From the IMG/VR virus record IMGVR_UViG_3300023119_000004: a stretch of DNA of 64,000 bases. One strand, given 5' to 3'. How positions within the stretch are numbered: the stretch's first letter is position 1; every line of letters begins with the position of its first letter. Both the position numbers and the translations under genes were made by a program. The stretch comes from a virus (lineage: Duplodnaviria; Caudoviricetes). A model generated the notes under the pieces. That model was not told where the DNA came from. It worked only from the letters and a program-made list of their open reading frames with translations, and did no database searches. This document shows positions 1-64,000 of the stretch, piece by piece.

Positions 1-20
1 AAAAATCACTGCCGTTTTCA

Positions 21-120
21 CTGTGGATAAGTCTGTGGATAAGTCTGTGGATTCGTTGTGGATAGGTTGTGGATAACTCGTGATCTGTGGATAACTCTGT
101 GGATAACTCTGTGGATAAGT
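21..120 (-). repeat. Tandem DnaA-box array (8 boxes, 11-12 bp period)
   Basis: TGTGGATAA (reverse complement TTATCCACA, consensus DnaA box) is exact at 22, 34, 68, 86, 98 and 110, with variants at 46 (TGTGGATTC) and 57 (TGTGGATAG). All are in the same orientation; unit (C)TGTGGATAA(G/C)T. Confidence 0.9.
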
Positions 121-156
121 CTTCGCGAACCCTGCCTCTTTGTGTTCGTTCGGGGT

Positions 157-178
157 TAAGTCATTGATTATTAAGAGG
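157..178 (-). promoter_or_regulatory. IHF consensus site, left arm of a 22-bp inverted repeat
   Basis: 157-169 TAAGTCATTGATT is the reverse complement of AATCAATGACTTA, matching WATCAANNNNTTR. The arm matches 246-267 at 20/22. Confidence 0.65.
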
Positions 179-211
179 TTTTTGGTGTCGTTTGAACTCG
201 AACAAGAGAGG

Positions 212-239
212 GGTGCGTATAAGGTTTATTATGTTAAAT
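212..239 (+). other. dif-like XerC/XerD recombination site 1
   Basis: GGTGCGTATAA-GGTTTA-TTATGTTAAAT versus E. coli dif GGTGCGCATAA-TGTATA-TTATGTTAAAT: 25/28 identical, exact XerD arm, 6-bp spacer. Confidence 0.85.
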
Positions 240-245
240 TCAAGA

Positions 246-267
246 CCTGTTAAGAATCAATGACTTA
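246..267 (+). promoter_or_regulatory. IHF consensus site, right arm of inverted repeat
   Basis: AATCAATGACTTA at 255-267 matches WATCAANNNNTTR and lies between the two dif-like sites. Confidence 0.65.
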
Positions 268-285
268 CAGTTCAAAACCGAGCCA

Positions 286-313
286 TTTGCGTATATAATA
301 TATTATGTTAAAT
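286..313 (+). other. dif-like XerC/XerD recombination site 2 (direct repeat of site 1)
   Basis: TTTGCGTATAT-AATATA-TTATGTTAAAT: exact XerD arm, degenerate XerC arm with the TGCGTATA core; starts 74 bp after site 1. Confidence 0.7.
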
Positions 314-420
314 TCGAGGTGGGGCTGAATTTAATTTGATTTTTTGGCTATTTAGGGGTTGACTTTTGGAACCGTTGACCATATACTGTAAAGACAATGA
401 GGGATAAGAGGGAACAAGAT

Positions 421-927
421 ATGCAAGAATTGATGGCAGAATTGGCGAAGCGTAATGCAAAGACCGAGGCGTGGGTTGCTGAGGACCCTGCTAACCGTTG
501 GGCTGGACTATACTCAATGGACGAGGCGCATTGGAGGGAGCGTGGGATCACCAATTTGGTGGACTTTGAGCGTGACGAGTTGGCCACTTATATATACGAG
601 GGCCACAAGGACGCTTTTGGTGTCAAGGGTCGACATTACAATTTTGACTCAATGTCGCTAGAGGACCTTCGATCAGAGGCGGACTATATCAGTCGCTCTG
701 TGAAGGAGCAGATGGAGTTAGAGGCTGAAATGGAGCGTGAGGCCATGCGAAACTTTGAGGAGGCCGTCACCAAGTATGAGGCTATGGGGGCTGGCAGTCG
801 CGAGAATGCGATCCGTTGGTTGCTTCAAGCAGAGGGGTTGGAGAAGGAACATGACCCATCCTACATCTGCTATCACCTGGGGCTACCATATTCAATGGCC
901 AAGAAGTTCGAGGCCTTCACCGTATAG
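421..927 (+). CDS. Early hypothetical protein
   Basis: ORF 397..927; the start is moved to ATG 421 after the GAGGGA-type leader and own promoter; followed by a terminator. Confidence 0.8.
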   Translation: MQELMAELAKRNAKTEAWVAEDPANRWAGLYSMDEAHWRERGITNLVDFERDELATYIYEGHKDAFGVKGRHYNFDSMSLEDLRSEADYISRSVKEQMELEAEMEREAMRNFEEAVTKYEAMGAGSRENAIRWLLQAEGLEKEHDPSYICYHLGLPYSMAKKFEAFTV

Positions 928-984
928 GGAGTGAGTAGAAACACCGTTAGACCTGACCCCTACATATAAGATCAGGCGGGAAGA

Positions 985-1023
985 GAGAGGCGCCCTCGAG
1001 AAAGGCCTCTCATCTTTTTTTTT
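985..1023 (+). terminator. Rho-independent terminator
   Basis: Stem GAGAGGC/GCCTCTC (985-1011) followed by a 9-T tract. Confidence 0.75.
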
Positions 1024-1141
1024 GGGTATACTGAACCTTCAGGCACCTGGGGTGTATTGAACTCCGGTATCTACAATCTAATGCTAACGTTCCCGGCATT
1101 TTGGAAGATGTTGCTTTGCCCTCTTCCCTTATTGTTCTTAC

Positions 1142-1170
1142 AGTATACCTTCTTTTAGCCAAAAGGTCAA
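1142..1170 (-). promoter_or_regulatory. Leftward sigma70 promoter with no convincing gene
   Basis: Minus strand TTGACC-17 bp-TATACT. Confidence 0.65.
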
Positions 1171-1183
1171 CCTTTTTTTTGCC

Positions 1184-1204
1184 TGTGGATAACTCTGTGG
1201 ATAA
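1184..1204 (-). repeat. Second DnaA-box pair
   Basis: TGTGGATAA at 1184 and 1196, same 12-bp unit and orientation as the array at 21-120. Confidence 0.8.
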
Positions 1205-1235
1205 CCGGAATTCCGCCCATCGGGAGCGTAATTAT

Positions 1236-1264
1236 ATTATAACACATTTTGGACGAGATGTCAA
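1236..1264 (-). promoter_or_regulatory. Leftward perfect-consensus sigma70 promoter
   Basis: Minus strand TTGACA-17 bp-TATAAT; divergent from the + promoter at 1299. Confidence 0.75.
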
Positions 1265-1334
1265 CCAAAATAATTCAATTTTTTTTGCATTTTTTGGGTT
1301 GACATTTTGGTAAAAAGAGTCTATAATACGTAGT

Positions 1335-1676
1335 ATGTTAAACAATAAGAGAGCGATTGATATGTTAAAACTTACAAAATGCGGTTCAGAGATCAACGGT
1401 AATGAGTCTACTACTTTTTACAATGTAGAAGGTACTGTTAAACTTGCTATGGACGGTATCTGGGACTATAGCGGTAAAGATACTGTGACTGTTAATACTA
1501 TCACAGTTAATGAAGAAGAAGACGGTTATAAGCACATTAGCGTCACACACGATACAACGTGGGACATTTATACTGATAGCGGTTTTGAGTCTGCTATTAG
1601 CAAAGCACTCGGTTACGAGGTAGCATTTACAGAACAAGGTATGCAAGACAACGGTGTTGCTAGTTTAGAGATATAA
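1335..1676 (+). CDS. Early hypothetical protein
   Basis: 113-aa ORF behind a consensus promoter (the true start may be a few codons later). Confidence 0.75.
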   Translation: MLNNKRAIDMLKLTKCGSEINGNESTTFYNVEGTVKLAMDGIWDYSGKDTVTVNTITVNEEEDGYKHISVTHDTTWDIYTDSGFESAISKALGYEVAFTEQGMQDNGVASLEI

Positions 1677-1751
1677 CGGTAAAAAAGAGGTTGACAAATT
1701 GGTTTATGTGTGCTACAATGTACACATAAACTAAAAAATTGAGAGGGCAAT

Positions 1752-1952
1752 ATGAGAAAACAATTACAAATCGGCACAAAAATCAACTGCCGTTTCGGCG
1801 AGGCCAAGATCACAGCCATCGAACTTTGCGAACACGAAGGTGAGAAAGAAGGCATTCCTATGAAGAAGGTCTGGATCGATCTTAAGGATCGTTGCGTGTT
1901 CTCACTGGATAACGGTCATTGGCAGTACGGCTATCAGGTGGAGGCTGTATAA
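1752..1952 (+). CDS. Early hypothetical protein
   Basis: 66-aa ORF with promoter and GAGGGCA leader. Confidence 0.75.
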   Translation: MRKQLQIGTKINCRFGEAKITAIELCEHEGEKEGIPMKKVWIDLKDRCVFSLDNGHWQYGYQVEAV

Positions 1953-2611
1953 TGAAACGGACTTTACTTGCTACAGGCATCGTGCTGGCCATAACAACTT
2001 CGATGTCGGCTGGTGCTGAGAAACTTAAATCATTCGACCATGCGGCCGAGTTGACTTCGCAGGCCAAGACCATCCTATGGAGAGAACTAAACGAAGCGAA
2101 GGTTCCGGCTAAGGCACATAGAGATATTGTTTGCCTAGCAGAGAACATCTACTTTGAGTCTAGGGCAGAATCCATCGAGGGGAAGGCCGCGGTGGCCAAT
2201 GTGACACGAAACAGGGTCAACAGTGATCTGTTCCCTAATAACTATTGTGACGTGGTTCAACAGGGACCAGTGAGGGAATCATGGAAGACCAAGAAGGATC
2301 CCAACCTGGATGCAAAGGATCGGGTCTACTATCCCATCAAGCATCGTTGTCAGTTCTCATGGTACTGCGATGGTGCCAAGGATATCATCTGGGCTAACAA
2401 GGAACGATCAGGTAAGACTATTCAAGCAAATGCCAAGGCCTGGACCACTAGCGTAGAGGTTGCAATCTGGACCTTGGGCTACGGATCCTATCGTGTTAAT
2501 GACAACACCGAGGGAGCCCTATGGTATTATGCACACAACCTAGTCTATCCTAACTGGGCAGATGAAAAGACTACCACAGCAATCATAGGTAATCACACAT
2601 TTCAAAAGTGA
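1952..2611 (+). CDS. Cell wall hydrolase, SleB/Hydrolase_2 family, with signal peptide
   Basis: CLAENIYFESRAE..GKAAVANVTRNRV, CQFSWYCDG and IGNHTF motifs; hydrophobic N-terminus MKRTLLATGIVLA. Confidence 0.85.
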   Translation: MKRTLLATGIVLAITTSMSAGAEKLKSFDHAAELTSQAKTILWRELNEAKVPAKAHRDIVCLAENIYFESRAESIEGKAAVANVTRNRVNSDLFPNNYCDVVQQGPVRESWKTKKDPNLDAKDRVYYPIKHRCQFSWYCDGAKDIIWANKERSGKTIQANAKAWTTSVEVAIWTLGYGSYRVNDNTEGALWYYAHNLVYPNWADEKTTTAIIGNHTFQK

Positions 2612-2690
2612 GTATTTTGGAAAATAAATGGTTGACTTTTGGTTTAGTTGATGTTATTATATACACATAAACTAAAAAAACGGAGGGCAT

Positions 2691-3062
2691 ATGACATTTT
2701 ACGTTTATCACAAAACAGACTCAAGAATTGCTACTGGTAAGGGCAATACGCATTACGGTCAGCACGAATACAACACAGAAGGTCAAGCAAAAGCGGCGAT
2801 CACTCGTATTGTAAAGAAGGCTCAAGCAAAGCATGATCGTCTAAAGGCAAGCGAATACAGTTGGGATAATGAAAGAGCACAAGAGGCTCTAGATCGTGTG
2901 GCGGATCTTGCTATTGCTGAAAGCGGACACTATCATCAGCACATTGAGCGATATGAAACTGTTTACAGCATCTTTGATCACAATCGTGAGAATCCAATTA
3001 GAGAGAGCGTGAATACCCCGCACTACATGAGCCCCTCATCAGAAACATATTGGTCAATGTAA
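2691..3062 (+). CDS. Early hypothetical protein
   Basis: 123-aa ORF with promoter and GAGGGCA leader. Confidence 0.75.
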   Translation: MTFYVYHKTDSRIATGKGNTHYGQHEYNTEGQAKAAITRIVKKAQAKHDRLKASEYSWDNERAQEALDRVADLAIAESGHYHQHIERYETVYSIFDHNRENPIRESVNTPHYMSPSSETYWSM

Positions 3063-3124
3063 AAAATTGGTTGACAGTATAGCATTTCGGTGCTATACTG
3101 TAAACATAATGAAAGAGAGGGTAT

Positions 3125-3340
3125 ATGAGCAAGACTAAAAATTGGTTAATGGATCAAGAAGAAGAATTCTACTCAATCGCTGATGGGGTGATCGGTGAGT
3201 GTGAGGAGTTGGGTGAATTTGTTGCAAAAATGCAACACCACTCAGATAAGGTTGAATGGACACTAGATCAAGAGGTCGGTGAGAGATTCGAAGATCTATG
3301 TGGTGATCTTTGGAGTGAATATTGGTCAAAATATTTGTAA
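3125..3340 (+). CDS. Small acidic early protein
   Basis: 71-aa ORF with own promoter. Confidence 0.7.
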   Translation: MSKTKNWLMDQEEEFYSIADGVIGECEELGEFVAKMQHHSDKVEWTLDQEVGERFEDLCGDLWSEYWSKYL

Positions 3341-3408
3341 AAAAATGGTTGACTTTTGGTTTAAGAGACTGTATAGTATACATATAAACTAAACAAATGA
3401 GGGCAATT

Positions 3409-3606
3409 ATGAAAACACTTTTTAATTCAATAGCAGGTCTACTACTAATAGGTGGCTTGATTATGATGGCAGGTTCAGCAGGTGACTGTGATGGTCATTG
3501 TGGACCGGGCAATACAATCAGCGAGATGCTGATGATAGCAGGCGTAGGTCTAGCGTTCTTCGTGACTGGTGCCGCAATTCTAATTTCTAACTCACAGGAG
3601 GCGTAA
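3409..3606 (+). CDS. Small two-TM membrane protein
   Basis: Two hydrophobic stretches flanking GDCDGHC; start after GAGGGCA at 3399. Confidence 0.7.
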   Translation: MKTLFNSIAGLLLIGGLIMMAGSAGDCDGHCGPGNTISEMLMIAGVGLAFFVTGAAILISNSQEA

Positions 3607-3834
3607 ATGAAACTTTCAATTCAAGGTTCAAACATGACAGAGATCACAACCGCTCGAGGTAACAAGGTTCTCTACTCATACGAAACGCCAGTTGCTGGAT
3701 GGACCGAACAAGGTGCATTCCGAACTGAAGAGAAGTTCTCGGTGACTACTAGCAAACACATCAACAAATACCTAGGTGGTAAGGATGTGGGCAAGGTAGT
3801 TCCCCAGAAGTGGATCGAAGGGTTGGTCCAATAA
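3607..3834 (+). CDS. Conserved phage hypothetical protein
   Basis: 75-aa ORF (VLYSYETPVAG...TTSKHINKYL), abutting its neighbours. Confidence 0.75.
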   Translation: MKLSIQGSNMTEITTARGNKVLYSYETPVAGWTEQGAFRTEEKFSVTTSKHINKYLGGKDVGKVVPQKWIEGLVQ

Positions 3835-4025
3835 TGAAAAAGATTCTACTCATAGTGGCCCTGGTCAGTCTAACTGGCTGTGGGACTATGAGCGGGAGAG
3901 ATGTGATCAAAAGCATTAACCTTGCCAAGAACGCATCTATGATCACCAAAGCAGGAGTAGAAGAGTCTGTGATTACCAAAACCAAAGACATCTTCGATCC
4001 GGCCAGAGGTGGTGGAAAATGGTAA
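3834..4025 (+). CDS. Small lipoprotein
   Basis: MKKILLIVALVSLTGC: basic N-terminus, hydrophobic core, LTGC lipobox. Confidence 0.7.
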   Translation: MKKILLIVALVSLTGCGTMSGRDVIKSINLAKNASMITKAGVEESVITKTKDIFDPARGGGKW

Positions 4026-4103
4026 AGATATTGGTTGACTTTCATTCCAATCTTTGCTATAATATATAAACAATGAAAGAATAGGCTAAGGAGGCTAAAA
4101 CAA

Positions 4104-4418
4104 ATGACTGATAAACTATATACCGTAGCAGGCACATCGATGTCAAATGGTAAGACCAAAGTAAGGTTCGCGAATGACTATGTAGGTAGATTCAAGATCC
4201 TGACTAAGAATGGTCATGAAAACATCAATCTAGTAGAGTTGGACCAGCCAATGAGTAAGGCTGACGTTTGCAAGTTTTTGCAGGCATCTGATAAGTTCCA
4301 AGACGAAGCATCACAATCTGCGATTGCTGAGTTCGTTGTAAGAAACATCAAGGTAGCACCTGCAACAGCACCTGCACCAACACCAGTAGCAGAAACAGTA
4401 GAACCAGAAGTAGCATAA
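4104..4418 (+). CDS. Early hypothetical protein with Pro/Ala-rich tail
   Basis: 104-aa ORF behind a consensus promoter. Confidence 0.75.
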   Translation: MTDKLYTVAGTSMSNGKTKVRFANDYVGRFKILTKNGHENINLVELDQPMSKADVCKFLQASDKFQDEASQSAIAEFVVRNIKVAPATAPAPTPVAETVEPEVA

Positions 4419-4510
4419 GGTTCGGCACCATTAGGGGTTGACAACAACCCCTAGGTGTGCTATATTAAAACATCATTAGAAGACAATCAATAGAAGGAAC
4501 CGGAATTATC

Positions 4511-4596
4511 GCCCCTGTGGTGGAATTGGTAGACACAAGGGACTTAAAATCCCTCGCTGATATGGCGTGCCGGTTCGAGTCCGGCTGGGGGCACCA
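4511..4596 (+). tRNA. tRNA-Leu (UAA)
   Basis: Acceptor GCCCCTG/TGGGGGC, anticodon arm AGGGA-CTTAAAA-TCCCT, long variable arm, GGTTCGAGTCC T-arm, encoded CCA. Confidence 0.95.
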
Positions 4597-4608
4597 ATTC
4601 ATACATAT

Positions 4609-4686
4609 CTGCCCGTAGTTCAGTTGGATTAGAACAACGGTCTTCTAAACCGTAGGTCGCAGGTTCGAGTCCTGCCGGGCAGGCCA
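4609..4686 (+). tRNA. tRNA-Arg (UCU)
   Basis: Acceptor CTGCCCG/CGGGCAG, anticodon arm ACGGT-CTTCTAA-ACCGT, GGTTCGAGTCC T-arm, encoded CCA. Confidence 0.95.
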
Positions 4687-4690
4687 ATTC

Positions 4691-4780
4691 GTGGCATCAG
4701 AAGATGTCACACTCGGGAGATCAGTGGACAGCCTGATCTTGCCTAAGACAGTCGGTGGGGGTCTTAGAGCACTTTTTTTA
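4691..4780 (+). ncRNA. Candidate structured RNA: three consecutive hairpins after tRNA-Arg
   Basis: Stems GTGGCATC/GATGTCAC, GAGATCAG/CTGATCTT and CTAAGAC/GTCTTAG, then a T-tract. Confidence 0.45.
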
Positions 4781-4843
4781 ATTTTTCGGTTGACAAATTG
4801 GATAGACCGTGCTATTGTAATAGTATAGCAAGAGGAGATCAAG

Positions 4844-5032
4844 ATGCTAAATGTTCATTTCGTTAACCGTGGATACAAAACAGATGATGGATTCAAGAAC
4901 GTGGGTCTAATCAAATTGGACGTTTGTGAGTATACCCAGACTCCTAAAGCACTTATAGAATCACCATACTTCCCAGGAGACACACTTTGGGCTCGTTTTG
5001 AGGGCACTGAATGGGTGTGTGATTTGGATTAA
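4844..5032 (+). CDS. Early hypothetical protein
   Basis: 62-aa ORF with promoter and AGGAG RBS. Confidence 0.7.
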   Translation: MLNVHFVNRGYKTDDGFKNVGLIKLDVCEYTQTPKALIESPYFPGDTLWARFEGTEWVCDLD

Positions 5033-5100
5033 ATTAGGGGTTGACATCCCGTCCAAAAGACTGTATAGTGTAACTATAAACTAAAAAGAAAGAGGGCAAA

Positions 5101-5274
5101 ATGTTAGAGTTAATTGGTTTAATTGCAATCGCATTCGTTATCGTAAAGTTCTTCCCAGACATCATGTTGTTTGCTGTGAAGGCTGGCGTGGTTCTGATCA
5201 TGCTGTATTTCCTACTAGGTGGTCTACTTTGGATCTTTGGTAGTTCAATTGCGGTCCACATCAATACATTTTAA
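5101..5274 (+). CDS. 57-aa membrane protein (below the ORF-track cutoff)
   Basis: Hand translation MLELIGLIAIAFVIVKFFPDIMLFAVKAGVVLIMLYFLLGGLLWIFGSSIAVHINTF; promoter at 5041 and GAGGGCA at 5092. Confidence 0.8.
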   Translation: MLELIGLIAIAFVIVKFFPDIMLFAVKAGVVLIMLYFLLGGLLWIFGSSIAVHINTF

Positions 5275-5338
5275 TGGTTGACAAACGAATCAAAAGAGTG
5301 TATTATATAAACATAAACTAAAAAAGCAGGAGGGCACA

Positions 5339-5575
5339 ATGGCAACAGATTTGAAATCACACGCACAGGACGTATCATTGACACGGTTCTGGGGCGGAGA
5401 GAAACGCGGAGTATGCGTTCAGGTTACAGCCAAGAGAGCAAGTTCACAACCTACGGGTTTGTTACCCGACACTGGGTTCGAAACAGTTCAGTTGACAAAA
5501 GCACAAGCGGCGGCATTGGCGGCTGACTTGTTGGACTTTGCACAGAACAGAGAAGTTGAACATTTTGGCGAATAA
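5339..5575 (+). CDS. Early hypothetical protein
   Basis: 78-aa ORF with promoter and GAGGGCA leader. Confidence 0.75.
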   Translation: MATDLKSHAQDVSLTRFWGGEKRGVCVQVTAKRASSQPTGLLPDTGFETVQLTKAQAAALAADLLDFAQNREVEHFGE

Positions 5576-5640
5576 GTACTTGACATTTAAATCCGTAGAC
5601 TGTATAGTATACATATAATTTAATTAACAGAGAGGGCAAT

Positions 5641-6642
5641 ATGAAATCCATTAGAATCAAATCAGGCAGTTACAAGATCCGAGGCAAGGACGTAGAACTA
5701 AGCGGCATGGTGTTTCCACTAGTCGAAGAGTTCAAGGTTGGTGCCCAGGGTGGTTACGTAACTGTAGACGGAACTGCTGTAGCAGGCTTTCCAGATCGTA
5801 ACATCAAGATCAAAGTTAACAGCGCCGACGACTACGAAGCGACAAGTGCAAAGGTAACAGCACGAGAAGAGTCGGACGAAGAGACCATGGAGCGAATCGC
5901 AGAGCGATTTGATATCCTAGAAGACATGACACGTGCCGCCAAGAAAGGTGATGTACGTGCAATGATCGTAACAGGCCCTCCGGGTGTTGGTAAGTCGTTT
6001 GGTGTAGAGAAAGTGCTAGGCAAGCACGATCTGATCAGCACACTAGGTGAGCGTCCTCCCAAGTATCAAGTTGTCAAGGGTGCAATGTCAGCAATTGGAC
6101 TCTACTGTAAACTGTACAACTACGCGGACAAGGACAACGTACTAGTGTTTGATGACTGTGACTCAGTACTACAGGATGACCTTTCACTTAATATTTTGAA
6201 AGCCGCACTTGATTCAAAGAAGACTAGAATGATTCACTGGAATACGGATTCATTCAAGTTGCGTAACGAAGGCGTGCCTGATTCATTCGAGTTCAAGGGT
6301 TCATGCATATTCATTACCAACATCAAGTTCGACAACGTTAAGAGCAAGAAACTGCGTGATCACCTGGAAGCAATTGAATCACGTTGCCACTACATTGATC
6401 TTACAATCGACACAGAACGAGAGAAGATGTTGCGTATCAAGCAGATCGTTAGAGATGGTATGCTGGATCAGCACGAACTAAGTGAAGAAACACATCAGGC
6501 AGTTGTGGACTTCATTGACATTAATAAAAAGAAATTACGTGAGTTGAGTCTAAGGACTGTGCTCAAAGTAGCCGACTTAGCCAAAGCGTTCCCTGCTAAA
6601 TGGGAAGCGATGGCTGAGAATACTGTTCTGAAACGAGCCTAA
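5641..6642 (+). CDS. AAA+ family P-loop ATPase
   Basis: Walker A GPPGVGKS, Walker B VLVFDDCD, FITN and ESR motifs. Confidence 0.85.
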   Translation: MKSIRIKSGSYKIRGKDVELSGMVFPLVEEFKVGAQGGYVTVDGTAVAGFPDRNIKIKVNSADDYEATSAKVTAREESDEETMERIAERFDILEDMTRAAKKGDVRAMIVTGPPGVGKSFGVEKVLGKHDLISTLGERPPKYQVVKGAMSAIGLYCKLYNYADKDNVLVFDDCDSVLQDDLSLNILKAALDSKKTRMIHWNTDSFKLRNEGVPDSFEFKGSCIFITNIKFDNVKSKKLRDHLEAIESRCHYIDLTIDTEREKMLRIKQIVRDGMLDQHELSEETHQAVVDFIDINKKKLRELSLRTVLKVADLAKAFPAKWEAMAENTVLKRA

Positions 6643-6709
6643 TCACTGCCCTCAACCTGGCTCTGAGCAGTATTAGAACCCCTGGGATGTGCCCTCGTCC
6701 TGGGGGTTC
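6640..6709 (+). ncRNA. Double-hairpin element with TGCCCTC loop (copy A)
   Basis: 12-bp stem 6676-6709 with loop TGTGCCCTCG; the upstream hairpin carries a 17-mer shared exactly with 8317-8333. Confidence 0.4.
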
Positions 6710-6809
6710 ACCTTGACAAAAACTCCATAAAATATAGGCAAATTAGGGGTTGACATTTTGGATCTTTGAGTGCATAATGTATATACACACTAAGGAAAAG
6801 AGGGCAAAT

Positions 6810-7145
6810 ATGCAAGACACATACGTAGTAAACAAGTTCAAGGCAGGCGAAGTACATTTCCAAAACGGCGCCGCAGGTTGGTTGTTTGATAACGGTGAGT
6901 TCCGTCCACTAATGGATGACGCCATGGAGCAACTTCTAGAAGCAGGATTGGTTGATCAAGCAACAGTAGAGATCACAGCACAAGCCAGAGACGTGTACAC
7001 AGAGAAGAGTATCCGTGAGTACATCGAAGCACAGCGTAACCGTACCCAAGAGCAGATCGCAGAAGAGCGTTTTGAAGCAAGAGCGGCTATGGGACCAGGC
7101 GTTGAAATGGTTAACATCATAACAGGAGAACGATACACAACCTAA
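6810..7145 (+). CDS. Early hypothetical protein
   Basis: Start moved to ATG 6810 after the promoter at 6750 and GAGGGCA at 6800. Confidence 0.75.
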   Translation: MQDTYVVNKFKAGEVHFQNGAAGWLFDNGEFRPLMDDAMEQLLEAGLVDQATVEITAQARDVYTEKSIREYIEAQRNRTQEQIAEERFEARAAMGPGVEMVNIITGERYTT

Positions 7146-7225
7146 GGGTTGTGTGTTTTTTGGTTGACATTTGAAGGTGTTGACTGTATTATAATACTAT
7201 AAACTAACAAAGAGGGCTAAACATT

Positions 7226-7573
7226 ATGAACATTCAAGACATACACATCCAAGCAACAGCAATGGCACAGAAGGCAGTAGCAGAGTACTTAGAGGACTGG
7301 ACTGCTAAGACAGGCGGCAATCAATATGGTGAGCCAATGTATTGTGGCTTTGCTTGGGTAGATGTAAGTGTAACTAGAACCAACAGCAAAGAGGCTAAAC
7401 TGCTAGAGAGCATTGGCTTCAAGCCTAGTTGGAGACCCAAGCAGATGCAACTTTGGGATCCAGCAAAGCATAACGGACAGAGCATGGACTGTAAGGAAGT
7501 GGGTGCCCAGGCTTACGCAGAGGTGCTAAGACAGCATGGCTTTAAGGCTAGTATGGGAAGCAGAGCAGACTAA
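7226..7573 (+). CDS. Early hypothetical protein
   Basis: 115-aa ORF (CGFAWV...GAQAYAEVL) with own promoter. Confidence 0.8.
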   Translation: MNIQDIHIQATAMAQKAVAEYLEDWTAKTGGNQYGEPMYCGFAWVDVSVTRTNSKEAKLLESIGFKPSWRPKQMQLWDPAKHNGQSMDCKEVGAQAYAEVLRQHGFKASMGSRAD

Positions 7574-7611
7574 CACGTTGCAGGATACGTTGCAGAACGT
7601 GCAACGAGAAA

Positions 7612-7640
7612 GGGCCGGTGGAGACATCGGCCTTTTTTTT
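7612..7640 (+). terminator. Terminator ending the early region
   Basis: GGCCGGTG-GAGA-CATCGGCC followed by T8. Confidence 0.8.
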
Positions 7641-7876
7641 GACAGAAATTTCTCGAGGGGCATGGGGCATAAGTCTTTATTTTTAAAGCACTTTTTGCAA
7701 GTGGGCAGGGGTAGAATCACCACCCAGATTTGATAAGTACTTCTTTTTAAAAAACTGTGCTATGTCATAAACTGCTACAGACCCCATTTCTGTGTGTAAA
7801 TACAGTTGTAAGCACAGTAGTAAACAGTTTCAGCAATTATCTATTAGATTGCACGTTTCACTAGTGTACAGAGTGT

Positions 7877-8188
7877 ATGAGTGCTATTTTACACACAGGA
7901 AACTCTGTTTATACTGTGCTTACGCTCTATATAAGGATCTTCGCTATTACTAATACTACTACCCATAAGCAATTCAATCACTATGCTGTATATACACGTG
8001 ACCCTGACTATGTACGTATTATGCGTATTGTAAAGCGTCTAGGATTCAAGTTTGAAATTCACGTTATGCGTACTCGCTTTTGGGTTCCGTGCGATTCAAA
8101 GTATAACAGTCTATTTGCTGTTCGCTGTGTGGAGGTCTCAGATGAAGTGGATCATAGCACAGGACTTAAACACATAAGTGAGATATAA
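7877..8188 (+). CDS. Hypothetical protein
   Basis: 103-aa ORF (YAVYTRDP...RTRFWVP); start uncertain; TAAATAC motif upstream near 7797. Confidence 0.5.
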   Translation: MSAILHTGNSVYTVLTLYIRIFAITNTTTHKQFNHYAVYTRDPDYVRIMRIVKRLGFKFEIHVMRTRFWVPCDSKYNSLFAVRCVEVSDEVDHSTGLKHISEI

Positions 8189-8272
8189 AAAACTTCTCGG
8201 CAAAAACACCAAGTACTTCACAAAATTTTTTTGCAGTATATTTTTTTTGGGTGCAAGGGGAATCGGAGCCAT

Positions 8273-8351
8273 AAAAAAAGGGACTGCCCTCTGTGTCCCT
8301 TTAGTGCATTACAAAACCCTCAACCTGGCTCTGTTCTACACTAGTATTTAG
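8273..8351. ncRNA. Double-hairpin element with TGCCCTC loop (copy B)
   Basis: AAAGGGAC/GTCCCTTT stem with loop TGCCCTCTGT, plus the shared 17-mer at 8317-8333. On the minus strand it is bounded by CTAAATAC (8344-8351) and a U-tract. Confidence 0.4.
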
Positions 8352-8402
8352 ATACAGCACAATAGTTATTAAGTATACACATAATGGTTGCATAAATACA
8401 GT

Positions 8403-9161
8403 ATGGCCAATAGAAAACACTACGACTTTGAACAAATGGTTACGGGTGGATACCTGTCAGATCACACGCACAATCACAAGTTCGGCGCCGCGCCTTCAAT
8501 ATCAATTAACACCACAGCAAGTATTTGGGACGTCGGCGACACACTTTATCCTTGGACGGCATTGGACACTCCAGCGGTAGTAAATGTAGAACGCAACGAT
8601 GCCGCAGACACAGGATTGATTGTTACCGTAATAGGATTAGACAGTGATTGGAACGTTCAAGAAGAACAAATCACAATCACAGGTGCGGACCAAGTGGGCA
8701 CCAAACTATGGCGTAGGGTGAACAGAGCCTACGTCAGTTCAGGCACAGCCGTAGTGAATGTGGGCAACATTGACATTGAAGCAGGTGCCGCAGGTGGTAC
8801 CACAGTTGCTCGTATTACAGCCAACCTTGGACAGACACTGATGTGTGTTTATACCATACCAGCAGGATACATTGGATACTTGTACCAAGGCACTATGACT
8901 GTACAGGCTAACGCAGATGCTACAGGTTATATGTTTGTAAGACGCAATGGCGAAGGCGTTACATTTAGAGTGGGACATACCTTTGAAGTTGCTGGCGGAT
9001 CACAGTATAATTACAAGTTCTCTTTCCCTCCAGCAATACCAGAAAAAAGCGACATTGATGTAAGAGCCCTAGTTAGAAGTAACAATGCTAGAGTTACAGC
9101 AACGTTTGACATCCTGCTTGTAGAGAACGACCCCGAAGCACCAATAAGTTCAAGCCTATAA
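8403..9161 (+). CDS. Hypothetical, probably virion-associated protein
   Basis: Long ORF; ATG 8403 follows the late-type ATAAATAC motif; beta-rich, Gly/Thr-rich. Confidence 0.7.
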   Translation: MANRKHYDFEQMVTGGYLSDHTHNHKFGAAPSISINTTASIWDVGDTLYPWTALDTPAVVNVERNDAADTGLIVTVIGLDSDWNVQEEQITITGADQVGTKLWRRVNRAYVSSGTAVVNVGNIDIEAGAAGGTTVARITANLGQTLMCVYTIPAGYIGYLYQGTMTVQANADATGYMFVRRNGEGVTFRVGHTFEVAGGSQYNYKFSFPPAIPEKSDIDVRALVRSNNARVTATFDILLVENDPEAPISSSL

Positions 9162-9198
9162 TATACCCAAAACACATACCTGCTATGCTAAATACTAA

Positions 9199-9250
9199 TA
9201 CGTTCGAGCAACACGCTTGGAAGTAGACACTATGTCGAAGGAACGCACCT
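9199..9250 (+). ncRNA. Glutamine riboswitch (glnA-motif class)
   Basis: P1 CGTTC/GAACG, P2 GAGC/GCTT, junction GGAAGTA, P3 GAC/GTC, then GAAG. This is the layout and conserved residues of the glnA/Downstream-peptide RNAs. It sits between a late promoter motif (9188) and AGGAGG-ATG 9272. Confidence 0.85.
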
Positions 9251-9271
9251 AACTTTAACAAGGAGGGTGAC

Positions 9272-9466
9272 ATGGATAGACACTCATTTATGCTCAAGCA
9301 ATACAGTGAGCAACAACTACGTAAAAAGAAAGAAATGGAATTATGGAAGGCTCGTCATGAGGTGGAAATAAATGGTCATGGTACTTCTGGTTATGTAGTA
9401 AAGCATGGTCCTAACAAAGATAAAATCTTAGGACATCAGTCTACTAAATCTACCAACAACTGGTAG
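9272..9466 (+). CDS. 64-aa basic protein under riboswitch control
   Basis: Strong RBS AGGAGG; directly downstream of the riboswitch. Confidence 0.8.
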   Translation: MDRHSFMLKQYSEQQLRKKKEMELWKARHEVEINGHGTSGYVVKHGPNKDKILGHQSTKSTNNW

Positions 9467-9470
9467 TCAA

Positions 9471-9526
9471 AAAAAAGAGCAATCCGGGTGTACACATAAT
9501 AATACGTATACCCGTTGCTCTTATAA
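9471..9526. terminator. Long hairpin, probably a bidirectional terminator
   Basis: AAGAGCAA/TTGCTCTT plus CGGGTGTAC/GTATACCCG stems between convergent genes. Confidence 0.6.
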
Positions 9527-9547
9527 AAATTTAAGTGAAAAATTTTG

Positions 9548-9772
9548 TTATTGATTAGCCTTAACTACAGGCCATAGTTCTTTTACTAGTTTGTCTTTGG
9601 TTTGTCTACGATCAAGTTCTATACCGTGAACACGACCCAAGTCTTCTAGTTGTGTTTTGGTCATTTTAGCAAGTTCAGCACGTTTAAGTTTACGCGGTGT
9701 CTCTACAGGTTTATCCAATACTAGAGGCTCCTGTACAGTACTGCCAAATAACGATTTTAACCATTTTAACAT
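9548..9772 (-). CDS. Small protein with Rho-N/HeH-like helical motif
   Basis: LAKMTKTQLEDLGRVHGIELDRRQTKDKLV; TATAAATA upstream at 9789-9796. Confidence 0.7.
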   Translation of the reverse strand: MLKWLKSLFGSTVQEPLVLDKPVETPRKLKRAELAKMTKTQLEDLGRVHGIELDRRQTKDKLVKELWPVVKANQ

Positions 9773-9859
9773 AATAGTACCTCCGTTTTATTTATAGGGT
9801 TAACCATCGCCCCGTGTGCAGTCTGAACGGTGTGCAACGAAGTATAGCACACACTTAAA

Positions 9860-10160
9860 AAGGCGTCTTAAACGCAATATAAGCGTCATACACACGTCAG
9901 ATAGGGCAAAGTACTACAAAGATGCTTAAATGCAAAATAAGAGCCATTTAGGGGTGATTTTCATACGTTTAAGACGTCTTAAATGCATGGTGAAAAAGAG
10001 GTAGGCATTCGGATTAAAGAGCCAAATTCCGGCGCTCCGTTTTCTAGCGTTTTACCGCTACCGCTTCGCGGATCTAAAATCTACCGCACCGATTTGCTTA
10101 AATGGCTTTCCACCGCTACCGCGGTCGCTACGCTCTAAATGGCTTTTCCGCTCCGCGGCT
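9860..10160. repeat. Non-coding palindrome and degenerate repeat block
   Basis: Perfect 16-bp palindrome TTTAAGACGTCTTAAA (9968-9983); repeated CTTAAATGC/TAAATGGCT and CCGCTACCGC units. Confidence 0.55.
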
Positions 10161-10201
10161 ATTCTATATCCACTTAATGTGTGTATCTACAGGCATAACT
10201 A

Positions 10202-10441
10202 ATGTTCATGAATACTAAATGGGAAATACGTGTAGCACTTATATTGATTGTAATACTTGTGAGTATAGCACTACAAGGTTGCGGTCAAGCACCTGTAATT
10301 GATCGTGTGCTAGATCCACAACCGCAAGAACAAGTAGCAGAAGATAAAGATAGTACACTTGAAGAACCAGGCATTCCGAACTTTAAAGGTATAGCAGATG
10401 CACTAGGATGTGTATTTGCTCCTGAGTCTTGTAATAACTAA
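10202..10441 (+). CDS. Small lipoprotein
   Basis: Hydrophobic N-region ending in an LQGC lipobox. Confidence 0.65.
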   Translation: MFMNTKWEIRVALILIVILVSIALQGCGQAPVIDRVLDPQPQEQVAEDKDSTLEEPGIPNFKGIADALGCVFAPESCNN

Positions 10442-10468
10442 ATACAAGAGATTGCTAATGGAGAGTCG

Positions 10469-10657
10469 ATGTCTGATTGGGATAGTATACGTAAACCTTA
10501 TCAAGTTCATATACAGCACTTGTGTAAACTTATTGACCACCATAGCGAACAGTATATCAAAACAGCAGAGCCATTTCATAAAGAACAATACGATCGTTTA
10601 GTGGAGTGTGTACACGCCCTAAAGACTTATATTACAACACAAGAACAACACAATTAG
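10469..10657 (+). CDS. Hypothetical protein
   Basis: 62-aa ORF with GGAG RBS. Confidence 0.6.
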   Translation: MSDWDSIRKPYQVHIQHLCKLIDHHSEQYIKTAEPFHKEQYDRLVECVHALKTYITTQEQHN

Positions 10658-10665
10658 AACTTAAT

Positions 10666-10956
10666 TTAGTGAGGCTGTCCGAACCGTGTCTTGTTCTTCT
10701 TTCGAAAGAATACAAATGTATCTGATCTAGGAAGGTATCTATAGTCTAACGGGTTCCAATGGTCTATAGTCCGAATGTGATTTGCCCACTCTGTTTTATG
10801 TTTAGGATCCCATCTGTCGTTATCTACTTTAACAACATATCTATTTTTACTGGAGTAATCCTTGAGTGCTTGTTCCATAATAGCAACAAGTTCGACATCA
10901 ATCATCGCTGTGCCGTCTATAGTATATTTTTTAGTTTGCCTGGTAACTCTCTGCAT
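10666..10956 (-). CDS. Hypothetical protein
   Basis: 96-aa ORF with a late-type motif upstream. Confidence 0.6.
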   Translation of the reverse strand: MQRVTRQTKKYTIDGTAMIDVELVAIMEQALKDYSSKNRYVVKVDNDRWDPKHKTEWANHIRTIDHWNPLDYRYLPRSDTFVFFRKKNKTRFGQPH

Positions 10957-10973
10957 ACTAAAAGTATATTTAT

Positions 10974-11771
10974 CTAACTTTTAAGCCAATGGGTAAATTT
11001 AGTAGGTTTAGACTCATTTCCATATAACTCGTTGCTAGTAGCAATAAGTTTAGAGCCTAGTTCTTTGTGTGTAAGTCTTTCATGACCTTTGAGTATGTGT
11101 CTGTTAAATCCTATTTGTAGATCTAATGGCTGTCCTGTTAGTATGCTGTTTGCACACTTCTGTGCCATAATCTCGTGATTACATCTTAGCATATGATTGT
11201 AACGTGTATCAATTCCACTGCTATACCATTCTTCATCGTCCTTGGGTGTCATAAACTCTGCGTTACTTACTGTAGCAGTTAGATCACCTATAACAGGAAT
11301 CATATCGGTATAGTCAATTGGCATAGTAAACCCTGGTATAAGAAGAAGGGTAAACCCGTAACGTTGCTGTGTTCCTTTAAGCCAGGCAACCTGATGTTCA
11401 AATCTAAATGCGTCTAAATCGTCTCTTTGTATGTAATTAACATAACCCTTTACAGCATCAACAGCGTCTTTGTTATTTGTTTCCTTTGCAAAGTTATCCC
11501 AATTACTAATCATGTAGTTAGATAGTTCTGGTTTGTCTTTGAAGAACCAATAGCGATATACACTTGTTAATACAACTACAACAATGTCGTCTTTGGTAAT
11601 GTCACTTAACGATTCTCTAATCTTCATTAAGATCCAATCATTGCTAGTACCAATCATGCTGTGATTGACCAAGCCATTGACTCTAAGTTTTTCTGCTAGG
11701 TTTCTGGTCCAGGTCCAGTTAGTGTCGTAATCTACGGTAAAACTATCACCGAAGAAATATATCTTACGCAT
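10974..11771 (-). CDS. SGNH/GDSL-like hypothetical protein
   Basis: N-terminal YFFGDSF and C-terminal NHM motif. Confidence 0.6.
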   Translation of the reverse strand: MRKIYFFGDSFTVDYDTNWTWTRNLAEKLRVNGLVNHSMIGTSNDWILMKIRESLSDITKDDIVVVVLTSVYRYWFFKDKPELSNYMISNWDNFAKETNNKDAVDAVKGYVNYIQRDDLDAFRFEHQVAWLKGTQQRYGFTLLLIPGFTMPIDYTDMIPVIGDLTATVSNAEFMTPKDDEEWYSSGIDTRYNHMLRCNHEIMAQKCANSILTGQPLDLQIGFNRHILKGHERLTHKELGSKLIATSNELYGNESKPTKFTHWLKS

Positions 11772-13202
11772 TTATTCCTCGTCATTATCTAAATTATTTA
11801 AGAACTGTCTAAGTTTAGTACTGTCTGTTTCTGCTCTTACTTTTGGAGCAGTAGTACCTTGTGCTGGATCTTTAGGTTCATCTGGATTTAAATCTTGTGT
11901 TACTGTTGATCCTCTTTTAAGTGTACTCATGATTGGACTAGAGTTATTTGAATATCCTGCATCGTCATCGTCATCAAGATCTGTAATACGTAGTGTATCA
12001 ATATTAAATTCTAAATCAATCTTACTACCTACACCACTACTACTTCTTGTTTTCATTAACTGTATTTGATAACGTCCACGCTCACGCATTGCTCTACTTG
12101 TAAAGATACCGATCACGTTATCAGCAGTTTGGATCTTACTCAATCCACCACTGATGTGACTGTGATCAAATTCAATTTCTTCTACAGATGCTCTGTTCAA
12201 CTGTGATGCTGTAACAAAGATACAACCTAATTCCATTGCTAGGTTACGTAGTTCTTCTGATACATACTTGTCTTTAATAAACAAATTCTCTGCACTAATT
12301 CTTTGTCCAATTGGCATTAACAAGTCTAAGTAGTCAATTAACAATACATCAATCTTTTTGTTTGTTTTAATTTCATACTCTTTAATAAAACTTCTAATAT
12401 CATTTGCAGTCTTACCACTTGGCATATATTTGATTTGAAATGCTCCAGACTTCTTGCCAATCATCTTGACTTTCATCTCAACATTATCTAAGTCTCTAAA
12501 AATCTCTCTGCTTGGTATATCTGTAGTCATACTATCTACACGCATAGCAACTAACTTCTCACTCAATTCAAGTGTTAAGTAAACTACGTTCATTCCTTGT
12601 AGTGCCCAGTTAACACCTAAGTTTGCTAGGAACAAAGATTTACCTGCACCTGAACCACCTGCAAAGATGTTTAGTTCACCTTTGTTAAATCCACCAAATA
12701 GTTTCTTGTCTAAACTTTCCCAACCAGTACTTACTTGTCCGTTGTTATCTTTTAGTCCTTGTAGTCTACCTTTAGGATCAGCAAAGTAATCTAGTCCTAG
12801 ATCTTTTTGCAAACCAATTTGTACTGCGTCTTTTACTTTTTGTTCTACTGGACCATACTCACCTTTTTCAAGCAAGTCAGCACTTTCAAGTATTGCACGT
12901 TCTAGTGCTTTGTGTCTACTAAATGTTTCAAAGTCACCTAGTAACCAATCATAGTGTTGTTCATTAAGTCCTGTTGGAATCTCAAACTTAACTTGTCCTT
13001 GTGCGTTTACAATCTTTTCTGTTGGAAGTGTGTTGTGTTCGTTGACAAAGTTTTTAATAAACTCTGCTTGTGGTTGTATTTTTCTATCGAATAAACTTGG
13101 ATCAAAGATACCTTGGCAACGCACAAATGTTTCTGCGTCACTTAACATCATTTCTAAATATGTTTTTTGGATATCGAATCCGTAGTCAACGTTTTGCTTC
13201 AT
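11772..13202 (-). CDS. gp41: Replicative DnaB-like helicase (T4 gp41-like)
   Basis: GGSGAGKS Walker A, LELSE, IDYLDL, TASQLNR and KTR motifs. Confidence 0.92.
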   Translation of the reverse strand: MKQNVDYGFDIQKTYLEMMLSDAETFVRCQGIFDPSLFDRKIQPQAEFIKNFVNEHNTLPTEKIVNAQGQVKFEIPTGLNEQHYDWLLGDFETFSRHKALERAILESADLLEKGEYGPVEQKVKDAVQIGLQKDLGLDYFADPKGRLQGLKDNNGQVSTGWESLDKKLFGGFNKGELNIFAGGSGAGKSLFLANLGVNWALQGMNVVYLTLELSEKLVAMRVDSMTTDIPSREIFRDLDNVEMKVKMIGKKSGAFQIKYMPSGKTANDIRSFIKEYEIKTNKKIDVLLIDYLDLLMPIGQRISAENLFIKDKYVSEELRNLAMELGCIFVTASQLNRASVEEIEFDHSHISGGLSKIQTADNVIGIFTSRAMRERGRYQIQLMKTRSSSGVGSKIDLEFNIDTLRITDLDDDDDAGYSNNSSPIMSTLKRGSTVTQDLNPDEPKDPAQGTTAPKVRAETDSTKLRQFLNNLDNDEE

Positions 13203-14192
13203 TTAGTTATTATACCATACGTTAGGGTTAAAGTCAATAGTCTTTTTATCCATTGCTAATACAGCGCCAATGCAACTTCCTGGGTCACCCGGGTTAGGTG
13301 GAACATATACACTATTCCATGTTTCTCTTAGTTGGTCCATTGCATCTCTATTTAACGCACAACCGCCTGTTACAATTAAATCCCGATTTGGTAAGTTTTC
13401 GGTACACCATTTAGCACTAGACTTAACAATCATTTCAAAAACACTTTGGGTAGCATTAGCAAGTCTTTTCATATCATCTTCTGTAGTTAGGTCAGGTCTA
13501 TACCATTGGCAACCTTTGTGTAGGTTGTGTTTAAACTTAACACCTGGTTTAGATCCATCTAACGGTCCGTCGATAAATGTTTTGATTAGATCATTTATTA
13601 ATGATAAGTTTTCTGTAATAGCAATATCTCTTCCTGCTTCACTAATTTTGTATTCTTCTGCATTAGGTTTAAATCCACAACGCATTGTCATAGCACTATA
13701 AAATAATCCAATACTATGTGGATAACTTTGTGAATAAACTTTCTTTAGTTTTCTATTAGAATCACCAGACCAAATAGTAAAACATTCAAACTCACCAATG
13801 CTGTCTAAACACATGACAGTTGCTTTAGGAATGCCTTGTGTATAGTAACCATATGCCGCATGGCTATGATGGTGTTGCATATATTTTACAGGACAGTCAA
13901 TGCCTAAGTCTGCAAGATACTTTTCAATATTATTTTCTTTTACACAACTTAAGAAACTGCCTTGGCCTGCTCGCCATTGTCTAAATGATTTTAACAAAGG
14001 CTTTTCATACCATACTACTAAGTCAGGCTTGCCATAACTTTGTATTGCTGTTTGAATTTGTATTGGGGAATGTTTAGGATCGTTTGGCACATCACTAAAC
14101 TTGTTAGCGGTACTTGCCCAAACTAAAAACCCGTCTTTGAAAACAGCCAGCGATGCATCGTGACTGTTACCTACCATTCCCCAAGTAATCAT
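13203..14192 (-). CDS. Carbamoyltransferase (NodU/CmcH family), N-terminal Kae1-like domain only
   Basis: HDASLAV, HHHSHAA, LDSIGE, SIGLFYS, GGCALN and PGDPGSCIGA motifs; 329 aa. Confidence 0.8.
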   Translation of the reverse strand: MITWGMVGNSHDASLAVFKDGFLVWASTANKFSDVPNDPKHSPIQIQTAIQSYGKPDLVVWYEKPLLKSFRQWRAGQGSFLSCVKENNIEKYLADLGIDCPVKYMQHHHSHAAYGYYTQGIPKATVMCLDSIGEFECFTIWSGDSNRKLKKVYSQSYPHSIGLFYSAMTMRCGFKPNAEEYKISEAGRDIAITENLSLINDLIKTFIDGPLDGSKPGVKFKHNLHKGCQWYRPDLTTEDDMKRLANATQSVFEMIVKSSAKWCTENLPNRDLIVTGGCALNRDAMDQLRETWNSVYVPPNPGDPGSCIGAVLAMDKKTIDFNPNVWYNN

Positions 14193-14812
14193 TATCTTTT
14201 CTCCACAACCTGATCAGCAAGACCATAGTCGACTGCTTCTTGTGCTGACAAGAAAGTATCAAACTTCATTGTCTCTAACAGTTCCTCGTATGTCTTTTCT
14301 TTTGAATTGTGTTTAGCATACAACTCAACCAATCGTTCGTTAATACGTTTAGACTCTTGTAAGTGTCTAATGTTATCTTCCATTTCAAGTTCTTGTACGT
14401 ACACACTACCGCCTGTACCTCTTGTTCCTGAACTTACTCTGTGAATCATTGTACGTGATTCAGGTAGTACAATACGATGTCCTGGCTCCCCTGCTTGTGC
14501 TAGGAATGACCCCATCGATGCCGCTTGGCCCATTACAATAGTACGCACAGGACATTTAATATACTGCATAGTATCATAGATAGCAAGACCTGCTGTTACT
14601 TGACCACCTGGACTGTTAATATACAAGTTAATTGCTTTTGCTGGATCTTCACTTTCTAAGAACAGCATCTGTGCTACAACTGAATTAGCCATAACATCTT
14701 CTACTGGTCCATTAAGCATTACAATACGATCCTTAAGCAAACGACTATAAATGTCATATGCTCTTTCGCCTTTACTTGTTTGTTCAACTACCATAGGTAT
14801 TAATGTTGACAT
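14192..14812 (-). CDS. clpP: ATP-dependent Clp protease proteolytic subunit
   Basis: [27 protein letters not shown] (catalytic Ser), MIHR (catalytic His). Confidence 0.92.
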
Positions 14813-15055
14813 TTAGTTTACTCCTTGTTGATATTTTTTATATGCCGAATGTAAAATATAAAACCAAACTCCATTTACGATTGGTTCTACAATGGCATCG
14901 ACTGCGGCAAGTTCTAGTGCGGCGCCTGTGATTAATCTATTACAAAACATTGCAATTACGATATGTCCTACAGTATATACTACGGCTAACCCTAACGAAC
15001 TTCCTGCAATTAAACGTTTAAGTAAATTAAATATTCCTTGTTTAATTTCACTCAT
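14813..15055 (-). CDS. DUF2061-like small membrane protein
   Basis: YTVGHIVIAM...AIVEPIVNGVWFYILH pattern; start moved to MSEIK. Confidence 0.65.
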   Translation of the reverse strand: MSEIKQGIFNLLKRLIAGSSLGLAVVYTVGHIVIAMFCNRLITGAALELAAVDAIVEPIVNGVWFYILHSAYKKYQQGVN

Positions 15056-15713
15056 TAGTTGCCTCCTTTCCGTAACTGATGTCAAATACATTAAAAGACA
15101 TACTTACTCTTGTGACATCAGATTTAAAAGGATAAACCGTGTGTTTCAATCCTGCGTGAAAGAGTAGTACATCGCCTGTTTCAGGAATCACTTTATGTGT
15201 TCCTGATGATCCTAATACGTCACTGCCGTAAGCAAATTCAATCTGTCCAGGGCATCTCATGTTTGTTAATAACCCATCGTTTGCTTCTTCTTTTATTTCT
15301 TCTGGCACATCAATATACACTACTGCACTTAACATACCATTGTGACTGTGTATAGGATTAAATTCGTTTGCTTTTTGAAAATTAATCCAAGGACCTGTAG
15401 CAAGATGGAAACGTAGAGTTTCCCAATCAACTTCATCGTTCATAGGATTAATAACATATTCGTTTTGTCTTTTTATTTCTTCAGACATAAAGTTTGCTAC
15501 ATGAGTATGTACAAATCTCATAAAGCCAAACTTCTGATCATCGTTAAATATACCCTTGTACTGTTCAGCAATATTGCCTGCTAGTTCGTGACCGCGAGGC
15601 TGTTTGCGTTTTGCAGATTCTAACGCAACTTCCTGTAACCAAACTACTTCGTCAGCAGTTAGTTTACTTTTATATATTGTTGGACCGAACGGTCTTAGTA
15701 CATTGTAACTCAT
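15048..15713 (-). CDS. Putative 2OG-Fe(II) oxygenase
   Basis: WINFQ..NEFNPIHSH..LSAVVY and GDVLLF...LKHTVYPF. Confidence 0.75.
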   Translation of the reverse strand: MSYNVLRPFGPTIYKSKLTADEVVWLQEVALESAKRKQPRGHELAGNIAEQYKGIFNDDQKFGFMRFVHTHVANFMSEEIKRQNEYVINPMNDEVDWETLRFHLATGPWINFQKANEFNPIHSHNGMLSAVVYIDVPEEIKEEANDGLLTNMRCPGQIEFAYGSDVLGSSGTHKVIPETGDVLLFHAGLKHTVYPFKSDVTRVSMSFNVFDISYGKEATNE

Positions 15714-15832
15714 TTATAGATAAACGGATCTTTCTTTTGTAGTTCTTTAATCTTCTTTTTAAATTTTCTGTTTTCATTCCATTTCTTGAACTGACGCACA
15801 GGCCAAGTAATGATATTTTTTAACCAAACCAT
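15710..15832 (-). CDS. 40-aa basic microprotein (missed by the ORF track)
   Basis: Hand translation MVWLKNIITWPVRQFKKWNENRKFKKKIKELQKKDPFIYK; fills the gap exactly and overlaps both neighbours. Confidence 0.75.
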   Translation of the reverse strand: MVWLKNIITWPVRQFKKWNENRKFKKKIKELQKKDPFIYK

Positions 15833-16827
15833 TGTTTGCTCCTAAGTTTAATTTTTAACTCATTAGTTTCTTTTTGCATTATAATTGAATGCAAAGTATA
15901 AACTCTACCATATTTTTCAACAGCATCGTTTACATCTTTTACGTCCTCAGACCAGTCTGGCATACTAACCGACCAACCTAATTCTATTGCACGTTCTACT
16001 AATTGTTTACCTTTATCATCTCTATCAGGTACTAGTATTACTTCTTTATTTAAAGATTTTAGTAGTAGAGCCTGTTGATCTTTGACTTCGCTACCCATTA
16101 GTGCTACGCCATCAATATGTATAGCATCAATAGGACCTTCAACAACTACAGTAAATAGTCTATTGTAATTTTGTTCATCTAAGTTAAAAACATATCCTGG
16201 TTGTTGTTCACTTAGATACTTTGGTTGTTTATTAGGTAAAATAGTACGAGCAGTCCAGCCTACGATTTTCTTTTCATAAAAGAAAGGAATAATTACCCTA
16301 TCACGATAGCCAAGTTCAGGCGTCCAGTAAAACGGATAATCGTCTGTGTTTAGTTTTCTTGTTCTAAGATATTCAAACACTTTAACAAGATTACTATCCA
16401 TACCTGTTGGTTCTAGTGCCTTGTAATCGTCCCATTGGTTGATTTGTCTTGCACTATCAGGTAGTGGCACTTCGTTAAACTTTGGCAGTTCTACTATTTG
16501 AGAGTGGTCTATGTTCTCTTGGAATTGTAAAACAGCCAATGCTAATTTATTAATAGTGTCATCGGAAACATTAAGCCATTGCAGTAGTCTACGCATCTTG
16601 TGAGATAGTTTTCTACCTTTATTCCAACTTGCTTTGAATCCACAGTTGAAGCAATGATAACTTACACCGTCATCACCATTTTTAATTAGTCCGCCACGTT
16701 GTCTAGTATCTGCTGACGTTCCATTATGCACACAACAAGGTGCATTGAACGATGTCCAACCAGAAGGGGTTGTTTTCCGTTTATGCGGAAGGTGCGATAA
16801 GATTGTTTCATATACTAGACCACTCAT
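15820..16827 (-). CDS. gp61: DNA primase (T4 gp61-like)
   Basis: Zn finger (PCCVHN...YHCFNCG), TOPRIM VEGPIDA and PDRD motifs. Confidence 0.88.
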   Translation of the reverse strand: MSGLVYETILSHLPHKRKTTPSGWTSFNAPCCVHNGTSADTRQRGGLIKNGDDGVSYHCFNCGFKASWNKGRKLSHKMRRLLQWLNVSDDTINKLALAVLQFQENIDHSQIVELPKFNEVPLPDSARQINQWDDYKALEPTGMDSNLVKVFEYLRTRKLNTDDYPFYWTPELGYRDRVIIPFFYEKKIVGWTARTILPNKQPKYLSEQQPGYVFNLDEQNYNRLFTVVVEGPIDAIHIDGVALMGSEVKDQQALLLKSLNKEVILVPDRDDKGKQLVERAIELGWSVSMPDWSEDVKDVNDAVEKYGRVYTLHSIIMQKETNELKIKLRSKQWFG

Positions 16828-16863
16828 ACTATATAGTATAGTATCTCTTTAGTATAAAGTCAA

Positions 16864-17649
16864 CTAGTTTCTGACTAAAATTTTATCAATTGTTCCAGAA
16901 ACTTTGTTTTCCATTTTAACTCTAAGATGTGAATACACTCCATTAAAGTTAACGTATTCTGGTTTTGTAGGATTATTTAAATTGAGTGTTGTGATATCAC
17001 CCCAATTGGTTGCACCACTAACTTGATTATCCAAAGTACCTTGGATAGTTACATCGCCTTGAAACCCTGTAGTGTATACAGCGGCAGTATGTAATGCTTC
17101 GTTTCCGTTCTTTGCCGGATGGGCATCTATTGCTTCACTGTAAAAGATTCCTGTGCCAACACCTGTTTCATTAAATGTTGAAACACTATGCGGGTCACTT
17201 GGTCCAGGAAAAGCATTAGCAACAATTTGGATTGTACCTGCAGATTCAAAATGTGAATTAGCATACGTTAGTACATTATTGTTATTTGAATCCATTAGAT
17301 GTACATTATAACTAACAAATTGATGTTCTACATTTAACAGATCATTAGCAGTAATTGTTACAGTAAATTGACCAACTTTGCTCGGAGTAGTTGTTTCTAA
17401 AATAGTTCCTGTACGTTCTATAATCATATCGCCGTTAGAATCAAATGCTTGAAACTTAGGTGTGTATGTGTTTAAAATACTTAAAGATTTTTGATCGTGA
17501 TTTTTAATTTCAAAGGTTAAGGTATTGTCAATACCTCTATATACCTGTAAATGTCTACTGTACACTGGTTTATACTCCGTAATGTTGCTAGCCAAATCTA
17601 CTGAGAGAATGGCTTTGTTGGTTGCTAAATATCTGTATGTTAACTGCAT
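16864..17649 (-). CDS. Hypothetical, probably structural protein
   Basis: 261-aa beta-rich ORF with a late-type motif upstream. Confidence 0.65.
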   Translation of the reverse strand: MQLTYRYLATNKAILSVDLASNITEYKPVYSRHLQVYRGIDNTLTFEIKNHDQKSLSILNTYTPKFQAFDSNGDMIIERTGTILETTTPSKVGQFTVTITANDLLNVEHQFVSYNVHLMDSNNNNVLTYANSHFESAGTIQIVANAFPGPSDPHSVSTFNETGVGTGIFYSEAIDAHPAKNGNEALHTAAVYTTGFQGDVTIQGTLDNQVSGATNWGDITTLNLNNPTKPEYVNFNGVYSHLRVKMENKVSGTIDKILVRN

Positions 17650-17674
17650 AACAGTATTTATTTAAAAAAGAATC

Positions 17675-18046
17675 ATGCTATTAAAAGATATAGAAGAAAA
17701 ATTTCCATTCCTAAGCATTGTCCAGTACGGGGGCAATGAATATATCGGGATCATAAACAATCAAGACAACTACGTTACAAGTATGTACGTATACACAGAC
17801 TTAACTACAGATGTTGAGAAGCAACACTTCCTAGACATGGGCGAAACTTGGTGGTTTGAAAGCAACCGAACAATACCGATCAGTATCTTTCTTCCTAGAG
17901 AATTTCCAAAATTTAGACATTGCTTAATGACCATGAATACAAAAGATGTAAAGGTAACAGCAGGGCCTGTTGTTAATTTAGGCAACTTAGCAGTAAAGAG
18001 GGTAAAACGTAAAAGTGTTCAACTAGTACGCAAACCTAAAAAATAA
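17675..18046 (+). CDS. Conserved hypothetical protein
   Basis: 123-aa ORF divergent from its neighbour, with a basic C-terminus. Confidence 0.7.
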   Translation: MLLKDIEEKFPFLSIVQYGGNEYIGIINNQDNYVTSMYVYTDLTTDVEKQHFLDMGETWWFESNRTIPISIFLPREFPKFRHCLMTMNTKDVKVTAGPVVNLGNLAVKRVKRKSVQLVRKPKK

Positions 18047-18808
18047 TTACTTGTAGTATTTCGGACTTAGTTTAGGTCTATAGTGCTGTGCTTTAAACAT
18101 AGCATTGTGTATAAACTGTGTAACTCGATTATGCATTGATCGATGATCTCCCACTTCAACCTTCATCTCATAGTCTTCACGTTTAAAAGGAATTATTTGC
18201 ACAATAGGCATACCCATCGGTAACAATACTTCCTCGTCTAGTGGAGCAGTAAACCAAGTGTTTACGTGTAGTTCATGATAGATGTCTGTGTCAATAACGC
18301 CATTTAAAACTTCTAAGTTGCCGTGCTTGTTGTAGTGCGGAGCACAAACATAACAACTATAACCTTTAGGAGTTTTTACTTGCCACGGGTTTAGTAACTT
18401 AAACGTTCCTTCAAATGTATCAGGTGGAAAAGGATAAGCGTCCATCTGTTCATGCGGGTGTGTTGCCGCTCCGAACATATTGTTAAAAGGTCCTGCCGGC
18501 AGACGCCAAACAATGCCTTGTGGACAATGTTCGTTTTTCTCAATACGTTTAACTTTGTAGTCGCACCATAACGGAATAACATATCCCATATTCAATACAT
18601 CTAGTACTGCCGGACAACTTTTAACTGTTTGGTATCCGTCTTGATGACTACCATCTGGTGCCATGCCGTTCTTTTCAGAACCTAGTGACCAGTTCTTTGC
18701 GCCGCCTTGGTTCTTAAACCATTCGGGCCAATACTTACTTGCTGGCACTGGTGGCATTGCTTCTTTTAGTTCTTCATGTTGTGTAAAGAAAGTTACTTCT
18801 GTAGTCAT
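18047..18808 (-). CDS. Hypothetical protein, paralogous to 24156..24902
   Basis: Shared PEWFK/PDWWK, T/S-x-K-x-CPA and K.GDP/GMP..Q.IP motifs. Confidence 0.65.
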   Translation of the reverse strand: MTTEVTFFTQHEELKEAMPPVPASKYWPEWFKNQGGAKNWSLGSEKNGMAPDGSHQDGYQTVKSCPAVLDVLNMGYVIPLWCDYKVKRIEKNEHCPQGIVWRLPAGPFNNMFGAATHPHEQMDAYPFPPDTFEGTFKLLNPWQVKTPKGYSCYVCAPHYNKHGNLEVLNGVIDTDIYHELHVNTWFTAPLDEEVLLPMGMPIVQIIPFKREDYEMKVEVGDHRSMHNRVTQFIHNAMFKAQHYRPKLSPKYYK

Positions 18809-19374
18809 GCTTTTTCCTTTTCTAATTGTTCGCACAACAGATTCATGTGTACAACTATCGCATGAGCATAAGCAACTGCGTGTGCCTTTTTAAAATAATA
18901 ACTGCCGTCAGTTGGTTTCGTCCACACTTGACTCATCACCGTATCCCACGGTTGTCCAATCAAATGTCTCTTCGCCGGACGTATCATTGCTAGTACTGCG
19001 GCTAGTTGTTGTATGTTCGATGGTTTCATTTCTTGTAAGACTGTATTGTGTCCTGCGACGTGAAATAATTTGTCGCTGAATTCTTTGTGCGTGAGTAAAT
19101 CCCATAGTGGCTCTTTCTTCATCAAGTGATCGAGATGTGCTTCATCTCTTATATCATTATATATCGAAACATTAAGAAAATCTAGTTTAAAATATCCTCT
19201 TTCTTCTGCTTCTTCATATTCAATAGTTGAAACATTGTCAATCGGGTTATGGGGACATTCTGTTACATACACTCCTGTATTATGTTTCTTACCTGTAGAA
19301 AGTTTTGCCACACGGTGCTCTATCTTATCTAAGATAATATCTCTGTTTGCAAAGTCTATATCAATATCAGGCAT
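18805..19374 (-). CDS. dnaE: Miniature DNA polymerase III alpha-like protein
   Basis: PDIDIDF, FKLDFL, LAAVLAMIRP and YFKKAHAVAYA motifs in only 189 aa. Confidence 0.75.
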   Translation of the reverse strand: MPDIDIDFANRDIILDKIEHRVAKLSTGKKHNTGVYVTECPHNPIDNVSTIEYEEAEERGYFKLDFLNVSIYNDIRDEAHLDHLMKKEPLWDLLTHKEFSDKLFHVAGHNTVLQEMKPSNIQQLAAVLAMIRPAKRHLIGQPWDTVMSQVWTKPTDGSYYFKKAHAVAYAHAIVVHMNLLCEQLEKEKA

Positions 19375-19389
19375 TATTATATACTAACA

Positions 19390-19707
19390 TCATTCTGTTG
19401 ATTCGTCAACCTCATTTGGTTTTGAAATTGGTAATCCTGCTCTATCAAACCATCTACCGTCATCGGTAACATAAACAAAAGACCTAAAGTTATTACCATG
19501 TGTATCTTTTTTGATAATAGATTTTTTGGTTATACCACCTTTGTATTGTGTATAGTCTGCCTGCATTAATCTCATATGTCCTCCACTAGCCGGTGATCCG
19601 TATATTCTATCAACGCTTTCACCATTTGGACCAACATGGTTACTTACAAGTTGAAAATCGTTACCTGGCTTTGGAGTTACTGAATCAAAAGTTTCATCCT
19701 TGCTCAT
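19390..19707 (-). CDS. Hypothetical protein
   Basis: 105-aa ORF within the operon. Confidence 0.65.
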   Translation of the reverse strand: MSKDETFDSVTPKPGNDFQLVSNHVGPNGESVDRIYGSPASGGHMRLMQADYTQYKGGITKKSIIKKDTHGNNFRSFVYVTDDGRWFDRAGLPISKPNEVDESTE

Positions 19708-20393
19708 AGTCCGCTCTCCTTGACGATCTCTTTTACGAGTTCGACATCTGCTACGTGTCTTTTAAACCTAATTGCCCAGTGGTTTGGATTCATAACATTG
19801 CTTACAATTTGTAGTTGTTCGTCATTCATCTTGCCAAGCATATTACGTCCACTTTTACAATTTAGTATTAACCACGGCGACACTTTACCGTCTTTAATAT
19901 GTTGTGCTACACGATTCAAACTTGCATAGTTAAAATAATCTTGCCATCGTGCTTCATTATCATCACCCCAGTCCATCATAGTTTTAACACTACGTTCTAG
20001 TGCTGTTGTAACATCTTCTTTTAAAATTAATTCTAGTGCATACTTTTCATACATCTCTTCTCTGCACCAGTGATCTAATTTAACACCGCTAGTAACAACA
20101 TAGTCTATATATTTTTCAGGATACAAAGGTCTTACGTTGTTTAAAAAAGATCCAAACCTTACAAATGCATTATAGTATTGGCTATCACAAAACTGTTCAT
20201 AAGTTTTATTTTCTTTTGCTTTTTGACACAGTTTATAAAATCTATTAAATGTAAGATAGCCTAACTGTACACGCTTTTCATCTTTTTGTAAAGCACGTCT
20301 TTTCTTTTCGCATACGTGAACAATAAGAGTCTTTTCTTTTGTGTACCCTTTGTTGCAGTATGGACAAACAAATGGTTTATCAGAGTTTGACAT
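19704..20393 (-). CDS. Hypothetical protein with N-terminal C2H2/C2HC-like Zn finger
   Basis: CPYCNKGY......HVC; start moved to MSNSD. Confidence 0.7.
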   Translation of the reverse strand: MSNSDKPFVCPYCNKGYTKEKTLIVHVCEKKRRALQKDEKRVQLGYLTFNRFYKLCQKAKENKTYEQFCDSQYYNAFVRFGSFLNNVRPLYPEKYIDYVVTSGVKLDHWCREEMYEKYALELILKEDVTTALERSVKTMMDWGDDNEARWQDYFNYASLNRVAQHIKDGKVSPWLILNCKSGRNMLGKMNDEQLQIVSNVMNPNHWAIRFKRHVADVELVKEIVKESGL

Positions 20394-20847
20394 CTTTCTT
20401 TTCAAATCCAAGATCGGTTGCATACGTTTCGAGTTCTTTTTTTGTAGATATTCTAGCAAGGAGTTCTACCTCATCTTTTTTCATATTAGGGAAACGATCT
20501 AATAAAAACTTAACTGCTTTGTTATCAGATCCTTTTGATTTCAAACCTAACCACTCATGTCTCCTTGGACTAGCCTGTGCGTTATGTGTTGCACATAATA
20601 ACTGCCATTGTAGTTGTGGGTGTTTAGTACCTAGAACATTCCAGTTCTTATTATAATATTCATTAGTTGCAACAATGGCCCATTCTTGAGCATCTCTATT
20701 TCCTGCAACCGAACTAGCATACCTGTTTAGTAGCCAGTAGTTTAATTCTTTGCGTTCTTCATCAGACCATTCTTTGAATGCACCTTTGGCATTCATATCC
20801 ATGGCCATAAAGATTTCATTTAGTGGAAGTTTCTTTTTCTGTTTCAT
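20380..20847 (-). CDS. Putative clamp-loader small subunit (gp62-like)
   Basis: LLNRYASS..NE..N..LQWQLL..RRHEWL pattern, size and replication-gene context. Confidence 0.5.
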   Translation of the reverse strand: MKQKKKLPLNEIFMAMDMNAKGAFKEWSDEERKELNYWLLNRYASSVAGNRDAQEWAIVATNEYYNKNWNVLGTKHPQLQWQLLCATHNAQASPRRHEWLGLKSKGSDNKAVKFLLDRFPNMKKDEVELLARISTKKELETYATDLGFEKKDVKL

Positions 20848-21079
20848 CTTTTATAGTATACCATATTGTTTCAACTTTGTCAAGTGCTTTTCTTAAAGTT
20901 GGATAATTTTTACTAGCGTCTATAATATCCATCCATTGATTGAAATCTTCAAATAAATTCTTTTGTGGGTTACCGCCAACAACCCAACGGTCTATTTCCG
21001 GGCGGTTCGCATAACGAGCATAAACTACATCGTCTACACGTTCGTATATCAAATCTTCGCCCGGAATTAGTTTAGCCAT
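20816..21079 (-). CDS. Hypothetical protein
   Basis: 87-aa ORF (LIYERVDDVVYAR). Confidence 0.65.
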   Translation of the reverse strand: MAKLIPGEDLIYERVDDVVYARYANRPEIDRWVVGGNPQKNLFEDFNQWMDIIDASKNYPTLRKALDKVETIWYTIKDETEKETSTK

Positions 21080-21726
21080 TACTTCACTTTGAATTTGCTT
21101 CTTAAGTATTGAAGTAGTAAGCCATATGCTGGTAGGAATACAATTAGTCCTACAACGATCTTAGTCAGTGTATTGTTCTGTGCAACTACGTGCCAGTTAG
21201 CACCAATCCAAGATAGATTGCCTTCTGCATCTGTAGAACCTGCAAACGCCACATAAAAGAATGAGTATGTGTCAATGATGTTAGCCGCGATAGTTGAAAT
21301 CGCTGGAGCCGCCCACCATGCGTCAGAACGTTCTCTAATTGCCTGGAATACATATACGTCTAGCATAGTACCAATAGCATAAGCAGTACCACTTGCAAAA
21401 CCAACTCTGTATGCGTGTGGATCATCTAATGCTAACAGCACGAGGACTGAGGCAATAATAGCAGGAATAATAGCCATTGCTACAACAGCACGACCTGCTT
21501 CTTTACCAACCATACGTACTGTAAGGTCAGTTGCTACGACTACAATCGGGAATGTGAATGCGGCCGCCGCTAGTGGAAATGATCCAAACAAGGGCAAGTC
21601 TGCACCTGGAAATAGATCAAATCTAATTGTTACTAAGTAATTACTTACTGCAATTACTAGTGTGTGTAGGATTACTAGTTTAGTTACTAGTGCTCTATCT
21701 ACACCTTCTAGTAGTTTTGTAAACAT
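21079..21726 (-). CDS. yhhQ: Queuosine-precursor (preQ0/preQ1) transporter, YhhQ/VUT family
   Basis: VIAVSNYLV, AFTFPIVVVATDLTVR..G...GR.VV, AS..AY..G..LDVYVF and ST..AN.IDT..FF.VAF motifs; multiple TM helices. Confidence 0.85.
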   Translation of the reverse strand: MFTKLLEGVDRALVTKLVILHTLVIAVSNYLVTIRFDLFPGADLPLFGSFPLAAAAFTFPIVVVATDLTVRMVGKEAGRAVVAMAIIPAIIASVLVLLALDDPHAYRVGFASGTAYAIGTMLDVYVFQAIRERSDAWWAAPAISTIAANIIDTYSFFYVAFAGSTDAEGNLSWIGANWHVVAQNNTLTKIVVGLIVFLPAYGLLLQYLRSKFKVK

Positions 21727-21727
21727 A

Positions 21728-22096
21728 TTATTTCTTTCCTTTTGTTACTACGGAGCCTACTGTTCGACGAACAATATCGTCATGATTAAATTCAGCCCAG
21801 TAAAGTTCAAAAGCGACTCCATCTTCCAAACCTTCGAACTGGTGAATTTTGCCGGGTTTCACTTGCGTGAACTCCCCTGGACCAAGTATAGTTTCATCAA
21901 CTAATCCATCTTGGTCATCTTGCCAAACACGGACAAGCATCTTGCCCGATTCAACAAAGAATCCGTTCCATTTATATTTGTGTTCATGTTCCGAACATTT
22001 AAACCCTGCTTTGTATTCGATACGGTGAAATTCTAGCACACCATTGGCGTGAATTAATTCTGTTTGTCCCCAAATTTTTCCTGCTTTCATAGTCAC
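21728..22096 (-). CDS. Cupin-domain protein
   Basis: CSEHEHKYKWNGFFVESG...GKIHQFEG. Confidence 0.75.
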   Translation of the reverse strand: MTMKAGKIWGQTELIHANGVLEFHRIEYKAGFKCSEHEHKYKWNGFFVESGKMLVRVWQDDQDGLVDETILGPGEFTQVKPGKIHQFEGLEDGVAFELYWAEFNHDDIVRRTVGSVVTKGKK

Positions 22097-22108
22097 TATC
22101 CTTTCTCC

Positions 22109-22879
22109 TTAATCGATAAATTTAAATAGTTTTTCCTCAACGTGTCCGTCAATATTAATATAACGTCTAATTGTATCTGGATTTTCTCTTGGTGTAACAC
22201 CATGTAAACTGTTTACAGTATTAAGGAAACATACCATAGTATTTCTTGCATAAGGAATATGATCTACTACTTCAATGTCTTCGTCTACTGCTTCACGTCC
22301 TGTTACTCTACGCCATTGCTTACCTGTTGTATTTCTAAATACATTTAGTCCGCCATCTGTTCCTTTGTCTTCAGGTTTCTTAAAATAAAATAGACAAGCA
22401 AATAATTCTTTAGCCTGATCAACGTGTGGTGTTCTAATTTGAATATTGTCAATAGCATTAGCAACAAATTGCATTTCCATTCTGATAGTTCCTTTTTTAG
22501 GATACATTCTTGGACTTACATCTGATCTAATATACTTTGTATAAAGGTCTTCTTTAAAACCTTTTGTAGTGTTATAGTGTTCAACAATACCACTACGGAA
22601 GGCTCTAATTAGTTCATCTTTAAATAACTTACTAGTGTTGTAGTTAATAAATTCTCTCCAAGTATCGCTTATTACATTTGAATAATCAAAGTCATGCTGA
22701 CGATATCTTGCTGTACCAAATCCGGTACTTCTACCTTCAGTAACATATTCTTCTGGATATTCTGCTTCTAGTTTTTCATATAAGTCCCACGGCAATACTT
22801 CTGGAATATAGATGTAAGGAAAAGGATCTAACTTTAAGTTTTCGTTCTTAAAGTTTTGTAATACTGAATACTTGTTCAT
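22109..22879 (-). CDS. 2OG-Fe(II) oxygenase-like protein
   Basis: DPFPYIYI start, PHVD (HxD), NSLHGVTPR and RRYIN. Confidence 0.75.
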   Translation of the reverse strand: MNKYSVLQNFKNENLKLDPFPYIYIPEVLPWDLYEKLEAEYPEEYVTEGRSTGFGTARYRQHDFDYSNVISDTWREFINYNTSKLFKDELIRAFRSGIVEHYNTTKGFKEDLYTKYIRSDVSPRMYPKKGTIRMEMQFVANAIDNIQIRTPHVDQAKELFACLFYFKKPEDKGTDGGLNVFRNTTGKQWRRVTGREAVDEDIEVVDHIPYARNTMVCFLNTVNSLHGVTPRENPDTIRRYINIDGHVEEKLFKFID

Positions 22880-23595
22880 TTGTACCTTTCTGCTATCTCT
22901 GAACTTGAAATATTATCTCCTGCATATAAAAATTGTTGTGGCATAGTAAAAGGTTGGTCTTTAACTTTTTGCATAATAGCAACTACCATAGGATCTCTTT
23001 CCCAAGTATCTAAACTATATTTGTTACGATAGCCTTTGTCTCTAGTCAGTTTAGTTCCGAGTTTTTCGATACGACCTCCGTCGCTTTGTCCAATCCAAAC
23101 ACCATGCATTTTATAATCATTTTGGTTTGCTAGACAGAAAAATAAATTAGGATGGTAGTTGTAGAAGCCATGATCAACCCATCTATAAAATGGAAGTACA
23201 TGGATCATAAACCCGCCTAGTTTTGTAATATCGTGTGCGTTTTTAAAAACAGCATATTGATTAAAAACGTGTTCACCTGTTCCGTTATTAGTTACAAGGT
23301 CAAACTTTTCGTTAAAATCATAGTGCGAAACAATGTCCATATTAAGGTCCATTGCTTTGGCATCCATGTCTTCGTTTACATCAATTGCTAGATATTTTTT
23401 AAAACCACAAGCAAGATAAAATTCTTTTGTAGTAGTAGGACTTGCGTTAATATTTAATCGGTTAAAAATTGTTGCACGTGACTTGTTGTTTTTAAGTCTT
23501 TGATTTCCAAGATCACAAACTGTTGGTTCAGGACGAGTTCTAATTTCATCTAGTACTGTGTCAATTGCTGTTGTTACTAAGTTTGTAAATGACAT
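22876..23595 (-). CDS. Class I SAM-dependent methyltransferase-like protein
   Basis: DLGNQ, IDVN and FDLVTNNGTGEHVFNQ...GGFMIH motifs. Confidence 0.7.
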   Translation of the reverse strand: MSFTNLVTTAIDTVLDEIRTRPEPTVCDLGNQRLKNNKSRATIFNRLNINASPTTTKEFYLACGFKKYLAIDVNEDMDAKAMDLNMDIVSHYDFNEKFDLVTNNGTGEHVFNQYAVFKNAHDITKLGGFMIHVLPFYRWVDHGFYNYHPNLFFCLANQNDYKMHGVWIGQSDGGRIEKLGTKLTRDKGYRNKYSLDTWERDPMVVAIMQKVKDQPFTMPQQFLYAGDNISSSEIAERYK

Positions 23596-24159
23596 TTACT
23601 TCTCCAGTACTACAATGTATTTGTTGTTAGGGTGTACTCTGCCTTGCTTATCTGTTCTTGACTTTTCAACAAATTCATGATGCCTAATTTTAATTCCAGG
23701 CATATTCTTTTCAAGTCTGTCTTTCCACCAACCTGGTGTTTCAACAATCAAGTGTGCATTACGTCCATCGGGTAAAAACTTTTTAGCAGGACTTGTGGCA
23801 ATAATTAAGAAAGCACATTTATCAAAGTAACCATGAATTTCTTTTAGTACTGCATCTAGGAAAACAGGTTCAATATGTTCTAATACATCTGTACTGATTA
23901 GCATATCAAATGTTCCGTCAGGTTTATTATCAAAGCCAGGCATACCAGGATCATAACCAATTGTATTAATCTTATTGTAGTTTTCTTTTAGTGCTAATAC
24001 AACGCCACCTTTACCGCAACCGTAATCAATAACAGACTGTGGCTTATATTCTTTAAGCCATTTCTCAATAGTTTTTAATCCTTTAGCATCACCAAAAGAT
24101 GCTTTCTCGTCGTGCAGTTGTGATAACTGCCTTGCGTATTCCTCGCTTATAGTTTTCAT
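23596..24159 (-). CDS. Class I SAM-dependent methyltransferase
   Basis: VIDYGCGKG, GYDP and FDMLISTDVLEHIEP motifs. Confidence 0.85.
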   Translation of the reverse strand: MKTISEEYARQLSQLHDEKASFGDAKGLKTIEKWLKEYKPQSVIDYGCGKGGVVLALKENYNKINTIGYDPGMPGFDNKPDGTFDMLISTDVLEHIEPVFLDAVLKEIHGYFDKCAFLIIATSPAKKFLPDGRNAHLIVETPGWWKDRLEKNMPGIKIRHHEFVEKSRTDKQGRVHPNNKYIVVLEK

Positions 24160-24902
24160 GATTTTAATCTTTCTTCCTGCTTTTTAATATTTTTAACCGA
24201 TTTCATATAACTGCCAACAGCAGAAATATTTGTTGTATTTAAGCGACTCATTTCTTCACCACTTACTATGTGGCAACGAACCTCTATTGGATTTTCGGAC
24301 ATTGGAATTAGTTGTAACCACGGATCGCCCGGATTAATTTTAAGTTCTTGTCCAAAAGGTAACATAATATTATTCAATACAGCGTGTTGATATTTGTATT
24401 CAACAATACCAGGTACTCCCCAATATGCTAACGGATTGGTTGTATGCCAGTCTGGTTTAATCCACATCCATTTGACACCAGTTGATTCTTTTATTAACCA
24501 AGGTGATCCAATTTTAACATGAGCCATATCTGGTTTATGAAAATTCCAATCTTGCTCATCATGCGGTAATAATGCTGTGTGTTCTGGAAACACACGTTGT
24601 TCGATTCTTCCAAAGTTGTCTACTTTAAAATGTAGTTCACACCAACTTGGAAAGATAACACCTTGTTTTAGTATTTCATTAATAGCAGGACATTGCTTCA
24701 TACTACTAACAGGTATTGAATTATCCTGTGCTGTAAAAAGACCTCCGTCTGTTCTACTTGCTGGTAATGACTTCCACCAGTCAGGAATAAACTTTTTAGC
24801 CAACATTGGTTGAAATTGATCGTAACAATACTGTTGGTTAGTAAAAACGTCTAATACAATTTTCTTTTTCTTAAATAAGAAGTCCATAATCAATTGTTTC
24901 AC
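24156..24902 (-). CDS. Hypothetical protein, paralogous to 18047..18808
   Basis: SMKQCPAI and PWLIK motifs shared with its paralogue. Confidence 0.65.
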   Translation of the reverse strand: MKQLIMDFLFKKKKIVLDVFTNQQYCYDQFQPMLAKKFIPDWWKSLPASRTDGGLFTAQDNSIPVSSMKQCPAINEILKQGVIFPSWCELHFKVDNFGRIEQRVFPEHTALLPHDEQDWNFHKPDMAHVKIGSPWLIKESTGVKWMWIKPDWHTTNPLAYWGVPGIVEYKYQHAVLNNIMLPFGQELKINPGDPWLQLIPMSENPIEVRCHIVSGEEMSRLNTTNISAVGSYMKSVKNIKKQEERLKS

Positions 24903-25377
24903 TTTGTCTACTAATATCTTTTACAAACCATGCACACACAGGATCTTTACCTTCTGTTAACGGAACACCTAGTAGTTGTCCATTTTTCATTTTAGGAAAA
25001 TACCATTTCACATCATTGTAAAAGTTTGTAATTTTTACTTCGCCCCAGTTCATAGTATAACTTGTTAATGGGTTGAATAAAAATGCTTCAAAGCCTCTGT
25101 CATTTAAACTTGTTAGTGGTAATACTTCAATGTCGCCTGATCCTTCACTGTCACCTACTGCTAGATTCCAATCAATAGGCATTGTAATTTCTTTACCGTT
25201 AATTTCCATAACCATTGCTGGACTATTAAAACTTTCTAAAAAGATTAAAGGTATGTAAAAGAAATCCGGCTCTTTAGGATTACTATTATCTAATACTGCA
25301 AATCTAATATCATCTGTTAGTTCTTCTGGAAGATGCTCAAGTTCGTAGCATTGATTTTCTAATGTTAATATTCTCAT
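24871..25377 (-). CDS. Conserved hypothetical protein
   Basis: 168-aa ORF in the uvsW operon. Confidence 0.7.
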   Translation of the reverse strand: MRILTLENQCYELEHLPEELTDDIRFAVLDNSNPKEPDFFYIPLIFLESFNSPAMVMEINGKEITMPIDWNLAVGDSEGSGDIEVLPLTSLNDRGFEAFLFNPLTSYTMNWGEVKITNFYNDVKWYFPKMKNGQLLGVPLTEGKDPVCAWFVKDISRQSETIDYGLLI

Positions 25378-25601
25378 TTCTTTCCTTTATTTTTTAAGAT
25401 CTCTTTGGGTGTTAAGTTACCTGGATCTAATTTTGCTATACGACAGTTAAACAAGTTACGCTTTCCTTTGCTTGTTATAACTGTTGGTTGTCCGTATTGA
25501 TCGATTTCTATGCCTTTAATTTTTGTTGTTACATTTCTAAATTTGCCTACTTGGATTTCATCTCCAACTTTAATTTCTACTGTAAACGACTTCATGTCCA
25601 A
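25374..25601 (-). CDS. Hypothetical protein
   Basis: 75-aa ORF overlapping its neighbours. Confidence 0.6.
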   Translation of the reverse strand: MDMKSFTVEIKVGDEIQVGKFRNVTTKIKGIEIDQYGQPTVITSKGKRNLFNCRIAKLDPGNLTPKEILKNKGKK

Positions 25602-27055
25602 TCCACCTTTTCAATAGTAAATGGATACTCAGCCTCTTTATAAAATTTCTTTCTTGAAGTCAAATGTCTTTTTGCATATTTGCAAGTTGACGTGACATCC
25701 CAAATTTGTACAAAGTCTTTATCTTCTGCTTTTCGAATTCCACGTCCTATAGACTGAATGACCCGAACAAAAGATTTGCCAGGTTCAATAAGAACCAAGT
25801 TAAAAATACGTGGTATATTAATTCCGACTGCGGCCACTCCATACGTTGCAACAATAACTTTATTTGTTGCATCACGGACTTCGTCATACGCATCCTTTCT
25901 ATCTTTTATTTTAACATCACCTTTAATAAACACAGCGTCTGGAATATGTTCCAGAATCTGTTCTCCGGCACTAATCCTATCAACTAGAATTAGTGTATTA
26001 CCGGAGTCTTTGATCTTGTTTAATAATTTGCCTATGTATTCGAGCCTATGCTTGTTTGTTACAAGGTATTTTAGTTCTGACTGATAATCACTAAATTCTT
26101 GTGTATCTAACATCTGTAAAACATTAACATGACAGTTAGATAGCACACCTTTGTCTTGTAATTCTTTTGCTGTAATGCTTCCAATAACAGGACCTAAACT
26201 TGCTAGGATGCTTTGGAATTCAAATTGTTCTTTAGGTATAGTACCTGTTAGTCCCCAACGTATCGGAGCATTTTTCAAATTTTGTGTTAGTAATTTTTTA
26301 AGCACATCTGCTTTTGCTTGGTGTACTTCGTCAACAATAATTGTGCTTACACCATCTAAAAATTCTGCTAGTGAAAGAATATCTTCACCGTTTTTATTTC
26401 TTTTGTCTAGTATGTTTAAGGATTGCCACGTACAGATTGTATGAGTTTTACCTAACTCTTTTCTATCGCCAAAATACACACCTACATCTAAACCGCAGTT
26501 AATATAATCTTCTTCTGTTTGTACAACCAAAGACTTATTTGGAACAATAACTAGACTACGCCCAAATGGTTCACACAGATGTGAAAGTGTAGCAGTGGTA
26601 ATAGTTTTACCTGCGCCAGTTGCAATTTCTTGTAGGCTTTGCGGATTCTTTAAAAAGTTATTAATTGCTTCTACTTGATAATCACGTAAAACAATTTCTT
26701 CGCCTTCTGCTGGATGACCTTCTGGCCAGCATACGCCTTGGTCTGCCCAATAGCGTTCATTTATTTCTGGAAATGTTAAATCGTGTTTTTCTCTACGATC
26801 AACAACTTCAGCAATTTCAACACCTGCATCAACAAGTGTGTTTATAATAACATCAAGGTGGTTAACGTAGCCAGTACCACCAATTCCAAAAAAGTTAACA
26901 GTTCCATCCCATCTCCCTAGTTTGTATTGTGGAAGATAACGAGCGTAAGGTACTTGAAACTTTAACTTGTTAGCAATCTTACGTCTGTATTCTACAGGTA
27001 AGTTTTCTACCTTTACATTTACTTCATCTTGAATAACTATTCTACAACTAATCAT
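25592..27055 (-). CDS. uvsW: SF2 DNA helicase UvsW
   Basis: LRDYQ, ATGAGKT, VDEVH, GLTGT and QSIGRGIR motifs. Confidence 0.9.
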   Translation of the reverse strand: MISCRIVIQDEVNVKVENLPVEYRRKIANKLKFQVPYARYLPQYKLGRWDGTVNFFGIGGTGYVNHLDVIINTLVDAGVEIAEVVDRREKHDLTFPEINERYWADQGVCWPEGHPAEGEEIVLRDYQVEAINNFLKNPQSLQEIATGAGKTITTATLSHLCEPFGRSLVIVPNKSLVVQTEEDYINCGLDVGVYFGDRKELGKTHTICTWQSLNILDKRNKNGEDILSLAEFLDGVSTIIVDEVHQAKADVLKKLLTQNLKNAPIRWGLTGTIPKEQFEFQSILASLGPVIGSITAKELQDKGVLSNCHVNVLQMLDTQEFSDYQSELKYLVTNKHRLEYIGKLLNKIKDSGNTLILVDRISAGEQILEHIPDAVFIKGDVKIKDRKDAYDEVRDATNKVIVATYGVAAVGINIPRIFNLVLIEPGKSFVRVIQSIGRGIRKAEDKDFVQIWDVTSTCKYAKRHLTSRKKFYKEAEYPFTIEKVDWT

Positions 27056-28359
27056 ATTAAGTCTACTGTCTCGCTTATTCTTCCATGCTTATTAAGTGTG
27101 TCTGCATCATATTGCAAATATAAATCTTTTCCTTGTAACCAACTATCAATATTACCACGAATAGATTCTCTAGTGTAATGAAATACACAAATTGGATCCC
27201 AGTCGCTTCTAATTAATGGCTTGGATATTTTATTACTACTAGCATACACTACTTTAGTGTTTTTGTCAACATAATTATTTAATCCCTTATCCTTCACAAA
27301 TTGGTTAAATTCATTCACACCATTTTTATCATTATCTAATCTAAACATTACACTCATTTCTTTTGCAGGAATAATATGTGTAAGTCTGCTATGCAAATTA
27401 ATTAAATTATCCAATGCGGTGTGGTCGTCTAGCAACACTAATAATGGAAAACGATCTAGTTCTGTTAAACTTTCAACTAGGGCATCTAATGTCCATTTTG
27501 TTGAATTTACACAAACATTTCTGCCTGCTCTGTCAATAAGTTTCTTTGTTAGGTCGTTTAGATATCTAAAGTTATCACTAACAATACCTTGATCAAAATG
27601 TTCAAGACCATACATTCTACGTCTATCATAAAACTTATAAAGTGTTTCGTCTGACGGAGAACCGATATCTTCTAAAATATTATCAACTGCTTTCTGTGGC
27701 AAATTTTTAACTTCGTTATTATAAATGCCTGGAATATAATCTTGTTTGTTATTTTCAAATTCTAATAATTTATTATAAATTTCCATAACTGCATCGTCGA
27801 TATCAAACTTCTCAGCAAACTTGTTTGCTATTGTTACAAGTTTGTATACATACTTTTCTGTAATAGGAAAGTAATGTTTGTGTTCGTTATAGAAGTAATC
27901 TTTATCACTTGAATTTTTTAGTTCAGTAAGTCTATCAATAACTTTTTTATTAAAAGGAAATCTAATAACAAGCATCTCCTCTTCTTCTCTTTTTTTAGGA
28001 TGTTTGCTAGTTTGAATTTTAATCCAGTGACTAGAATCAATTTGTCTGTACGGACTACGTAACTGATCAATATGATTACGAAGATCAATCTCGTGGATAT
28101 CAAATTGGTCTTGATAGTATTCTAACAACAAGTGTTTAACAAGTTTATGTTGTTTGCTTGTTAATGCCACTCCTCTGAAAACTTGCTTTGCAATGCTAAA
28201 CATAAGTCTATGATTATCGGGGTGCAATTTAAAACTATGCAAGTCTTGGAACTCTGGAATTCCAGTATACTTTAATTGGCTAATGCCTGCAACAAGTTCT
28301 AAGCAGTCCTCGCAAGTGATGGCATCAATAGATTCAATTTGTGGAAACGTTCTTTTCAT
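27052..28359 (-). CDS. Hypothetical protein
   Basis: 435-aa ORF upstream of uvsW. Confidence 0.75.
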   Translation of the reverse strand: MKRTFPQIESIDAITCEDCLELVAGISQLKYTGIPEFQDLHSFKLHPDNHRLMFSIAKQVFRGVALTSKQHKLVKHLLLEYYQDQFDIHEIDLRNHIDQLRSPYRQIDSSHWIKIQTSKHPKKREEEEMLVIRFPFNKKVIDRLTELKNSSDKDYFYNEHKHYFPITEKYVYKLVTIANKFAEKFDIDDAVMEIYNKLLEFENNKQDYIPGIYNNEVKNLPQKAVDNILEDIGSPSDETLYKFYDRRRMYGLEHFDQGIVSDNFRYLNDLTKKLIDRAGRNVCVNSTKWTLDALVESLTELDRFPLLVLLDDHTALDNLINLHSRLTHIIPAKEMSVMFRLDNDKNGVNEFNQFVKDKGLNNYVDKNTKVVYASSNKISKPLIRSDWDPICVFHYTRESIRGNIDSWLQGKDLYLQYDADTLNKHGRISETVDLI

Positions 28360-28377
28360 AATAGTTATTATATGATA

Positions 28378-29223
28378 TTATAGACTAGAAGTCAAGCGTT
28401 TAAGTGGATTTCCTGTACTTATTTCTTCAATTGTCCACTCAGTATATGCTAGATCATTTGCCCATTGTTGCCTATCAGGATATTTTAAATTATTGATATC
28501 ACCAAACCAATCGTTACTAACATCGTATGCTAGACTGTGTTCACTAACACAAACTGGAACACCTTGCATAGCAGATTGTAATCCTGGGTTGCTACTAAAA
28601 CTATAAACCAAATATACGTTAGTTAAATCAAAGTCGTAATCGTCATATGTGTTAATTATTTGTCTTGGTTCTTGTCTAACAACATTTTCAAATTCATATT
28701 CTATTGCAGGTAAAGGACATCGCGGGTGTGGACGTAAAATAATACGCTTAGATGTTTGTTTGCGTATATGTTCGATTGTTTTTAAAATTAAATTAGATTG
28801 TGATATGTTAGCAAGTTGTTGACTCTTATCGTGTTGAGTACAAAATAAGATGTCGCCGGTATTATCTGTTTTCCAAGGTTTAAGTTCTAATCCAAGTCCC
28901 TCAAACCTGCTACTGCTATTGCCGCTACTGCCAAAATAAGCATCTCTATTGATTCCATTTATACCTACCTTCCATGTTGAATTACGCTTTAGTCCTCCGA
29001 CTTCGAGGACCACAACCGGTCTGCCCTGTTGTCTAAAAAACTGCCATACGGTCCTGTTCTTAGACATTCGACCGTTCCAAAGAACAGACCAAATAACAGG
29101 AACATCACAATCATAATCATTGAAGACAATATCATGACCGAGAAGACGAGCACCATTAGCAAAGGCATCAAAAACAGGTTTACTATTGAGGCTCCCATAA
29201 TCCGTAAATAAACTAAACTTCAT
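28378..29223 (-). CDS. GT-B-like protein (KpsS/Capsule_synth-like), paralogue 1
   Basis: ILRPHP, FSSNPGLQSAMQGVP and DRQQW..LAYTEW motifs. Confidence 0.6.
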   Translation of the reverse strand: MKFSLFTDYGSLNSKPVFDAFANGARLLGHDIVFNDYDCDVPVIWSVLWNGRMSKNRTVWQFFRQQGRPVVVLEVGGLKRNSTWKVGINGINRDAYFGSSGNSSSRFEGLGLELKPWKTDNTGDILFCTQHDKSQQLANISQSNLILKTIEHIRKQTSKRIILRPHPRCPLPAIEYEFENVVRQEPRQIINTYDDYDFDLTNVYLVYSFSSNPGLQSAMQGVPVCVSEHSLAYDVSNDWFGDINNLKYPDRQQWANDLAYTEWTIEEISTGNPLKRLTSSL

Positions 29224-30031
29224 TCCAATATGGTTCATTCCGAGGTGCTAACAAGTCTCTTTTACGACTACGACCTTCTTGCTTTCGTACACCTTTAAGG
29301 TGATCAAAGTATTGTCCTAGTTCGCAATTAATTAGCGGATGACCTTCTCCATTTACTAAATGTCCACTAAAGTCTTTTATGTTCGGATGCTCGACTCTAA
29401 TCTTTTTAAGTACTTGATCAAACACATAACTATCGTGCCATTCTTCCATTTTAAAAATTCCGTCCTCGGCTTCTTCATACACACGTTCAAATTCTTTTAA
29501 AAATGCTGTTGCACCTGGTGTGCGTAATGTCAATCCATAGAAGCCACACTCCGGCCATTTCTTATTTCTACCTAGGTAATGTAACCATTGGCTCATTGGC
29601 AACATGGCTCTTAATTGACCGTATGTAATAGGACTGTGTACATAAGAGTCAGCATCCATCCATACTAAAACATCAATGTTAGGGTCTCTAGCCGCGTCAA
29701 ATACAGCATAAGTTTTGTTAGCAAACCTCACGGCATCCCATTTAAATTCTTTGTGATGATCACGCGGTCTACGTGCTGGCCAAGGACATTTGCCATTTGC
29801 TTTAGGAACATCTTTCCAGCGTTCCTTAAATGCATTTAGCATTGGTAATGCATCTTTGGCTTGTCTAACTTCAATGTTTTGTGCATTGTGTGGAATAACC
29901 GGAATGCAATCTTCTGCATAAATTCTTAAATGAATACGTGGATCTACATTTTTAATCCAACTGTCAATAAAACGTTGAGCATATTCATCTAGTCCTTTTT
30001 GATGGAACGTTGTAATAACTGTTAAATTCAT
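29213..30031 (-). CDS. GT-A-like nucleotide-sugar transferase
   Basis: WDAVRFANKTYA, VWMDAD (DxD) and EWHDSYVFD motifs. Confidence 0.7.
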   Translation of the reverse strand: MNLTVITTFHQKGLDEYAQRFIDSWIKNVDPRIHLRIYAEDCIPVIPHNAQNIEVRQAKDALPMLNAFKERWKDVPKANGKCPWPARRPRDHHKEFKWDAVRFANKTYAVFDAARDPNIDVLVWMDADSYVHSPITYGQLRAMLPMSQWLHYLGRNKKWPECGFYGLTLRTPGATAFLKEFERVYEEAEDGIFKMEEWHDSYVFDQVLKKIRVEHPNIKDFSGHLVNGEGHPLINCELGQYFDHLKGVRKQEGRSRKRDLLAPRNEPYWNEV

Positions 30032-30957
30032 TTTACCCACTTCCTCATATGTTGCCAACAAACACCTTCTCGTAGATCTTTAAAACTCCAATGACATTGT
30101 GCAATCTTTCTAATCCACTTTTCTCTATCGCAAGGTCTTAAATCATTAATCTCTTGCATAGTTTTGTGTGCTACTTCACCTGCTTGACTTGCTTCTGGAT
30201 CTTCACAAATAATTGGAATACCTTCAATAACACTTGCAACTAGTGGTGAACTATTATAGCCAACAGTTACAAAACTCTTTTGTAGGTCGTGTTCAATTAA
30301 CGGTTCGAAACTAATCTTTACATTACGACCTTGTATCTTTTTACAATACTCTGGAGCCTTTTTATCACCTGGATGCGGTCTAACAATAATTGGTCTTTCT
30401 GTAAATTGTCTAATGTGGGCAATCTTTTCGTTTGCCCAATTAACAACATCTTTACCTTTCATCGACCAACCACCATTTCGCTGTAGACACAGCAGAACGT
30501 GTTCTCTTTCATTAATAGACCAAGGCTTTAATTTTACACCTAAATCTCTTTGTATCTTTTGCCATTGTTCGTCACCTGGGTTGTCATTACAGTATAATCC
30601 TGTGTTTTGAAAAACGCCATTAAAACTATAACGCAAATAATGATGCGGCTCGTTTTTTCTTGCTTTGTATAAGAATAGATTAGCGTCAGCAGTAACAAAC
30701 ATTTTATTATGTGTGTTTGATGCTATTTGTCTACGTAGGTTAATATGAGGCACGTGTTCGCTTTTATCATGCATAAATCCTTGCATAACAGCAACGTCAG
30801 ATGTTAGCATATCAAACCCTTCGTATAACAAACCGCTGTCTCCGCACATTCTAACACCTTCAATAAAGTTTTTTAAAATGTCGTGTTTGTGATTAGGCTT
30901 GTTAGGTTTTAGTGATTTACCTGGCGGAATAACTTTTGCATACGCTACTACTCTCAT
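30028..30957 (-). CDS. GT-B-like protein (KpsS/Capsule_synth-like), paralogue 2
   Basis: LCLQ, IVRPHP, YNSSPLVASVIEGIP and DREKW motifs. Confidence 0.6.
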   Translation of the reverse strand: MRVVAYAKVIPPGKSLKPNKPNHKHDILKNFIEGVRMCGDSGLLYEGFDMLTSDVAVMQGFMHDKSEHVPHINLRRQIASNTHNKMFVTADANLFLYKARKNEPHHYLRYSFNGVFQNTGLYCNDNPGDEQWQKIQRDLGVKLKPWSINEREHVLLCLQRNGGWSMKGKDVVNWANEKIAHIRQFTERPIIVRPHPGDKKAPEYCKKIQGRNVKISFEPLIEHDLQKSFVTVGYNSSPLVASVIEGIPIICEDPEASQAGEVAHKTMQEINDLRPCDREKWIRKIAQCHWSFKDLREGVCWQHMRKWVK

Positions 30958-31955
30958 TTTAATTTACTCCATGCATAACCGCTTAACATTTCTTCGTATG
31001 TAAATTGATTGTTTGCTAGATATCTACACAAGTATGTTACTGCTTTTCTGCCTGGATGTTCTGCAAACTCAACTCTTGAAAGTTTAGTTTCAGCAAGATC
31101 TTGAGCACAATTAGGACCTACTACAATAGCAGGTTTACCGTATAACATTGCTTCTACTGCGGCAATACTGTTATATGTTACTAGACAATGTACATCATCT
31201 GCTAGTGCTTGTTCCATTGTATTAACTGAAACTCTATCTTCTCTACTAGGCTTTTTACGTACAAAGATAGGACGTTTAGTATGCTTCTTTAATTCTTTAA
31301 CAGTATTTTCTAACCATTCATCTAGATTTTGATCAAAGTATTTCATTACTTTTTCACTAGGTGGTACAACTAAAACTTTGCTACCTGGAACCCAATCTTT
31401 AATTTGAATTGCTAGACTATTCCAACGTCCGCTACCATAATCTTCACTAGCATTAGGTCCGTCTCTATCTGGCATATGAAGATTTTGTAATGCATTTTTT
31501 ACAATTCTATGATAAATCTTTTTACCGTTTGGATTAACTTGGCTAGGATTATTTCCTACGTATCCTGTATCCATAAAGTAAAAATCTTTACCTCTTGCAA
31601 TACATTCTTTAATAAGTTTCTGTTTTCCTAACCCCCTAACAAGGAAAGGTGCAGGACTGTCCCAATATTGATCTACATCATCAGCACGAATATATTTTCC
31701 ATTAGAACCTAAAGCCATGCCCATAATAAAAGAATCAACAAGTCCAAAAGATCCTTTTACTTTCTTTTCAACTTTTTTAATTCCGCTGTCAATACAAATT
31801 AATTCTGGATTCTTAACTTCTTCAAATACTTCTGCTACTGCTTCCACGGCATGGACTTGTTGTCCTGTGGCAACACTATAAAGTATTTTGTCAATCGTTG
31901 CTTTTAAATGTGGTTTTAGCACTCTTGGATCCCATTCTCCGGAGTAGTCGCTCAT
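30954..31955 (-). CDS. GT-B-like protein (KpsS/Capsule_synth-like), paralogue 3
   Basis: FMDTGY, IFVRKKP and YNSIAAVEAMLYGKP motifs. Confidence 0.6.
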   Translation of the reverse strand: MSDYSGEWDPRVLKPHLKATIDKILYSVATGQQVHAVEAVAEVFEEVKNPELICIDSGIKKVEKKVKGSFGLVDSFIMGMALGSNGKYIRADDVDQYWDSPAPFLVRGLGKQKLIKECIARGKDFYFMDTGYVGNNPSQVNPNGKKIYHRIVKNALQNLHMPDRDGPNASEDYGSGRWNSLAIQIKDWVPGSKVLVVPPSEKVMKYFDQNLDEWLENTVKELKKHTKRPIFVRKKPSREDRVSVNTMEQALADDVHCLVTYNSIAAVEAMLYGKPAIVVGPNCAQDLAETKLSRVEFAEHPGRKAVTYLCRYLANNQFTYEEMLSGYAWSKLK

Positions 31956-31958
31956 ATA

Positions 31959-32642
31959 CTATTGCTCCATCATATCACTTAAACATTGTTTCCATTCCGC
32001 ATTAAATTCACAGTTTCTATAATTCTTAAACCAAGGTCCGCCTTCAGTATAATGTAATGCTCTTGGAGTACCGTCACCTTCTTTATACCAACCTACTAAC
32101 CAATTCCAATCAACTGGTAGTGAACCGATTTCTTCATCTTTGAGCCAACTGAAACGATGAAAGTATGCACCGTCATTGTTTGGATTGTTAACACTATCAA
32201 CAGTAACTTTTTCATTTGATGGGTGTCCACAATTCCAAAGTACAACACTTGACCAATTCTTACGTGGGTATACTGTTTGTACTTGTCCGTCCATTTTAAT
32301 TCCTGGCTTAGGTGTGTAATCGTGTTGTACACACATAACAGCATACTTGTCATCTGCTAATGCAAACAAGTTGTCGACATCTTCTAAAAATACAATGTCG
32401 CTGTCAATGAATAATGCCCAGCCTTTATAATTTGTTAAATGTGGAATTAAAAATCTTGTAAATGTAAATTCGGTAGATGCTAACTTATCAACTTCTCTCC
32501 AGTACACTTTTTGTTGACGCAGGTCGTCCTGGATTAGAGGTATAACATCTGTGTCTTTGTTGAACCTCTTTATACTATGCTCACAAACTTGGTAAGCAAT
32601 ATCTTCTCTAGTGTCATATCCTACGAATACTTTGTTACTCAT
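31959..32642 (-). CDS. Glycosyltransferase (GT8-like)
   Basis: VFVGYD.RE, STEFTFTRF, FIDSD, KNWSSV, WNWL and LHYTEGGPW motifs. Confidence 0.85.
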   Translation of the reverse strand: MSNKVFVGYDTREDIAYQVCEHSIKRFNKDTDVIPLIQDDLRQQKVYWREVDKLASTEFTFTRFLIPHLTNYKGWALFIDSDIVFLEDVDNLFALADDKYAVMCVQHDYTPKPGIKMDGQVQTVYPRKNWSSVVLWNCGHPSNEKVTVDSVNNPNNDGAYFHRFSWLKDEEIGSLPVDWNWLVGWYKEGDGTPRALHYTEGGPWFKNYRNCEFNAEWKQCLSDMMEQ

Positions 32643-33310
32643 TTATCTTTCTTCACCCATATTGCTGTTGTGTCAATAGTATGTATCTCTAGTGAGTCAC
32701 CAAACACCTCATGAAAGGCTTTTTTACTACCACCCCAATTGTGGTAATCGTCCAAAACCATTATTCCTCCGGGTACAACACGCGGCCAAAGTTTTTCCAA
32801 TTCTATTTTAGTGCTTTTATACCAGTCAGTATCTAGTCTAAGAAATGCTATTTTACTAGGCAAATTACCACCAAGTTTTAATGTTTGGCAAACATCTCCT
32901 TTAACAAACCTACATTGGTCCATAGGAATATGCTTTCTCACATTATCTATAACTTCTTCAATTTCTGCTCTGCACCATTGATTAAAACCTTTTTTTGCTT
33001 TAGCACTTTTCATTGCGTATGATGCCTTGCCCTTACTATCAATTTTATAATCATCTTTTGTTGGTATTGTCATACCTTCAAATGTATCATACAACCAAAA
33101 CATTCTTTTGCTTTTTTGGTTTGCAAGATATGCCGCAATAACTTGGCCTCCCTTCCAAACACCGCACTCAACAAAGTCGCCTTCGATGTTTTGTTTGTCA
33201 AGTTCTCGAATAGTACGTAAAGTGTGAACAATACGTCTTCCGCTAGTCATTGTAAGAGGACTAACCGTTTCTAGTATTGGTAATTCACTTGTGGTAGGAT
33301 AATAGTCCAT
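32639..33310 (-). CDS. TylF/MycF-family sugar O-methyltransferase
   Basis: GDFVECGVWKGG, YDTFEGM, LRLDTDWYKST and LDDY motifs. Confidence 0.88.
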   Translation of the reverse strand: MDYYPTTSELPILETVSPLTMTSGRRIVHTLRTIRELDKQNIEGDFVECGVWKGGQVIAAYLANQKSKRMFWLYDTFEGMTIPTKDDYKIDSKGKASYAMKSAKAKKGFNQWCRAEIEEVIDNVRKHIPMDQCRFVKGDVCQTLKLGGNLPSKIAFLRLDTDWYKSTKIELEKLWPRVVPGGIMVLDDYHNWGGSKKAFHEVFGDSLEIHTIDTTAIWVKKDK

Positions 33311-34074
33311 TACTGCCTTTCGATATCATCTTCTTCGCAGTAATCACCTATCTGTACTTCTAGTATATGACAAGGCTCGTCTGTGTCATTAATGCCTTGA
33401 TGCCATTGCATTTCATGAATAATGGCTCTTTGATGTGGACCTAGTTCTGACATAATTTCAAAGTCTGTGCTACCGTTTATAGTTCCAATAGTACAGTTGC
33501 CTTTTAAAATATACCAAAACTCTGAACGACTTTTGTGTCGTTGCATACTTAATCTTGACTTAGGATTAATTACCAGTTCTTTAACTTTGTAACCTTTTGC
33601 TTGATCAAGCACACGCCAGTATCCCCAATCACGCTCGGTCTTTTGTGTTTTCCAGTTGTCTAATATCCAACTTGAACTATTCTTTTTATTATCGCCACCA
33701 ACACCATATGCAAATGTTAGTTCGCCTGTGTTGTCGTCAAATAGTTCTGGAATGTTATCGGCTTGTCTATCTCCGCCGTTGGCAAAAATAATTTCTATGT
33801 TTGGATAAAGACTACGTGTTTTTCGAATTGCATCAGTAGCACTATCGTCGTCATCGTTAAAATTAATTACACGATCAACACACGCTAGTTCACCGATAAC
33901 AGAAGCACGTTCTTCCCAAGTTAAGAATGGCCTACCTTTTTTACGGGTAAGCCATTCGTCACTGTTTAGTCCGACAATTAACTTGTCGCCAAGTTCTTTT
34001 GCGGCCTTAAAATAATCAATATGTCCTGAATGTAATGGATCAAATCCACCAGTTACTAATACTACGCTCTTCAT
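33310..34074 (-). CDS. Cytidylyltransferase-family enzyme fused to a C-terminal cupin
   Basis: TGGFDPLHSGH (HxGH), GLNSD, FANGGDR; then LSMQRH..RSEFW and ILEVQ.G (MPI type II-like cupin). Confidence 0.85.
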   Translation of the reverse strand: MKSVVLVTGGFDPLHSGHIDYFKAAKELGDKLIVGLNSDEWLTRKKGRPFLTWEERASVIGELACVDRVINFNDDDDSATDAIRKTRSLYPNIEIIFANGGDRQADNIPELFDDNTGELTFAYGVGGDNKKNSSSWILDNWKTQKTERDWGYWRVLDQAKGYKVKELVINPKSRLSMQRHKSRSEFWYILKGNCTIGTINGSTDFEIMSELGPHQRAIIHEMQWHQGINDTDEPCHILEVQIGDYCEEDDIERQ

Positions 34075-34089
34075 AGTATTATTTAACAG

Positions 34090-34668
34090 TTATCGATTTT
34101 CAGCCTCAATATATTGGAGCATTGTTTCAGGGTCTGAAACTTCGTAAGGATCCATGTCAGTTCCTTCGTTGTTAAAGCCTGGTTCTACAAATGCTTCTTG
34201 GACAATGCCATTGTCAACAAATAAAGAATAACGCCAACTTCTATTAGCAAATCCTAAATGTCTTTTGTTAACAAGCATACCAATACCGTGTGTAAAGTCT
34301 GCATTACCGTCTGATAGTAATTTAACTTTCTCTACACCAAGTTGTTTGGCCCAAGCATTCATTACGAATCCGTCGTTAACGGATACACAATAAATCTCAT
34401 CTACACCTGCATCTTTAAACTTTTCGTACATTTCTTCGTACTTAGGAAGTTGTTCACTTGAACACGTTGGAGTAAATGCTCCTGGTAATCCAAAGATAAC
34501 AACTTTTTTGTTTGCAAAAAGATCTTTTGAATCTACTTGTACAAACTCACCGCCGATGGCACATCCTCCGTCATCTGCAACTTCGTCACCGATTCTATTA
34601 ATAAAAGTGACATGGGGTAGTGAATCCCATTTTTGAATCGCTTGTCTAGCGCCTGGATGTTGATACAT
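34090..34668 (-). CDS. Peroxiredoxin (Prx5-like)
   Basis: FGLPGAFTPTCS, CVSVNDGFVMNAW and RSWRYS motifs. Confidence 0.9.
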   Translation of the reverse strand: MYQHPGARQAIQKWDSLPHVTFINRIGDEVADDGGCAIGGEFVQVDSKDLFANKKVVIFGLPGAFTPTCSSEQLPKYEEMYEKFKDAGVDEIYCVSVNDGFVMNAWAKQLGVEKVKLLSDGNADFTHGIGMLVNKRHLGFANRSWRYSLFVDNGIVQEAFVEPGFNNEGTDMDPYEVSDPETMLQYIEAENR

Positions 34669-34689
34669 AATATTTCCTGTAGTTAAAAA

Positions 34690-35145
34690 TTAAAGACTTG
34701 CGTCTTCCATACCTGCTACACGCAGTTTAACAATGTTAGTAATCTGCCATTGTTTTTGGTCGAGTCCTTTTGTTATACCCAACCATTTGTTTCGCATTAA
34801 TGCGAATTCGTTGATGATTTTTTCCATGTCTACTACGTCTGCTTCGCCGTCAACATACTTTTCTACATCTCTGCTACTCAAAGCACGTTGATAATTCTCT
34901 AAATATTTTTTAAAGAAACTGCTACGCAGACGTCTCAACTCAATGTTCAGGTATTCTAAAATTGCCTCTAATTCCTGTAATTGATTAAAACGCTGTTCAA
35001 CTAACCCTGGCATTTCTGCAGAAGCCTTTTCGATATTCCCGTATACACGGCACTCTTTTTTGGCTTCGAGTAGTTCGGTTTCGTAATAATCAATAGCATT
35101 AGGAATTTGTGAAATATCCTTAGCAATTTTTGAATACCATCCCAT
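34690..35145 (-). CDS. uvsY: Recombination mediator UvsY
   Basis: YLENYQRALSSRD.EKYVDGE...RNKWLG..KGLD.K pattern; next to uvsX. Confidence 0.75.
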   Translation of the reverse strand: MGWYSKIAKDISQIPNAIDYYETELLEAKKECRVYGNIEKASAEMPGLVEQRFNQLQELEAILEYLNIELRRLRSSFFKKYLENYQRALSSRDVEKYVDGEADVVDMEKIINEFALMRNKWLGITKGLDQKQWQITNIVKLRVAGMEDASL

Positions 35146-35378
35146 TAATCGTAATCCTCATCATCGTAGACATCTTCGTCAATGTCCTCTTCTAGGTAAT
35201 ACCCAATAGCCTTGTCTAAATGATTACAAGTGCCTAAAGCATCTCTAAAAGATTCGTCTGACGTACCATAATCGGCACAGACGTCTACGTATTTTTCAGC
35301 AATAGTTTCAATATGCTTCTTGTCTACATATTCTTTAAACGTTTGCCAAATGTCTACTACTTGTGAACCTGATTCCAT
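35145..35378 (-). CDS. Small acidic hypothetical protein
   Basis: 77-aa ORF between uvsX and uvsY. Confidence 0.7.
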   Translation of the reverse strand: MESGSQVVDIWQTFKEYVDKKHIETIAEKYVDVCADYGTSDESFRDALGTCNHLDKAIGYYLEEDIDEDVYDDEDYD

Positions 35379-35429
35379 AGAATTTGTCTCCTATAAATTA
35401 TCTACGGTATTTATAATCGTCATACTATT

Positions 35430-36503
35430 TTATTCAGTTACAGTTTCTTCGGTTTCAGTTTCGACTGTAGTGTCTACAGGTGCGTCTTCATCTGAAAACT
35501 CGTTCATTATTTGATCTAATAATGGACCACCTGCTTCCCATGCCTTACGATACTCTTTGATTTCTTCACCGCTCTTAGTTACATACTTCAAACGATTTCC
35601 GTCTTTCGATAGCATACCTTTTTTCTCAAAAAGATCAACAAGACCGCTGTATGGATTCATACCAGTTTCATAAGGAATCTTAACTTGCACACCTTCAAAC
35701 GGTTTTGCATATCTTGTTTTCATTACCTTACAACCTGCACGAATACCACGTACATCAGTTACTTTGTTACCATCTTCATCTTCTTTTAGTTTTAGTTTTT
35801 TCATTGCTACAACAATTGAAGATGCATAGATAAATCCTTGACCACCTGAAATCTTATCATCTGGATCAAACATATCTTGAGATGCGTAAGTATGATTAGT
35901 TGCTACTAGGCCCACGTTGTGTGAACCAAACATATTAACACAGTTACGTACAAGTGCTGTAAGTGCCTTAGGTTTTCTACCCATGTCACCTTTCATATCA
36001 CCCTTACTAAACTGATCAACGTCTGTGGGTGTTAATAACATACCCAATGAGTCAATAACAAATAATACTTTAGGACGTTCTTCTTCGTCCATTGCTTTGT
36101 AATCTGCCATAAATGTTGATACTGTTTTTGCAACATCATCAATCATTGACATATTAAGTTTTAGTAGTTTATCTTCTGAAGTGTCTACATCAAGTGCGTG
36201 TAACCATGCTTCATCAAGTGCGTTCTCTGAGTCAATTAGAACTACAAAGATGCCTTGTTCTTGTGCGGCTTTAACAATGTTACCTGCACAAATATATGAT
36301 TTACCTGCTCCTGACTCGCCTGCAAATACAGTTACCTTACCAAGTGGAACACCTTTATGGAAGTCACCACTTACAAGATAATTGAGTGCATAATTACCTG
36401 TACTAATCCAATCAGTTGGATCGTTGAATCCCGCACTCATGCCTGTAATAGACTTAGTCAAGTTTTTACGAAACTTGGAAACGTCAAATGCTTTGTTAGC
36501 CAT
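35430..36503 (-). CDS. uvsX: RecA-like recombinase UvsX
   Basis: GESGAGKS, IDSENA, IDSLG, NHTY and SGGQG motifs. Confidence 0.92.
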   Translation of the reverse strand: MANKAFDVSKFRKNLTKSITGMSAGFNDPTDWISTGNYALNYLVSGDFHKGVPLGKVTVFAGESGAGKSYICAGNIVKAAQEQGIFVVLIDSENALDEAWLHALDVDTSEDKLLKLNMSMIDDVAKTVSTFMADYKAMDEEERPKVLFVIDSLGMLLTPTDVDQFSKGDMKGDMGRKPKALTALVRNCVNMFGSHNVGLVATNHTYASQDMFDPDDKISGGQGFIYASSIVVAMKKLKLKEDEDGNKVTDVRGIRAGCKVMKTRYAKPFEGVQVKIPYETGMNPYSGLVDLFEKKGMLSKDGNRLKYVTKSGEEIKEYRKAWEAGGPLLDQIMNEFSDEDAPVDTTVETETEETVTE

Positions 36504-36557
36504 TACTTCTCCTTAATCTTTTATAATGGGGTTGCCCTTAGACAACCCCTATATAAA

Positions 36558-37523
36558 TTACTGTTGTCTAGAACGGATCATTGCTAGAATGTCTTCCGCC
36601 TTGTTATCACCTGCTGGTGCCGCCGCAGTTTCTGCTACTGGTTCTGCCGCTGGTGCAGTTTCAGTTACAGTTTCTGTGACTGGTGTTGCTGGTGCTGGTG
36701 TAGTTGCTTTTACAGGATCACCTGTACGTGCCGCTACGCCTGCTGGACGGAAATACTGTCCAAACGCATCCATGTCGTATGCTTCGCCATCAACAGATGC
36801 TTCAAACATCTTCTTGATAACTTCGACTTCAACTTCTGAAGGTTTCTTAGGTAAGTAATCTGAAAGATTAAATAACCCATGATCTTCAATAGCCTTGTAC
36901 TCATCTTCAGACAATGGACGCTCTCTACGAGCCCAAGTTGATGTTGAGTAGTCTGCATAACCGCCTTTAGAAGTTTTTGTAATTCTAAAGTCAACACCCG
37001 CAGTATAATCTGTAGGCAACTCGTTCATATCTGGATCCATCAATGCACCCTTAATGATTTGGAAAATCTGTGGGCCAATGATAAATCTACGAATTGGATT
37101 ATCCGGAGTAGTATCTTCGGTAAGTGGGTTGTCAGTTACAAAACCTTGGAATACGTATGAACGCTTCTTCCAATACTTACGACCTAAGTCTTCAAGTTTT
37201 GGATCTTTAAACCAAGGACGTACTTCTGAAAGTACTGGACAAGTTTCGCCATACATTTCCATACATGGTACTTGTACTTGAACTGGACGAGAGTCTGTCT
37301 CGCCTTTAATTCCAGCAAATGGAAGTTTGATCATCAAACGTTCTTGCCAGAAGAAAGTGTTATTTTCGTCACCGTCAGGTAAGAAACGTAACGTTGCCGT
37401 TTCGCCTTCCTTCAAGTTCCAAAATGGGTAAATTGCGTTGTCGCCACCGCCTGACGAACGATTGCCGCCAGTATTTGCTTCTTGCTCTTTTAGTTTTGCA
37501 CGAATTTCTGCTAATGTTGCCAT
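36558..37523 (-). CDS. gp32: Single-stranded DNA-binding protein (T4 gp32-like)
   Basis: LRFLPDGD, CPV, YWKKRSY and G.DF.I.KT.KGGYADYSTS motifs. Confidence 0.85.
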   Translation of the reverse strand: MATLAEIRAKLKEQEANTGGNRSSGGGDNAIYPFWNLKEGETATLRFLPDGDENNTFFWQERLMIKLPFAGIKGETDSRPVQVQVPCMEMYGETCPVLSEVRPWFKDPKLEDLGRKYWKKRSYVFQGFVTDNPLTEDTTPDNPIRRFIIGPQIFQIIKGALMDPDMNELPTDYTAGVDFRITKTSKGGYADYSTSTWARRERPLSEDEYKAIEDHGLFNLSDYLPKKPSEVEVEVIKKMFEASVDGEAYDMDAFGQYFRPAGVAARTGDPVKATTPAPATPVTETVTETAPAAEPVAETAAAPAGDNKAEDILAMIRSRQQ

Positions 37524-37641
37524 AATAAGCCTCCTATAAATTTAAGCCTTCGCTGTTAAGTGCCTTCGTATCTAGTAGCACATATTATATATACTACTAG
37601 AAATATTTAGTAAAGTCAAGTGGTTTTTTATCGAAAAGTGA

Positions 37642-39573
37642 TTACAGGCCTGCCAATTTCTTGACACGCTCCATTTCGTTATCCTTGCCAGCAAGTAAAC
37701 GACCTATCATCTTTTCTGCAAATGGTACACTCTTATCACCAAATTCTTTTTCACACGCAACTAATACTGCTGTTTCACCTTTTGGAAAAGCGTTAGTTGT
37801 GTAGTCGTAATATGATTTTACTAATTCTTCTAGTTTTTCGCCTTTGGAAGATAATGACTTATCTTCTTTTGTCTTTTCTAATTCTGCCTTTCTACGCATC
37901 AATTCTTTTTTAAGTTCTGGATCCTTGTTTGTATTAGGATCAGATTGAATGTCTTGTAATGCCTTCTTTTTAGCATCGTAGTCACTCATTTTATTATTTT
38001 TTTCTTGTGGTGTTTCGCTTTCTGCTGGAACCGCTTCTGGTTCTGCTGTTGGCGCTTCTGGTTCTGCTGTTGGCTCAGCAGGTACTTCACCTTGCTCAAT
38101 TTTTTCTGCTACTTGTGGATCTTTACCTTTTACATACTTAATAACTAAAGGACGAACGTCTGAATCTGCATCTTTTTGTCCTACCTTTTTAAACATATCT
38201 AAAAGCATTGGATCATCAATTACACCTTTTAAACTTTGGATAGCGTTTGCACCATTAATGCCTGCTGGGAAATGCTCAGCCATTAAGTTATTAAGTTTGC
38301 CAAGTGCTTCTTCTTGTTTATCGCCACCCGCAAATAATTGATCTTCTTCTTCGCTTACAATTGAATTCATTGCTTTTTCAAAATCTGCTTCTGGGGTTTC
38401 GTTTGTTCTTTGTAGTGCTTTCTTAACACCTGGATGGTCTGAAAGTCCTTTTGCAATCTTTTCAATTGTATCAACAGCACCTGAATAGTTGCCGCCTTTG
38501 TATCTTGGATCATTTAGTACGCCATAAGCCATTTTAATTTCTTTATCTGAGAAACCCATATTGTCTTGTGCTTCTTTTTCGCCAAGTAAATCTTCTGGAC
38601 CCATTTCTTGAACTTGATTTCTTTCTTGTACTAAACCATAAATGTATGGGAATACAGATTTAAGTTCTTCGTTAAATGTTCTAATAGTTAATTCATCAAC
38701 CCAAGCATTTTGTAAATCTTCTGGAACTTCTTCTTTTACTACTGGTTTGAAATCTTTTGTTGCTTCTGTATAATAATTTTGTCTTTGTAATTTTTGAACT
38801 TCGTTTTTGATAGTTTCAACTCTTTCACTAACAATATCTAAATAGCCTTTCAGTCCTTCTGCCATTACTGCTGATCTATTCATGTAAGTTCTAAATTGAC
38901 GTAGTTTGTTTAATTCTTCAGACATATTAACAATGTGCTGACCAAAGTCATCATAAAGGTTACCACCGTTGGAGACGTGACGTGCTAACGCTCTTGCACC
39001 ATTTAAATGTCTAAATGGATATTTGTATCTTTCGCCATCAGCACTTTCAATATAAATGCTGTGTACGTGTTGTGTTCTACCTGCTGGTAGTTCTTGATTA
39101 ATTGGTTGCGTATGTTTAAGAACAAGACGTGCATTATCTACATCTTCGTAACTTGTTCTAGCAGTACCATACAATTTACTTTCACTCATTTGTTTGTCTC
39201 CGGCAGTTCTAGTTAGGTGTGCATAGTCCCTTTTATCTAAGTTGCTTTTTGTTATATCTCTTGTATCAAAATTTAGCATATTCTTTTTAGCAAAGAATCT
39301 AAGTTCTTTTAAAAACTCGTACCAGTTGTTCTTTTCTGATTCATCTGCTTCAGCCATGATGTCTGTATTAAACAAAACAACAACACCATTTTCATCTAAT
39401 GATACACTTACTTTTCCTAATACTTTAGCCCCTTCCTTGTAATCAAAATCAAAATATCTTGCTTGACTTGGTTGGTCAGTTACTGTACCACTGGCATCAC
39501 CAATAGTCACAGATGGGAATCTGCCTCTAATTTTGGCAAATAAACGTTCTGAAATAGGCTCCATATTACTCAT
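37642..39573 (-). CDS. Large hypothetical protein, probably a head/internal protein
   Basis: 643 aa, modular, with a PTAEPE repeat and C-terminal ERVKKLAGL; late motif upstream. Confidence 0.75.
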   Translation of the reverse strand: MSNMEPISERLFAKIRGRFPSVTIGDASGTVTDQPSQARYFDFDYKEGAKVLGKVSVSLDENGVVVLFNTDIMAEADESEKNNWYEFLKELRFFAKKNMLNFDTRDITKSNLDKRDYAHLTRTAGDKQMSESKLYGTARTSYEDVDNARLVLKHTQPINQELPAGRTQHVHSIYIESADGERYKYPFRHLNGARALARHVSNGGNLYDDFGQHIVNMSEELNKLRQFRTYMNRSAVMAEGLKGYLDIVSERVETIKNEVQKLQRQNYYTEATKDFKPVVKEEVPEDLQNAWVDELTIRTFNEELKSVFPYIYGLVQERNQVQEMGPEDLLGEKEAQDNMGFSDKEIKMAYGVLNDPRYKGGNYSGAVDTIEKIAKGLSDHPGVKKALQRTNETPEADFEKAMNSIVSEEEDQLFAGGDKQEEALGKLNNLMAEHFPAGINGANAIQSLKGVIDDPMLLDMFKKVGQKDADSDVRPLVIKYVKGKDPQVAEKIEQGEVPAEPTAEPEAPTAEPEAVPAESETPQEKNNKMSDYDAKKKALQDIQSDPNTNKDPELKKELMRRKAELEKTKEDKSLSSKGEKLEELVKSYYDYTTNAFPKGETAVLVACEKEFGDKSVPFAEKMIGRLLAGKDNEMERVKKLAGL

Positions 39574-39581
39574 ATTAGTAT

Positions 39582-41186
39582 TTATCTTATGTTAGTCGAA
39601 ACGAATATAGGCATTGGCGGTACATGATCTTCATCTGTTTCAGCATGATTAAAGGTTTCATATACCCTAGGATCCCAATCCTTTAGCACAGCAATAATAC
39701 GCATAGTTAGTAATGTTGCTGAAACTAAGTCATCTGTTTCACCTGGTTTTGCTTTGTAACTGCTACCGCTGGCTACAAATGCTTTTAATTCACTTAGCAA
39801 TACTTTACTATGTACTACTAGTTTATCTGATTCTATCATGGCTTTTAATCTTGAACAAGCACTTATTTTGGTTGCGTGTGTAGTATTAAATCCTTTGCGG
39901 AATTTTCTTACGTGACCTTTACGCATAGGCTCACTTACTAACATTCCTGGTATATTCTCTTCCCCAAGGTCTCTAATAACAATTAATGCTCCTTCACCGA
40001 TAGTGTTATTTTCAACACTCCAATAAATGTTTTGTCCATCGTTGTGACATTGGTCTTTAATATAGTTACAAATATCTGTTAGAATTCTAATTTGTCCTGG
40101 TATTGCTGTTTGATTATGACGCCATTCACCTACTTGTTTGTAGGTTGGTAATTCAAATATTTGTATGGCCGCATAATCGCCGCCTGTGCCCATTGCCGGA
40201 TCTAATGCAACTACATAAGTCTTATCACCGCTTGGTTTACTGTACCAACGTGTTTGTCCCATATTGAGTATAGGATCAATACCTTCCATACTTGCAAGTT
40301 TGATTGAGTTAATTAGTGTCTCGTCATAGACTAAGAATTCACAACCATACTCACGACGGAATCGTTCTTCACCAATACGTCCTATCTCTGCCTTTTTCCA
40401 TTCTTCGTCTCTGTCAGGATGCTCGTCCCAACTACAAGTAAACCCATGAAATCCGTTTACACCTACTTCTTGTTCGTTGCCATTATCGTCAAACTTGTTT
40501 TGGCTTTCTTTCCAAATAATAGCAAATGTATCTTCGTCTGAGTTAGGTGTGCTTGTAATAATAGCACGACCACCTGTTGCTAGTGTAGGTGAAATTGAAG
40601 TCCAAAACTCATCAGCAATACTAGGATTCACAAATGCAAACTCGTCACAGTATAGTAATGATATGGACATACCTCTACCAGTGTTACCTGTTGTGGTAGC
40701 ACTTACAATACGTGAACCATTTTCAAATTCAATACTACCTTTGTTGTAGTTAACAACTCCTGCTCTAATATGATCAGGACAACATTCATAAACGTAACGA
40801 ATACGTTGCATAATTTCTTGTGCGCCTGAATATTTGTGTGCGGCAATTAGTACAGTTTGATCTGGATGAAACATCGCATACCAAGTTAAGTAAACAGCGG
40901 CACAAGTAGTTTTACCTGTCTGTCTGGGTAACATATTAATATTAAAACGATGATCGTGATAACTTTTTAAAAGTCTTTCTTGATATGTAAAAGGATCAAA
41001 TAAAAGTTTACCTTTTACGGGGTGTTGAATGTAAGCAAACTTTTCAGAAAAATATAGGTAGCCGGTATCAGGATCCATGCACTTCTTGAGATCCTCGATA
41101 TTCTCGTTAGTAAATGTTTCTCTTTGGTTGGCTTTCTTAGTAAGAACGCCGTCTAAACTCTTTGCCATAGTATAGTATTTACTCAA
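39582..41186 (-). CDS. gp17: Terminase large subunit
   Basis: PRQTGKTT, LLYCDEFAF, ITSTPN, LDPAMGTGGD and DDLV motifs. Confidence 0.95.
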   Translation of the reverse strand: MSKYYTMAKSLDGVLTKKANQRETFTNENIEDLKKCMDPDTGYLYFSEKFAYIQHPVKGKLLFDPFTYQERLLKSYHDHRFNINMLPRQTGKTTCAAVYLTWYAMFHPDQTVLIAAHKYSGAQEIMQRIRYVYECCPDHIRAGVVNYNKGSIEFENGSRIVSATTTGNTGRGMSISLLYCDEFAFVNPSIADEFWTSISPTLATGGRAIITSTPNSDEDTFAIIWKESQNKFDDNGNEQEVGVNGFHGFTCSWDEHPDRDEEWKKAEIGRIGEERFRREYGCEFLVYDETLINSIKLASMEGIDPILNMGQTRWYSKPSGDKTYVVALDPAMGTGGDYAAIQIFELPTYKQVGEWRHNQTAIPGQIRILTDICNYIKDQCHNDGQNIYWSVENNTIGEGALIVIRDLGEENIPGMLVSEPMRKGHVRKFRKGFNTTHATKISACSRLKAMIESDKLVVHSKVLLSELKAFVASGSSYKAKPGETDDLVSATLLTMRIIAVLKDWDPRVYETFNHAETDEDHVPPMPIFVSTNIR

Positions 41187-41211
41187 AAAAATAGGGCCCG
41201 TAGGCCCTATT
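41185..41211 (-). terminator. Rho-independent terminator
   Basis: Minus strand ATAGGGCC-TACG-GGCCCTAT plus a T tract. Confidence 0.8.
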
Positions 41212-41238
41212 TGGTTTGCTAACTTAATACTTAATTAA

Positions 41239-41826
41239 TTACTTGCAATCGCAGTCTGGACAATCTGGTCCACAGTTGCATTCGCCGCCATCGCAACATT
41301 CACATCCGCCTTCTTCTTCTGCCATGTATTCTGCTAACTTTGCCGCTAATTCTTGTTTAATTTGATCTTCTAGTGCCATTGGGTTATCACCGCCTGCAAC
41401 TTTTGGATAAGATTTTTTAGATCTGTTTAATCCGCCTGATAAATCTTTTGTCATATACTTTGTATCTTGATAAGTTTCATCTGGTTCGTTGTCCCACTCT
41501 TCAACTGGTACTTCTTCGTCTTCTACAGAGTCATTACAACTACTTGCGCCTAAATGATTCTTGCCGCAAATTGGACAAGGTGCGCCTTGCTTTCCTGGTT
41601 TAAGATCATCCATGTCTTTGCCTGGTCTGTCAATAATTGATAAACTTTTTTCAATATCATCTCTTGGGGGTAAAGGTGGAAGCATCTTTGGTTCTGCTGG
41701 TTTTTCACCACGCATCATATTAAAAAGATCACCAACGTCTTGAGCGTTATCACCGGACATTGAAATGTTCATTGATACTGCTTCGTTTAACGCATCAATC
41801 TTTTTGTAGATATCATTTAATTTCAT
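41239..41826 (-). CDS. Acidic hypothetical protein with Cys-rich C-terminus
   Basis: Ends CECCDGGECNCGPDCPDCDCK. Confidence 0.7.
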   Translation of the reverse strand: MKLNDIYKKIDALNEAVSMNISMSGDNAQDVGDLFNMMRGEKPAEPKMLPPLPPRDDIEKSLSIIDRPGKDMDDLKPGKQGAPCPICGKNHLGASSCNDSVEDEEVPVEEWDNEPDETYQDTKYMTKDLSGGLNRSKKSYPKVAGGDNPMALEDQIKQELAAKLAEYMAEEEGGCECCDGGECNCGPDCPDCDCK

Positions 41827-42401
41827 TATTTGCTCCCTACTGGACTTACTGATGATTCTTGCTCATCCATAGCCATCTGTTTCTGTTCTTTATTAGCCTC
41901 TGTTGCAATACCAGGATCGTTTTCTCTTTCCTTACGTGCTTTTTCTAATTCTGCTAATAAACCCATTGTTCTATTTACACCAACATCGTCTTGTGCTGAT
42001 TCGCCGCCCATATCTTCTGTTGCTAACTTAGGCTCGTAAACTTTATCGTATTGTGTATCTTGATATGTTTCTTGTGGTGCGTCTAAATTTCTTACAATTA
42101 AATGTGAAGTATCAATACCGCAAGATTGTGAAATGTATTCTGCTAAAACTTGTACTGTAGTAGGATATTGTAGTTCCATTTCATAGTAATGTACTTCTTT
42201 ATTTTGTAACTGCGGAAAGTCTAATGGACGTTCTGTAATAGGAGTTTTCTTACCAGAACTCATATTCTGAATACCATATTTTTGTAATGCTGTTTCCATT
42301 TGGTCTACACAACCTTCTGGTAACTCTCCAGCAATACCAACTTTAAAATTATAAGTCTTTTTAGACTCTGTTAAATAATCCGCAAATGTTTTCATTGTCA
42401 T
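41826..42401 (-). CDS. Hypothetical protein with T4 CTS-like N-terminus
   Basis: MKTFADYLTE resembles the T4 internal-protein targeting peptide MKTYQEFIAE. Confidence 0.7.
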   Translation of the reverse strand: MTMKTFADYLTESKKTYNFKVGIAGELPEGCVDQMETALQKYGIQNMSSGKKTPITERPLDFPQLQNKEVHYYEMELQYPTTVQVLAEYISQSCGIDTSHLIVRNLDAPQETYQDTQYDKVYEPKLATEDMGGESAQDDVGVNRTMGLLAELEKARKERENDPGIATEANKEQKQMAMDEQESSVSPVGSK

Positions 42402-42416
42402 ATATCCTATTATATA

Positions 42417-42917
42417 TTATTTATCCATGTTCTTTAATTTTTCAATCAAACTATTACGATCTGTAACCACATAACCTTCGCCGTTAATAATATCTTGACC
42501 GTCTGGATTAGATTCTTTATCCATTTTCTCTTTTTTGAGTTGCAATTCAACCATTTTTAGTTTTTTATCTAGTTTAGCAACCTTAGCATCTAGGTTGGTT
42601 TTAAGCATATTACCAGCAACTTCAAACACTCTACCGCTGTAACGACTTTCTACATTCATACCTAAATCCATTAGATCATCGTATGCATCCATAGCCTTTT
42701 GTGCTACTTCGTTAAGTTCTTTATCTGCTAATTCACCCAAACCTTTAACTTGTGGTAACGCCGCGGCAATTTTATCTAACTCAGCAATATTGCGTTGAGT
42801 TTCTTCATGCTCAACTACTGCTGTTTGTTTATCTTTAGTTTTTGCCTTTTCTTGTTCTTCAGCAATAATATCTTGCGAGTCAGGCAAATTTAATAATTCT
42901 TCTAGTTTCTTTGTCAT
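42417..42917 (-). CDS. Putative terminase small subunit
   Basis: Helical protein, RVFEVAGNMLK, C-terminal DRNSLIEKL; two genes upstream of the large terminase. Confidence 0.55.
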   Translation of the reverse strand: MTKKLEELLNLPDSQDIIAEEQEKAKTKDKQTAVVEHEETQRNIAELDKIAAALPQVKGLGELADKELNEVAQKAMDAYDDLMDLGMNVESRYSGRVFEVAGNMLKTNLDAKVAKLDKKLKMVELQLKKEKMDKESNPDGQDIINGEGYVVTDRNSLIEKLKNMDK

Positions 42918-42951
42918 TTCTTTATACCATTAAATGCTACTATTATTTATC

Positions 42952-43389
42952 CTATTTTCTTTTGCCGTTATGAAAAATGTCATTTTCGGTAATAACCCTA
43001 AAGTATATACCCTTCTGTTTAGACCATGCTCTAGCGGCTTCCCATTTAGCAAGGTTACGTATATACTGTGCTTGACGGCCTCTATCTCTACCTATTCTTT
43101 CTTTTAGTGCCTGGTTCTCAGGTTTTACTTCAATAAGTTCTACACGCCCTTTTCCATTACGATCTGTGTATTGTATTAAAAAGTCTGGAACATAAATTGT
43201 AAATTTTCCTGTTAAAGGGTCACGATATGGAATACGTACACTTTCACTAGCCCATTTACTTACACTAGGATTTTCATCACAGAATTTCATAAATGCAAAT
43301 TCCCAACTACTTCTATATAGGGGAGTTTTACGACCTAAATATTTGTCTGGATATTTTAGATTGTATCTTCCTTGAGCGAACTTCGCCAT
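42952..43389 (-). CDS. gp4: Head completion nuclease (T4 gp4-like)
   Basis: YRSSWE..FM.FCD, WASE..IPY, YVPDF, IEVKP and N.AKWEAA motifs. Confidence 0.88.
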   Translation of the reverse strand: MAKFAQGRYNLKYPDKYLGRKTPLYRSSWEFAFMKFCDENPSVSKWASESVRIPYRDPLTGKFTIYVPDFLIQYTDRNGKGRVELIEVKPENQALKERIGRDRGRQAQYIRNLAKWEAARAWSKQKGIYFRVITENDIFHNGKRK

Positions 43390-43393
43390 TGGA

Positions 43394-43810
43394 CTATACC
43401 ATTATATTACGTGCATCTAACTTTGTAGAAGTTTCAGAAATTCTATAACCTAGTGAACTAATCTTGCCTCTGTTATAGTTTAAAATTTCTGTAACCACAT
43501 TACTTAATTGTGCGTCATTAAAACCTTTTAATGTATCAAGTAATTCGAAAACTTTTACGTTATCAATTTTTGCTTGTTGTAAAATAATTGTTGCAACTGT
43601 TTGAGCACTAGTTGTATCAAAATTTCTTTTTTCAAAGAAGCCAACAGTAGCATCAACTTCGTTGCTTGGAAATTCTAATGTTCGGGTGTAGTATTGATCA
43701 AATAATGCTTTTACTTTTGTAGCACTATCTAATACTGTATTATCTTGTGGTAGGTTACCTGTAACATTTGATGCTACTGTACCTGTTGTTGAATTTATAT
43801 TTTCACCCAT
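43394..43810 (-). CDS. Hypothetical virion-module protein
   Basis: 138-aa ORF in the late cluster. Confidence 0.7.
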   Translation of the reverse strand: MGENINSTTGTVASNVTGNLPQDNTVLDSATKVKALFDQYYTRTLEFPSNEVDATVGFFEKRNFDTTSAQTVATIILQQAKIDNVKVFELLDTLKGFNDAQLSNVVTEILNYNRGKISSLGYRISETSTKLDARNIMV

Positions 43811-43820
43811 GATTAAATCC

Positions 43821-45185
43821 TTACGTCAAGTTAAAATTCTGATTGTGCGATTTAATATTTGCCATCGCAGTTGATCTAGCAGAATTTTTATCAGCACTTG
43901 ACAAATTGTTATATGCACTATTTATAGCGTCCGGTGTTGGCGATCCGCCGTTGTTGATATGGTCTTTCTTAAAGTTAGTTGACTTTGCTAAGTCGTCAAG
44001 TGCATTAGTATTTGAACCAAGATAATCAACGGCTTTACCTAGTGGATTACCTAGTGCTTCGTTTGCAACTGCACCAAGACCGATAACACCTGCTACTGCT
44101 GTAACAGTACTTAGGCTTCCACCTAGACCACTACTTTTTGGAAATGCTACGTTTGCAACACCACTTACATCAATACCTGCGGCTTTACCAATTTGATCTT
44201 TTAAGATACCAAAGCCTTCTTGTCTAATACCGGCACTTGATAAGTTTTTAGCATTAGTAACAACACTTGATGCTTTTAATACTGTACCTAAAAAGTTTGA
44301 GGTGCTTGAAAAAGCAGAACCGTCTGTAATATCTCCAAACACTTCTGCGGCACCTGATGCAATACCACCTTGGCCAAATAAGTTAACTGCTCCGCCACCT
44401 GCTAGTGAATTAGGTGATGGTGTACTATCATAATGTCCACTTGCTGGTCCAAACATCTTAGGTGCTGAACCTTCTGTAATTGGTCCTCTTGCATACCATA
44501 CAGTTTCATACTGTACTTGCATTTGGTTTTCAACTGTTTGACTATCACTGTTAGCCATAGTATCATGTGACCATGAACTAATAATAGGATTAACTAGTGT
44601 GAAACAAGTATATCTGTGTCTTGCCATTTGATAGATTTGTATACTATCAAAGAAGTTTTTATAGGTATCGTTGTCCATACCATATCTATATTTGTTTCGT
44701 TCACTGTTTGAATATGTATTACCTCTGTCATATGCAGGGTTACGTGTATTAGGTTGTCTACTACCATCAGCACTTGCATAGTTACCATCTTTAAAATAGT
44801 ATCTATAATATGCTTCCCACATTGCTGTAGTCTGTCCATAGTTATCATCGTGGAATACAATGTTAATAGGATCATAATCTAAACGTGTTTGTAGATTACG
44901 TTTTTTATTGTATTGATGTTTTAGTGTAGTACTAATTTGATACTTTGGTAGGTCAACGCTTTTCACAAGCATATTAAGTTCTTGTGTTTTAAGTTGCGGA
45001 ATAAGTGCGACTGCTTCAGGGTTTAAGTTAAAACTTACATGATACAGGAATCTATGTTTAGGCGATAGTCGATGTGCATCGTCAACATATAACCGTGCCG
45101 CATGAGCAAAGTCCGCCATATTACCTTTTGGACTTAATGCTCCACTTATTAAATTATCTAAGAATCCATTGAGTTTGTTTGCCAT
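43821..45185 (-). CDS. Tail-tube-like baseplate protein (gp48/gp54-like)
   Basis: LVKSVDLPKY, YDPINIVFHDD tube-fold N-terminus; follows the tube gene. Confidence 0.6.
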   Translation of the reverse strand: MANKLNGFLDNLISGALSPKGNMADFAHAARLYVDDAHRLSPKHRFLYHVSFNLNPEAVALIPQLKTQELNMLVKSVDLPKYQISTTLKHQYNKKRNLQTRLDYDPINIVFHDDNYGQTTAMWEAYYRYYFKDGNYASADGSRQPNTRNPAYDRGNTYSNSERNKYRYGMDNDTYKNFFDSIQIYQMARHRYTCFTLVNPIISSWSHDTMANSDSQTVENQMQVQYETVWYARGPITEGSAPKMFGPASGHYDSTPSPNSLAGGGAVNLFGQGGIASGAAEVFGDITDGSAFSSTSNFLGTVLKASSVVTNAKNLSSAGIRQEGFGILKDQIGKAAGIDVSGVANVAFPKSSGLGGSLSTVTAVAGVIGLGAVANEALGNPLGKAVDYLGSNTNALDDLAKSTNFKKDHINNGGSPTPDAINSAYNNLSSADKNSARSTAMANIKSHNQNFNLT

Positions 45186-45285
45186 ACTAATATTTATCCT
45201 TAAAATAAAGTACGTATATAAAGAAAAAGGGACTTATTAAAAATAAGCCCCTTTTAAAGTTTCAGGAAATATTATATATTACCTA

Positions 45286-45915
45286 TTAACTTGCGCCGCC
45301 GCCTGTAATTGCAGTATTAACTGTTCTACCTACTGCTGTACCAATACCAGTACCTTGTGGTGTTTGGATTGCGTTATCGTATCTAATAGATAATGAAACT
45401 GTAACTGGATCGTTAGTAGAATATGCTAATGAGTTGTAGTTAGCACTTTCTAAGTAACAACCGTATAGTTCAAATGTTTCTAAAACTGTTGCTGTGTTAA
45501 CACCGTTACCACCGTCTAACATTTCAATTCTAGTAACGAATTTGTAATCACTACCAGAAGCCGCACTTGACTGTTCGAAGAAGTCAAATTGTTTCTGTAG
45601 TTGTTCGCCAACTAGTTTTTGTACGTTGTTTGAAACATCTTCACGTAGTGTTAATGTAATTGGTTCCCAACTATGTTTACCTGCTAGGTATACACGTGAG
45701 TTGTAAACATCAACTGTGATTTGTTCGAACGAAACGTTAGGTCTAGTAACGTCTTGAACCTGTTTTGTCAACTCTGTTGTTGGAGTTGATACACCAAAGT
45801 TTTCCAGCGACACTCTAAAGCGATACTGGAGTTTTGGCATTAACAATCCCTGGTTAGATGCTGATGAACTGCTATCTAATGGAACTGTAATTTTTGATAG
45901 TGTTGAAATTGCCAT
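45286..45915 (-). CDS. gp19: Tail tube protein
   Basis: PKLQYRFRV, YLAGKHSWEPITLTLRED and LSIRYDNA; directly after the sheath gene. Confidence 0.88.
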   Translation of the reverse strand: MAISTLSKITVPLDSSSSASNQGLLMPKLQYRFRVSLENFGVSTPTTELTKQVQDVTRPNVSFEQITVDVYNSRVYLAGKHSWEPITLTLREDVSNNVQKLVGEQLQKQFDFFEQSSAASGSDYKFVTRIEMLDGGNGVNTATVLETFELYGCYLESANYNSLAYSTNDPVTVSLSIRYDNAIQTPQGTGIGTAVGRTVNTAITGGGAS

Positions 45916-45949
45916 TATAATATCTCCTGCTTAATTGTATTTATCACTA

Positions 45950-48900
45950 TTATAGCCCCGCTATCTCGCCTGTATTTTTAAGTCTTAGCGGAATGTAAAT
46001 GAACTCAACTGCTTTAACTGGTTCAATTGCAATATCCACATACAACTCGTTACGGTCGATTCTAGTTGGTGTGTTGTTTGATTCGTCACACACTACTAGG
46101 AAGTCATACAATGCTCTTTGACCTACAAGTTCTAATAGTAAGGAATCAACCTGCGCCTTGATCTCATCTCTAGTGATCTTATCATTAGGTTCAAAGATAT
46201 AAGGTTTAGCAAGTTTGTTAAGTTGTGAACGTAAGTACACAACAAGTCTTGCAACATTGATTCTATCTAATGCTGAAGCATTTTTTGCTCTTGTTTTCTG
46301 ACCAAAGTTAACAAGTCCTGCACCACTTAAGAATGTTACTGGGTTAATTGCATTTGAGTACAATGTATCCCTTTGACCTTCGTTAAGTGCAACGCTTTGG
46401 AACTCGCCTTCGCTAGTGATGTAACCTGCTGAACTTGCATTTGTAATTCCACCACGTCTTGTACCTGCTGGTGCAAACCATGGAAACGATACTTGATCGC
46501 TTAATGCAATAGTTCTTAAGATACCATGTGATGCTGGAACAACTACGTTGTTACCGCTGTTATCACTTGTGAATAAACTTGGGTAAAACATTCCGACATA
46601 TTCGTCAAATGTTACTGCGCCATCGTCGTTATCTTCAACTGCTAGTTTAACGTTAGTTGCCCACTCATTTAATGAAGTAGCATCTGGTGTTAATCTATAT
46701 GGTGTGTCACCAATAACAAAAGCACTTAGTCCTCTGTCATAGTTTAGTGTAACTAGTTCACCAATCAGTTCTGAATAGCCTGGACACGCAATCAAGTTAA
46801 ACAATCTTGAGTTATCATCTCTAATGTCTTGGTTGCCGTTAACCATTGCTTGAAGTGCTTGTACTACAACTTTACGTTGAGCCTTACGTCCAAATGAACC
46901 TGCACCGTTTGCTTGGTTACCTGACTCAGTTACCCATCTGTGTGGATAGTAACCTGCCATTGATTCTGGTAGTCCAGCGTTTTCAAATCTTTCGTTTTCA
47001 CCTGCAACGTCAATGTAATTTCTTACATATTTTCTAACGTTGAAACCTGAACGTCTTAGGTTCCATAGCAACATACCTTTTGGATATAGTGCTGGATCTG
47101 GAGCGTCTGGGTCTAGGTAATCACTTGTTAATAGATCTACAATAGTACCTTCTTTATCACTGTTTGCACCTGCTGTATTAATACGTGCATCTGCAAATAG
47201 GATACCGTCTTCAGTTGTTTGATCACCTGTATCAAGTTGTACCCATTTTAGTGTAGCACCGTTGTATTTGTAAATCTTAGGATAGTTTTCTAAGTCTGCT
47301 GTTGAAATCCAAATGTCGCCATTTTTAAGATCTGTTCCGTCTGACTGTTCAGTTGGTTCAGTAGCCGCTACAATTGGACCTTCTGGATCTGTTTTATCAG
47401 CACTTGCCGCCGCAAAGAACGGAGATGTTGCTGACTGATATCCAACCCAGTTATTACCATCATGAATCATAATGTCAACTTCGTCAACAATTGAACTATA
47501 CCATAATGTACCGTCCGCTGTTAATGCTGTTGGTGCTGTGTCGGAGTTAGTAACAGTTAATACTGCCCAGTTACTTGCAACAAAGTCAGCCGCGTTATTG
47601 CTTGATGCTTCAAGTAATCTCGGAGTTGGCGAAGAGCCTGTTGCTGTAAAGCCTGCTAGTGCTAACAATCCGTTTGTGTCAGTAAAGTGAATATCACCAC
47701 CGTCGTTGTGTTCAATAACAATTCTGTTTGATGAGTCAACACTTGCAACAACGTTTGCTAAGCCTGCTGTGTTAATAGCACCTGCTACTAAATCAGCATC
47801 GCCAACTGCGCCTGTTGTAGTTACGCTTACAGTAGTTGCAGAACTTAGTGCATTTGAGTTAGGTGCTGTTTCAGCAATATCAAATCCGTATGTTCCTGCT
47901 GTAAGTTGTGTTGAAATAATGTCACCTTTTACAGTTGTGTTACCAGTTGATGATCTTCTGTAAATTTTAAAGTTAGCAATTGGATCGCTGTCTTCATCGT
48001 TATTAAATTTAATAAACACATCGCCTGTTGGAATGTTTAGACCGCCTTTTGATTTATCTAAACCATAAAGTGCCGCTGTACCATCTGCATATAATGGAGC
48101 AGACTTGCTGTCCCATAATTGTGTAGTGTCATTCCATACTTTAACCTGCCAGTTAGCACCTGCGTTTGGAACAGTTGTCTTGACCCAAATAGAACCTGTT
48201 GGTCTTGGTGCTGTGTCAGTTGCTTTGTATTCTGGTACTTGTGTGTGTGGAGCAATTGATAGTTTAGGTGCTTTGTAAGTACCTGCACTCATGCCCACTT
48301 CTGTAAGTAGGGTTGAACTGTTTGTTGCTAGTACAATGTCAACGCCAGTTGTGTAAATCTCTAAGTATCCATCAACAACTGCCGCTGATACACCTGCAAT
48401 TCCTGCTGTTCCGATTGCTGTTACAACATCACTAAGTGCAGTACCGCCTGCTGTTACAGGAGTACCGTTAATGCTCATTGAAACACCGTTAGTGATAGTT
48501 GGATTTGCTTGTGTACCTGTTACGGCCGCCCAAGAACTAATCCATGCTGTAGAACCAACCTCTACCCAAGCACCTGACTTATTTTTGTAAAATAGTTTGT
48601 TCAGTGTAGTAGTAGATACTAGTGCGTAGTCGCCAATTCCACCAACAGAAGCCTTTGGTGCTCCGCTATCTACTTTAGTTGTGTCTGTGATTACTGTAGG
48701 AATCTTGTTAGTAAACGACTGACCACCAGTAGTAGTCGCTGACTTACCGTTCCATTCAAAAATACCATACACTGAATTGGTTGTGTCAAACCAATATGTT
48801 CCGTTTGCCGGATTTGCCGCTGGCGCACTTGAAGTTGCTTTCAATTGATTAGTGTCCAAGTTTGCTCTTGTTACGTATGCTCTGTTAGCAACGCCTAAGT

Positions 48901-49198
48901 ATGAATAAGCCGCTTGTAATCCGTACTCATTTAACTCACTACCGTGTAGTGGGTTGTTGTTTGAATCTGTATAAAATAGAGGATCGCCAAATAATTCTGT
49001 CAATTCTCTTTGTGATGTAATTAAATAAGGTTTTTCTGCATTAACAGCCTGTGTTGCTGTTGCAGTCCCTGTTCCTGATCCATTTGTTTTATCTTGTGCA
49101 GATACAACAAAAATCATTGGTACTGTACCTGGCTCAGCGGGAGTATAAAAACTCTCATCAATTACGCTGACCTGTACTCCTGGTGATACTAAAGCCAT
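45950..49198 (-). CDS. gp18: Tail sheath protein
   Basis: LVSPGVQVSVIDES, WFAPAGTRRG, INPV, RINVARL and KAVEFIYIP; 1082 aa with inserted domains. Confidence 0.93.
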   Translation of the reverse strand: MALVSPGVQVSVIDESFYTPAEPGTVPMIFVVSAQDKTNGSGTGTATATQAVNAEKPYLITSQRELTELFGDPLFYTDSNNNPLHGSELNEYGLQAAYSYLGVANRAYVTRANLDTNQLKATSSAPAANPANGTYWFDTTNSVYGIFEWNGKSATTTGGQSFTNKIPTVITDTTKVDSGAPKASVGGIGDYALVSTTTLNKLFYKNKSGAWVEVGSTAWISSWAAVTGTQANPTITNGVSMSINGTPVTAGGTALSDVVTAIGTAGIAGVSAAVVDGYLEIYTTGVDIVLATNSSTLLTEVGMSAGTYKAPKLSIAPHTQVPEYKATDTAPRPTGSIWVKTTVPNAGANWQVKVWNDTTQLWDSKSAPLYADGTAALYGLDKSKGGLNIPTGDVFIKFNNDEDSDPIANFKIYRRSSTGNTTVKGDIISTQLTAGTYGFDIAETAPNSNALSSATTVSVTTTGAVGDADLVAGAINTAGLANVVASVDSSNRIVIEHNDGGDIHFTDTNGLLALAGFTATGSSPTPRLLEASSNNAADFVASNWAVLTVTNSDTAPTALTADGTLWYSSIVDEVDIMIHDGNNWVGYQSATSPFFAAASADKTDPEGPIVAATEPTEQSDGTDLKNGDIWISTADLENYPKIYKYNGATLKWVQLDTGDQTTEDGILFADARINTAGANSDKEGTIVDLLTSDYLDPDAPDPALYPKGMLLWNLRRSGFNVRKYVRNYIDVAGENERFENAGLPESMAGYYPHRWVTESGNQANGAGSFGRKAQRKVVVQALQAMVNGNQDIRDDNSRLFNLIACPGYSELIGELVTLNYDRGLSAFVIGDTPYRLTPDATSLNEWATNVKLAVEDNDDGAVTFDEYVGMFYPSLFTSDNSGNNVVVPASHGILRTIALSDQVSFPWFAPAGTRRGGITNASSAGYITSEGEFQSVALNEGQRDTLYSNAINPVTFLSGAGLVNFGQKTRAKNASALDRINVARLVVYLRSQLNKLAKPYIFEPNDKITRDEIKAQVDSLLLELVGQRALYDFLVVCDESNNTPTRIDRNELYVDIAIEPVKAVEFIYIPLRLKNTGEIAGL

Positions 49199-49322
49199 TT
49201 TGTTTTCTCCTGTTGGTAGTATGTTCCTAAATACTATTCTTACTATTATTTATACGAATTGGAATAAATCATACCGTTATATACCTATAAAAAGGGATCA
49301 AAAAGGGCAGGTAAATAACTAT

Positions 49323-49661
49323 ATGAGACCTTTATGCAGTTGCGGACAACGACCTGTTGCTATAAATTACTATAAAAAGGGTAAACCTTTCTATAGAAGT
49401 AAGTGCGAAAGTTGCACTAGGTATGGGCGTCCTAAGAACGGTCAACCTAAGTGGCAACAGTCAGGATACGTTAAAAAGAACCAATGCGATAAGTGCGGAT
49501 TTAAAAGTAAGCACGAAGAACAATTCAATGTTTACTACATAGACGGTAACTTAAACAATGTTAGGTTTAGTAACTTAAAAACTATATGTGCTAACTGTAG
49601 TAAGATTATCTACAAAGAAGGGTTTAAATGGAAACAAGGTGATCTTGTACCCGATCTGTAA
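49323..49661 (+). CDS. Zn-finger/HNH-like protein, probably nuclease-dead
   Basis: CSCG, CESC, CDKCG, VYYIDGN...NLKTICANC; start moved to MRPLC. Confidence 0.7.
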   Translation: MRPLCSCGQRPVAINYYKKGKPFYRSKCESCTRYGRPKNGQPKWQQSGYVKKNQCDKCGFKSKHEEQFNVYYIDGNLNNVRFSNLKTICANCSKIIYKEGFKWKQGDLVPDL

Positions 49662-50217
49662 GTTCTTTAATAGTTCCGTTATTTTCAAATACTCTTGTAA
49701 ACTTAGTCTTTGCCCACGCCCACTCCGATGGGTGTACATCTTTAGGCTCTACGTCATATTCGACATACTCTGTAAACCAAGCAGGATCTTGCCCACGCTT
49801 TACACGCCATACTTGACCATTAACTTCGTGTAGCATTTTTGCTTCATTAGGAAAACGCACATCTGGAATAACAAAGTTTTTGTGTGGATTTTCGATGATC
49901 TTCTTCTTAGTTAAACTAACCCAAATTCCGTCAAAGAACCCATCACGCATACATTCTGTACCAAACTCTTGTAATACTAAACGAGGAGTAATAGTACGCC
50001 CTGTTTCTGCTGTCCAATATTGGTCTACTTGTTCTCGCCAAAAACGGCTTTGCTCAGTTTTACCATCTAGCAGTTCTCTATCCCACTCAAACATTTCTGC
50101 TACTGCATCTTTAAGTTTATCTGCAAATGAGATTTTTTCAAAATTATGTTCAGAAATAAGATGCCCAGCAATAGTATCTTTACCACTACCAATTAAGCCG
50201 CAAATACCAATTATCAT
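49624..50217 (-). CDS. gp1: Deoxynucleoside monophosphate kinase (T4 gp1-like)
   Basis: GLIGSGKDT, FADKLKD, PRLVLQEFGTE and IPDVRFPNE motifs. Confidence 0.88.
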   Translation of the reverse strand: MIIGICGLIGSGKDTIAGHLISEHNFEKISFADKLKDAVAEMFEWDRELLDGKTEQSRFWREQVDQYWTAETGRTITPRLVLQEFGTECMRDGFFDGIWVSLTKKKIIENPHKNFVIPDVRFPNEAKMLHEVNGQVWRVKRGQDPAWFTEYVEYDVEPKDVHPSEWAWAKTKFTRVFENNGTIKELTDRVQDHLVSI

Positions 50218-50255
50218 AGAAACTCCTAAGTTAAGTTATTATTATATAACCTAAG

Positions 50256-50444
50256 TTACTTGTTGTCAAGTATTTTCTGATATGCTTCTTCAAAACCTTC
50301 TTCTTTGGCATACGCCTCTTCGTTATGCCATAAGCGTTTGAAGTATCCGGGTGCTGATTGAAAGATTGTTTGTTCGCTTGAATTTAAGTGGCCTTTAACC
50401 ATCCAAAAAAGCCTGTAGGCTTCTTTGTGGCTAAACTCAGACAT
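50256..50444 (-). CDS. Hypothetical protein
   Basis: 62-aa ORF coupled to the gp13 stop. Confidence 0.6.
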   Translation of the reverse strand: MSEFSHKEAYRLFWMVKGHLNSSEQTIFQSAPGYFKRLWHNEEAYAKEEGFEEAYQKILDNK

Positions 50445-51202
50445 TAACCAATTGTGAATCCGTAGCCAACGCCGCCTGGCACAGCAGTAGAAATTTCCTG
50501 TTCAAGTTTTTCCATTTCTGCTTGTGCTTCTGCTTTGAGTGCTTCACCGTTTAGTGTTGAACCACCTTGTGGTCCTGCAATAGTAGCAAATTTTGAACGT
50601 GCTTCGCCTAACATCATTTTAGCAGTTGCTAGAGCATAGTCCTTAATCCATTGAATTGCTAGGTAGTCTTTTAGTAATTCGCTATCAGGGCGATAGTTGT
50701 AAACATAAAGTAATAGTTCTTCTTCTGCTCTTGGACGTTGTAATAACAGTAGTTCTTTTGTTGTAGTGTTCCATTTAAATTCAATAAATGATCCAAACAT
50801 ACGTCCTACTAGTTCTTGGTATCCTGCAAACATTTCGTATGTTGCAAGTCCGCCCATATTAGATGAACTTAATAGATAGGTATTTGTGTATGCCATATTA
50901 AATGGTTCGAACAATGTGCCGCCATCGCCACCACCTGTTCTTGAGCCAATTGAGCGTCTAAATAGTTTGCGTACTTCAACTACTTCCTCTGGCAAAATGT
51001 ATGAATTCTGATCAATAACTGTGGGCAAGAACAAATAAGATTCTTCCACAGAATTATCAGACTTTTGTCTAAATCTAGTCAATGCTTTTTTAAGGGCAGT
51101 TTCATAATGAACTGGATCTAGTTCGACATCCACCATGCCGCCACCTAGCATTGAGTTTATATAATCAAATATTTCTTGTTTTTGCTGTGTCAATGTTGCC
51201 AT
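50444..51202 (-). CDS. gp13: Neck protein (gp13-like)
   Basis: LGGGMVDVELD, WIKDYALA.AK.MLG.ARSKF and GG.TLNG motifs. Confidence 0.85.
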   Translation of the reverse strand: MATLTQQKQEIFDYINSMLGGGMVDVELDPVHYETALKKALTRFRQKSDNSVEESYLFLPTVIDQNSYILPEEVVEVRKLFRRSIGSRTGGGDGGTLFEPFNMAYTNTYLLSSSNMGGLATYEMFAGYQELVGRMFGSFIEFKWNTTTKELLLLQRPRAEEELLLYVYNYRPDSELLKDYLAIQWIKDYALATAKMMLGEARSKFATIAGPQGGSTLNGEALKAEAQAEMEKLEQEISTAVPGGVGYGFTIG

Positions 51203-51251
51203 ATTCTTTTGGTCTCCATATGTATTTATGCGAACGATAAATACAAGTACT

Positions 51252-52415
51252 ATGCCAAGAATCAGTTTATATAAACCCGAGAAGGGAAAAGATTACGAAT
51301 TTCTAGATAGAACCATTACAGAGATGTTTACTGTAGGGGGTACAGATATATTTGTACACAAATATCTAGGACCTAGTAATCCAGACGAAGAAGACGCTAC
51401 TCCAGCAACGCCTCGCTACGATGCTGTTAAAGAGACAAATATACAGGATATGTTATTCCTTGAAAATAGGGATAGAAAATACGATCCAGATGTATATGTA
51501 ATGCGTGGCATTTACAACGTACAAGATGTTGACTTTGATATGAGTCAATTTGGACTATTCTTACAAAATGATACGTTGTTTATGACTATTCCAATTAATT
51601 ATAGTGTAAAAACTCTTGGCAGAAAAATTATGTCTGGTGATGTAATTGAGTTACCGCACTTAAAAGACGAATATGCATTGAACGATTATAGTGTTGCACT
51701 TAAACGTTTTTATGTTGTTGAAGATGTTAATCGTGCTAGTGAAGGATTTTCACCTACATGGTATCCACATTTATACAGAATTAAATTAAAACAAATTGTT
51801 GATTCACAAGAATTTAAAGAAATACTTGACTTACCATCAGAAGAAGGAAGTTCACAAACACTACGTGATGTACTTTCTACTTACGAAAAAGAAATGCAAA
51901 TTAATGATGCTGTACTTGCACAAGCAGAAGCAGATGCACCTAAGTCAGGTTATAATACAAAACATTTATACACATTAGCAGTAGACGACAATGGTAAACC
52001 TGCATTAACTACTGCTGACGATACTACTATTGAAGCAAGTATTAATAGTGGTAATTTAGATGCAAGTAGAGTTTATGAAACACCTGAAAGAAACGGTTAC
52101 TCAGGTTACCTTATTGGCGACGGTATTGCACCTAATGGTGAAGCGTTTGGACATGGCCCTAGTTTCCCACTAGGTCAAACTAAAGGAGATTACTTCTTAA
52201 GGACAGACTTTATGCCAAATAGATTATTTAGATATGACGGCCAACGCTGGGTCAAGTTTGAAGATAATGTTAGAATGGATCTAACTAATACTAACACTAG
52301 AAGTACACAGAAAACAGGATTTATTAATAACACTAAAGAAGACTCTATTGGCGGAGATACTATTAAAGAAAGACAAAGTCTTTCTAAAGCACTTAAACCT
52401 AAGGCGGATAATTAA
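51252..52415 (+). CDS. gp14: Neck/head-closure protein (gp14-like)
   Basis: FDMSQFGLFL.ND and GDVIELPHL motifs; divergent from gp13. Confidence 0.75.
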   Translation: MPRISLYKPEKGKDYEFLDRTITEMFTVGGTDIFVHKYLGPSNPDEEDATPATPRYDAVKETNIQDMLFLENRDRKYDPDVYVMRGIYNVQDVDFDMSQFGLFLQNDTLFMTIPINYSVKTLGRKIMSGDVIELPHLKDEYALNDYSVALKRFYVVEDVNRASEGFSPTWYPHLYRIKLKQIVDSQEFKEILDLPSEEGSSQTLRDVLSTYEKEMQINDAVLAQAEADAPKSGYNTKHLYTLAVDDNGKPALTTADDTTIEASINSGNLDASRVYETPERNGYSGYLIGDGIAPNGEAFGHGPSFPLGQTKGDYFLRTDFMPNRLFRYDGQRWVKFEDNVRMDLTNTNTRSTQKTGFINNTKEDSIGGDTIKERQSLSKALKPKADN

Positions 52416-53836
52416 TGCAACATTTTTATGATGGTCAAATAAGAAGATACATTACTCAAATGATTAGACTCATGAGTAATTTTTCTTATGCTGATGGAAA
52501 TGGTAACCTTACACAGATTCCAGTTATGTATGGAGATATTACACGTCAGGTTGGACATATCATTAGAGATAACAGTGAAAACAAAATTCCAAGTGCGCCA
52601 CGCATGGGTGTATATGTAACTGGTTTAGAAATGGATCGTACACGTACTGCTGATGCAACTTATACAGGTAAAATACATTTACGTGAACGTACTTATGATG
52701 CAGATAATCAAGAATACTTAAACACACAAGGTAAAAATTATACTGTAGAACGTTTAATGCCTACACCTTATAATTTAAATATTAATGTTGATATATGGTC
52801 AACAAACACAGAACAAAAATTACAAATTATGGAACAGATATTAATGCTGTTCAATCCTAGTTTAGAAATTCAAACAACAGACAACTATGTAGACTGGACT
52901 TCGTTATCCGTAGTTAATTTAGAAAGTGTAAACTGGAGTTCAAGAAGTATTCCAATGGGCACTGAAAGCGAAATTGATGTTGCACAATTAAGTTTTCAAA
53001 CACCGATCTATATTAGTCCACCTGCTAAAGTTAAGAAACTTGGTGTTATTACTAGTATTGTAATGAGTGTATTTGACGAATCAAGAGGTACTATTAACTT
53101 AGGTGATTCACGTCCAGAACTTCAAGCGTATAACGATGCATACGACACTACTATGAAGTCTGATGGTAAAAATAATACAAGTAGAGTTGATGCAAGTACT
53201 GTAATTAATGAATACTATGCCTATGATGCTATTGTAATGAATAATATTGTACAACTAGGCAAAAACGGAGTTCAAGGTAATATTAGTTGGCGTGACGTAA
53301 TTGATCAAACACCTGGTGAATACGTAGCAAGTTTAAGCAGAATTGAACTTGATAGATTAGACTTTGGTTCACCTATTGTTGGTACATTTGCTATTAATAC
53401 ATTAGACGAAACACAAATTATTGTAAACTGGGATACTGATACTATTCCATCAAACACAGTACTTACTGGCCCTAATGGAGATTCAGGTACAGTTAATGCT
53501 ATTATCGATCCACAAAAAACAAATCCAACAAATATTAAAGTTCCTGGGGCTAGAATATTATTACTAAATGCTATCGGCGACAGTGGTAATGCAGACGGTC
53601 CTGATGCATGGAAGGCTACTGATGGTACAGACTTTATTGCTGATGAAAACGACATTATCGAATGGAGTGGTACTGAATGGCAAATTGTATTCGATGCTAG
53701 TGAAAACGATGCATCAAACGGCCTTACATATACAACCAATTTAAATACAGGTGTCCAATATAAATGGGACGGAACAGATTGGTCCTTATCCTTTGAAGGC
53801 GAATATCAAAAAGGCACTTGGCGCCTAGTATTCTAG
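52415..53836 (+). CDS. gp15: Tail terminator/sheath stabiliser (gp15-like) with C-terminal extension
   Basis: HFYDGQIRRY, IPVMYG, PTPYNL.I.VDIW and QIMEQIL..FNP motifs. Confidence 0.8.
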   Translation: MQHFYDGQIRRYITQMIRLMSNFSYADGNGNLTQIPVMYGDITRQVGHIIRDNSENKIPSAPRMGVYVTGLEMDRTRTADATYTGKIHLRERTYDADNQEYLNTQGKNYTVERLMPTPYNLNINVDIWSTNTEQKLQIMEQILMLFNPSLEIQTTDNYVDWTSLSVVNLESVNWSSRSIPMGTESEIDVAQLSFQTPIYISPPAKVKKLGVITSIVMSVFDESRGTINLGDSRPELQAYNDAYDTTMKSDGKNNTSRVDASTVINEYYAYDAIVMNNIVQLGKNGVQGNISWRDVIDQTPGEYVASLSRIELDRLDFGSPIVGTFAINTLDETQIIVNWDTDTIPSNTVLTGPNGDSGTVNAIIDPQKTNPTNIKVPGARILLLNAIGDSGNADGPDAWKATDGTDFIADENDIIEWSGTEWQIVFDASENDASNGLTYTTNLNTGVQYKWDGTDWSLSFEGEYQKGTWRLVF

Positions 53837-53849
53837 CATAACTACTTGT

Positions 53850-54290
53850 ATGAAAGAAAATATTATATGTAGTGGTGCTCTCTTCTATACATTAAACACC
53901 CAAAGATTTCTATTCTTACATAGAACACAATCCAAACAAAACAATGTTTGGGGTCTTGTTGGTGGACGAAATGAAAGTGAAGAAATTCCATATAAAGCAT
54001 TACTACGTGAAATAGAAGAAGAAATTGGTATGGTTCCAGATATTGTTAAGAGCATACCTTTAGAAACTTTTATTAGTAACGATGAAAAATTTAGTTTTCA
54101 TACTTATTTGTGTGTAGTCAAAGACGAGTTTTTACCAAAACTTAATCACGAACACAACGGGTATTCTTGGGTTAGTTTTAATAACTGGCCTAAACCTTTA
54201 CATCAGGGTCTCCGAAACACTTTACAAAACAAACAAAATCTGTTAAAATTACAAACAGTATTCCAATTAGTTTCATTAATAGAGAAGTAA
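53850..54290 (+). CDS. NUDIX hydrolase
   Basis: WGLVGG......ALLREIEEEIG Nudix box. Confidence 0.85.
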   Translation: MKENIICSGALFYTLNTQRFLFLHRTQSKQNNVWGLVGGRNESEEIPYKALLREIEEEIGMVPDIVKSIPLETFISNDEKFSFHTYLCVVKDEFLPKLNHEHNGYSWVSFNNWPKPLHQGLRNTLQNKQNLLKLQTVFQLVSLIEK

Positions 54291-54291
54291 G

Positions 54292-55542
54292 ATGGTTAAA
54301 GTTTATGGCGATATAATGTTAGATCGTTGGATCGAAGGTACAGTTGACAGAATTAGTCCTGAATCACCAGTTCCAGTTTTAAAAGAATCTAATCAAAAAT
54401 ATAGCATTGGTGGTGCTGGCAACCTAGCACTTAATATTGCATCAATTAATGGTGATGTAGATTTGTTTGGTGTAGTTGGCCAAGACAAAGAAGGCTACAA
54501 AGTTTTAGAATTATTAAAAGACTCTAAAGTATCTGCAAACATAACGAGCGATACAATTACAACAACAACTAAAACAAGACTTGTTGGCCAAACAGGACAA
54601 CATCTAATGCGTTGGGATAGAGAAGACCAATATGCTAAACTAGATGCCATTAATAAATTAGAAAACGCAACAGACGCAAATGATATTGTTTGTGTTAGTG
54701 ATTATAATAAAGGTACTGTTAGAGCAGATACTATTGATAAAATTTTAAAAATAACTAAAAAAGTTCTTGTAGATCCAAAACAAGAACCGGGGTATTATAC
54801 AGGGGCATTTCTTGTAAAACCAAATATGAAAGAATATGAACAATGGTTTGGAAAATTTAGAAAAGAAATTGCACTATTAAAAATAAAAGAATTTCACTGG
54901 GAATGGTTAGTTGTCACTGATGGTGCTAACGGCATTCATGTGTTACATACTTCAGGAAAATATAATCATTATAAAGAAGAAGTACACGAAGTTGCAGATG
55001 TTACAGGTGCTGGCGATACAGTAATGGCAGTTATTGCATACGGATTAGAAACAGGAATGGATATGTTTGATGCTTGTGAATTGGCTTGTTATGCCGCATC
55101 GCGAGTTGTAGAAAAACGTGGTGTTGCTGTAGTAACAGGTGCTGATCTAAATAGAGGTTTAGTATGGACTAACGGAGTGTTTGATATACTGCATACTGGC
55201 CATTTAAAACTGCTTAGACACGCACACACGCTTGGAAAACGTCTTGTGGTGGGCATTAATAGCGATGCCTCTGTTAAACGCTTAAAAGGCGAATTAAGAC
55301 CCATTAACGACGAGTTTACACGTAAGCAACAACTAGAACAATTAGGGTTTATTGACGAAGTAGTTGTGTTTGATGAAGACACACCATTAGAAACCATTTT
55401 GCAAATCAAACCAGATATTATTGTAAAGGGTGGCGATTACACAGTCGAAGAAGTAGTTGGTCACGAATATGCTAAAGTTGATATCTTTCCAATAGTAGAA
55501 GGATACAGCACATCAAAAACAATTGAGAAGATGTTATCATGA
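54292..55542 (+). CDS. hldE: Bifunctional heptose kinase/adenylyltransferase
   Basis: PfkB domain (GGAGNLA, VDPK, DVTGAGDT) plus nucleotidyltransferase (NGVFDILHTGH, KGGDY, EGYSTS). Confidence 0.9.
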   Translation: MVKVYGDIMLDRWIEGTVDRISPESPVPVLKESNQKYSIGGAGNLALNIASINGDVDLFGVVGQDKEGYKVLELLKDSKVSANITSDTITTTTKTRLVGQTGQHLMRWDREDQYAKLDAINKLENATDANDIVCVSDYNKGTVRADTIDKILKITKKVLVDPKQEPGYYTGAFLVKPNMKEYEQWFGKFRKEIALLKIKEFHWEWLVVTDGANGIHVLHTSGKYNHYKEEVHEVADVTGAGDTVMAVIAYGLETGMDMFDACELACYAASRVVEKRGVAVVTGADLNRGLVWTNGVFDILHTGHLKLLRHAHTLGKRLVVGINSDASVKRLKGELRPINDEFTRKQQLEQLGFIDEVVVFDEDTPLETILQIKPDIIVKGGDYTVEEVVGHEYAKVDIFPIVEGYSTSKTIEKMLS

Positions 55543-56372
55543 GAATATTAGTTACAGGACATGAAGGATTTATTGGAAAAAATCTTGCTTCGTATTTAAA
55601 CTACAAAGGACACGAAGTAGAAGGGTGGGAATGGCAACCAAACAAAGTTCCTGACCCAGCACCATACGATAGAATTATTCATATGGGTGCTATTTCAAGC
55701 ACAACTGAAACAGATATTGATAAAGTGTGGGAACAAAATTACGAGTTTAGTATGCGTTTGCTACAAGTATGTGATAAGTTTGGCACTACGCTAATGTATG
55801 CTTCATCAGCAAATCAATATGGCAATATCAACGGCAACGTACCTATCAAAGAAAATGATAAAAAACTTCCTACGTCACCGTATGGTTGGTCTAAGTATTT
55901 GTTTGATAGAAGCGTTTTAGAAATTCCCGAATACACTTGTAATGTACAAGGATTTAGATTCTTTAATGTTTATGGTCATGGGGAAGAACATAAAGGTGAT
56001 CAAATGAGTGTGTTTCACAAGTTTGAAAAACAAGCAAAAGAAACTGGTGTTATCAAAGTGTTTGAAGGAAGTGACAAAATTTATAGAGATTTTATTTGGG
56101 TAGGAGATGTATGCCAAATAATTGAAAAATTTATTGATGTTGATCAAACAGATGTTTGGAATATCGGAACAGGAAAGGCTAGAACTTTTTTAGAAATAGC
56201 AAATTTATATGCTAAAAAGTATGATGCTAAAGTAGAAGAAATTCCGATGCCGGATAAATTAAAACTACAATATCAATATTTCACAGAAGCAAACATTGAT
56301 AAGTTAAGTAATACTATCGGAGAGTATAAATTTATGTCGATAGAGGAGTATGTAAATGGCGGCCAGGCATAG
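55539..56372 (+). CDS. hldD: ADP-L-glycero-D-manno-heptose 6-epimerase
   Basis: TGHEGFIG, YASSA, YGWSK, FRFFNVYG and RDFIWVGD motifs; follows hldE. Confidence 0.85.
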   Translation: MRILVTGHEGFIGKNLASYLNYKGHEVEGWEWQPNKVPDPAPYDRIIHMGAISSTTETDIDKVWEQNYEFSMRLLQVCDKFGTTLMYASSANQYGNINGNVPIKENDKKLPTSPYGWSKYLFDRSVLEIPEYTCNVQGFRFFNVYGHGEEHKGDQMSVFHKFEKQAKETGVIKVFEGSDKIYRDFIWVGDVCQIIEKFIDVDQTDVWNIGTGKARTFLEIANLYAKKYDAKVEEIPMPDKLKLQYQYFTEANIDKLSNTIGEYKFMSIEEYVNGGQA

Positions 56373-56763
56373 TGGTAAAGTAGACAAAGGTTGGGGCTAC
56401 GAATTAATTTGGGCAACTAACGATTTATATTGCGGGAAAATTATGGTCTTTAATAAAAAAGGCAATAAATTTAGTATGCATTATCATAAAGAAAAAGATG
56501 AAACATGGTTCGTTAATCAAGGTAGTTTTAAATTACGTTGGATTGATACAACTACAGCAACCTTATATGAAAAGATTTTAAATCCGGGTGATACTTGGCA
56601 CAATCCGCCATTACAACCACATCAGTTAGAAGCACTAGAAGATAATAGTTCTATATCAGAAGTAAGTACTGCGGATTCTATCGAAGACAACTATCGTATT
56701 ATGCCTGGTGATAGCCAAGCAACACAACCGACAGAAGAAGTTACAAATGATCAAGGTGTATAA
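56356..56763 (+). CDS. Cupin-domain protein (sugar isomerase-like)
   Basis: KGWGYELIW, FSMHYHKEKDETW, HQLEA and EVST.D..EDNYR motifs. Confidence 0.8.
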   Translation: MAARHSGKVDKGWGYELIWATNDLYCGKIMVFNKKGNKFSMHYHKEKDETWFVNQGSFKLRWIDTTTATLYEKILNPGDTWHNPPLQPHQLEALEDNSSISEVSTADSIEDNYRIMPGDSQATQPTEEVTNDQGV

Positions 56764-57343
56764 AACAGACCTTGAATGTAATTTAAACTTACTTAAACAT
56801 TCATCTGTATTTTTAAACAACCAAATTATGAACGATATTGTAATGCCATTAGGTATGCAACACGTTCCTCACACCAGTAAGCCGACGGCAGTAAGTCAAC
56901 AATACAATTTGTTTACAAGTCTTATGCCACCAATTTTTGAATTAAAAGAAAGTATTGCTGGATATTTTAAAAACAATGTTGATCACGATAAAGAACAATC
57001 ATATTGGATTGTTGGTTGGCTAAACTTTTGGCCTAATAAAGGCGAAACATTGCCTTGGCATGGACACGAATACGGCGATGATGAAAACTGTTTTCATGGA
57101 TATGTAGGTGTTGATTGCGAACCATCCGAAACTTATTATAGAACATTAGGTTCAGACAATGTCGAAGTAACCATTAAAAATTTAGATAGACAATTAGTTA
57201 TTACTAATAGTAAAGGCGTTGAACATAGAACAAGTAATTGGAGCGAATCTAGACCACGTATTACTATTGCGTTTAATATCCAACCTAGAGAAACTGTTTT
57301 ACAAGAAGTAGGTAATAGACTAAACTATTACGTTCCTTTATAA
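56747..57343 (+). CDS. Putative 2OG-Fe(II) oxygenase-like protein
   Basis: GWLNFW...LPWHGH, HRT and RPRITIAFN motifs. Confidence 0.65.
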   Translation: MIKVYKTDLECNLNLLKHSSVFLNNQIMNDIVMPLGMQHVPHTSKPTAVSQQYNLFTSLMPPIFELKESIAGYFKNNVDHDKEQSYWIVGWLNFWPNKGETLPWHGHEYGDDENCFHGYVGVDCEPSETYYRTLGSDNVEVTIKNLDRQLVITNSKGVEHRTSNWSESRPRITIAFNIQPRETVLQEVGNRLNYYVPL

Positions 57344-60300
57344 TTATGCTTGTGCCTCTGACCAACGTAGAATGATATTCGCTTGTGTGGATATACCACC
57401 CGTTTTATAAACGTTAATTGCTAACACGTCTGGACCGTTCGGGAATGTGCCTCTACCACCTAGTGTAGTATTAGTTAACTCTTTCAATGAACTTAAATCA
57501 AGTAGTGATGATTCACCCGGTGTTGCAATGAATGAAAATACTGTTTCACCCGGTTGTGCATAAGGTGGTTGACCAAATAAGAACGATACAGTATCGCCTG
57601 GATTAATTGTTGTGGACGAACTCTGTGTAAAGCCAACTTCGTAGTATTCAGTTCCACCAAATTCGTCAATATTAACACTTGCTACATAAGTACCTGGTGG
57701 AAATTTAGTATCTGCTGGGTCAACTTCAGTACCAGCAATAGCACCTAGTGCGTCCCAAGATGCTTTTGTAAATAGCAATTTAGAAGCGTTACTTGTTGAA
57801 CCACCAAAACTAAATGTATAGTTTGCGCCAGCGGCAACAAATGAATTGTTTCTTTGGCTTGTTCTAAATCTATATCTGCTGTACCAATATTCATTAACAA
57901 CTTCAATGATTGTAGTACCTTGTGGGAATAATCCAGTAACTGTTGTACCAACACCAACTTTACCACCTAGTGCTTCCCAATTAGCAGTTGAAACATAATG
58001 ATAGTTTGTGTTGTTTCTGTTATACAATGCGGCCGCTGTATCTGTCATTGCCGCTTGAATAGTTGCTGTACCAGTAGTCTGTGTAGCACCTGTGGTCCAT
58101 GTAACACCACCACCTGGTGCAACCTGTGCGAAACTTGGCTGACCACCCTGGGCCGCCCCTGTTAATCCTGTCCAACCAACTGATCCTGGATCTGTTGGAT
58201 AGTTTTGTGGATTTAGAATTCCTTCAACAACGATACCACCTGTTACTACGTCTGCGTTATTTGCTGGATCAACACCATCTGATGTAATCTCAATACCTTC
58301 AAGTAGCAACTGTGCTCTGTTTAGCAGTTCTCTTTCACCTAGGTCACCTGTAATAGCGTTCGATACACTTGGTGCTAGTCTTAACATAAACACAGTATTT
58401 CTTGTACCACTAATTTCGTTACCTGTGGAAGTATATGAGAACAAGTATCCACGATCTGAGTCAAAGCCACCGTCTGTTTGGAATGCAGAACCCCAGTGTG
58501 AAATAATTGGACTAATAGTATTACTAATTAGAATTACACCAGTACGTTCTGTATGCGTTGCCGCTACACCTGCTGTGTATGTTCTAGTTGCACCTGCCGC
58601 ATAGTTACTCATTGGTGCTGAACGTGTACAGCCTGTTAGTGTATCTCCGTTAACACCTGTAAATCTAATCATCTCGTTATCAATATAAACTGTTCCACCT
58701 GTTGGAGGGAAGAACGAAGCATCAATTAGCGGAATAGTAGTTTGTGTTGCTGTAATATCAGCCGCTAGTCTATCGCTAGGTCCGTAGTTACCTACTTCAT
58801 AACGCACCGGCATATTACCTGTACGCATATATGCTTCTGTGTTAATGTTTGAGTTACGCATTCTATGATAGAAAATAAAGTTACCATCGTCACCTCTTAA
58901 CATCCAATCAATAAATCCAGCACCATACCATGAATACTGTATACCAATCATCTGCATCTTAGAGATGTCCATGATATAACCTGAGGATCCTAAACCGTCG
59001 AGTGTGTCTTTGTTAAAGTCTGCTTGTTTTGTTTTCTTGTCTTCAACCTTACACAATTTTGCACCACTAGCAGGAGTAACACCGCGGAAGTCTGGAGTAA
59101 CTGTCATTGTAGTTTGATTTGTTACGCCCGAAACAACGTGTGTCATACCTTTAATAACAATTACATCACCTGCTTTTAATTGATCTCTAAATCTAGTACC
59201 TGTACCTGTGACTAAGTTGCTATCAACACCAAGTGACACAGTACCTGCTAATTGTAGTGTAGCAGTTCTTTGTACAGCATTAAAGTTAACACCGTCATAT
59301 TCTTGGAAGATACCGTTTTGATCATCAAATGTACCTGAACGTACAGTTGCACCGTGCCAGTTAAGTAGTGATACTTGTGATCTTGCACTTAGTACTGGAT
59401 TGACACCACCAAGTAGTGTTGTTGCAATAACTCTAAACACTCGTTCACTTACAATACTTGCTACTTCGTATTCACCGTTGTAACCGTTTGTTTCAATACC
59501 AATTAATTTAATCTTACCACCAATTTGTAGACCATGGTCTACATCATCTGTGGTTACTGTAATAAATGAACCTGCTGATGTACCGTCTGCATGAACTTCT
59601 AATAAGTCGTATGATGGTGCAAACAAAGCACCAGTTGTATACATAATACCTTTACCTGATTGGTATCTAATATACTTTTTACTTTGACGTATTGCTTGTG
59701 CACCGTGTTGTGGTCCACCTGTTCCTAGCATAACACCACCGTCATATGGTCTATGAATAAAGAACGAATCTGGTCTTGGATACAATGTTGCAGTAATGTT
59801 ATTAACATCACCAATTGCACCTGGTGCTCTACACTGATATCTTAATGTGAGAGATGTTGGAACCTGCTGTGCAAAGAATGGACCTTCAAGTAATGTGTGG
59901 TTGTTAACTCCATCATCACTACCAACTGTAGTAATAAACGCATCACCTGGAACAAGACCGTGTGCAGTATTAAATGTTACTTCAACAGTAGCCAATGCCG
60001 CGAACGCAATAGTTGTGTTTGCTACAATATTTGCTGTGTGTAATTCTGAAACAGTAATAGTTGAATAAGTTTGTACAGTTGTACCTTGAATTGCTGTACC
60101 TGAAATTGTAGTATTAACAATACTACCGTCGGTTGCTACTTCAGTAATTGAAATAACAGCATCGTTAGTGCCATCAACACCACCTAGTAGTGAACCTAAA
60201 ACTTGAATCTTGTTGCCAACAACATAACTCTCACCGTCGATTTCAATTGTAGGTGAAGCATATACTCCGTTGTTTCTTAAAATACTAAATGTTGCATTTG

Positions 60301-63300
60301 CACCAAAGTTAGGTAAGTTTTGTGCACCAAGTTGTGTGTAACTTGCTGTTCCTGTAGCACCACTACCTGCTACTGTAATTCCTGTAATACCGCCTGCACC
60401 ATCAACACTACTAATTGTAATAGTTAAATCGTTAGTAGGACTTGCACCACTTAGTGTGTTACCTAAGAATAAAATACTTTGGTTTGCAGAGTAATCTTGT
60501 CCTGGTGCATTAACAACAGCACTATACGTACCATTAGTAATAGTAATATCAAATGTTGCTAAACTACCTTGAAGTGCAATAACTTCTCCATCTGCTTGTG
60601 ATACATCTTCAATAAGTTTGCTGTTTGATGCTGTACCACTAATTGATGCAGTTAAAATATCACCTCCTGCGCCGATTGTTTGTACTGTGATAGTTGCATC
60701 GTTTGCTGGACTTGCTCCGCCTAAGTCGGTACCTGCTACTGTGAATGTTTCTGTTGCAAGATAACCTGCTCCGCCGGCAGTAATTTGAACACTATAAACT
60801 GTTCCTAAACGTGTTACTGAAAATTCAGCAGTTGTACCACTTGCACCGTTATATGTGTAAGGTACTTGAATATACGATTCACTTTGATCAGCCGCAGTAC
60901 CACTGATAGTAAATGTATTAATTTCACCTGAGGTAACTGCTGTAACTTCAATTTCAGCATCGTTGGTACCGTCTACACCAAATAATGTAGTACCTAAAAT
61001 TTGTAATCTATCACCTACTGCGTAATTTTGTGTTACTGTTCCTGCTGTACCTGTATGTGAAATTGCTGTAATTGTACCAGCACTATCAGCAGTTGTAACA
61101 GTAATAGTAATATCGTTAGCCGGTGTTTGTCCACCAACATTATCACCAGTAATTAAGATTGTATTACCAGCGGCATAGTCTGTACCACCTTGTCCTGATG
61201 AAACTGTAACTGTATATGTTTGGTTAAAGTTCTGAACAATATCAAATGCCGCGCCAGCACCTGTTACGTTAACACCAGAAACAATGTCTGAATAACTTGC
61301 TGAGTTAACCGCAGTACCACTAGCCGAAACAGCAATAATAATTCCGCTACCATCAACTTGATCAATAGTTACTGTACAATCGTTTGTTGATGTTACACCG
61401 CCTAGGTCAGCACCATCTACAACTAGTGTATCGCCTTGTGAATATCCCGAACCGCCGTCAACAACACTTGCACTATAAGTTGAACCTATAAACGAAACGT
61501 TGATTTCTGCGCCAGTACCAATTGAACTTGTTGTATAGTTTGGTGCCGCGTAGTTTGCTTGTGCATCAGGCCCATTACCTGTTGAATTAAATCCTGTAAT
61601 ATCTCCGTTAACTGCACCAACTGATGTAACTTCAATGTCTAAGTCATTGTTTGGACTAGTGCCTCCAAACGTTGTACCTGAAATTCTAATAACGTCACCA
61701 ACAACATATCCTGTTGATGCCGAACTTACTGATTGTGTAACAGTATAATTGTTTGTTGAAAGTGTAACGTCCCAAACTGCACCACTACCTGCACCACCCT
61801 GTGTAATACCTGAAGCAACTGAAGTGTATGTTGGATTTGCTAGTACAGCACTATACGTACCAGAGTCAGCAGTAACATCAAAAATTGCTCCAGCACCTTG
61901 ACCGTTTAAGTTTGTACCTGACTGGTTTTCAAATGTAGCATTACCATCAAATGCTGAACCTGTTGCAGTAAATGTTAAAATCTCTCCACTTGCACCAACA
62001 GTATCAACTGTAATATTGACATCGTTAATGCCTGCAATACCGCCAACCGAGTCACCTAAAATTTGTAGAACGTCTCCTACTGTAAAATCTTGACCTGCTG
62101 TGTTTAGTGTAACAGTATATACACCGGCGGCTCTATCAACATCAAATGCCGCTCCGAAACCTTGTGATTGATAATTTGTACCTGCTATGTTTGTATAAGT
62201 TGTTTGGTTACCAACAATAGCATCTGTTGTGTTACCGTCAAATGCAACATCATTTCCTGTAACAGTGGTAACGTGAATTGCTACACCGTCACCTCTATCA
62301 ATTGCCTGCCCTTGGTTAATACCCGACGGATCAGCAACTTCAATGGTGTTAACTCCTGCATTATAATCGCCAACAACAGTTAGTGTAGTAATAGTACCAC
62401 CTGTACCTTCTACTGATGTTACCTGAGCACCGTCACCTACGCCATCACCGTTAACAACTTGAGCAACTAAGAATGTTAGGTTTGCCGCTCCGCCGTTACC
62501 TAGATCAGCGTCATCAATAGTAATAGTATCACCTACTTGGTTACGTCTACCACCTGTAATAACACTTGATTCAATAACATTACCTGTGCCATCAACTGTA
62601 ATGCTAAATGTACCAACTTCAACATCTTGCACAATGCTATCTGTAGTACCAGTAATAGGACCATATGTGCCTGCTGGACGTAGTGGGTCTGCGGCGCTAA
62701 ATGTGTTAATGCCTGAAATTAATCCTGTTTCATTAATAACCGGAGCGCCAACTTCTGGTATTGCACCGTCAAATGTAATAATCGCACCACCGGCTGGTGC
62801 TGTTAATGGGTTGGTAAATGTACCTGCACTACCCTGTGATAGAATGCTAAAGATCGGAGCACCAATTGCCGCACCTGTATAAAATCCTGCTTCTCTTAAT
62901 TGTGTATAATAAGTTGAAAGTGTTTCACCATTTGTTGCACCAACTTTTGATTTAGCAAAATATGTAAATGTGCTGTTTGTTGGTGTAGTGGAAACAATAA
63001 ATGAACCTTCAGCACGTGAAGCGCCTGCCACTGAATTTTCTAAAGCCTTAATTGTAATAGGTGTACCTGCATCAATACCGTGGGCACCAACCGTTGTTAC
63101 AGTAATTAAACTTTGACCAACGCCGCCTGTGCCAGATGATGCATCAGTTGTAACAGATAATACTTCTTTATCTGTACCTGGAATTTCATAAATTGATGGA
63201 TAACCTCTTTGCATAGCAATCGCTTGCCATTTCGTAGGCTGTAGTCCGTACTCAAAGTCAGCGTCAAGCATAGATACTGAGTTTGACACACGCATACGTT

Positions 63301-64000
63301 CAATAGCATCAGTACCAAAGTCGTATGGTCTAATACGCATTTCACCTTGATCAATGAAGATTTGTAAATCATCAGTGTCAGAATATAAAGGTGTTTTAGT
63401 TTCTACTGGTAATGCTGTTAACCCATTTTCAATAACATCTGTAATAATACCGAACAGTTCAGTAACTCTAGTTCCAACACCTAGTTCAGAAATAGGTAAA
63501 ATAGTGTTTTGTGCAACTCCGTTGTTTTGCTGTGTTTCGTATGCAATACCTTTAAAGATATAATTGTTAATTAAATCTCTTGCAAAGTTTTTGGCCGCAA
63601 TTTCCGGAGTTCTATCACCGTCAATCTGTGGTGTTGTTTGCACCCAATACTTACTAGCATTATATCTTGATTTTTCGTTACCACCGTATTTAATATCGTG
63701 TGTAATGCCTTCAACATTAAGGCCCATATCTCTTTCACACTTGGCAGTATTGTATGTGTATCCATACCACATACTTCCTTCTTCTGCTAGTCCTACATGG
63801 TTGGCAATCCAAGCAACAGTTTCTTTCTTAATAAATTCTAAGTTTGCTTCAAGTAGTGCAACTGCGTTTGGTGAATAAACTCTATTGTCAGTATCTTTAG
63901 TTAGATAAACTGTTGTAATTGTACCTGTTCTTTCTAAGAACTTAGGAAAGTCATCTTCAACACCTTTAGTTAACAATTCAGCATCGTCAACCTGATAACT
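57344..64000 (-). CDS. Giant repeat-containing virion fibre/structural protein (5-prime end beyond the window)
   Basis: Frame stays open to base 64000; >2210 aa; about 9 Gly/Thr-rich repeats of the form GxGAxFxV..Y..GG..Y..GD.I.I.G..LGG..P.ND..I.V. Confidence 0.85.
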   Translation of the reverse strand, partial: SYQVDDAELLTKGVEDDFPKFLERTGTITTVYLTKDTDNRVYSPNAVALLEANLEFIKKETVAWIANHVGLAEEGSMWYGYTYNTAKCERDMGLNVEGITHDIKYGGNEKSRYNASKYWVQTTPQIDGDRTPEIAAKNFARDLINNYIFKGIAYETQQNNGVAQNTILPISELGVGTRVTELFGIITDVIENGLTALPVETKTPLYSDTDDLQIFIDQGEMRIRPYDFGTDAIERMRVSNSVSMLDADFEYGLQPTKWQAIAMQRGYPSIYEIPGTDKEVLSVTTDASSGTGGVGQSLITVTTVGAHGIDAGTPITIKALENSVAGASRAEGSFIVSTTPTNSTFTYFAKSKVGATNGETLSTYYTQLREAGFYTGAAIGAPIFSILSQGSAGTFTNPLTAPAGGAIITFDGAIPEVGAPVINETGLISGINTFSAADPLRPAGTYGPITGTTDSIVQDVEVGTFSITVDGTGNVIESSVITGGRRNQVGDTITIDDADLGNGGAANLTFLVAQVVNGDGVGDGAQVTSVEGTGGTITTLTVVGDYNAGVNTIEVADPSGINQGQAIDRGDGVAIHVTTVTGNDVAFDGNTTDAIVGNQTTYTNIAGTNYQSQGFGAAFDVDRAAGVYTVTLNTAGQDFTVGDVLQILGDSVGGIAGINDVNITVDTVGASGEILTFTATGSAFDGNATFENQSGTNLNGQGAGAIFDVTADSGTYSAVLANPTYTSVASGITQGGAGSGAVWDVTLSTNNYTVTQSVSSASTGYVVGDVIRISGTTFGGTSPNNDLDIEVTSVGAVNGDITGFNSTGNGPDAQANYAAPNYTTSSIGTGAEINVSFIGSTYSASVVDGGSGYSQGDTLVVDGADLGGVTSTNDCTVTIDQVDGSGIIIAVSASGTAVNSASYSDIVSGVNVTGAGAAFDIVQNFNQTYTVTVSSGQGGTDYAAGNTILITGDNVGGQTPANDITITVTTADSAGTITAISHTGTAGTVTQNYAVGDRLQILGTTLFGVDGTNDAEIEVTAVTSGEINTFTISGTAADQSESYIQVPYTYNGASGTTAEFSVTRLGTVYSVQITAGGAGYLATETFTVAGTDLGGASPANDATITVQTIGAGGDILTASISGTASNSKLIEDVSQADGEVIALQGSLATFDITITNGTYSAVVNAPGQDYSANQSILFLGNTLSGASPTNDLTITISSVDGAGGITGITVAGSGATGTASYTQLGAQNLPNFGANATFSILRNNGVYASPTIEIDGESYVVGNKIQVLGSLLGGVDGTNDAVISITEVATDGSIVNTTISGTAIQGTTVQTYSTITVSELHTANIVANTTIAFAALATVEVTFNTAHGLVPGDAFITTVGSDDGVNNHTLLEGPFFAQQVPTSLTLRYQCRAPGAIGDVNNITATLYPRPDSFFIHRPYDGGVMLGTGGPQHGAQAIRQSKKYIRYQSGKGIMYTTGALFAPSYDLLEVHADGTSAGSFITVTTDDVDHGLQIGGKIKLIGIETNGYNGEYEVASIVSERVFRVIATTLLGGVNPVLSARSQVSLLNWHGATVRSGTFDDQNGIFQEYDGVNFNAVQRTATLQLAGTVSLGVDSNLVTGTGTRFRDQLKAGDVIVIKGMTHVVSGVTNQTTMTVTPDFRGVTPASGAKLCKVEDKKTKQADFNKDTLDGLGSSGYIMDISKMQMIGIQYSWYGAGFIDWMLRGDDGNFIFYHRMRNSNINTEAYMRTGNMPVRYEVGNYGPSDRLAADITATQTTIPLIDASFFPPTGGTVYIDNEMIRFTGVNGDTLTGCTRSAPMSNYAAGATRTYTAGVAATHTERTGVILISNTISPIISHWGSAFQTDGGFDSDRGYLFSYTSTGNEISGTRNTVFMLRLAPSVSNAITGDLGERELLNRAQLLLEGIEITSDGVDPANNADVVTGGIVVEGILNPQNYPTDPGSVGWTGLTGAAQGGQPSFAQVAPGGGVTWTTGATQTTGTATIQAAMTDTAAALYNRNNTNYHYVSTANWEALGGKVGVGTTVTGLFPQGTTIIEVVNEYWYSRYRFRTSQRNNSFVAAGANYTFSFGGSTSNASKLLFTKASWDALGAIAGTEVDPADTKFPPGTYVASVNIDEFGGTEYYEVGFTQSSSTTINPGDTVSFLFGQPPYAQPGETVFSFIATPGESSLLDLSSLKELTNTTLGGRGTFPNGPDVLAINVYKTGGISTQANIILRWSEAQA

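Follow-up and report, generated by a model that had tools for sequence, protein, structure and literature searches.

Paired dif-like sites around an IHF-consensus site in the early region of an uncultured giant myovirus: a possible Xer recombination locus with a species-specific DnaA-box array

Why would a phage that encodes its own replication proteins carry, within a few hundred nucleotides of untranslated DNA, candidate sites for the host proteins DnaA, IHF, XerC and XerD? The question is raised by a 64,000-nucleotide stretch of IMG/VR record IMGVR_UViG_3300023119_000004, which was analysed as a whole and is hereafter called the window. It belongs to an uncultured giant myovirus, distant from T4, with a genome estimated at 300 kb or more and a large terminase that is 53% identical to that of Pseudomonas phage PA5oct. 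Among its genes are those for a DnaB-like helicase, a primase, a UvsW-like helicase and a 1082-residue sheath protein. The phage is abundant in salt-marsh metagenomes, and since it is uncultured, the term 'lytic' is an assumption in its case. Positions 1–3000 of the window have no close relatives among cultured phages, the only matches being short ones to the DnaA-box array. A first-pass annotation had described DnaA boxes, IHF sites and dif sites within 300 bp and had proposed that they form either a decoy for these host proteins or a mini-chromosome module. The features on which the present analysis rests are as follows.

1–21, plus strand: tail of an upstream iteron-like array (ATCACTG, TTCACTG), recognised from sequence repeats
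22–118, plus strand: phased DnaA-box array, six perfect TGTGGATAA boxes and two imperfect ones, co-oriented
157–182, minus strand: left arm of an inverted repeat, its core (157–169) fitting the IHF consensus on the minus strand
212–239, plus strand: dif-like site 1, with XerC arm GGTGCGTATAA, central region GGTTTA and XerD arm TTATGTTAAAT
242–267, plus strand: right arm of the inverted repeat, with the IHF-consensus core AATCAATGACTTA at 255–267
286–313, plus strand: dif-like site 2, with XerC arm TTTGCGTATAT, central region AATATA and a perfect XerD arm
359–387, plus strand: sigma-70-type early promoter (TTGACT, 17 nt, TATACT), 45 nt downstream of site 2
421–927, plus strand: first downstream early ORF, 168 residues, phrog_21968 in PHROGs, function unassigned
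1142–1264, minus strand: two leftward promoters recognised by promoter match, 1264–1236 (perfect consensus) and 1170–1142

The eight co-oriented DnaA boxes of the earlier description are all present. The perfect boxes start at positions 22, 34, 68, 86, 98 and 110, and the imperfect ones at 46 (two mismatches) and 57 (one mismatch), giving start-to-start spacings of 12, 12, 11, 11, 18, 12 and 12 nt on one strand throughout, that is, a period of mostly 12 nt made of a 9-mer plus 3 nt. Perfect boxes number nine in the whole 64 kb window, against 0.69 expected, and include a second pair at 1184–1192 and 1196–1204, just downstream of the leftward promoter 1264–1236. Directly upstream of the window, about eight GGTCACT-type iteron-like repeats span 135 nt (positions 9470–9605 of contig L002).

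The dif-like and IHF-like elements likewise held up. Site 1 matches the E. coli dif pattern at 25 of 28 positions, a score not reached once in 100 shuffles, and its XerD arm matches at 11 of 11. Site 2 lies in direct orientation 74 nt downstream of site 1 and scores 22 of 28, with a weaker XerC arm and an XerD arm that again matches at 11 of 11; it overlaps a promoter-like match at 271–299. When arms and central region are compared with the proteobacterial consensus, both sites are dif-type Xer cores. They do not have the features of a chromosomal dif, as they lie on a phage, come as a pair (each of three host-type genomes checked has one site of dif pattern) and carry the centrals GGTTTA and AATATA. 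These match neither each other nor the common host centrals, TGTATA or TATATA, which are found in 90 of 119 sampled chromosomal sites with the same XerC-arm type. The XerC arm of site 1 is close to that of cer, the ColE1 plasmid site. With regard to IHF, the consensus WATCAANNNNTTR occurs only seven times in the window, which overall is the level expected by chance. Exact matches at 157–169 (minus strand) and 255–267 (plus strand) provide the two inverted sites that had been claimed; they are identical, and they form the centres of a 26-nt, 88% inverted repeat whose arms (157–182 and 242–267) bracket site 1. The right-hand core is separated by 15 nt from site 1 upstream and by 18 nt from site 2 downstream, lying no more than 2 bp off the midpoint between the two, and the 74-bp spacing between the dif-like sites corresponds to seven helical turns.

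Such a collection of host-type motifs at the start of a contig might be host DNA or a chimeric join. The window does begin at an assembly break inside a repeat array, and one metagenome contig, L006, is chimeric elsewhere, carrying bacterial genes. However, at least ten metagenome contigs read through window base 1 into 10 kb of further small early genes on the same strand, and independent ENA and JGI contigs from many samples are continuous through the region, with phage genes on both sides. The join in L006 is at a phage tRNA gene near window position 4533, 4.2 kb away, and not at the dif-like sites. Contiguity with phage DNA is thus confirmed, base 1 marks neither the end of the genome nor a junction with host DNA, a host chimera is rejected on these two grounds, and we give an assembly artefact next to no credence.

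The same contigs redraw the boundaries of the locus. The elements do fall within the 300 bp first assigned to them, but they fill only the last, promoter-proximal third (400 nt) of a 1.14-kb untranslated gap amid about 20 kb of early genes, with the iterons immediately upstream of the DnaA boxes. Nor is the promoter at 359–387 the first early promoter, as had been stated, since 10 kb more early genes precede it. The ORF at 421–927 is not linked to the module, because a syntenic relative, described below, has another gene at that place.

If the sites matter to the phage, they should be kept where the surrounding DNA is not, and here the choice of relatives is decisive. Fourteen strain variants are near-invariant across the region except in the iteron and DnaA arrays, so that this comparison is uninformative for conservation. 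More can be learned from G002, an IMG/VR contig of 75.7 kb whose gene order is syntenic with that of the window and whose proteins are 50–87% identical, its non-coding gap being only about 37% identical overall. G002 has the same 29 nt at site 1, retains site 2 at the exact 74-nt spacing and has its early promoter at the same distance of 45 nt from site 2. Between the non-coding DNA of the two phages, identity is concentrated mainly in the dif-like pair and the IHF core centred in it; the left IHF motif, TAAGTCATTG, is present in G002 at a different distance. The paired sites are found in four more contigs of the clade (L317, L363, L369 and L373), which have three to five IHF-consensus sites around the pair and no DnaA boxes. 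Across the relatives, the NNNN bases of the IHF sites vary and the (W)ATCAA and TTAG positions are kept; this confinement of conservation to the consensus positions supports the cores at 157–169 and 255–267 as predicted IHF-binding sites. The expected conservation in relatives is therefore borne out in part: all five divergent relatives examined (G002, L317, L363, L369 and L373) have the dif/IHF/dif core, and none of them has the DnaA array. On this comparison, the conserved core is dif, 15 nt, IHF site, 18 nt, dif, and the DnaA array is a species-specific layer. These patterns support the view that the sites are probable host-factor sites under selection, arising neither by chance nor by chimerism. 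In some relatives the XerC arm of site 2 is degenerate, the XerD arm being always perfect; XerD binding alone could be what matters at this site, which would imply a non-recombinational role.

The absence of the DnaA array from relatives bears on two explanations in which the array is central. In the first, a protein-free decoy would titrate DnaA, IHF and XerCD to halt host replication and segregation. High-affinity boxes in a cooperative array, present in many genome copies per infected cell, would suit a sink for DnaA, and E. coli datA combines DnaA boxes with IHF. But the array is not conserved, and its make-up drifts among co-occurring strain variants (6–8 cores, of which 3–6 are perfect boxes), which weakens the decoy. 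With one or two Xer sites per genome, little XerCD would be soaked up, and only a minority of cell cycles depend on dimer resolution. Furthermore, titration needs neither the conserved geometry of 74 nt and a centred IHF site nor central regions that differ from those of the host dif. The decoy, which had been the first of the two original proposals, is not supported by these data and we consider it very unlikely.

In the second explanation, a dispensable early origin of the T4 type, specific to this species and composed of the DnaA array and IHF, lies beside an independent Xer locus. Leftward transcription may activate it, and the AT-rich dif-like sites could double as its unwinding element. 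Co-oriented boxes with an 11–12-nt period resemble the left half of E. coli oriC, the IHF site lies 38 nt from the last DnaA box, the two dif-like sites are the most AT-rich 30-mers of the gap, and leftward promoter-like sites read into both DnaA clusters. The non-conservation of the array fits as well, for T4 origins differ between related phages. Against this, the orientation of the boxes predicts, by analogy with oriC, unwinding on the upstream (iteron) side, whose AT content is moderate, and not on the dif side. We recognised neither a 13-mer nor a DnaA-trio element, the leftward promoter at 196–167 matches at only 9 of 12 positions, and the phage has its own helicase and primase. An oriC-type DnaA-dependent origin would be expected to show both a cluster of boxes, which is present, and conservation of it in related replicons, which is absent. 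We regard such an origin as distinctly unlikely. The array is most likely a recent species-specific addition lying outside the conserved machine, and by analogy its role would most likely be to tether or synapse DNA through a DnaA filament, or to help in opening it.

The conserved core, for its part, extends beyond the clade. An unrelated family of tailed phages (G003, L331, L337, L339, L370 and L372) has the same arrangement, with a dif-like site, 15 nt, AATCAAT(A/G)ACTTA, 18–19 nt and a second dif-like site, and two contigs of this family carry a DnaA-box pair about 100 nt downstream. The IHF-like core occupies the same bases of the spacer (16–28) in the window phage, in G002 and in the unrelated G003. 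A composite motif consisting of an XerD arm, 14–20 nt and TCAATNACTTA occurs, with about 96 different versions, in 61 IMG/VR contigs and more than 118 metagenome contigs, the number expected by chance being, on a rough estimate, well under one. Many of its carriers are small viral contigs. The companion motif TCAATNACTTA was found beside none of 120 chromosomal dif sites, so that it belongs to mobile elements and was not copied from a host dif region. The XerC arms of the phage-borne sites track the differing dif arms of host types. In addition, a GC-rich lineage of 47 contigs combines a dif-like site with three phased DnaA boxes about 100 nt upstream and five more about 60 nt downstream, with the same 12-nt unit as in the window.

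Where do such sites lie when the genome ends are mapped? A single dif-like site is present in 233 cultured phage records, mostly of virulent Vequintavirinae (the rV5, PVP-SE1, CR3, CB7 and KB57 groups), and these sites have host-type arms around a non-host central region. In both of the Vequintavirinae genomes checked, the site is within the terminal repeat: at 289–316 of the annotated 519-bp repeat of Erwinia phage Hena1, and in the middle of the 462 nt that are identical at the start and end of Escherichia phage UPEC06. The GC-rich lineage and several other phiM5-like phages (about 35–40 kb) carry the site between terS and terL or just upstream of terS, and their cultured relative phiM5 has a 357-bp direct terminal repeat at the very same place, near terS/terL. 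This repeat holds neither DnaA boxes nor a dif-like site, so that only its position is informative. With regard to DnaA, the box array used as a query matched inside an annotated repeat of the T5-like Serratia phage Slocum, and Berlinvirus A7 has a phased array in its first 160 nt. Unrelated tailed phages thus repeatedly have Xer sites and DnaA arrays in or next to their terminal repeats and packaging genes. The composite motif as such is not significantly enriched near contig ends (KS p = 0.14).

These distributions also bear on two explanations in which the phage would persist in its host. One is a plasmid-like carrier or pseudolysogenic module, in which iterons, DnaA boxes and IHF would form a host-driven theta origin and the Xer sites would resolve multimers; it corresponds to the mini-chromosome of the first-pass annotation. 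The set of elements is indeed that of a classical basic replicon with a resolution site. The resemblance of the site 1 XerC arm to that of cer points the same way, as does the lineage specificity of the iterons (TCACTGT-type in G002, and another repeat in L317, L363 and L373), which is reminiscent of plasmid Rep–iteron pairs. But searches of the neighbouring ORFs against Pfam and PHROGs yielded no Rep, Par, recombinase, integrase-like or XafT-like gene, and the ORFs flanking the iterons gave no Rep, wHTH or other informative match; the upstream ORF of 123 residues has no relatives in IMG/VR. Moreover, all the divergent relatives examined keep the Xer pair and lack the DnaA array, and the same kind of site lies inside the terminal repeats of the strictly virulent Vequintavirinae. 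A TerL search of 401 sampled Gammaproteobacteria genomes gave distant matches only, at 33–42% identity, and no resident copies of relatives were found among these genomes. The resemblance to a replicon with a resolution site stands, then, and the genes and resident copies that should accompany it are missing from the places searched; we hold this module to be unlikely.

The other is an attachment site of the IMEX type, by which the phage would integrate at the host dif through XerCD, as do CTX-phi, VGJ-phi and the dif-type non-tailed phages. A dif-like site in an element that has no cognate integrase is the hallmark of these elements (PMC6744903, PMC12715192), and the many small viral contigs that share the composite motif would be in line with it. 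However, the phage centrals match neither TGTATA nor TATATA, the ones mostly seen in the sampled chromosomal sites, and no integrated relatives were found in the 401 Gammaproteobacteria. Nor does integration at dif sit easily with a T4-type genome of this estimated size, or with a Vequintavirinae site placed in the terminal repeat of strictly virulent phages. We judge this explanation highly improbable.

From the Xer-arm matches, the tracking of host-type XerC arms, the kept spacing and the centred IHF site, we argue that XerC/XerD and IHF probably act on the DNA at the window locus; paired and end-located sites suggest that phages may borrow the host XerCD to join or separate their own genomes. 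The reading that we favour, and to which we give somewhat less than an even chance, is that of a Xer recombination locus acting on copies of the phage genome, comparable to P1 lox but served by the host recombinase. What the sequences show is the sites, with their conservation, geometry and recurrence; binding of the proteins, recombination and a biological role are inferred from these. The 1.14-kb protein-free region would be cis-acting, a place where host proteins assemble on phage DNA. Host XerC and XerD would bind each dif-like core, and IHF would bend the spacer into a U-turn, bringing the cores side by side in a compact higher-order complex. Recombination would then join matching sites of two phage sequence copies. 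If these are both ends of a terminally redundant genome, a circle would result; if they are units of a multimer or concatemer, such forms would be interconverted. As with plasmid cer and psi and with IMEXs, the recombinase would be supplied by the host.

The central regions are instructive in this respect. Since neither of them matches the central of the host dif or that of the other site, a reaction with the chromosome, or of site 1 with site 2, would not go to completion, and a productive one is to be expected only where two phage copies contribute the same site. Non-host centrals accordingly fit recombination between phage copies better than simple titration. For the window phage, represented by assembled contigs only, the link to termini derives from the other phage families and not from its own ends. 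Circular genomes are not known to be needed by T4-type phages, which rely on recombination replication and headful packaging. FtsK is normally required for recombination at dif, and the neighbouring ORFs yielded no candidate activator or accessory protein for Xer recombination.

A wider reading would be that many tailed phages, through host-type Xer sites in terminal repeats or near the packaging genes, depend on the host XerCD to circularise or re-sort their genomes, with IHF and, in certain lineages, DnaA filaments organising the complex; we offer it as a speculative possibility that is more likely wrong than right. In the same tentative spirit, it would span phages as different as giant marine myoviruses and those strictly virulent Vequintavirinae that serve in phage therapy. 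What gives the subject weight is the frequency of dif-type sites in tailed phages, with 233 cultured records and over 150 environmental contigs, the strong constraint on their sequence and spacing and, for phages with known ends, their position in or next to the terminal repeat. Should XerCD act at these sites, the circularisation of some terminally redundant genomes in the absence of phage recombinases would be accounted for, a host dependency, and hence a resistance route, would be revealed in therapeutic phages such as those of the rV5 and PVP-SE1 groups, and a new IHF-bent two-site substrate would be at hand for the study of Xer activation. Were the wider reading true, an unrecognised host-dependent step of lytic infection would have been uncovered, and the IHF-centred paired site would represent a new pre-synaptic architecture for Xer recombination.

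How does the locus compare with known systems? In function, a parallel would be P1, in which loxP and Cre, near pac, cyclise the terminally redundant DNA and resolve plasmid dimers. As proposed for the window locus, P1 lox is a recombination site that falls into the terminal redundancy, circularises DNA and resolves multimers; P1, however, encodes its own recombinase and is temperate and plasmid-forming, whereas the window phage would use host XerCD. DnaA boxes with IHF are found in the left half of E. coli oriC and in datA, which share with the window phased co-oriented boxes and an IHF site nearby. In contrast to these, the window has no recognised unwinding element or GATC cluster, and its array is not conserved in relatives and sits on a phage with its own replisome. 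The Vequintavirinae resemble the window phage in being large myoviruses with their own replication genes, and their sites resemble those of the window in having host-type Xer arms, a non-host central and a position in the main non-coding region. They differ in carrying a single dif-like site instead of a pair with a centred IHF site, and the two of their regions that were read (Hena1 and PVP-SE1) have no DnaA boxes.

Among plasmids, cer and psi resolve multimers by means of XerCD and accessory proteins (PMC5357621). Like the window sites they have a non-dif central, and they would share with the window the borrowing of XerCD by a mobile element and the use of accessory DNA for host architectural proteins. 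In cer and psi, the upstream accessory DNA, of about 180 bp, makes the reaction FtsK-independent (PMC5357621); on the XerC side of site 1 there are 190 bp of protein-binding-type DNA with DnaA and IHF motifs. The accessory proteins are nonetheless different, PepA with ArgR or ArcA for cer and psi, against IHF for the window flanks, with DnaA in this species only, and cer and psi have one core site where the window has two. The attP sites of IMEXs, including CTX-phi, VGJ-phi, TLC-phi and the dif-type non-tailed phages, also exploit XerCD (PMC6744903, PMC9226527, PMC12715192). CTX-phi, like the window, has two dif-like sites, about 90 nt apart, but these are inverted and pair in single-stranded DNA, while those of the window are direct repeats in a double-stranded DNA myovirus. 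Unlike IMEXs, the window phage gave no sign of integration in the 401 Gammaproteobacteria and has no XafT-like gene among the neighbouring ORFs.

With regard to DnaA, the closest precedent is phage T5, whose left terminal repeat contains clusters of DnaA boxes in the untranslated 'iss' region, first noted in 1987 (Davison, 10.1101/866236). With this published case, DnaA boxes in a lytic phage are less surprising than had been claimed earlier. T5 is virulent and, like the window, has about eight boxes with a 3-bp separation, placed in a large repeat-rich untranslated region among pre-early or early host-takeover genes; its array is better conserved than the neighbouring genes (10.1101/866236). 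Its boxes, however, are paired within inverted repeats (10.1101/866236), whereas those of the window are all co-oriented in one tandem array. No dif-like site has been reported in T5. The proposed function of the T5 boxes, a stop of injection through membrane-bound DnaA, is a hypothesis only (10.1101/866236). The window array is a second example, besides T5, of oriC-like box arrays in early untranslated phage DNA, and comparison of the two makes the T5 hypothesis testable.

What is already known, then, is that DnaA boxes occur in the early untranslated DNA of a virulent phage, T5, and that Xer sites occur on plasmids and non-tailed phages; the reported exploiters of Xer are plasmids, filamentous phages, microviruses and double-jelly-roll phages (PMC5357621, PMC6744903, PMC12715192). 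In a literature search that left most subscription journals uncovered, no paper was found on Xer sites in tailed phages, jumbo phages, Vequintavirinae or terminal repeats, nor any on Xer sites together with DnaA arrays in tailed phages; the same search found no description of an IHF-centred paired Xer architecture. Beside P1 lox, cer and psi, the IMEX attachment sites and the T5 boxes, the locus offers a credible route to something more general.

The early-gene block (window 1-10000) is encoded on the plus strand with a GC content of about 43%, and the replication and structural block (window 10000-64000) on the minus strand with 33-40% GC. The window also holds divergent promoters and tRNA genes, at the following positions.

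window 1010-1330: divergent promoters, back to back
window ~4490-4700: phage tRNA genes

Two leftward promoters within 1010-1330 are not accompanied by a convincing gene. One of them transcribes across the second pair of DnaA boxes. Its neighbour precedes only a 29-codon ORF, which ends at a bidirectional terminator-like hairpin at ~975-1020. A small RNA or a transcript with a regulatory role may be made here. With regard to the tRNA genes, the phage genes of the metagenome contig L006 give way at position 14133, midway through a tRNA gene, to bacterial ones (NIPSNAP, M48 peptidase and Na/H antiporter). This switch is most likely an assembly chimera formed through tRNA similarity, and the bacterial genes could be a hint at the identity of the host.

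Short conserved elements were noticed around the module. In the window phage, and also in several phages unrelated to one another, short GTCACT/CACTATCACT-type repeats precede the dif-like site.

L002 (contig running through window base 1) 9265-9297, outside the window and ~330 nt before its base 1: AGTATTYAAACTATGCCT box, then a few conserved bases; also in the jumbo-clade relatives G002, L317 and L363
L251 (Erwinia phage Hena1) 130-180: GTCACT/CACTATCACT-type repeats upstream of the dif-like site
L252 (PVP-SE1) 2395-2410: repeats of this type, upstream of the dif-like site
L339, L370, L372 and L331 (G003 family of unrelated tailed phages): repeats of this type, upstream of the dif-like site

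The AGTATTYAAACTATGCCT box is retained in all jumbo-clade relatives despite the divergence of the surrounding DNA, and the window phage and G002 also have a conserved GGCCCCTTCGGGGCC hairpin in common. The GTCACT/CACTATCACT-type repeats might be binding sites of the terminase or of an accessory protein. In another phage family (L272, 4557-5432, and L343), the gene for a lambda O-like replication initiator is immediately followed on its 3' side by a dif-like site with its companion motif, and this site has the replication module on one side and the packaging module on the other.

In the marine Gammaproteobacteria listed below, the DnaA-box-like 9-mers TTATGCACA, TTACCCACA and TTATCCACA are located 6-20 nt past the XerD arm of the chromosomal dif.

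L018, L022, L030, L032, L050 and L051 (Halieaceae): dif with a DnaA-box-like 9-mer just after the XerD arm
L031 and L045 (Glaciecola): dif with a DnaA-box-like 9-mer just after the XerD arm

The occurrence of these 9-mers near dif in both groups suggests that the dif/DnaA-box association may extend from phages to host chromosomes.

Among other phages, a GC-rich phiM5-like lineage carries, in this order, three phased DnaA boxes, a dif-like site and five phased DnaA boxes.

L141 (phage of this lineage) 2480-2880, minus strand: DnaA boxes and dif-like site (central CACCCA), between terS and terL

A similar arrangement is present in 46 further IMG/VR contigs, and the L141 lineage shares a 12-nt DnaA-box unit with the window phage. 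Shigella phage A7, a T7-like Berlinvirus, harbours about ten DnaA boxes (GTTATCCACAGA units) with a period of 11-12 nt at positions 1-160 of its record, and the box-array search also gave near-terminal matches in further records of short-tailed phages, for example Klebsiella phage ZK1.

Follow-up and report, generated by a model that had tools for sequence, protein, structure and literature searches.

Two directly repeated dif-like sites near the start of the window (the whole 64-kb stretch of phage DNA analysed here) were found to be the two parts of one fixed module built around an IHF-consensus core, a relationship that the first-pass annotation of this DNA had overlooked. The same module recurs with a conserved geometry in several unrelated groups of uncultured phages, and single dif-like sites were observed in a large set of cultured lytic myoviruses. 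The reading that we tentatively favour is that host XerCD recombines phage DNA with phage DNA, the outcome being either circularisation or the resolution or conversion of multimers. This biological role, together with the XerCD binding, IHF binding and strand exchange that it would entail, we infer from the dif identity, conservation, geometry and distribution of the sites. The features concerned are listed in Table 1.

Table 1. Dif-like sites and associated elements at the start of the window, and dif-like sites of cultured phages
Feature	Position	Strand	Composition and remarks
dif-like site 1	212..239	+	XerC arm GGTGCGTATAA (212-222), 6-bp spacer GGTTTA (223-228), XerD arm TTATGTTAAAT (229-239)
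dif-like site 2	286..313	+	XerC arm TTTGCGTATAT (286-296; last base T, not A), spacer AATATA (297-302), XerD arm TTATGTTAAAT (303-313)
IHF-consensus element AATCAATGACTTA	255..267	+	fits WATCAANNNNTTR; midway between sites 1 and 2; predicted from sequence
Inverted copy of the IHF-consensus element, followed by a T-run	157..169	-	consensus match; left arm of inverted repeat
DnaA-box array	21..118	+	six perfect TGTGGATAA boxes and two variant boxes, 12-bp period, head-to-tail
Sigma-70 early promoter TTGACT-17-TATACT	359..387	+	predicted by promoter scan; serves ORF 397-927; kept in the diverged relative L305
Site of phages FV3 and YN3			GGTGCGCATAA TGGGTA TTATGTTAAAT; arms identical to E. coli dif at 22/22 positions; spacer differs
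Site of phage CB7			spacer GGTGTA
Site of phages A5-4 and UPEC06			spacer GTTGTA
Site of phage DP			spacer CGTGTT

As the first-pass annotation had described, the two sites are direct repeats on the + strand, 74 bp apart from start to start, with exact XerD arms; the 46 bp between them contain no ORF. Exact copies of the 11-nt XerD arm are confined to sites 1 and 2 within the 64 kb of the window. Compared with the arms of E. coli dif, site 1 matches at 21 of 22 positions, its one mismatch lying in the XerC arm (10/11), while site 2 carries four mismatches, with an exact XerD arm and a XerC arm matching at 7/11 positions. A set of 300 composition-preserving shuffled windows contained a mean of 0.017 sites per window at up to four mismatches and none at up to one, and against these counts a chance origin of two sites only 74 bp apart is negligible and was ruled out. 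Both sites possess the components of a Xer site, i.e. a XerD arm and a XerC arm with a 6-bp central region, and by their sequence both 28-bp elements are genuine dif-type (XerC/XerD-type) sites.

A comparison with bacterial dif sites, as proposed by the first-pass annotation, revealed both arms of site 1, base for base, in the chromosomal dif of Yersinia rohdei and Gilliamella (XerC arm 11/11) and of several marine gammaproteobacterial MAGs; in all of these bacterial sites the arms flank the spacer TGTATA. This spacer was observed 67 times, and TATATA 24 times, in the 120 bacterial dif-type sites among the matches listed; neither GGTTTA nor AATATA was found in those 120 sites. The suggestion of a gammaproteobacterial host, previously derived from the XerC arm, held in so far as the GCGTATAA-type arm is mostly gammaproteobacterial, but some betaproteobacterial cases were also encountered, and the arm type gives a weak hint to the host.

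The module was compared among sequences of differing background divergence. Across four contigs of near-identical strains, positions 143-329 are invariant while the DnaA array and positions 330-339 vary, a weak indication for strains so alike. The diverged relative L305/L331, a 75.7-kb contig, aligns with the window at random level in its intergenic DNA outside four conserved blocks, which correspond to site 1 (31/31 nt including the spacer), an 11-nt core (TCAATGACTTA), site 2 (24/28) and the promoter. An exact scan of metagenomes with the inner 25 nt of site 1 retrieved at least eight contigs, all of them phage-like or plasmid-like, and the same layout was present in six phage-like lineages, with site 2 in the form nnTGCGTATA(A/T) AATATA TTATGTTAAAT. 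In relatives L324 and L327, site 2 is canonical (nnTGCGTATAA AATATA TTATGTTAAAT), and the inner nine bases of the site-2 XerC arm in relatives are the canonical TGCGTATAA. The 25-mer search pattern did not require the site-2 spacer, and the conservation of that spacer thus represents an independent result: the difference between GGTTTA and AATATA noted in the first-pass annotation is present and is kept in relatives, with AATATA at site 2 in five lineages. The XerD arm is exact in all relatives with the module. Its conservation had earlier been set as a point on which the dif assignment could fail; instead, both arms were found to be kept in relatives whose flanks have diverged to random level.

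Logan contigs of other phages, assembled from four salt-marsh runs, match the window in segments that begin or end at 212/214, 248, 286 and 315, and in three of these runs, contig depth summed over 202-335 reaches 2-4 times the value of the flanking DNA. These match limits and the raised depth at the module indicate that other co-occurring phages share just these elements. More distantly, no dif-like site was detected upstream of the homologue of the neighbouring protein in L122-L146 (≤58% identity); L139-L141 and L146 contain a weak match with a 7-bp spacer. In L305, the heptamer ACAGCCG(A/G) occurs at least seven times between 2900 and 3420 (- strand), its copies surrounding the module and also falling within promoters and the first ORFs, and in related salt-marsh contigs it stands directly after site 2. 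A GC-rich, plasmid-like metagenome contig (L330, 1210-1240) was also observed to carry the identical 25-nt site, including the GGTTTA spacer, flanked by an ORF fragment with a resolvase helix-turn-helix and, approximately 1 kb away, by an ORF fragment with an integrase SAM-like N-terminal domain.

The arrangement of the two sites was found to be as conserved as the sites themselves. In the window, the module consists of site 1, 17 nt, a TCAA(N4)TTA core, 18 nt and site 2. When viral contigs were scanned for pairs of XerD arms separated by 48-78 nt, 53 loci emerged, approximately 35 of which display a common layout that the search pattern did not demand. The core lies 17 nt after the first XerD arm in 20 of 21 distinct variants, and the distance from the core to the second site is 8, 18 or 19 nt in 20 of the 21. 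In locus L329, where the first gap is 28 nt and the second 29 nt, 11 bp have been inserted on each side of the core, and each insert contains a DnaA box. The resulting start-to-start distances (64, 74, 75 and 96 bp) are each close to a whole number of helical turns, and helical phase that has survived both insertions and deletions marks a protein-DNA assembly whose two sites and bend must all point to the same side. Arms are constant and spacers variable between lineages, as expected of Xer sites.

The 21 module variants are spread over several unrelated groups of uncultured phages. These include the jumbo T4-like lineage of the window, small phages (L303 and L318) whose terminase gene is 1.5-2.3 kb away from the module, and a set of large contigs, designated here as group A, with Bacteroidota-type promoters and weak XerC arms. 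The central core of group A modules is one half of a palindrome that is repeated many times nearby, and may bind a phage or plasmid protein instead of IHF. At group A loci L272, L273, L287, L292 and others, this palindrome (TAACTnnTTGAT..ATCAAnnAGTTA) is present in many copies over approximately 250 bp on each side, accompanied by TAnnTTTG promoter motifs, which are typical of Bacteroidota. All modules reside in ORF-free, repeat-rich stretches of 0.4-2.1 kb, some of which contain DnaA boxes. Among loci for which the whole contig was available (L282, L304, L309, L313, L303 and L318), the module is situated 0.2-1.4 kb from a contig end, which could reflect either recurrent assembly breaks at repeats or true genome ends.

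The surroundings of the module in the window are likewise rich in predicted sites for host proteins. The IHF consensus has only seven matches in the whole 64-kb window, and at both the direct and the inverted element of Table 1 a consensus match is combined with a nearby A/T tract, as is typical of a candidate IHF site. The two elements form part of a 26-nt inverted repeat (157-182/242-267, 88% complementary) that brackets site 1. A hairpin of the CTXphi type was considered and set aside, as the single-stranded DNA fold of 130-330 gave an unconvincing z-score of -1.7. Perfect DnaA boxes number nine in the window against 0.69 expected; their copy number varies among co-occurring strains, with four perfect boxes in L268 and L269 compared with the six in the array of the window, and a second DnaA-box pair is located at 1184-1204, 1.1 kb downstream of the array. 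Upstream of window position 1, metagenome contig L267 contains a further ~740 bp of non-coding DNA with GGTCACT-type iterons, which brings the gene-free region to approximately 1.1 kb in all, comprising iterons, DnaA boxes, an IHF-type site and then the dif-like pair. This region resembles an origin of the iteron type; a gene for an initiator was not identified. Iteron arrays precede the module both in L267 (GGTCACT-type, 9440-9640) and in L305 (CTCACTG-type, 3650-3900, - strand); in L305, iterons are present and DnaA boxes absent. The start of the window falls within the strain-variable DnaA array, where short-read contigs also break, and is therefore read as an assembly break, not as a physical end. 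The ORF at 397-927, served by the early promoter, belongs to phrog_21968, of unknown function. Further downstream, two perfect consensus promoters are placed back-to-back at 1236-1264 (-) and 1299-1327 (+), with a third, leftward one at 1142-1170; the leftward promoters within 1142-1327 point across the second DnaA-box pair, and no gene that they might serve is obvious.

The proximity of promoters raises the question of whether the elements are related to Xer at all, or instead are promoters or operators arranged in tandem, through which a regulator of the phage or its host would act. Neither the identity to dif arms at 21 of 22 positions nor the retention of GCGTATAA together with the spacer is needed by a promoter, and the candidate -35 element of the promoter predicted across site 2 (TTCAAA-17-TATAAT, 271-299) is not conserved in relatives. 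We therefore regard such a regulatory role as very unlikely, all the more so because phages with promoters of the Bacteroidota type retain the XerD arm, and the same 25-mer occurs on the plasmid-like contig. It would nevertheless accommodate several observations, namely that dif itself resembles an extended -10 promoter, a motif that the TGtTAAAT of the XerD arm fits, that the module lies just upstream of early promoters in all relatives, and that group A preserves well only the XerD arm and an ATAA tract.

The source phage is apparently a giant, marine, lytic T4-like myovirus, judging by its gene content. The terminase, of the T4 type, shares 53% identity with its counterpart in Pseudomonas jumbo phage PA5oct, the window encodes a tail sheath, a tail tube and a T4 gp15-type sheath stabiliser, and its replication and recombination genes specify gp32-like and UvsX/RecA-like proteins, a DnaB-like helicase, a primase and a dNMP kinase. 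The runs in which the phage sequence was found are salt-marsh metagenomes. Other features of the window, at 14192-14812, 21079-21726 and 4511-4686, are a ClpP-type protease, a Vut_1 (YhhQ-like) transporter, and tRNA-Leu(TAA) and tRNA-Arg(TCT). No tyrosine recombinase was found among approximately 50 window ORFs scanned with Pfam or PHROGs (ORFs below ~100 aa in part), which bears out the earlier statement that the window encodes none, and host XerCD would consequently be needed. Phage_integrase and FtsK_gamma domains were likewise absent from the scanned window ORFs, the 75.7-kb relative and four complete Vequintavirinae genomes.

The first-pass annotation had suggested that each site could target a different partner, such as the host dif or a sister genome, with host XerCD used as by CTXphi-type IMEXs. 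Read as integration, each site would recombine with a host dif, or the pair with both dif sites of a two-chromosome host. The presence of dif-like sites on a genome without its own recombinase is indeed shared with CTXphi, VGJphi and TLCphi, two spacers could address two partners, and AATATA is only one position removed from the common marine TATATA. The proposal was not sustained, however, by the sequences in which the sites were found. The exact 28-mer of site 1 is absent from 185,579 species genomes (exact matching); the metagenome contigs bearing the site, at least eight in number, are phage-like or plasmid-like, and the four contigs that contain this stretch (three of them longer than 36 kb), as well as the Logan contigs, show phage DNA on both sides, with no host junction or integrated copy. 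No phage-host junction at dif was seen in the at least eight metagenome contigs or in the Logan contigs of the four runs, although in contigs searched by exact matching such an absence proves nothing. The gene content is that of a T4-like lytic phage, and similar sites in strictly lytic cultured Vequintavirinae have spacers unlike the TGTATA of E. coli. Moreover, complete Xer exchange needs homology in the central region, and the phage spacers consistently differ from TGTATA and TATATA, which argues against crossover with the host dif and is compatible either with copies of one phage site recombining among themselves or with binding that leads to no exchange. Integration at the host dif is accordingly regarded as highly improbable. 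The Logan contigs also contained no junction deleting the 74 bp between the sites, and apparent joints from 315 to 1678 were rejected as recombination products, being short promoter-like similarities from related phages.

Another point overlooked by the first-pass annotation, which had regarded Xer use by such a phage as unexpected, is that dif-like sites are not exceptional in virulent phages. A BLAST comparison of site 1 with 50,697 phage records yielded approximately 270 matching records. These included the expected CTXphi and small Acinetobacter and Vibrio elements, while most were lytic myoviruses of 131-150 kb, i.e. Vequintavirinae and their allies (rV5-like, FV3, CB7, CR3, SSE121, Klebsiella BIS47 and DP). 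In each of the seven cultured records examined, a single site with an exact XerD arm was located either in a terminal repeat or in a large non-coding region, the latter measuring 1.5-2.3 kb in CB7 and FV3. The site of Klebsiella phage DP (L335/L336) lies inside an annotated 514-bp terminal repeat, identical at both ends, that of E. coli phage YN3 (L339/L340) within 458 nt common to both ends of the record, and that of UPEC06 (L337/L338) within a repeat of ~462 nt; as a consequence, each of these linear genomes would carry two direct copies. For the related phage KPP-1, coverage and PhageTerm analysis established a direct terminal repeat of 514 bp (PMC9862379). An IHF core at +17 is absent from the single sites of the cultured phages, and, with one site and no such core, their biology may not transfer to the phage of the window. 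A phage-encoded Xer activator was also sought: a UPEC06 protein annotated as 'DNA translocase FtsK' has no Pfam match, and FtsK_gamma is absent in Vequintavirinae, and this candidate was dismissed. The non-coding region additionally holds repeats resembling Fur boxes in CB7 (L332, 660-1500) and FV3 (L333, 1180-1560), one of which, in CB7, matches the Fur consensus at 18 of 19 positions, suggestive of a site for a further host DNA-binding protein.

Recombination of phage DNA with phage DNA by host XerCD would bring these observations together as follows. The XerC/XerD sites and the central IHF-type bending site would constitute one module inside a gene-free, origin-like region, on which host XerCD, aided by IHF, would act with no phage-encoded recombinase. 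One site would serve as the crossover site, and the other as an accessory XerCD-binding site, which would face the same side of the helix and which the bend would fold back. Such a subsite arrangement, resembling that of res/six systems, could provide FtsK-independent, intramolecular selectivity, and the conserved difference between the spacers would prevent the two sites from deleting the intervening 74 bp. The ends of a terminally redundant genome would thereby be joined into a circle or a head-to-tail concatemer, or dimers of an early circular replicative form would be converted. For a site within a short terminal repeat, a position exactly suited to such joining, exchange between the left and right copies would leave a single repeat, either in a circle or at a concatemer junction. 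The identical 25-mer, spacer included, on the plasmid-like contig beside resolvase and integrase fragments was counted in favour of Xer-type recombination.

Several observations were counted against recombination among phage DNA molecules. The window phage has T4-type replication and recombination genes and a T4-type terminase, and T4 itself neither circularises nor needs dimer resolution. A two-fold depth step, which would mark a short terminal repeat, was not seen over positions 1-2000, although contig means from mixed strains provide a weak test, and the distant relatives, at ≤58% identity of the neighbouring protein, are without the sites. Given that no terminal repeat is demonstrable for the window phage and that T4-type replication does not obviously need circles, the recombination of phage DNA with phage DNA is advanced as plausible, somewhat short of probable.

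The same geometry could be explained by a structure in which no strand exchange takes place. XerCD on both sites, together with IHF and nearby DnaA, would then form a fixed nucleoprotein structure at the origin, with the spacers blocking exchange, and such a structure could organise the firing of the origin, recruit host Topo IV, stop FtsK or soak up host proteins. According to two published papers, FtsK stops at XerCD-dif, and strong Topo IV cleavage at dif depends on XerC (PMC2800217, PMC4865107). The phase-locked geometry and central bend would place the two sites side by side in antiparallel orientation, the conserved, non-identical spacers fit a dead-end synapse, and the module adjoins DnaA boxes and iterons, with DnaA boxes inside the module in L329. 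Conversely, full conservation of both arms and the 6-bp spacer is a requirement of catalysis, exceeding what binding needs, and recombination offers the simpler account of the single site found in Vequintavirinae terminal repeats, for which reasons an inert structure is considered unlikely. The non-identical spacers and the antiparallel, side-by-side arrangement that would result from the U-turn fit an accessory role of the res type and an inert XerCD-IHF complex alike.

If recombination by host XerCD applies, a more general proposal may be formulated, rather unlikely as it stands: large virulent phages, encompassing both marine jumbo phages and the rV5-like Vequintavirinae, would routinely hijack XerCD in trans for circularising or concatenating terminally repeated genomes, and a two-site, IHF-bent Xer 'res' would confer FtsK independence and selectivity for phage DNA. 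Plasmids, filamentous phages and genomic islands are known to exploit Xer, whereas virulent tailed phages are not known to do so. In a search of open-access full texts, no paper was identified that connects Xer or its dif site with terminal repeats or with lytic myoviruses, whether rV5-like or other. Use of the sites would imply a new host dependency for Vequintavirinae, a large and therapeutically relevant phage group, a new means by which linear phage DNA escapes attack on its ends, and a new accessory architecture for Xer activation. In addition, the XerC arm type would offer a sequence marker for guessing the hosts of uncultured phages.

With respect to known Xer systems, the phage sites share the 11-bp XerC arm, 6-bp centre, 11-bp XerD arm and (as proposed here) dependence on host XerCD with chromosomal dif, cer of ColE1, psi of pSC101 and the pdif sites of Acinetobacter, the last of which are the best plasmid matches. 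In contrast to these chromosomal and plasmid sites, the phage module is carried by a tailed phage of virulent type. Whereas cer and psi have ~180 bp of PepA/ArgR/ArcA accessory DNA on the XerC side, the phage has two direct sites 74 bp apart around an IHF-type core; an accessory region of the cer type was discounted, as the best ARG-box match in 1-420 has three of 14 specified positions wrong. Likewise, pdif modules are inverted pairs that enclose genes, whereas the phage sites are direct with no ORF between them, and the phage pair does not constitute such a module. The IMEXs (CTXphi, VGJphi, TLCphi and the gonococcal genetic island) similarly combine a mobile genome and a dif-like site with the absence of a recombinase, an absence that for the phage refers to the 64-kb window scanned. 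However, IMEXs are small filamentous phages or islands integrated at dif, while the present phage is a myovirus for which no integrated form was seen, and attP1 and attP2 of CTXphi are inverted, unlike the direct phage pair with both arms intact.

Beyond Xer, the closest architectural likeness is to res/six systems (res of Tn3 and gamma-delta, six of pSM19035 with Hbsu, and the TnpI IRS of Tn4430), which combine a crossover site with accessory subsites at a fixed, phase-dependent spacing, some with a bending protein. The likeness is restricted to architecture, since these elements encode their own recombinases, unlike the phage module; we know of no description of a Xer-based version of res built from a second full dif-like site and IHF. 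In function, the proposed role corresponds to that of Cre-loxP in phage P1, where crossover between lox copies cyclises terminally redundant DNA and resolves dimers. In both cases, crossover would take place between copies of one site with cyclisation and dimer resolution as the outcome, a functional analogy for which no homology is claimed: P1 employs its own recombinase on a symmetric 34-bp site, whereas the enzyme proposed to act on the phage module described here is that of the host.

Follow-up and report, generated by a model that had tools for sequence, protein, structure and literature searches.

Anti-tag stem-loops complementary to early ribosome sites in the 3'UTRs of an uncultured giant phage and its relatives

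The end of early-gene expression in large lytic phages is understood mainly through the proteins of T4. T4 RegB and RegA single out early mRNAs through a feature of the ribosome site, GGAG and its 3' context (PMC3014915). The Cuckoo/CcsR RNAs of alphaproteobacteria (RSs0680a-d, alpha-r14) consist of 2-4 adjacent hairpins that carry a fixed C-rich, anti-Shine-Dalgarno-like loop motif on free stems, and come from the upstream protein gene's 3'UTR (PMC4615179; PMC8034643). In Staphylococcus aureus, the pairing of the icaR 3'UTR with its 5'UTR and the C-rich loops of RNAIII, RsaE and SprX bring an unpaired C-rich motif to the Shine-Dalgarno region, blocking initiation (PMC3868564; PMC2837412). T4-like phages also carry promoter-early stem-loop (PeSL) cassettes, in which the sequence of the stem is conserved and the loop has neither an assigned role nor a reported relation to the Shine-Dalgarno sequence (Arbiol et al. 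2010, PMC2839356; Comeau et al. 2014, PMC4122927).

Here we analysed a 64,000-nt stretch of DNA (the window) from an uncultured giant salt-marsh phage. The sequence by itself suggests that many giant phages, aquatic and uncultured, have a conserved solution based on RNA, in which a class-specific tag at early ribosome sites is matched by loops in early 3'UTRs.

The early tag and its complement in 3'UTR loops

The heptamer GAGGGCA and its complement TGCCCTC occur at 12 sites in the window, where 2.9 are expected. Eight of these are GAGGGCA on the plus strand, seven of which lie 2-3 nt before an early start codon (1743, 2683, 3399, 5092, 5330, 5632-5638 and 6800-6806) and one (5000) inside an ORF. 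A near-consensus sigma-70 promoter is found upstream of all seven tagged genes, and the heptamer is absent from the 52 middle and late gene starts. The tag, in its full form (C)GAGGGCA(CA), is thus confined to early genes. Three of the four minus-strand sites (6647, 6690 and 8285) are loop sites, and the fourth (1117) is behind a leftward promoter. The absence of GCCCTC and GAGGGC from 9601-64000 could be read as avoidance, a reading that we rejected as not significant under a higher-order Markov expectation (~1-2 expected).

The tag at 5632-5638 belongs to the early AAA-ATPase-like gene 5641-6642, whose 3'UTR bears two stem-loops displaying the complement. The first of these, SL1 (6619-6674, plus strand), is predicted by folding to lie across the stop codon of the gene. 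It has an outer stem of 10 bp including one G.U pair (6619-6628/6665-6674), an inner stem (GAGCC 6635-6639 / GGCTC 6659-6663) and a 19-nt loop (6640-6658) that contains the TAA stop and TGCCCTC (6647-6653), with a computed mean P(unpaired) of 0.97 for GCCCTC. The second, hairpin A (6676-6709, plus strand), has a 12-bp stem, GAACCCCTGGGA/TCCTGGGGGTTC, in which two of the pairs are G.T, and a 10-nt loop, TGTGCCCTCG, at 6688-6697. An earlier, sequence-only reading of this DNA had described hairpin A, a further hairpin with a TGCCCTC loop at 8277-8302 (hairpin B), the exact complementarity of these loops to GAGGGCA, and an identical 17-mer beside each hairpin; on re-reading the sequence, all of these are present as described. 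The 17-mer, CCCTCAACCTGGCTCTG, is exact at 6649-6665 (copy A) and 8317-8333 (copy B), both on the plus strand, a pair of matches seen in 0 of 100 shuffles, and no third copy was found in the window with up to 3 mismatches. Copy A runs from within the SL1 loop through the 3' arm of the inner stem to the first base of the outer stem's 3' arm. SL1 itself, with the TGCCCTC that starts just 5' of copy A, had been overlooked.

Region A folds more stably on the plus strand (-31.7 kcal/mol, z -3.8) than on the minus strand (-27.2 kcal/mol, z -1.4), and therefore the proposal that G-U pairs favour the plus strand for copy A holds. The proposal that this copy is a free-standing phage sRNA gene is unproven; the element is the 3'UTR of gene 5641-6642, with no separate promoter.

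An additional loop, missed previously, is found in an intrinsic terminator at 985-1023 (plus strand), which follows ORF 397-927. Its stem (985-991/1005-1011) encloses the loop GCCCTCGAGAAAG (992-1004) and is followed by a U-run on the plus strand (T9, 1015-1023), making 985-1011 the fourth loop in the window complementary to the ribosome site. The orthologous terminator of one relative (L007) keeps GCCCTCGAGAAAG on a different stem, and related loops, GCCCTCNNAGAAAG, are found at other loci. Such loops accompany only 3-4 of the ~20 early genes in the window.

The anti-tag motifs are predicted to be unpaired at P 0.83-0.97. Computed duplexes of loop A with early leaders average -13.3 kcal/mol (most -14.2 to -18.7), compared to -5.7 kcal/mol for 38 middle and late leaders, and the duplex with the tag of its own gene reaches -14.2 kcal/mol, in a loop-to-linear contact that is short (7-8 nt). 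The tag of the next gene (6810-7145) lies 104 nt 3' of loop A, and the promoter of that gene (6750-6778) sits between the two.

Conservation across relatives and co-variation with the tag

Comparison of 5600-8700 with cultured-phage records (megablast, blastn) revealed no relative. The hairpin family comprises more than 50 contigs of uncultured T4-like phages, each with 1-5 (usually 2-4) GCCCUC loops in tandem hairpins with free stems, always on the sense strand. At 51 of the 52 window-group loci (at least 65% identical), 1-5 copies of GCCCTC are found 3' of the orthologous ATPase-like gene, nearly all within hairpin loops, and none of a further 29 loci at 62-65% identity has 3'UTR hairpins. 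At least three base pairs flank TGTGCCCTCG in 35 of 35 distinct contexts and its reverse complement in 0 of 19 (an unselected count).

The 10-nt loop is invariant in 31 hairpins, whereas 4-5 pair types are found at each of the three closing positions that vary. A model of this UGUGCCCUCG class of 3'UTR hairpins (R1), built from 31 hairpins with hairpin A among the training rows, scores hairpin A at 32.9 bits (E 1e-7) as its sole significant match in the window; the twin in L096 and matches at 45 other loci behave in the same way. All 49 R1 matches are on the early-gene strand; the GAGGGCA-type set (410 kb) accounts for 47 of them and a comparison set of 432 kb for the other 2. Hairpin A has the features of the class: the invariant 10-nt loop, variable Watson-Crick closing pairs and the sense strand. 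Its 36 nt (6675-6710) are identical in L096, in which the surrounding DNA is ~73% identical, a difference that at the sequence level indicates purifying selection on the hairpin, and L367 carries compensatory changes in its inner stem.

The 17-mer recurs as the variants CCCTCAACCCTGGCTC(A/T)G at the orthologous place in L096 and L367. Hairpins that span the stop codon and carry AAUGCCCUC-type loops on different stems are found in L005, L010, L062, L069 and L079, and family members in L005, L010, L062 and L079 are true terminators. Metatranscriptome contigs span the whole region, with low depth at 7839-8506, and some stop at 6679 and 6721, close to hairpin A. Two further searches were discarded. 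The exact 17-mer gave 4 matches in viral contigs, unrelated and due to chance, and the metagenome pattern CCCTCAACC(N0-1)TGGCTC, which is too short, gave more than 119 chance matches, none related to the window by blastn.

The sequence-only reading had called for a covariation analysis across relatives, and its outcome is favourable: the loop is conserved, and the loop A family and the early tag change together. The loop GCCCUC goes with the tag GAGGGCA and the loop UUCGCUCC with the tag GGAGCGAA, a co-variation that involves essentially two lineages. In the GGAGCGAA sister group, (A)UUCGCUCC or AUCCUCGCUCC forms the loop of no fewer than 7 different stems, and some of these switched loops occupy the orthologous hairpin, whose conserved base is GAACCC...GGGTTCACC. 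A lenient in-loop criterion (background ~20%), which also took in a coding Walker-A sequence, GGCCCTCC, was corrected. The co-variation is not entirely clean: one relative with the tag GGAGCGA (L026) has both loop types adjacent to each other, and two others (L139, L124; see below) keep the GCCCUC loop beside mostly different sites. As a control, 21 loci with other purine-rich sites (AAGGAG, AGGAGA, GAGAGGC, TAGGAGC etc.) were assigned by their commonest ribosome-site word, leaving out loci whose word was inside either tag or was not a ribosome site; these yielded 3 isolated complement words and no recurring loop family. The CCG-AUUCGCUCC-CGG hairpins of the GGAGCGAA phages were also considered as tRNA-like genes, of which ARAGORN finds none there.

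Because the loop complements an early-only tag, the sister group has switched both, and phages with ordinary ribosome sites are essentially without the loops, pairing with early ribosome sites is the best reading. We consider it probable, from the sequence comparisons, that SL1 and hairpin A (6619-6709) and the terminator loop 992-1004 are conserved anti-tag stem-loops in the 3'UTRs of early transcripts, pairing with early ribosome sites, and that they are shared by a large group of T4-like giant phages, aquatic and uncultured. Among the mechanisms proposed earlier, trans-antisense action on early leaders fits best, with a complementarity that is real, conserved and co-varying.

Alternatively, an RNA-binding protein of the phage or its host could recognise the invariant loop, for instance an antiterminator, a factor in RNA processing or stability, or a regulator that is sequestered as in CsrB/RsmZ; the tandem hairpins would then be a protein platform or sponge and the complementarity to the ribosome site secondary. 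A fixed loop on free stems, repeated 2-5 times, has the classic look of protein-binding hairpins, and two relatives (L139, L124) retain GCCCUC loops despite ribosome sites that mostly read GGAGAT or GGAGCA. However, a protein site leaves unexplained the exact 7-10 nt complementarity of the loop to the early tag and the joint switch of loop and tag in the GGAGCGAA group; moreover, no candidate protein co-occurs with the hairpins, and the neighbouring genes have no RNA-binding domains (Pfam). We regard this explanation as unlikely.

It seems quite improbable that the hairpins serve solely as terminators or attenuators within PeSL-type cassettes, acting in transcription punctuation and recombinational shuffling, with TGCCCTC and the 17-mer as recombination scars or products of gene conversion. 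The layout is that of a PeSL, with hairpin A (6676-6709) followed by a promoter at 6750-6778 (11/12 matches), GAGGGCA at 6800 and ATG at 6810, and the genes 3' of the hairpin differ between the window and L096. Also consistent with such cassettes, contigs join 6756/6768 to 5301, thus two early promoters (assembly artefacts are possible), copy B of the 17-mer equals the window's own copy A, and hairpin B is like the A3-4G3-loop-C3T3-4 stem-loops of nt-1 and KVP40 (PMC4122927). Gene conversion, however, would homogenise the stems too, whereas here the stems of the relatives differ and the loops alone are fixed, and recombination does not predict that loop and tag co-vary. Published PeSLs keep stems and not loops, and a link between loop and Shine-Dalgarno sequence is not described for them (PMC2839356; PMC4122927); furthermore, hairpin A has no U-tract and is followed by CACCTTGACA.

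Element B and its minus strand

Element B (8264-8333, plus strand) starts 76 nt 3' of the stop of ORF 7877-8188. A helix of CGGAGCCA (8264-8271) and TGGCTCTG (8326-8333), with one G.U pair, encloses hairpin B (8277-8302; stem AAAGGGAC/GTCCCTTT, loop TGCCCTCTGT) and an unpaired CCCTCAACC. The plus-strand fold (-21.2 kcal/mol, z -2.2) has a computed P(unpaired) of 0.88 for GCCCTC and 0.95 for CCCTC. The hairpin and the 17-mer had been described as lying in swapped order relative to copy A. Both parts are present but, since the helix encloses hairpin B, the swapped order is really a nesting.

The view of B as a second, related member of the family did not survive. Model R1, run with filters off, does not have B among its matches up to E 10, and B shares with this class only the TGCCCTC heptamer. 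A counterpart of B, sought beside relatives of the flanking genes, was found in none of the relatives examined; of these flanks, the 252-aa virion gene has homologs within late clusters elsewhere, and no close relative of the 103-aa ORF was found. The exact 20-mer of hairpin B has no match in viral contigs. Copy B of the 17-mer matches copy A and not the variants of the relatives, which suggests a duplication within this genome. Element B is a derivative specific to this lineage, located in the 3'UTR of ORF 7877-8188, a partial SL1 duplicate with a further TGCCCTC hairpin nested inside, and may provide one extra anti-tag site on the plus strand.

Element B also resembles a terminator, one that would serve leftward transcription. 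A G+C-rich stem directly before a U-run is found on the minus strand only, where T7 (8279-8273) follows the stem as the sequence-only reading had it, and among the loop hairpins compared B alone shows an A-run upstream rather than a T-run downstream. The candidate 65-nt minus-strand RNA (within 8269-8351: CTAAATA at 8351-8345, a first hairpin, hairpin B and T7) is unproven. Of its proposed late promoter, the letters CTAAATA are in place; however, NTAAATA lies 4-10 nt before a gene start in this window in 6/14 cases for A, 3/7 for G, 2/21 for T and 0/15 for C, and the site does not pass as a T4-type late promoter ((T)ATAAATA-like box, placed as for the late genes of this phage). It is very doubtful that a discrete RNA of ~65 nt, started there and terminated by hairpin B and T7, displays GAGGGCA and mimics early leaders, so that anti-tag loops, or a factor that binds leaders, are titrated late in infection: the two-hairpin fold with its U-tail (-28.1 kcal/mol, z -2.95), the loop ACAGAGGGCA with GAGGGC unpaired at P 0.96, and a second minus-strand terminator-like hairpin at 8213-8196 speak for such an RNA, but the C variant of the promoter precedes no gene, no sigma-70-like minus-strand promoter was found there, no ortholog of B was found on which to run the covariation test, the loop is oriented as in the sense-strand family, and the enclosing helix has its G.U pair on the plus strand, where alone the pair survives, as U.G, in a natural variant (C8269T, from one RNA-library contig).

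Proposed action of the loops and comparison with known systems

From the observed anatomy, conservation, strand specificity, loop-tag co-variation and favourable duplex energies, we infer that loop and tag pair in the cell and that the effect would be repressive, although pairing may instead protect from nucleases. The stable 3'UTR array would remain on the mRNA or be trimmed to a small RNA, and its loops would pair with early leaders over the Shine-Dalgarno region, mostly in trans and, on read-through transcripts, in cis. Pairing would block 30S binding, thereby limiting or timing early-protein synthesis, while middle and late mRNAs, which are without the tag, would stay free. The two co-varying forms of tag and loop are in effect a compensatory-mutation experiment done by nature. 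Should pairing be confirmed, phages would join the organisms that use multi-hairpin anti-Shine-Dalgarno RNAs, the conservation of early ribosome sites outside the stretch pairing with 16S rRNA would be explained, and an orthogonal tag/anti-tag pair would become available for possible use in synthetic biology.

We speculate, as a long shot, that these phages address translation privately through RNA only: early genes would bear a lineage-specific tag fused to the Shine-Dalgarno sequence, anti-tag multi-hairpin RNA released from early 3'UTRs would build up until, at a set time, the entire early class is shut down, much as RegB/RegA act in T4 but by means of RNA, the minus strand of B would supply a mimic of the tag, resetting or buffering the switch, and tag and anti-tag would co-evolve as lock and key. 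Were this true, the lock and key could also insulate co-infecting phages from one another.

With T4 RegB/RegA, the elements described here share early-class discrimination at the ribosome site, and the proposed role, ending early translation, would be equivalent; however, T4 relies on an endoribonuclease (RegB) and a repressor protein (RegA), whereas the discriminating agent here would be RNA. The icaR and RNAIII systems likewise aim a C-rich unpaired motif, in a 3'UTR or in the hairpin loops of sRNAs, at the Shine-Dalgarno region, but exert cellular control over single genes or regulons in a Gram-positive host, as opposed to a whole temporal class of phage genes and tandem loop arrays. PeSL cassettes have the same order of stem-loop, near-consensus sigma-70 early promoter, Shine-Dalgarno sequence and ATG, a unit that recurs along a variable early region, with possible signs here too that cassettes have been exchanged. 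In contrast, it is the loop that stays fixed here while the stems change, and this loop complements the Shine-Dalgarno region of its own cassette.

No Rfam family was found at E<=1 in 1-12000, and none but tRNA in six related loci. The Cuckoo/CcsR RNAs resemble SL1 and hairpin A in architecture and in 3'UTR position: the two stem-loops are adjacent hairpins with variable stems, within the 2-4 of that family, and the arrays of the relatives have 2-5. Release by RNase E from the 3'UTR and binding of Hfq or CcaF1 are further traits of the bacterial family. The Cuckoo/CcsR RNAs differ in that their loop is CCUCCUCCC, as opposed to GCCCUC/UGUGCCCUCG or UUCGCUCC, their upstream gene encodes DUF1127 and not an AAA-ATPase-like protein, and they reside on bacterial chromosomes, while the phage element is carried by lytic phages and its loop complements, and co-varies with, a private extended ribosome site of one temporal gene class. 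By analogy, our best reading is that the anti-tag array would work most like the Cuckoo/CcsR anti-Shine-Dalgarno multi-hairpin 3'UTR sRNAs, here within PeSL-like early cassettes.

Early ribosome sites and complementary loops

The phage of the window is a large T4-like myovirus; its products include a tail sheath of 1082 aa, a helicase and a virion protein longer than 2200 aa. The sequencing runs that contain it place it in salt-marsh metagenomes, and no close cultured relative was found in database searches. Its early region occupies bases 1 to ~8200 on the + strand, with ~10 near-consensus TTGACA-17-TATAAT promoters, each leading to a small gene with (A)GAGGGCA 2-3 nt upstream of the start codon. 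This ribosome-site word, referred to here as the tag, is absent from all 52 middle and late gene starts elsewhere in the window, where short GGAG/AGGA sites are found instead or, a few nt upstream of ATG, an ATAAATA late box. Together, GAGGGCA and TGCCCTC occur 12 times in the window vs 2.9 expected.

Both hairpins reported in the sequence-only reading to display TGCCCTC are present, hairpin A at 6676-6709 (loop TGTGCCCTCG) and hairpin B at 8277-8302 (loop TGCCCTCTGT). The 17-mer shared by the two loci matches exactly at 6649 and 8317 and nowhere else, even when 3 mismatches are allowed, and the preference of region A for the + strand was also recovered (-31.7 kcal/mol, z -3.8, vs -27.2 kcal/mol, z -1.4, on the minus strand). 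However, the 17-mer of copy A does not form a separate neighbouring hairpin, as had been proposed; in the predicted fold it belongs to a stem-loop, SL1 (6619-6674, +), where it contributes to the loop and makes up most of the 3' arm. The end of the coding sequence of the AAA-ATPase-like gene 5641-6642 supplies the 5' arm, and the 19-nt loop of SL1 holds the stop codon and a further TGCCCTC (6647-6653) that the first reading missed. Equally overlooked was a terminator downstream of ORF 397-927 (985-1011, +, followed by T9), the loop of which carries GCCCTCGAGAAAG. Overall, GCCCTC occurs six times on the + strand, always within the first 8.3 kb; four of these words are in loops, while the others are a Walker-A codon string in gene 5641-6642 and the complement of a leftward leader (1117-1123).

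That leader follows one of two leftward sigma-70-type promoters on the minus strand (1117-1170 and 1236-1264, one a perfect consensus); it is of early type, with GAGGGCA at 1123-1117 and no convincing ORF, and could be a non-coding RNA displaying the tag. Transcripts from these promoters would cross hairpin 985-1011 in antisense. The early region also encodes tRNA-Leu(UAA) and tRNA-Arg(UCU) (4511-4686, +), and a glutamine riboswitch aptamer (9199-9249, +; 38.1 bits, above the gathering score) lies upstream of a 64-aa ORF. Many late genes without a Shine-Dalgarno sequence have the late box (A/G/T)TAAATA 4-10 nt before their start (e.g., at 8392, 39585(-), 45197(-), 17661(-) and 10973(-)), and because of this short distance late mRNAs may be leaderless or nearly so. 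AGCT is missing from the 64 kb (219 expected from base composition), as is ACATGT (21 expected), with TCGA, GCGC and CATG under-represented, which looks like strong restriction-site avoidance (AluI-type for AGCT).

A conserved loop family in related phages

Protein-anchored searches of IMG/VR yielded 80 loci around the 115-aa gene 7226-7573, 80 around the 333-aa product of gene 5641-6642 (phrog_1250; Pfam AAA_16, below threshold) and 80 around its sister-group homolog. Where the homolog of 5641-6642 is at least 65% identical, its 3'UTR contains one to five GCCCTC words in 51 of 52 loci, nearly all in the loops of tandem hairpins, the last of which is often a U-run terminator. The 29 more distant loci (62-65% identical) lack 3'UTR hairpins, as the following gene starts at once.

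The commonest loop of the family is UGUGCCCUCG. When all its distinct occurrences are counted without a structural filter, 35 of 35 contexts have at least three further flanking base pairs and 15 have at least eight; the reverse complement, counted on the same strand, has no such context among 19. Across 31 aligned hairpins with this loop, the ten loop columns are invariant and three variable closing pairs show 4-5 pair types each; as the rows were preselected for pairing, only this diversity is informative and not the 100% pairing. The covariance model built from them, R1, matches 47 times in 410 kb of window-type loci and twice in 432 kb of the sister-group set, and each of the 49 matches is on the early-gene strand. 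DNA identity to L096, the closest relative, is ~73% across the gene, yet the 36 nt of hairpin A are unchanged there, and in a distant relative, L367, the hairpin base and downstream sequence are as in the window with a compensated inner stem. No Rfam family matches these elements, and full-text literature searches turned up no phage loops of this kind. We conclude that there is a real, conserved and co-varying family of anti-ribosome-site hairpins, undescribed in the literature searched, to which copy A and SL1 belong.

Several features adjoin these hairpins. The stretch TTCACCTTGACAAAAACTCCATAAAAT directly after hairpin A (6710-6740) is identical letter for letter in L367 (3560-3590) and includes TTGACA without a properly spaced -10 box; TTCACC(T)TT downstream of hairpin A is retained even in the GGAGCGA group. 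The hairpin region is contained in assembled contigs of six metatranscriptomic runs. In RNA-library contigs from two runs, a position within promoter 6750-6778 (6756 or 6768) is linked back to 5301, which lies within promoter 5278-5306, through an insert of 4-16 other letters. Strain variants, or circles formed through early-cassette recombination as in the PeSL cassettes of T4-like phages, would fit these joints, which could also be an assembly artefact at repeated promoter words.

The atypical element B

Element B lies 76 nt downstream of ORF 7877-8188. In its predicted + strand fold, a helix between CGGAGCCA (8264-8271) and the 17-mer's TGGCTCTG end (8326-8333), including a single G.U pair, encloses hairpin B and leaves CCCTCAACC unpaired; B therefore has the appearance of an SL1 copy whose loop contains another, different TGCCCTC hairpin. 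The 17-mer of B is identical to copy A of the window and not to the variants of L096 and L367, which points to an origin by intragenomic duplication. A natural C8269T variant, seen in a single RNA-library contig, would preserve pairing in the helix (as U.G) only on the + strand, lending weak support to that strand. Three observations speak against membership of B in the family: the R1 search did not find B, no counterpart was present in any relative examined, and its homopolymer run is placed differently.

B alone has a homopolymer run on its other side (A7 upstream, equal to T7 after the stem on the minus strand), and leftward transcription may end nearby, since the terminator scan placed a second minus-strand terminator-like hairpin at 8213-8196. 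The earlier proposal of a 65-nt minus-strand RNA is possible but unsupported: its supposed late promoter, CTAAATA, precedes a gene in 0 of 15 cases in the window, where A-, G- and T-TAAATA do precede genes, and no sigma-70-like minus-strand promoter was found near B. Copy B is an atypical local derivative.

A conserved non-coding module 3' of the 115-aa gene is made up of the palindrome AAGTACTT, two T-runs and GGG-N7-CCC(ATTT), followed by a TAAATA box a few nt upstream of an ATG. It occurs at 7735-7800 and 8211-8262 in the window, L007 4536-4610 and 4780-4845, L016 4300-4372, L022 4510-4575 and L096 2216-2270, and looks like the operator and promoter of a different (middle or late) transcription class. 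The second copy in the window is followed by element B where an ORF otherwise stands.

Proposed pairing with early leaders, and known systems

The UGUGCCCUCG loop is the complement of CGAGGGCACA, and as early sites read (A/C)GAGGGCA(A/C)(A/T), 7-10 nt are able to pair with it. For the 12 early leaders of the window, the predicted duplexes with the loop have a mean of -13.3 kcal/mol, and nine lie between -14.2 and -18.7 kcal/mol; for 38 middle/late leaders the mean is -5.7 kcal/mol (best -10.0). The motif is predicted to be unpaired in all four elements (P 0.83-0.97).

In the sequence comparison, the decisive point is a second form of tag and loop. Early sites are GGAGCGAA in L081/L295, L299, L300, L301/L066, L078 and L353, and also in L026, L027, L310, L318, L342, L346, L357 and L374; in these loci, the hairpins that follow early genes display (A)UUCGCUCC or AUCCUCGCUCC, and at least seven unrelated stems are used. 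This loop sits in a hairpin with the base GAACCC...GGGTTCACC, orthologous to hairpin A, in L066, L078, L300 and L301, and within a near-variant base, GAGCCC...GGGTTCACC, in L081. As a negative control, we took the commonest 7-nt word just upstream of gene starts in each locus and excluded loci in which this word is within either tag or is not a ribosome site. In the 21 loci that then remain, the word is a different purine-rich ribosome site (such as AAGGAG, AGGAGA, GAGAGGC or TAGGAGC). Among them there is no recurring loop family, and only three isolated copies of the complement occur (L039, L344 and L074), the last without a real stem. There are exceptions: L026 (tag GGAGCGA) has both loop types adjacent at 879-960, AUUCGCUCC and, in a 14-bp terminator, UAGCCCUCA, and may represent a transitional or dual-specificity state; L139 and L124 retain GCCCUC loops with most sites being GGAGAT or GGAGCA; and L298 has lost the loop motif.

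In GGAGCGAA-tag phages, freshwater or other, a small hairpin CCG-AUUCGCUCC-CGG recurs directly downstream of a gene and ahead of a strong terminator (L310 4340-4400, L318 4470-4520, L342 4360-4400, L346 4390-4430, L357, L374 3925-3965 and L353 4360-4440, with two such loops on different stems in L353). These hairpins are not tRNAs.

Taken together, the exposed and invariant loop on freely varying stems, the confinement to the sense strand, the tandem arrangement in 3'UTRs, the complementarity to the ribosome site of one gene class and the concerted change of loop and tag fit a model in which hairpins of early 3'UTRs contact early leaders, RNA to RNA. Action in trans is favoured, because few early genes have loops, yet almost all share the identical extended tag, as a shared partner in trans would explain, and because a 3'UTR with two to five loops exceeds the need of a single 5' end. 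Cis action may also occur: hairpin A lacks a U-tract, so that read-through RNA would set its loop 104 nt upstream of the GAGGGCA at 6800, with promoter 6750-6778 of the next gene in between. This would resemble cases in T4 in which a ribosome site is hidden in read-through RNA. By analogy, repression of initiation is the expected outcome of pairing. Alternatively, pairing could protect early sites against a RegB-like nuclease, as T4 RegB picks early sites and is blocked by structure (PMC3014915). The complementary loops first noticed are confirmed as an observation, and their interpretation as small RNAs acting on the early leaders is partly supported.

In their genomic setting the elements correspond to the PeSL cassettes of T4-like phages, for which conserved stems and no loop-Shine-Dalgarno relation are described (PMC2839356, PMC4122927). 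Mechanistic precedents are the 5'-3'UTR pairing of icaR (PMC3868564) and the C-rich loops of RNAIII (PMC2837412). Among known systems, the cuckoo/CcsR (alpha-r14) sRNA family comes closest; it is produced from the ccaF1 3'UTR as 2-4 adjacent hairpins with a fixed anti-Shine-Dalgarno-like loop, CCUCCUCCC, and variable stems (PMC4615179, PMC8034643). The phage elements are not members of this family, because their loop differs, no model matches and their carrier is a phage, but they would work in a similar way.

Follow-up and report, generated by a model that had tools for sequence, protein, structure and literature searches.

To our knowledge, reports of riboswitches on viral genomes are limited to a few classes, one of which is the glutamine class. 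A short leader in the uncultured virus IMGVR_UViG_3300023119_000004 raises the question of whether a phage reads host glutamine through such an RNA, in which direction the switch would act and what its product would do. The leader lies directly upstream of a 64-codon ORF in the stretch of DNA that was analyzed (64,000 nucleotides; hereafter, the window). An original prediction for this locus described a glnA-class glutamine aptamer with a three-way junction and implied that its occurrence in a phage was new. The implied novelty was overstated; phage glutamine riboswitches have already been published (PMC9004378, PMC9602691, PMC9964418), and both the switch class and its presence in phages are known. 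The additions made here are modest and consist of covariation support for a linchpin-anchored helix that masks the Shine-Dalgarno (SD) sequence, a set of micro-protein cargoes, a lead to speD and a clade-specific G.U variant of the aptamer.

The sequence elements that the original prediction had listed are all present at their positions (Table 1). The aptamer matches the glnA RNA motif of Rfam over the full model (positions 1–53), with 38.1 bits against a gathering score of 35 and an E-value of 1.1e-4 (cmscan, Rfam 15). This element is the sole riboswitch match in the 64-kb window, even at E ≤ 1. The second Rfam model named in the prediction, Glutamine-II (Downstream-peptide motif, RF01704), gives no match in the window at the same permissive threshold.

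Table 1. Coordinates of the leader, ORF and terminator features in the window.
Feature	Position	Strand	Basis or remark
Late-promoter-like CTAAATA (variant of T4-type TATAAATA)	9188–9194	+	Ends 6 nt before P1
Type-1 glutamine riboswitch aptamer (glnA RNA motif, RF01739)	9199–9249	+	cmscan, stem covariation, relatives' scores
P1, CGTTC with GAACG	9201–9205 with 9241–9245	+	Sequence
P2 closing wobble, G.U in place of the family's usual A and C	9206 with 9218	+	112-aptamer comparison
P2, AGC with GCT	9207–9209 with 9215–9217	+	Sequence
Conserved junction, GGAAGUA and GAAG	9219–9225 and 9237–9240	+	Sequence
P3, GAC with GTC	9226–9228 with 9234–9236	+	Sequence
SD-masking hairpin, CACCU/GGGUG plus CUU/AAG	9246–9269 (9246–9250/9265–9269 and 9253–9255/9260–9262)	+	MFE, covariation
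Shine-Dalgarno AAGGAGG	9260–9266	+	5 nt before ATG 9272; kept in relatives
64-codon ORF	9272–9466	+	ATG 9272, stop 9464–9466; phrog_32989; dN/dS
17-bp hairpin, bidirectional terminator	9475–9522	both	A8 before, T-rich run after

Because a margin of 3 bits is thin on its own, relatives were gathered by scanning IMG/VR with the back-translated 64-aa protein, which returned 60 loci. The aptamer precedes an ORF for the same protein in 47 of the 60 loci, at a constant spacing and with protein identities of 56–100%; in two of the 47 (L028 and L054), the P3 loop holds a large insert. It is absent from nine loci with 44–64% identity over partial matches and from three cultured or fosmid pelagiphage-type homologues. 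The Rfam gathering score is passed by 19 of the 20 related leaders tested, at 39.6–65.5 bits. When 23 distinct leader variants were aligned (A1), standard pairs occupied 98.9% of the pair cells, and seven pairs changed on both sides, namely every pair of P2 and P3 (six in total) and one of P1. None of 500 shuffles matches this combination of pairing and covariation, and no slid register comes near it. CGUUC, GGAAGUA, GAAGGAACG, the J2/3 GG and the linchpin C are present in the window and invariant in the 23 variants; the roles of the J2/3 GG and the linchpin C in the glutamine aptamer are described in PMC11477058. Moreover, the nucleotide 3' of P1 is C in 110 of the 112 distinct phage aptamers among the matches listed. 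Chance is excluded as the origin of the match because the relatives keep the aptamer and its stems covary. The covariance model and the stem covariation confirm that the window element belongs to the type-1 glutamine riboswitch aptamers, as had been predicted, and it would be expected to bind glutamine.

The window's clade departs from the rest of the family at the pair that closes P2. The equivalents of positions 9206 and 9218 are A/C in 101, G/U in 11 and mixed in none of the 112 distinct phage aptamers among the matches listed, and the G/U form is restricted, among these matches, to the window's clade. In addition, P2 is short in this clade, and the Rfam scores of its members (38–42 bits) are the lowest. 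The low score of the window element results from the short P2 together with the G.U pair, the latter being a partial explanation. G.U and A.C wobble pairs are isosteric. The perfect coupling of the A/C and G/U states therefore indicates a preserved geometry, as an isosteric wobble would give. The same features, a junction pair that differs from that of the 101 other phage aptamers among the matches listed, a short P2 and the lowest scores, could be taken to mean that the fold is kept without glutamine sensing, either as a constitutive structured leader that stabilizes the mRNA or tunes translation or as a variant for another ligand. Such a loss of glutamine sensing is very improbable, however, given the coupled exchange and the intact state of the strongly conserved Rfam positions (CGUUC, GGAAGUA, GAAGGAACG and the linchpin C).

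Directly behind P1, the leader folds into the hairpin that masks the SD sequence. The isolated hairpin has a predicted energy of −8.7 kcal/mol and is the MFE and centroid fold in the window and in two relatives (L046 and L029). Its first base, C9246, corresponds to the linchpin C of the aptamer. Within the clade, this region hardly varies. The 10-nt segment CACCTAACTT is invariant in 23 of 23 variants, at a synonymous divergence of dS >1 between the same loci, and the leader is near-invariant among relatives from GAAGGAACG to GGGTG. L029 lacks GGAGG and contains AGGUG instead, which retains perfect pairing with CACCU.

Because the anti-SD helix is near-invariant within the clade, the covariation evidence for it comes from other lineages. 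IMG/VR was scanned with a pattern for the aptamer core, which gave at least 120 loci; together with the earlier loci, these provide at least about 105 distinct instances of a phage aptamer with its tail, which fall into 23 tail classes. For most tail classes among the matches listed, the tail pairs with the 3' portion of the SD region in a helix that is anchored at the nucleotide directly behind P1. Both sides of this helix change between the tail classes among the matches listed, as in CACCU/GGGUG, CACUU/GAGUG, CACUUU/GAAGUG, CAUCUUU/GGAGAUG, CAAUCUUU/GGAGAUUG and CGCCU/AGGUG. When tails were swapped between classes, with one representative per class among the matches listed, own tails gave more stable duplexes than swapped tails (−5.8 versus −3.8 kcal/mol; Mann-Whitney p ~1e-6) and longer anchored helices (4.6 versus 3.1 bp). 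Folding and tail/SD covariation across phage lineages thus agree with the CACCT/GGGTG pairing that had been put forward as a possible expression platform, and they support a coupling of the aptamer to the ribosome-binding site (RBS) in the manner of a 5' leader with an expression platform. The covariation set also provides sequence-level support for a class mechanism that has so far only been postulated.

That mechanism was proposed for the gifB (IF17) leader of Synechocystis sp. PCC 6803, in which the linchpin C and the nucleotides that follow it would pair with the RBS until glutamine melts the helix (Klahn et al. 2018, PMC6212724); Huang et al. argue along similar lines for type 2 (PMC6698751). 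In the solved glutamine-bound aptamer, the linchpin is the G23–C60 pair, which joins the C to the second G of the GGAAGUA junction (PMC11477058). The gifB type-1 switch and a type-2 switch increase expression with glutamine in vivo (PMC6212724). The gifB leader and the window share the aptamer class, a small-protein cargo, translational control and the same proposed platform. They differ in the promoter, which is of the phage late type in the window and an NtcA-repressed host promoter in gifB, in the cargo, which is unrelated to DUF4278 in the window, and in the junction pair (G.U versus A.C). Furthermore, the host of the window's phage is probably non-cyanobacterial.

An ON switch is the preferred reading because the phage leader has the architecture proposed for gifB in its most compact form. 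Transcription from a T4-type late promoter would start almost exactly at the aptamer, and C9246 would serve twice, as the linchpin C of the aptamer and as the opening base of the hairpin that buries the SD sequence. When glutamine is scarce, the hairpin would form and the 64-codon ORF would be translated poorly. When glutamine is abundant, the ligand-bound aptamer would take C9246, the hairpin would weaken and ribosomes would load. The net effect would be a translational ON switch whose product, a small basic protein with a helix and a sheet, would be made late in infection, in amounts proportional to the nitrogen status of the host. By analogy with gifB and with the linchpin of the crystal structure, ON is the most likely direction, and we consider it probable that the late-gene cassette as a whole (9188–9522) is a glutamine ON switch that gates a late 64-aa protein.

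The opposite sign would follow if glutamine stabilized P1 and the SD hairpin stacked coaxially on it, such that high glutamine repressed translation. P1 ends at G9245 and the hairpin starts at the contiguous C9246, so that the two can coexist in the predicted secondary structure, where they overlap at one nucleotide only; in addition, Klahn et al. call the sign unknown for metagenomic glnA-gene leaders (PMC6212724). An OFF switch is nevertheless unlikely. Both glutamine riboswitch types tested in vivo act as ON switches (PMC6212724, PMC6698751), and the masking helix opens with the linchpin C, a base that the bound aptamer requires as well, which puts the two states in competition. This linchpin anchoring is conserved in most tail classes among the matches listed.

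Upstream of the aptamer, the original prediction had noted a late-type promoter motif. T4-type late promoters are recognized by a gp55-type sigma factor and have a −10 element resembling TATAAATA, placed a few nucleotides upstream of the transcript start. With 15 occurrences in the window, where 17.9 would be expected, CTAAATA is not enriched, and the promoter reading therefore rests on conserved position rather than on frequency. Of 135 distinct phage aptamers among the matches listed, 81 have a TAAATA that ends 5–10 nt upstream of P1, most often 6 nt. Close relatives have (G)CTAAATA, and more distant ones have the canonical TATAAATA at the same distance to P1. No gp55-type late sigma factor was found among 31 ORFs scanned of the 64-kb window. 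The conserved placement before P1 favors the promoter reading, to which the frequency of the motif in the window adds nothing, and a late transcript that starts almost at the aptamer is likely from the motif's position.

Downstream of the ORF, the terminator hairpin has a predicted energy of −23.0 kcal/mol on the plus strand (z −6.4) and −22.3 kcal/mol on the minus strand (z −5.2). A simple terminator scan missed it because its loop is 12 nt long. The hairpin lies between the ORF and a convergent minus-strand gene (9548–9772) and separates the two, and the cassette is therefore monocistronic. Positions 9188–9522 form a self-contained cassette in which a promoter-like motif, the aptamer, the SD-masking hairpin, the ORF and the terminator follow one another. 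Contigs from four salt-marsh metatranscriptome libraries cover the cassette, in weak support of the reading above; carried-over DNA may contribute to them, and transcript starts are not visible in contigs. The summed depth at 9176–9427 is higher than that of the flanks in four of four metatranscriptome runs, a depth that mixes related phages and, together with the blindness of contigs to starts, is therefore not evidence of expression level or of a transcription start site.

The 64-codon ORF is a real gene by its pattern of substitution. The median dN/dS is 0.16 over 63 pairs, indicating purifying selection, 60 of 133 variable sites fall at third codon positions, and length and stop are conserved. 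The product is basic, as predicted, with a pI of 9.75 and a net charge of about +5. A profile match to the phage-only family phrog_32989 covers residues 7–52 of 64 (E 2e-10). The family comprises 33 clusters at 90% identity, and a profile search of 1.84 billion representatives expands it to 177 clusters at 50% identity, mostly of 50–80 aa. AlphaFold2 (24 sequences) predicts a helix at residues 2–30 followed by a three-stranded sheet (mean pLDDT 71), and the invariant residues of the C-terminal part read EV-N-GT-GY-K-G-L-H-K. Structure-based searches gave no named relative: Foldseek against PDB, BFVD and AFDB clusters matched only the family itself or generic long helices, VIA-align over 48,161 chains found no known fold and only generic long-helix matches (Z ≤3.4), and an ESM Atlas feature search returned unnamed viral clusters only.

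Megablast and blastn of the cassette region against isolated phages gave no match, and tblastn found four distant homologues of the 64-aa protein. Homologues without the riboswitch include HTVC106P gp38 (Pelagibacter phage), BAQ94294 (uncultured phage MedDCM-OCT-S46-C10) and an unannotated frame in HTVC008M. They share the core EV-IN-G-GT-GY-IK-G-NKGKIL with the window protein and are similar in size. Unlike the window gene, they are not preceded by an aptamer and are translationally coupled or embedded in operons. The podovirus homologue lies between a holin-like gene and a coiled-coil gene, and that of HTVC008M follows the gp2 end-protector gene. At the latter locus (L002:2451–2623; KC465899), the homologue overlaps the gp2 DNA end-protector gene in TAATG and is followed by the baseplate tail-tube initiator gene; its frame is broken in the A-rich CAGAAAAAACAAG, by a sequencing error or a real frameshift.

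For the role of the protein, the original prediction had offered a modulator of glutamine synthetase (GS) or PII, or a regulator of lysis timing; neither suggestion gained a footing in the searches for a Pfam family, a YRG/DUF4278 motif or a known fold. A GS or PII modulator that mimics cyanobacterial IF7/IF17 would suit a small basic protein under the riboswitch class that controls IF17, and other phage glutamine cassettes among the matches listed bear YRG-repeat (DUF4278-like) ORFs. However, the 64-aa protein matches no Pfam family at E ≤0.01, its family alignment contains no YRG/DUF4278 motif, and in clustering, the family separates from the YRG ORFs that follow other phage aptamers. Lacking the YRG repeat and unrelated to IF7/IF17, the protein leaves the GS-modulator idea unsupported. 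Its riboswitch-less homologues are located in structural or lysis-side modules of SAR11 phages, and relatives of the phage infect proteobacteria, which control GS by adenylylation (PMC6212724). A GS or PII modulator is therefore highly doubtful.

A second possibility, still tentative and improbable, is that the protein works with S-adenosylmethionine (AdoMet) decarboxylase or in polyamine metabolism, a pathway that is costly in nitrogen and required by phages for DNA packaging. Four representative clusters (P0038, P0062, P0054 and P0166) are in-frame fusions of AdoMet_dc (PF02675) to the family, and the P0038 fusion is present on nine contigs. speD lies 0.3–0.7 kb downstream in two close relatives (L020 and L021), and an aptamer with a small ORF is found directly downstream of speD on the same strand in 13 further loci. 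Nevertheless, speD is within reach in only 3 of about 80 fetched loci that carry the 64-aa family, the 64-kb window contains no speD, and the adjacency may merely reflect a common hypervariable island in related cyanophages. A complex prediction for the L021 AdoMet decarboxylase and its neighboring 64-aa protein scored 0.00, with a partner pLDDT <50, and speaks neither for nor against an interaction. Extended to the cassettes in general, the long-shot proposal is that the 64-aa protein, and perhaps other cassette micro-proteins, would be glutamine-gated effectors of the nitrogen and polyamine economy, for example as partners or regulators of AdoMet decarboxylase. If so, riboswitch plus micro-protein cassettes would be an unrecognized modular class of phage auxiliary regulators that has spread among cyanophages, SAR11/OM43 phages and large PA5oct-like phages.

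The speD–aptamer neighborhood, seen in 13 of 180 fetched loci (including L075, L082, L099, L101, L107, L126, L134 and L171) with four small-ORF families, may represent a functional link or a shared insertion hotspot. In L021 (3233–3797) and L020 (380–529), the cassette is followed by a conserved, very basic 49-aa ORF. In L021, a gene for an IscU/NifU-like Fe-S scaffold lies between this ORF and the convergent speD. The window has different genes at the position of the 49-aa ORF.

The phage that carries the window cassette is, by its core genes, a PA5oct/Atu_ph07-like large uncultured myovirus without recognizable cyanophage marks. Its terminase (53% identity), DnaB-type helicase (52–53%) and tail sheath (43–45%) are closest to those of Pseudomonas phage PA5oct, Agrobacterium phage Atu_ph07 and their kin. 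The cyanobacterial framing of the original prediction does not fit these core genes, which are nearest to those of PA5oct/Atu_ph07-type phages of proteobacteria, and the host is probably not a cyanobacterium. The glutamine riboswitch is thus found here in a phage lineage far from the cyanophages. Upstream of the cassette lies a gene whose product resembles virion proteins of cyanophages. DNA of the phage recurs in many salt-marsh metagenomes and metatranscriptome libraries.

In the window's clade, the cassette is located 1.3–2.5 kb from a convergent helicase gene among variable small genes. More distant copies occupy other contexts, often adjoining tRNA or tmRNA genes. Because the contexts differ between copies, the cassette behaves like a mobile accessory cassette. 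PHROG assigns the flanking genes in the more distant loci L046 and L024 to families of unknown function only. In the window, two tRNA genes (4511–4593 and 4609–4683, plus strand; 54.7 and 69.8 bits) are situated 4.5 kb before the cassette, and tRNA genes flank the cassette in L024, L043, L045, L046, L053 and L054. In L032, whose 64-aa protein is 77% identical to that of the window, a gene for a permuted alpha-type tmRNA (990–1384; 107.8 bits) precedes the riboswitch cassette by 1.5 kb.

Among known phage elements, the closest comparison is with the glutamine riboswitches that Buchholz et al. (2022, PMC9004378) reported from Melnitz, a phage of OM43, from Mosig, a phage of SAR11, and from related viral contigs. 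The Melnitz and Mosig elements are phage-encoded RF01739 aptamers like that of the window (52.8 and 50 bits, respectively), and each has an SD-complementary tail and a small ORF directly behind it; the Mosig aptamer follows CATAAATA. Their cargo families differ from that of the window, being a 32-aa W-C type in Melnitz and a 51-aa DPR-Q type (Mosig_00116) in Mosig, and both phages belong to the Kyanoviridae, unlike the PA5oct/Atu_ph07-like phage of the window. The Melnitz element has been interpreted as controlling a tmRNA (PMC9004378). In the Melnitz record (MZ577097, L185:885–1055), the aptamer follows the tmRNA on its 3' side. Directly behind the aptamer come the complementary tail CACU/AGUG, an SD sequence and an unannotated ORF of 32 codons that belongs to the W-C family. 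A minus-strand CDS annotated at the same place (locus 979–1080) is probably spurious.

Glutamine riboswitches have also been mentioned in T4-like cyanophages (PMC9602691, PMC9964418). These are phage-borne and belong to the same Rfam family as that of the window. Many cyanophage switches among the matches listed precede YRG-repeat (IF17-like) ORFs, whereas that of the window does not, and cyanophage cassettes among these matches often combine an NtcA-box-like promoter with a DUF4278-type cargo, neither of which is present in the window cassette. Six YRG-repeat cassettes (L101, L107, L126, L070, L094 and L141) lack the upstream TAAATA late motif; in its place they have an NtcA-box-like palindrome, GTA-N8-TAC, with a −10 element of the TATATT type behind it. 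This arrangement suggests a host-style nitrogen control of transcription stacked on the riboswitch.

The ORFs behind genuine aptamers among the matches listed are all small, mostly 26–65 aa. Peptides of 28–47 aa, most with a conserved W-C motif, account for 30 of the 112 ORFs among the matches listed, and the 64-aa family is second commonest (19 of 112 among the same matches). The other cargo families among the matches listed are of 32 aa, about 50 aa, 49 aa and the YRG-repeat (IF17-like) type, and the families are unrelated to one another. A common origin of the 64-aa protein and the 28–35-aa W-C micro-peptides was considered from their common MDR(F/H)(T/S) start and was rejected at an hhalign probability of 0.4%. 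One leader (CACCTAACTTT...GGAGGGTG) is found before different ORF families, and switch and cargo therefore recombine. Phage glutamine switches thus control a few conserved, mostly unannotated micro-proteins rather than tmRNA or known nitrogen genes, and the functions of these micro-proteins, if found, would reveal what a phage decides from host nitrogen status late in infection.

Individual loci also vary the aptamer itself. L054 (2825–2978; 39.6 bits) contains a late promoter, an aptamer and an ORF of the 64-aa family as in the window, but its P3 (AACAATG/CATTGTT) holds an insert of about 100 nt. The insert reads as a hydrophobic ORF of 33 codons that starts at an ATG within the 5' strand of P3; translation of this inner ORF would unfold the aptamer. 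In L028 (2868–2975), a perfect hairpin of about 20 bp, closed by a 32-nt loop, lengthens P3; among the 20 leaders tested, only this one falls below the Rfam gathering score. Tandem aptamers spaced about 55–60 nt apart precede a single small ORF in eight loci (L078, L084, L105, L136, L152, L153, L168 and L179), where the cargo belongs to a 49-aa MTKYQ family or a 33–35-aa MTLW family.
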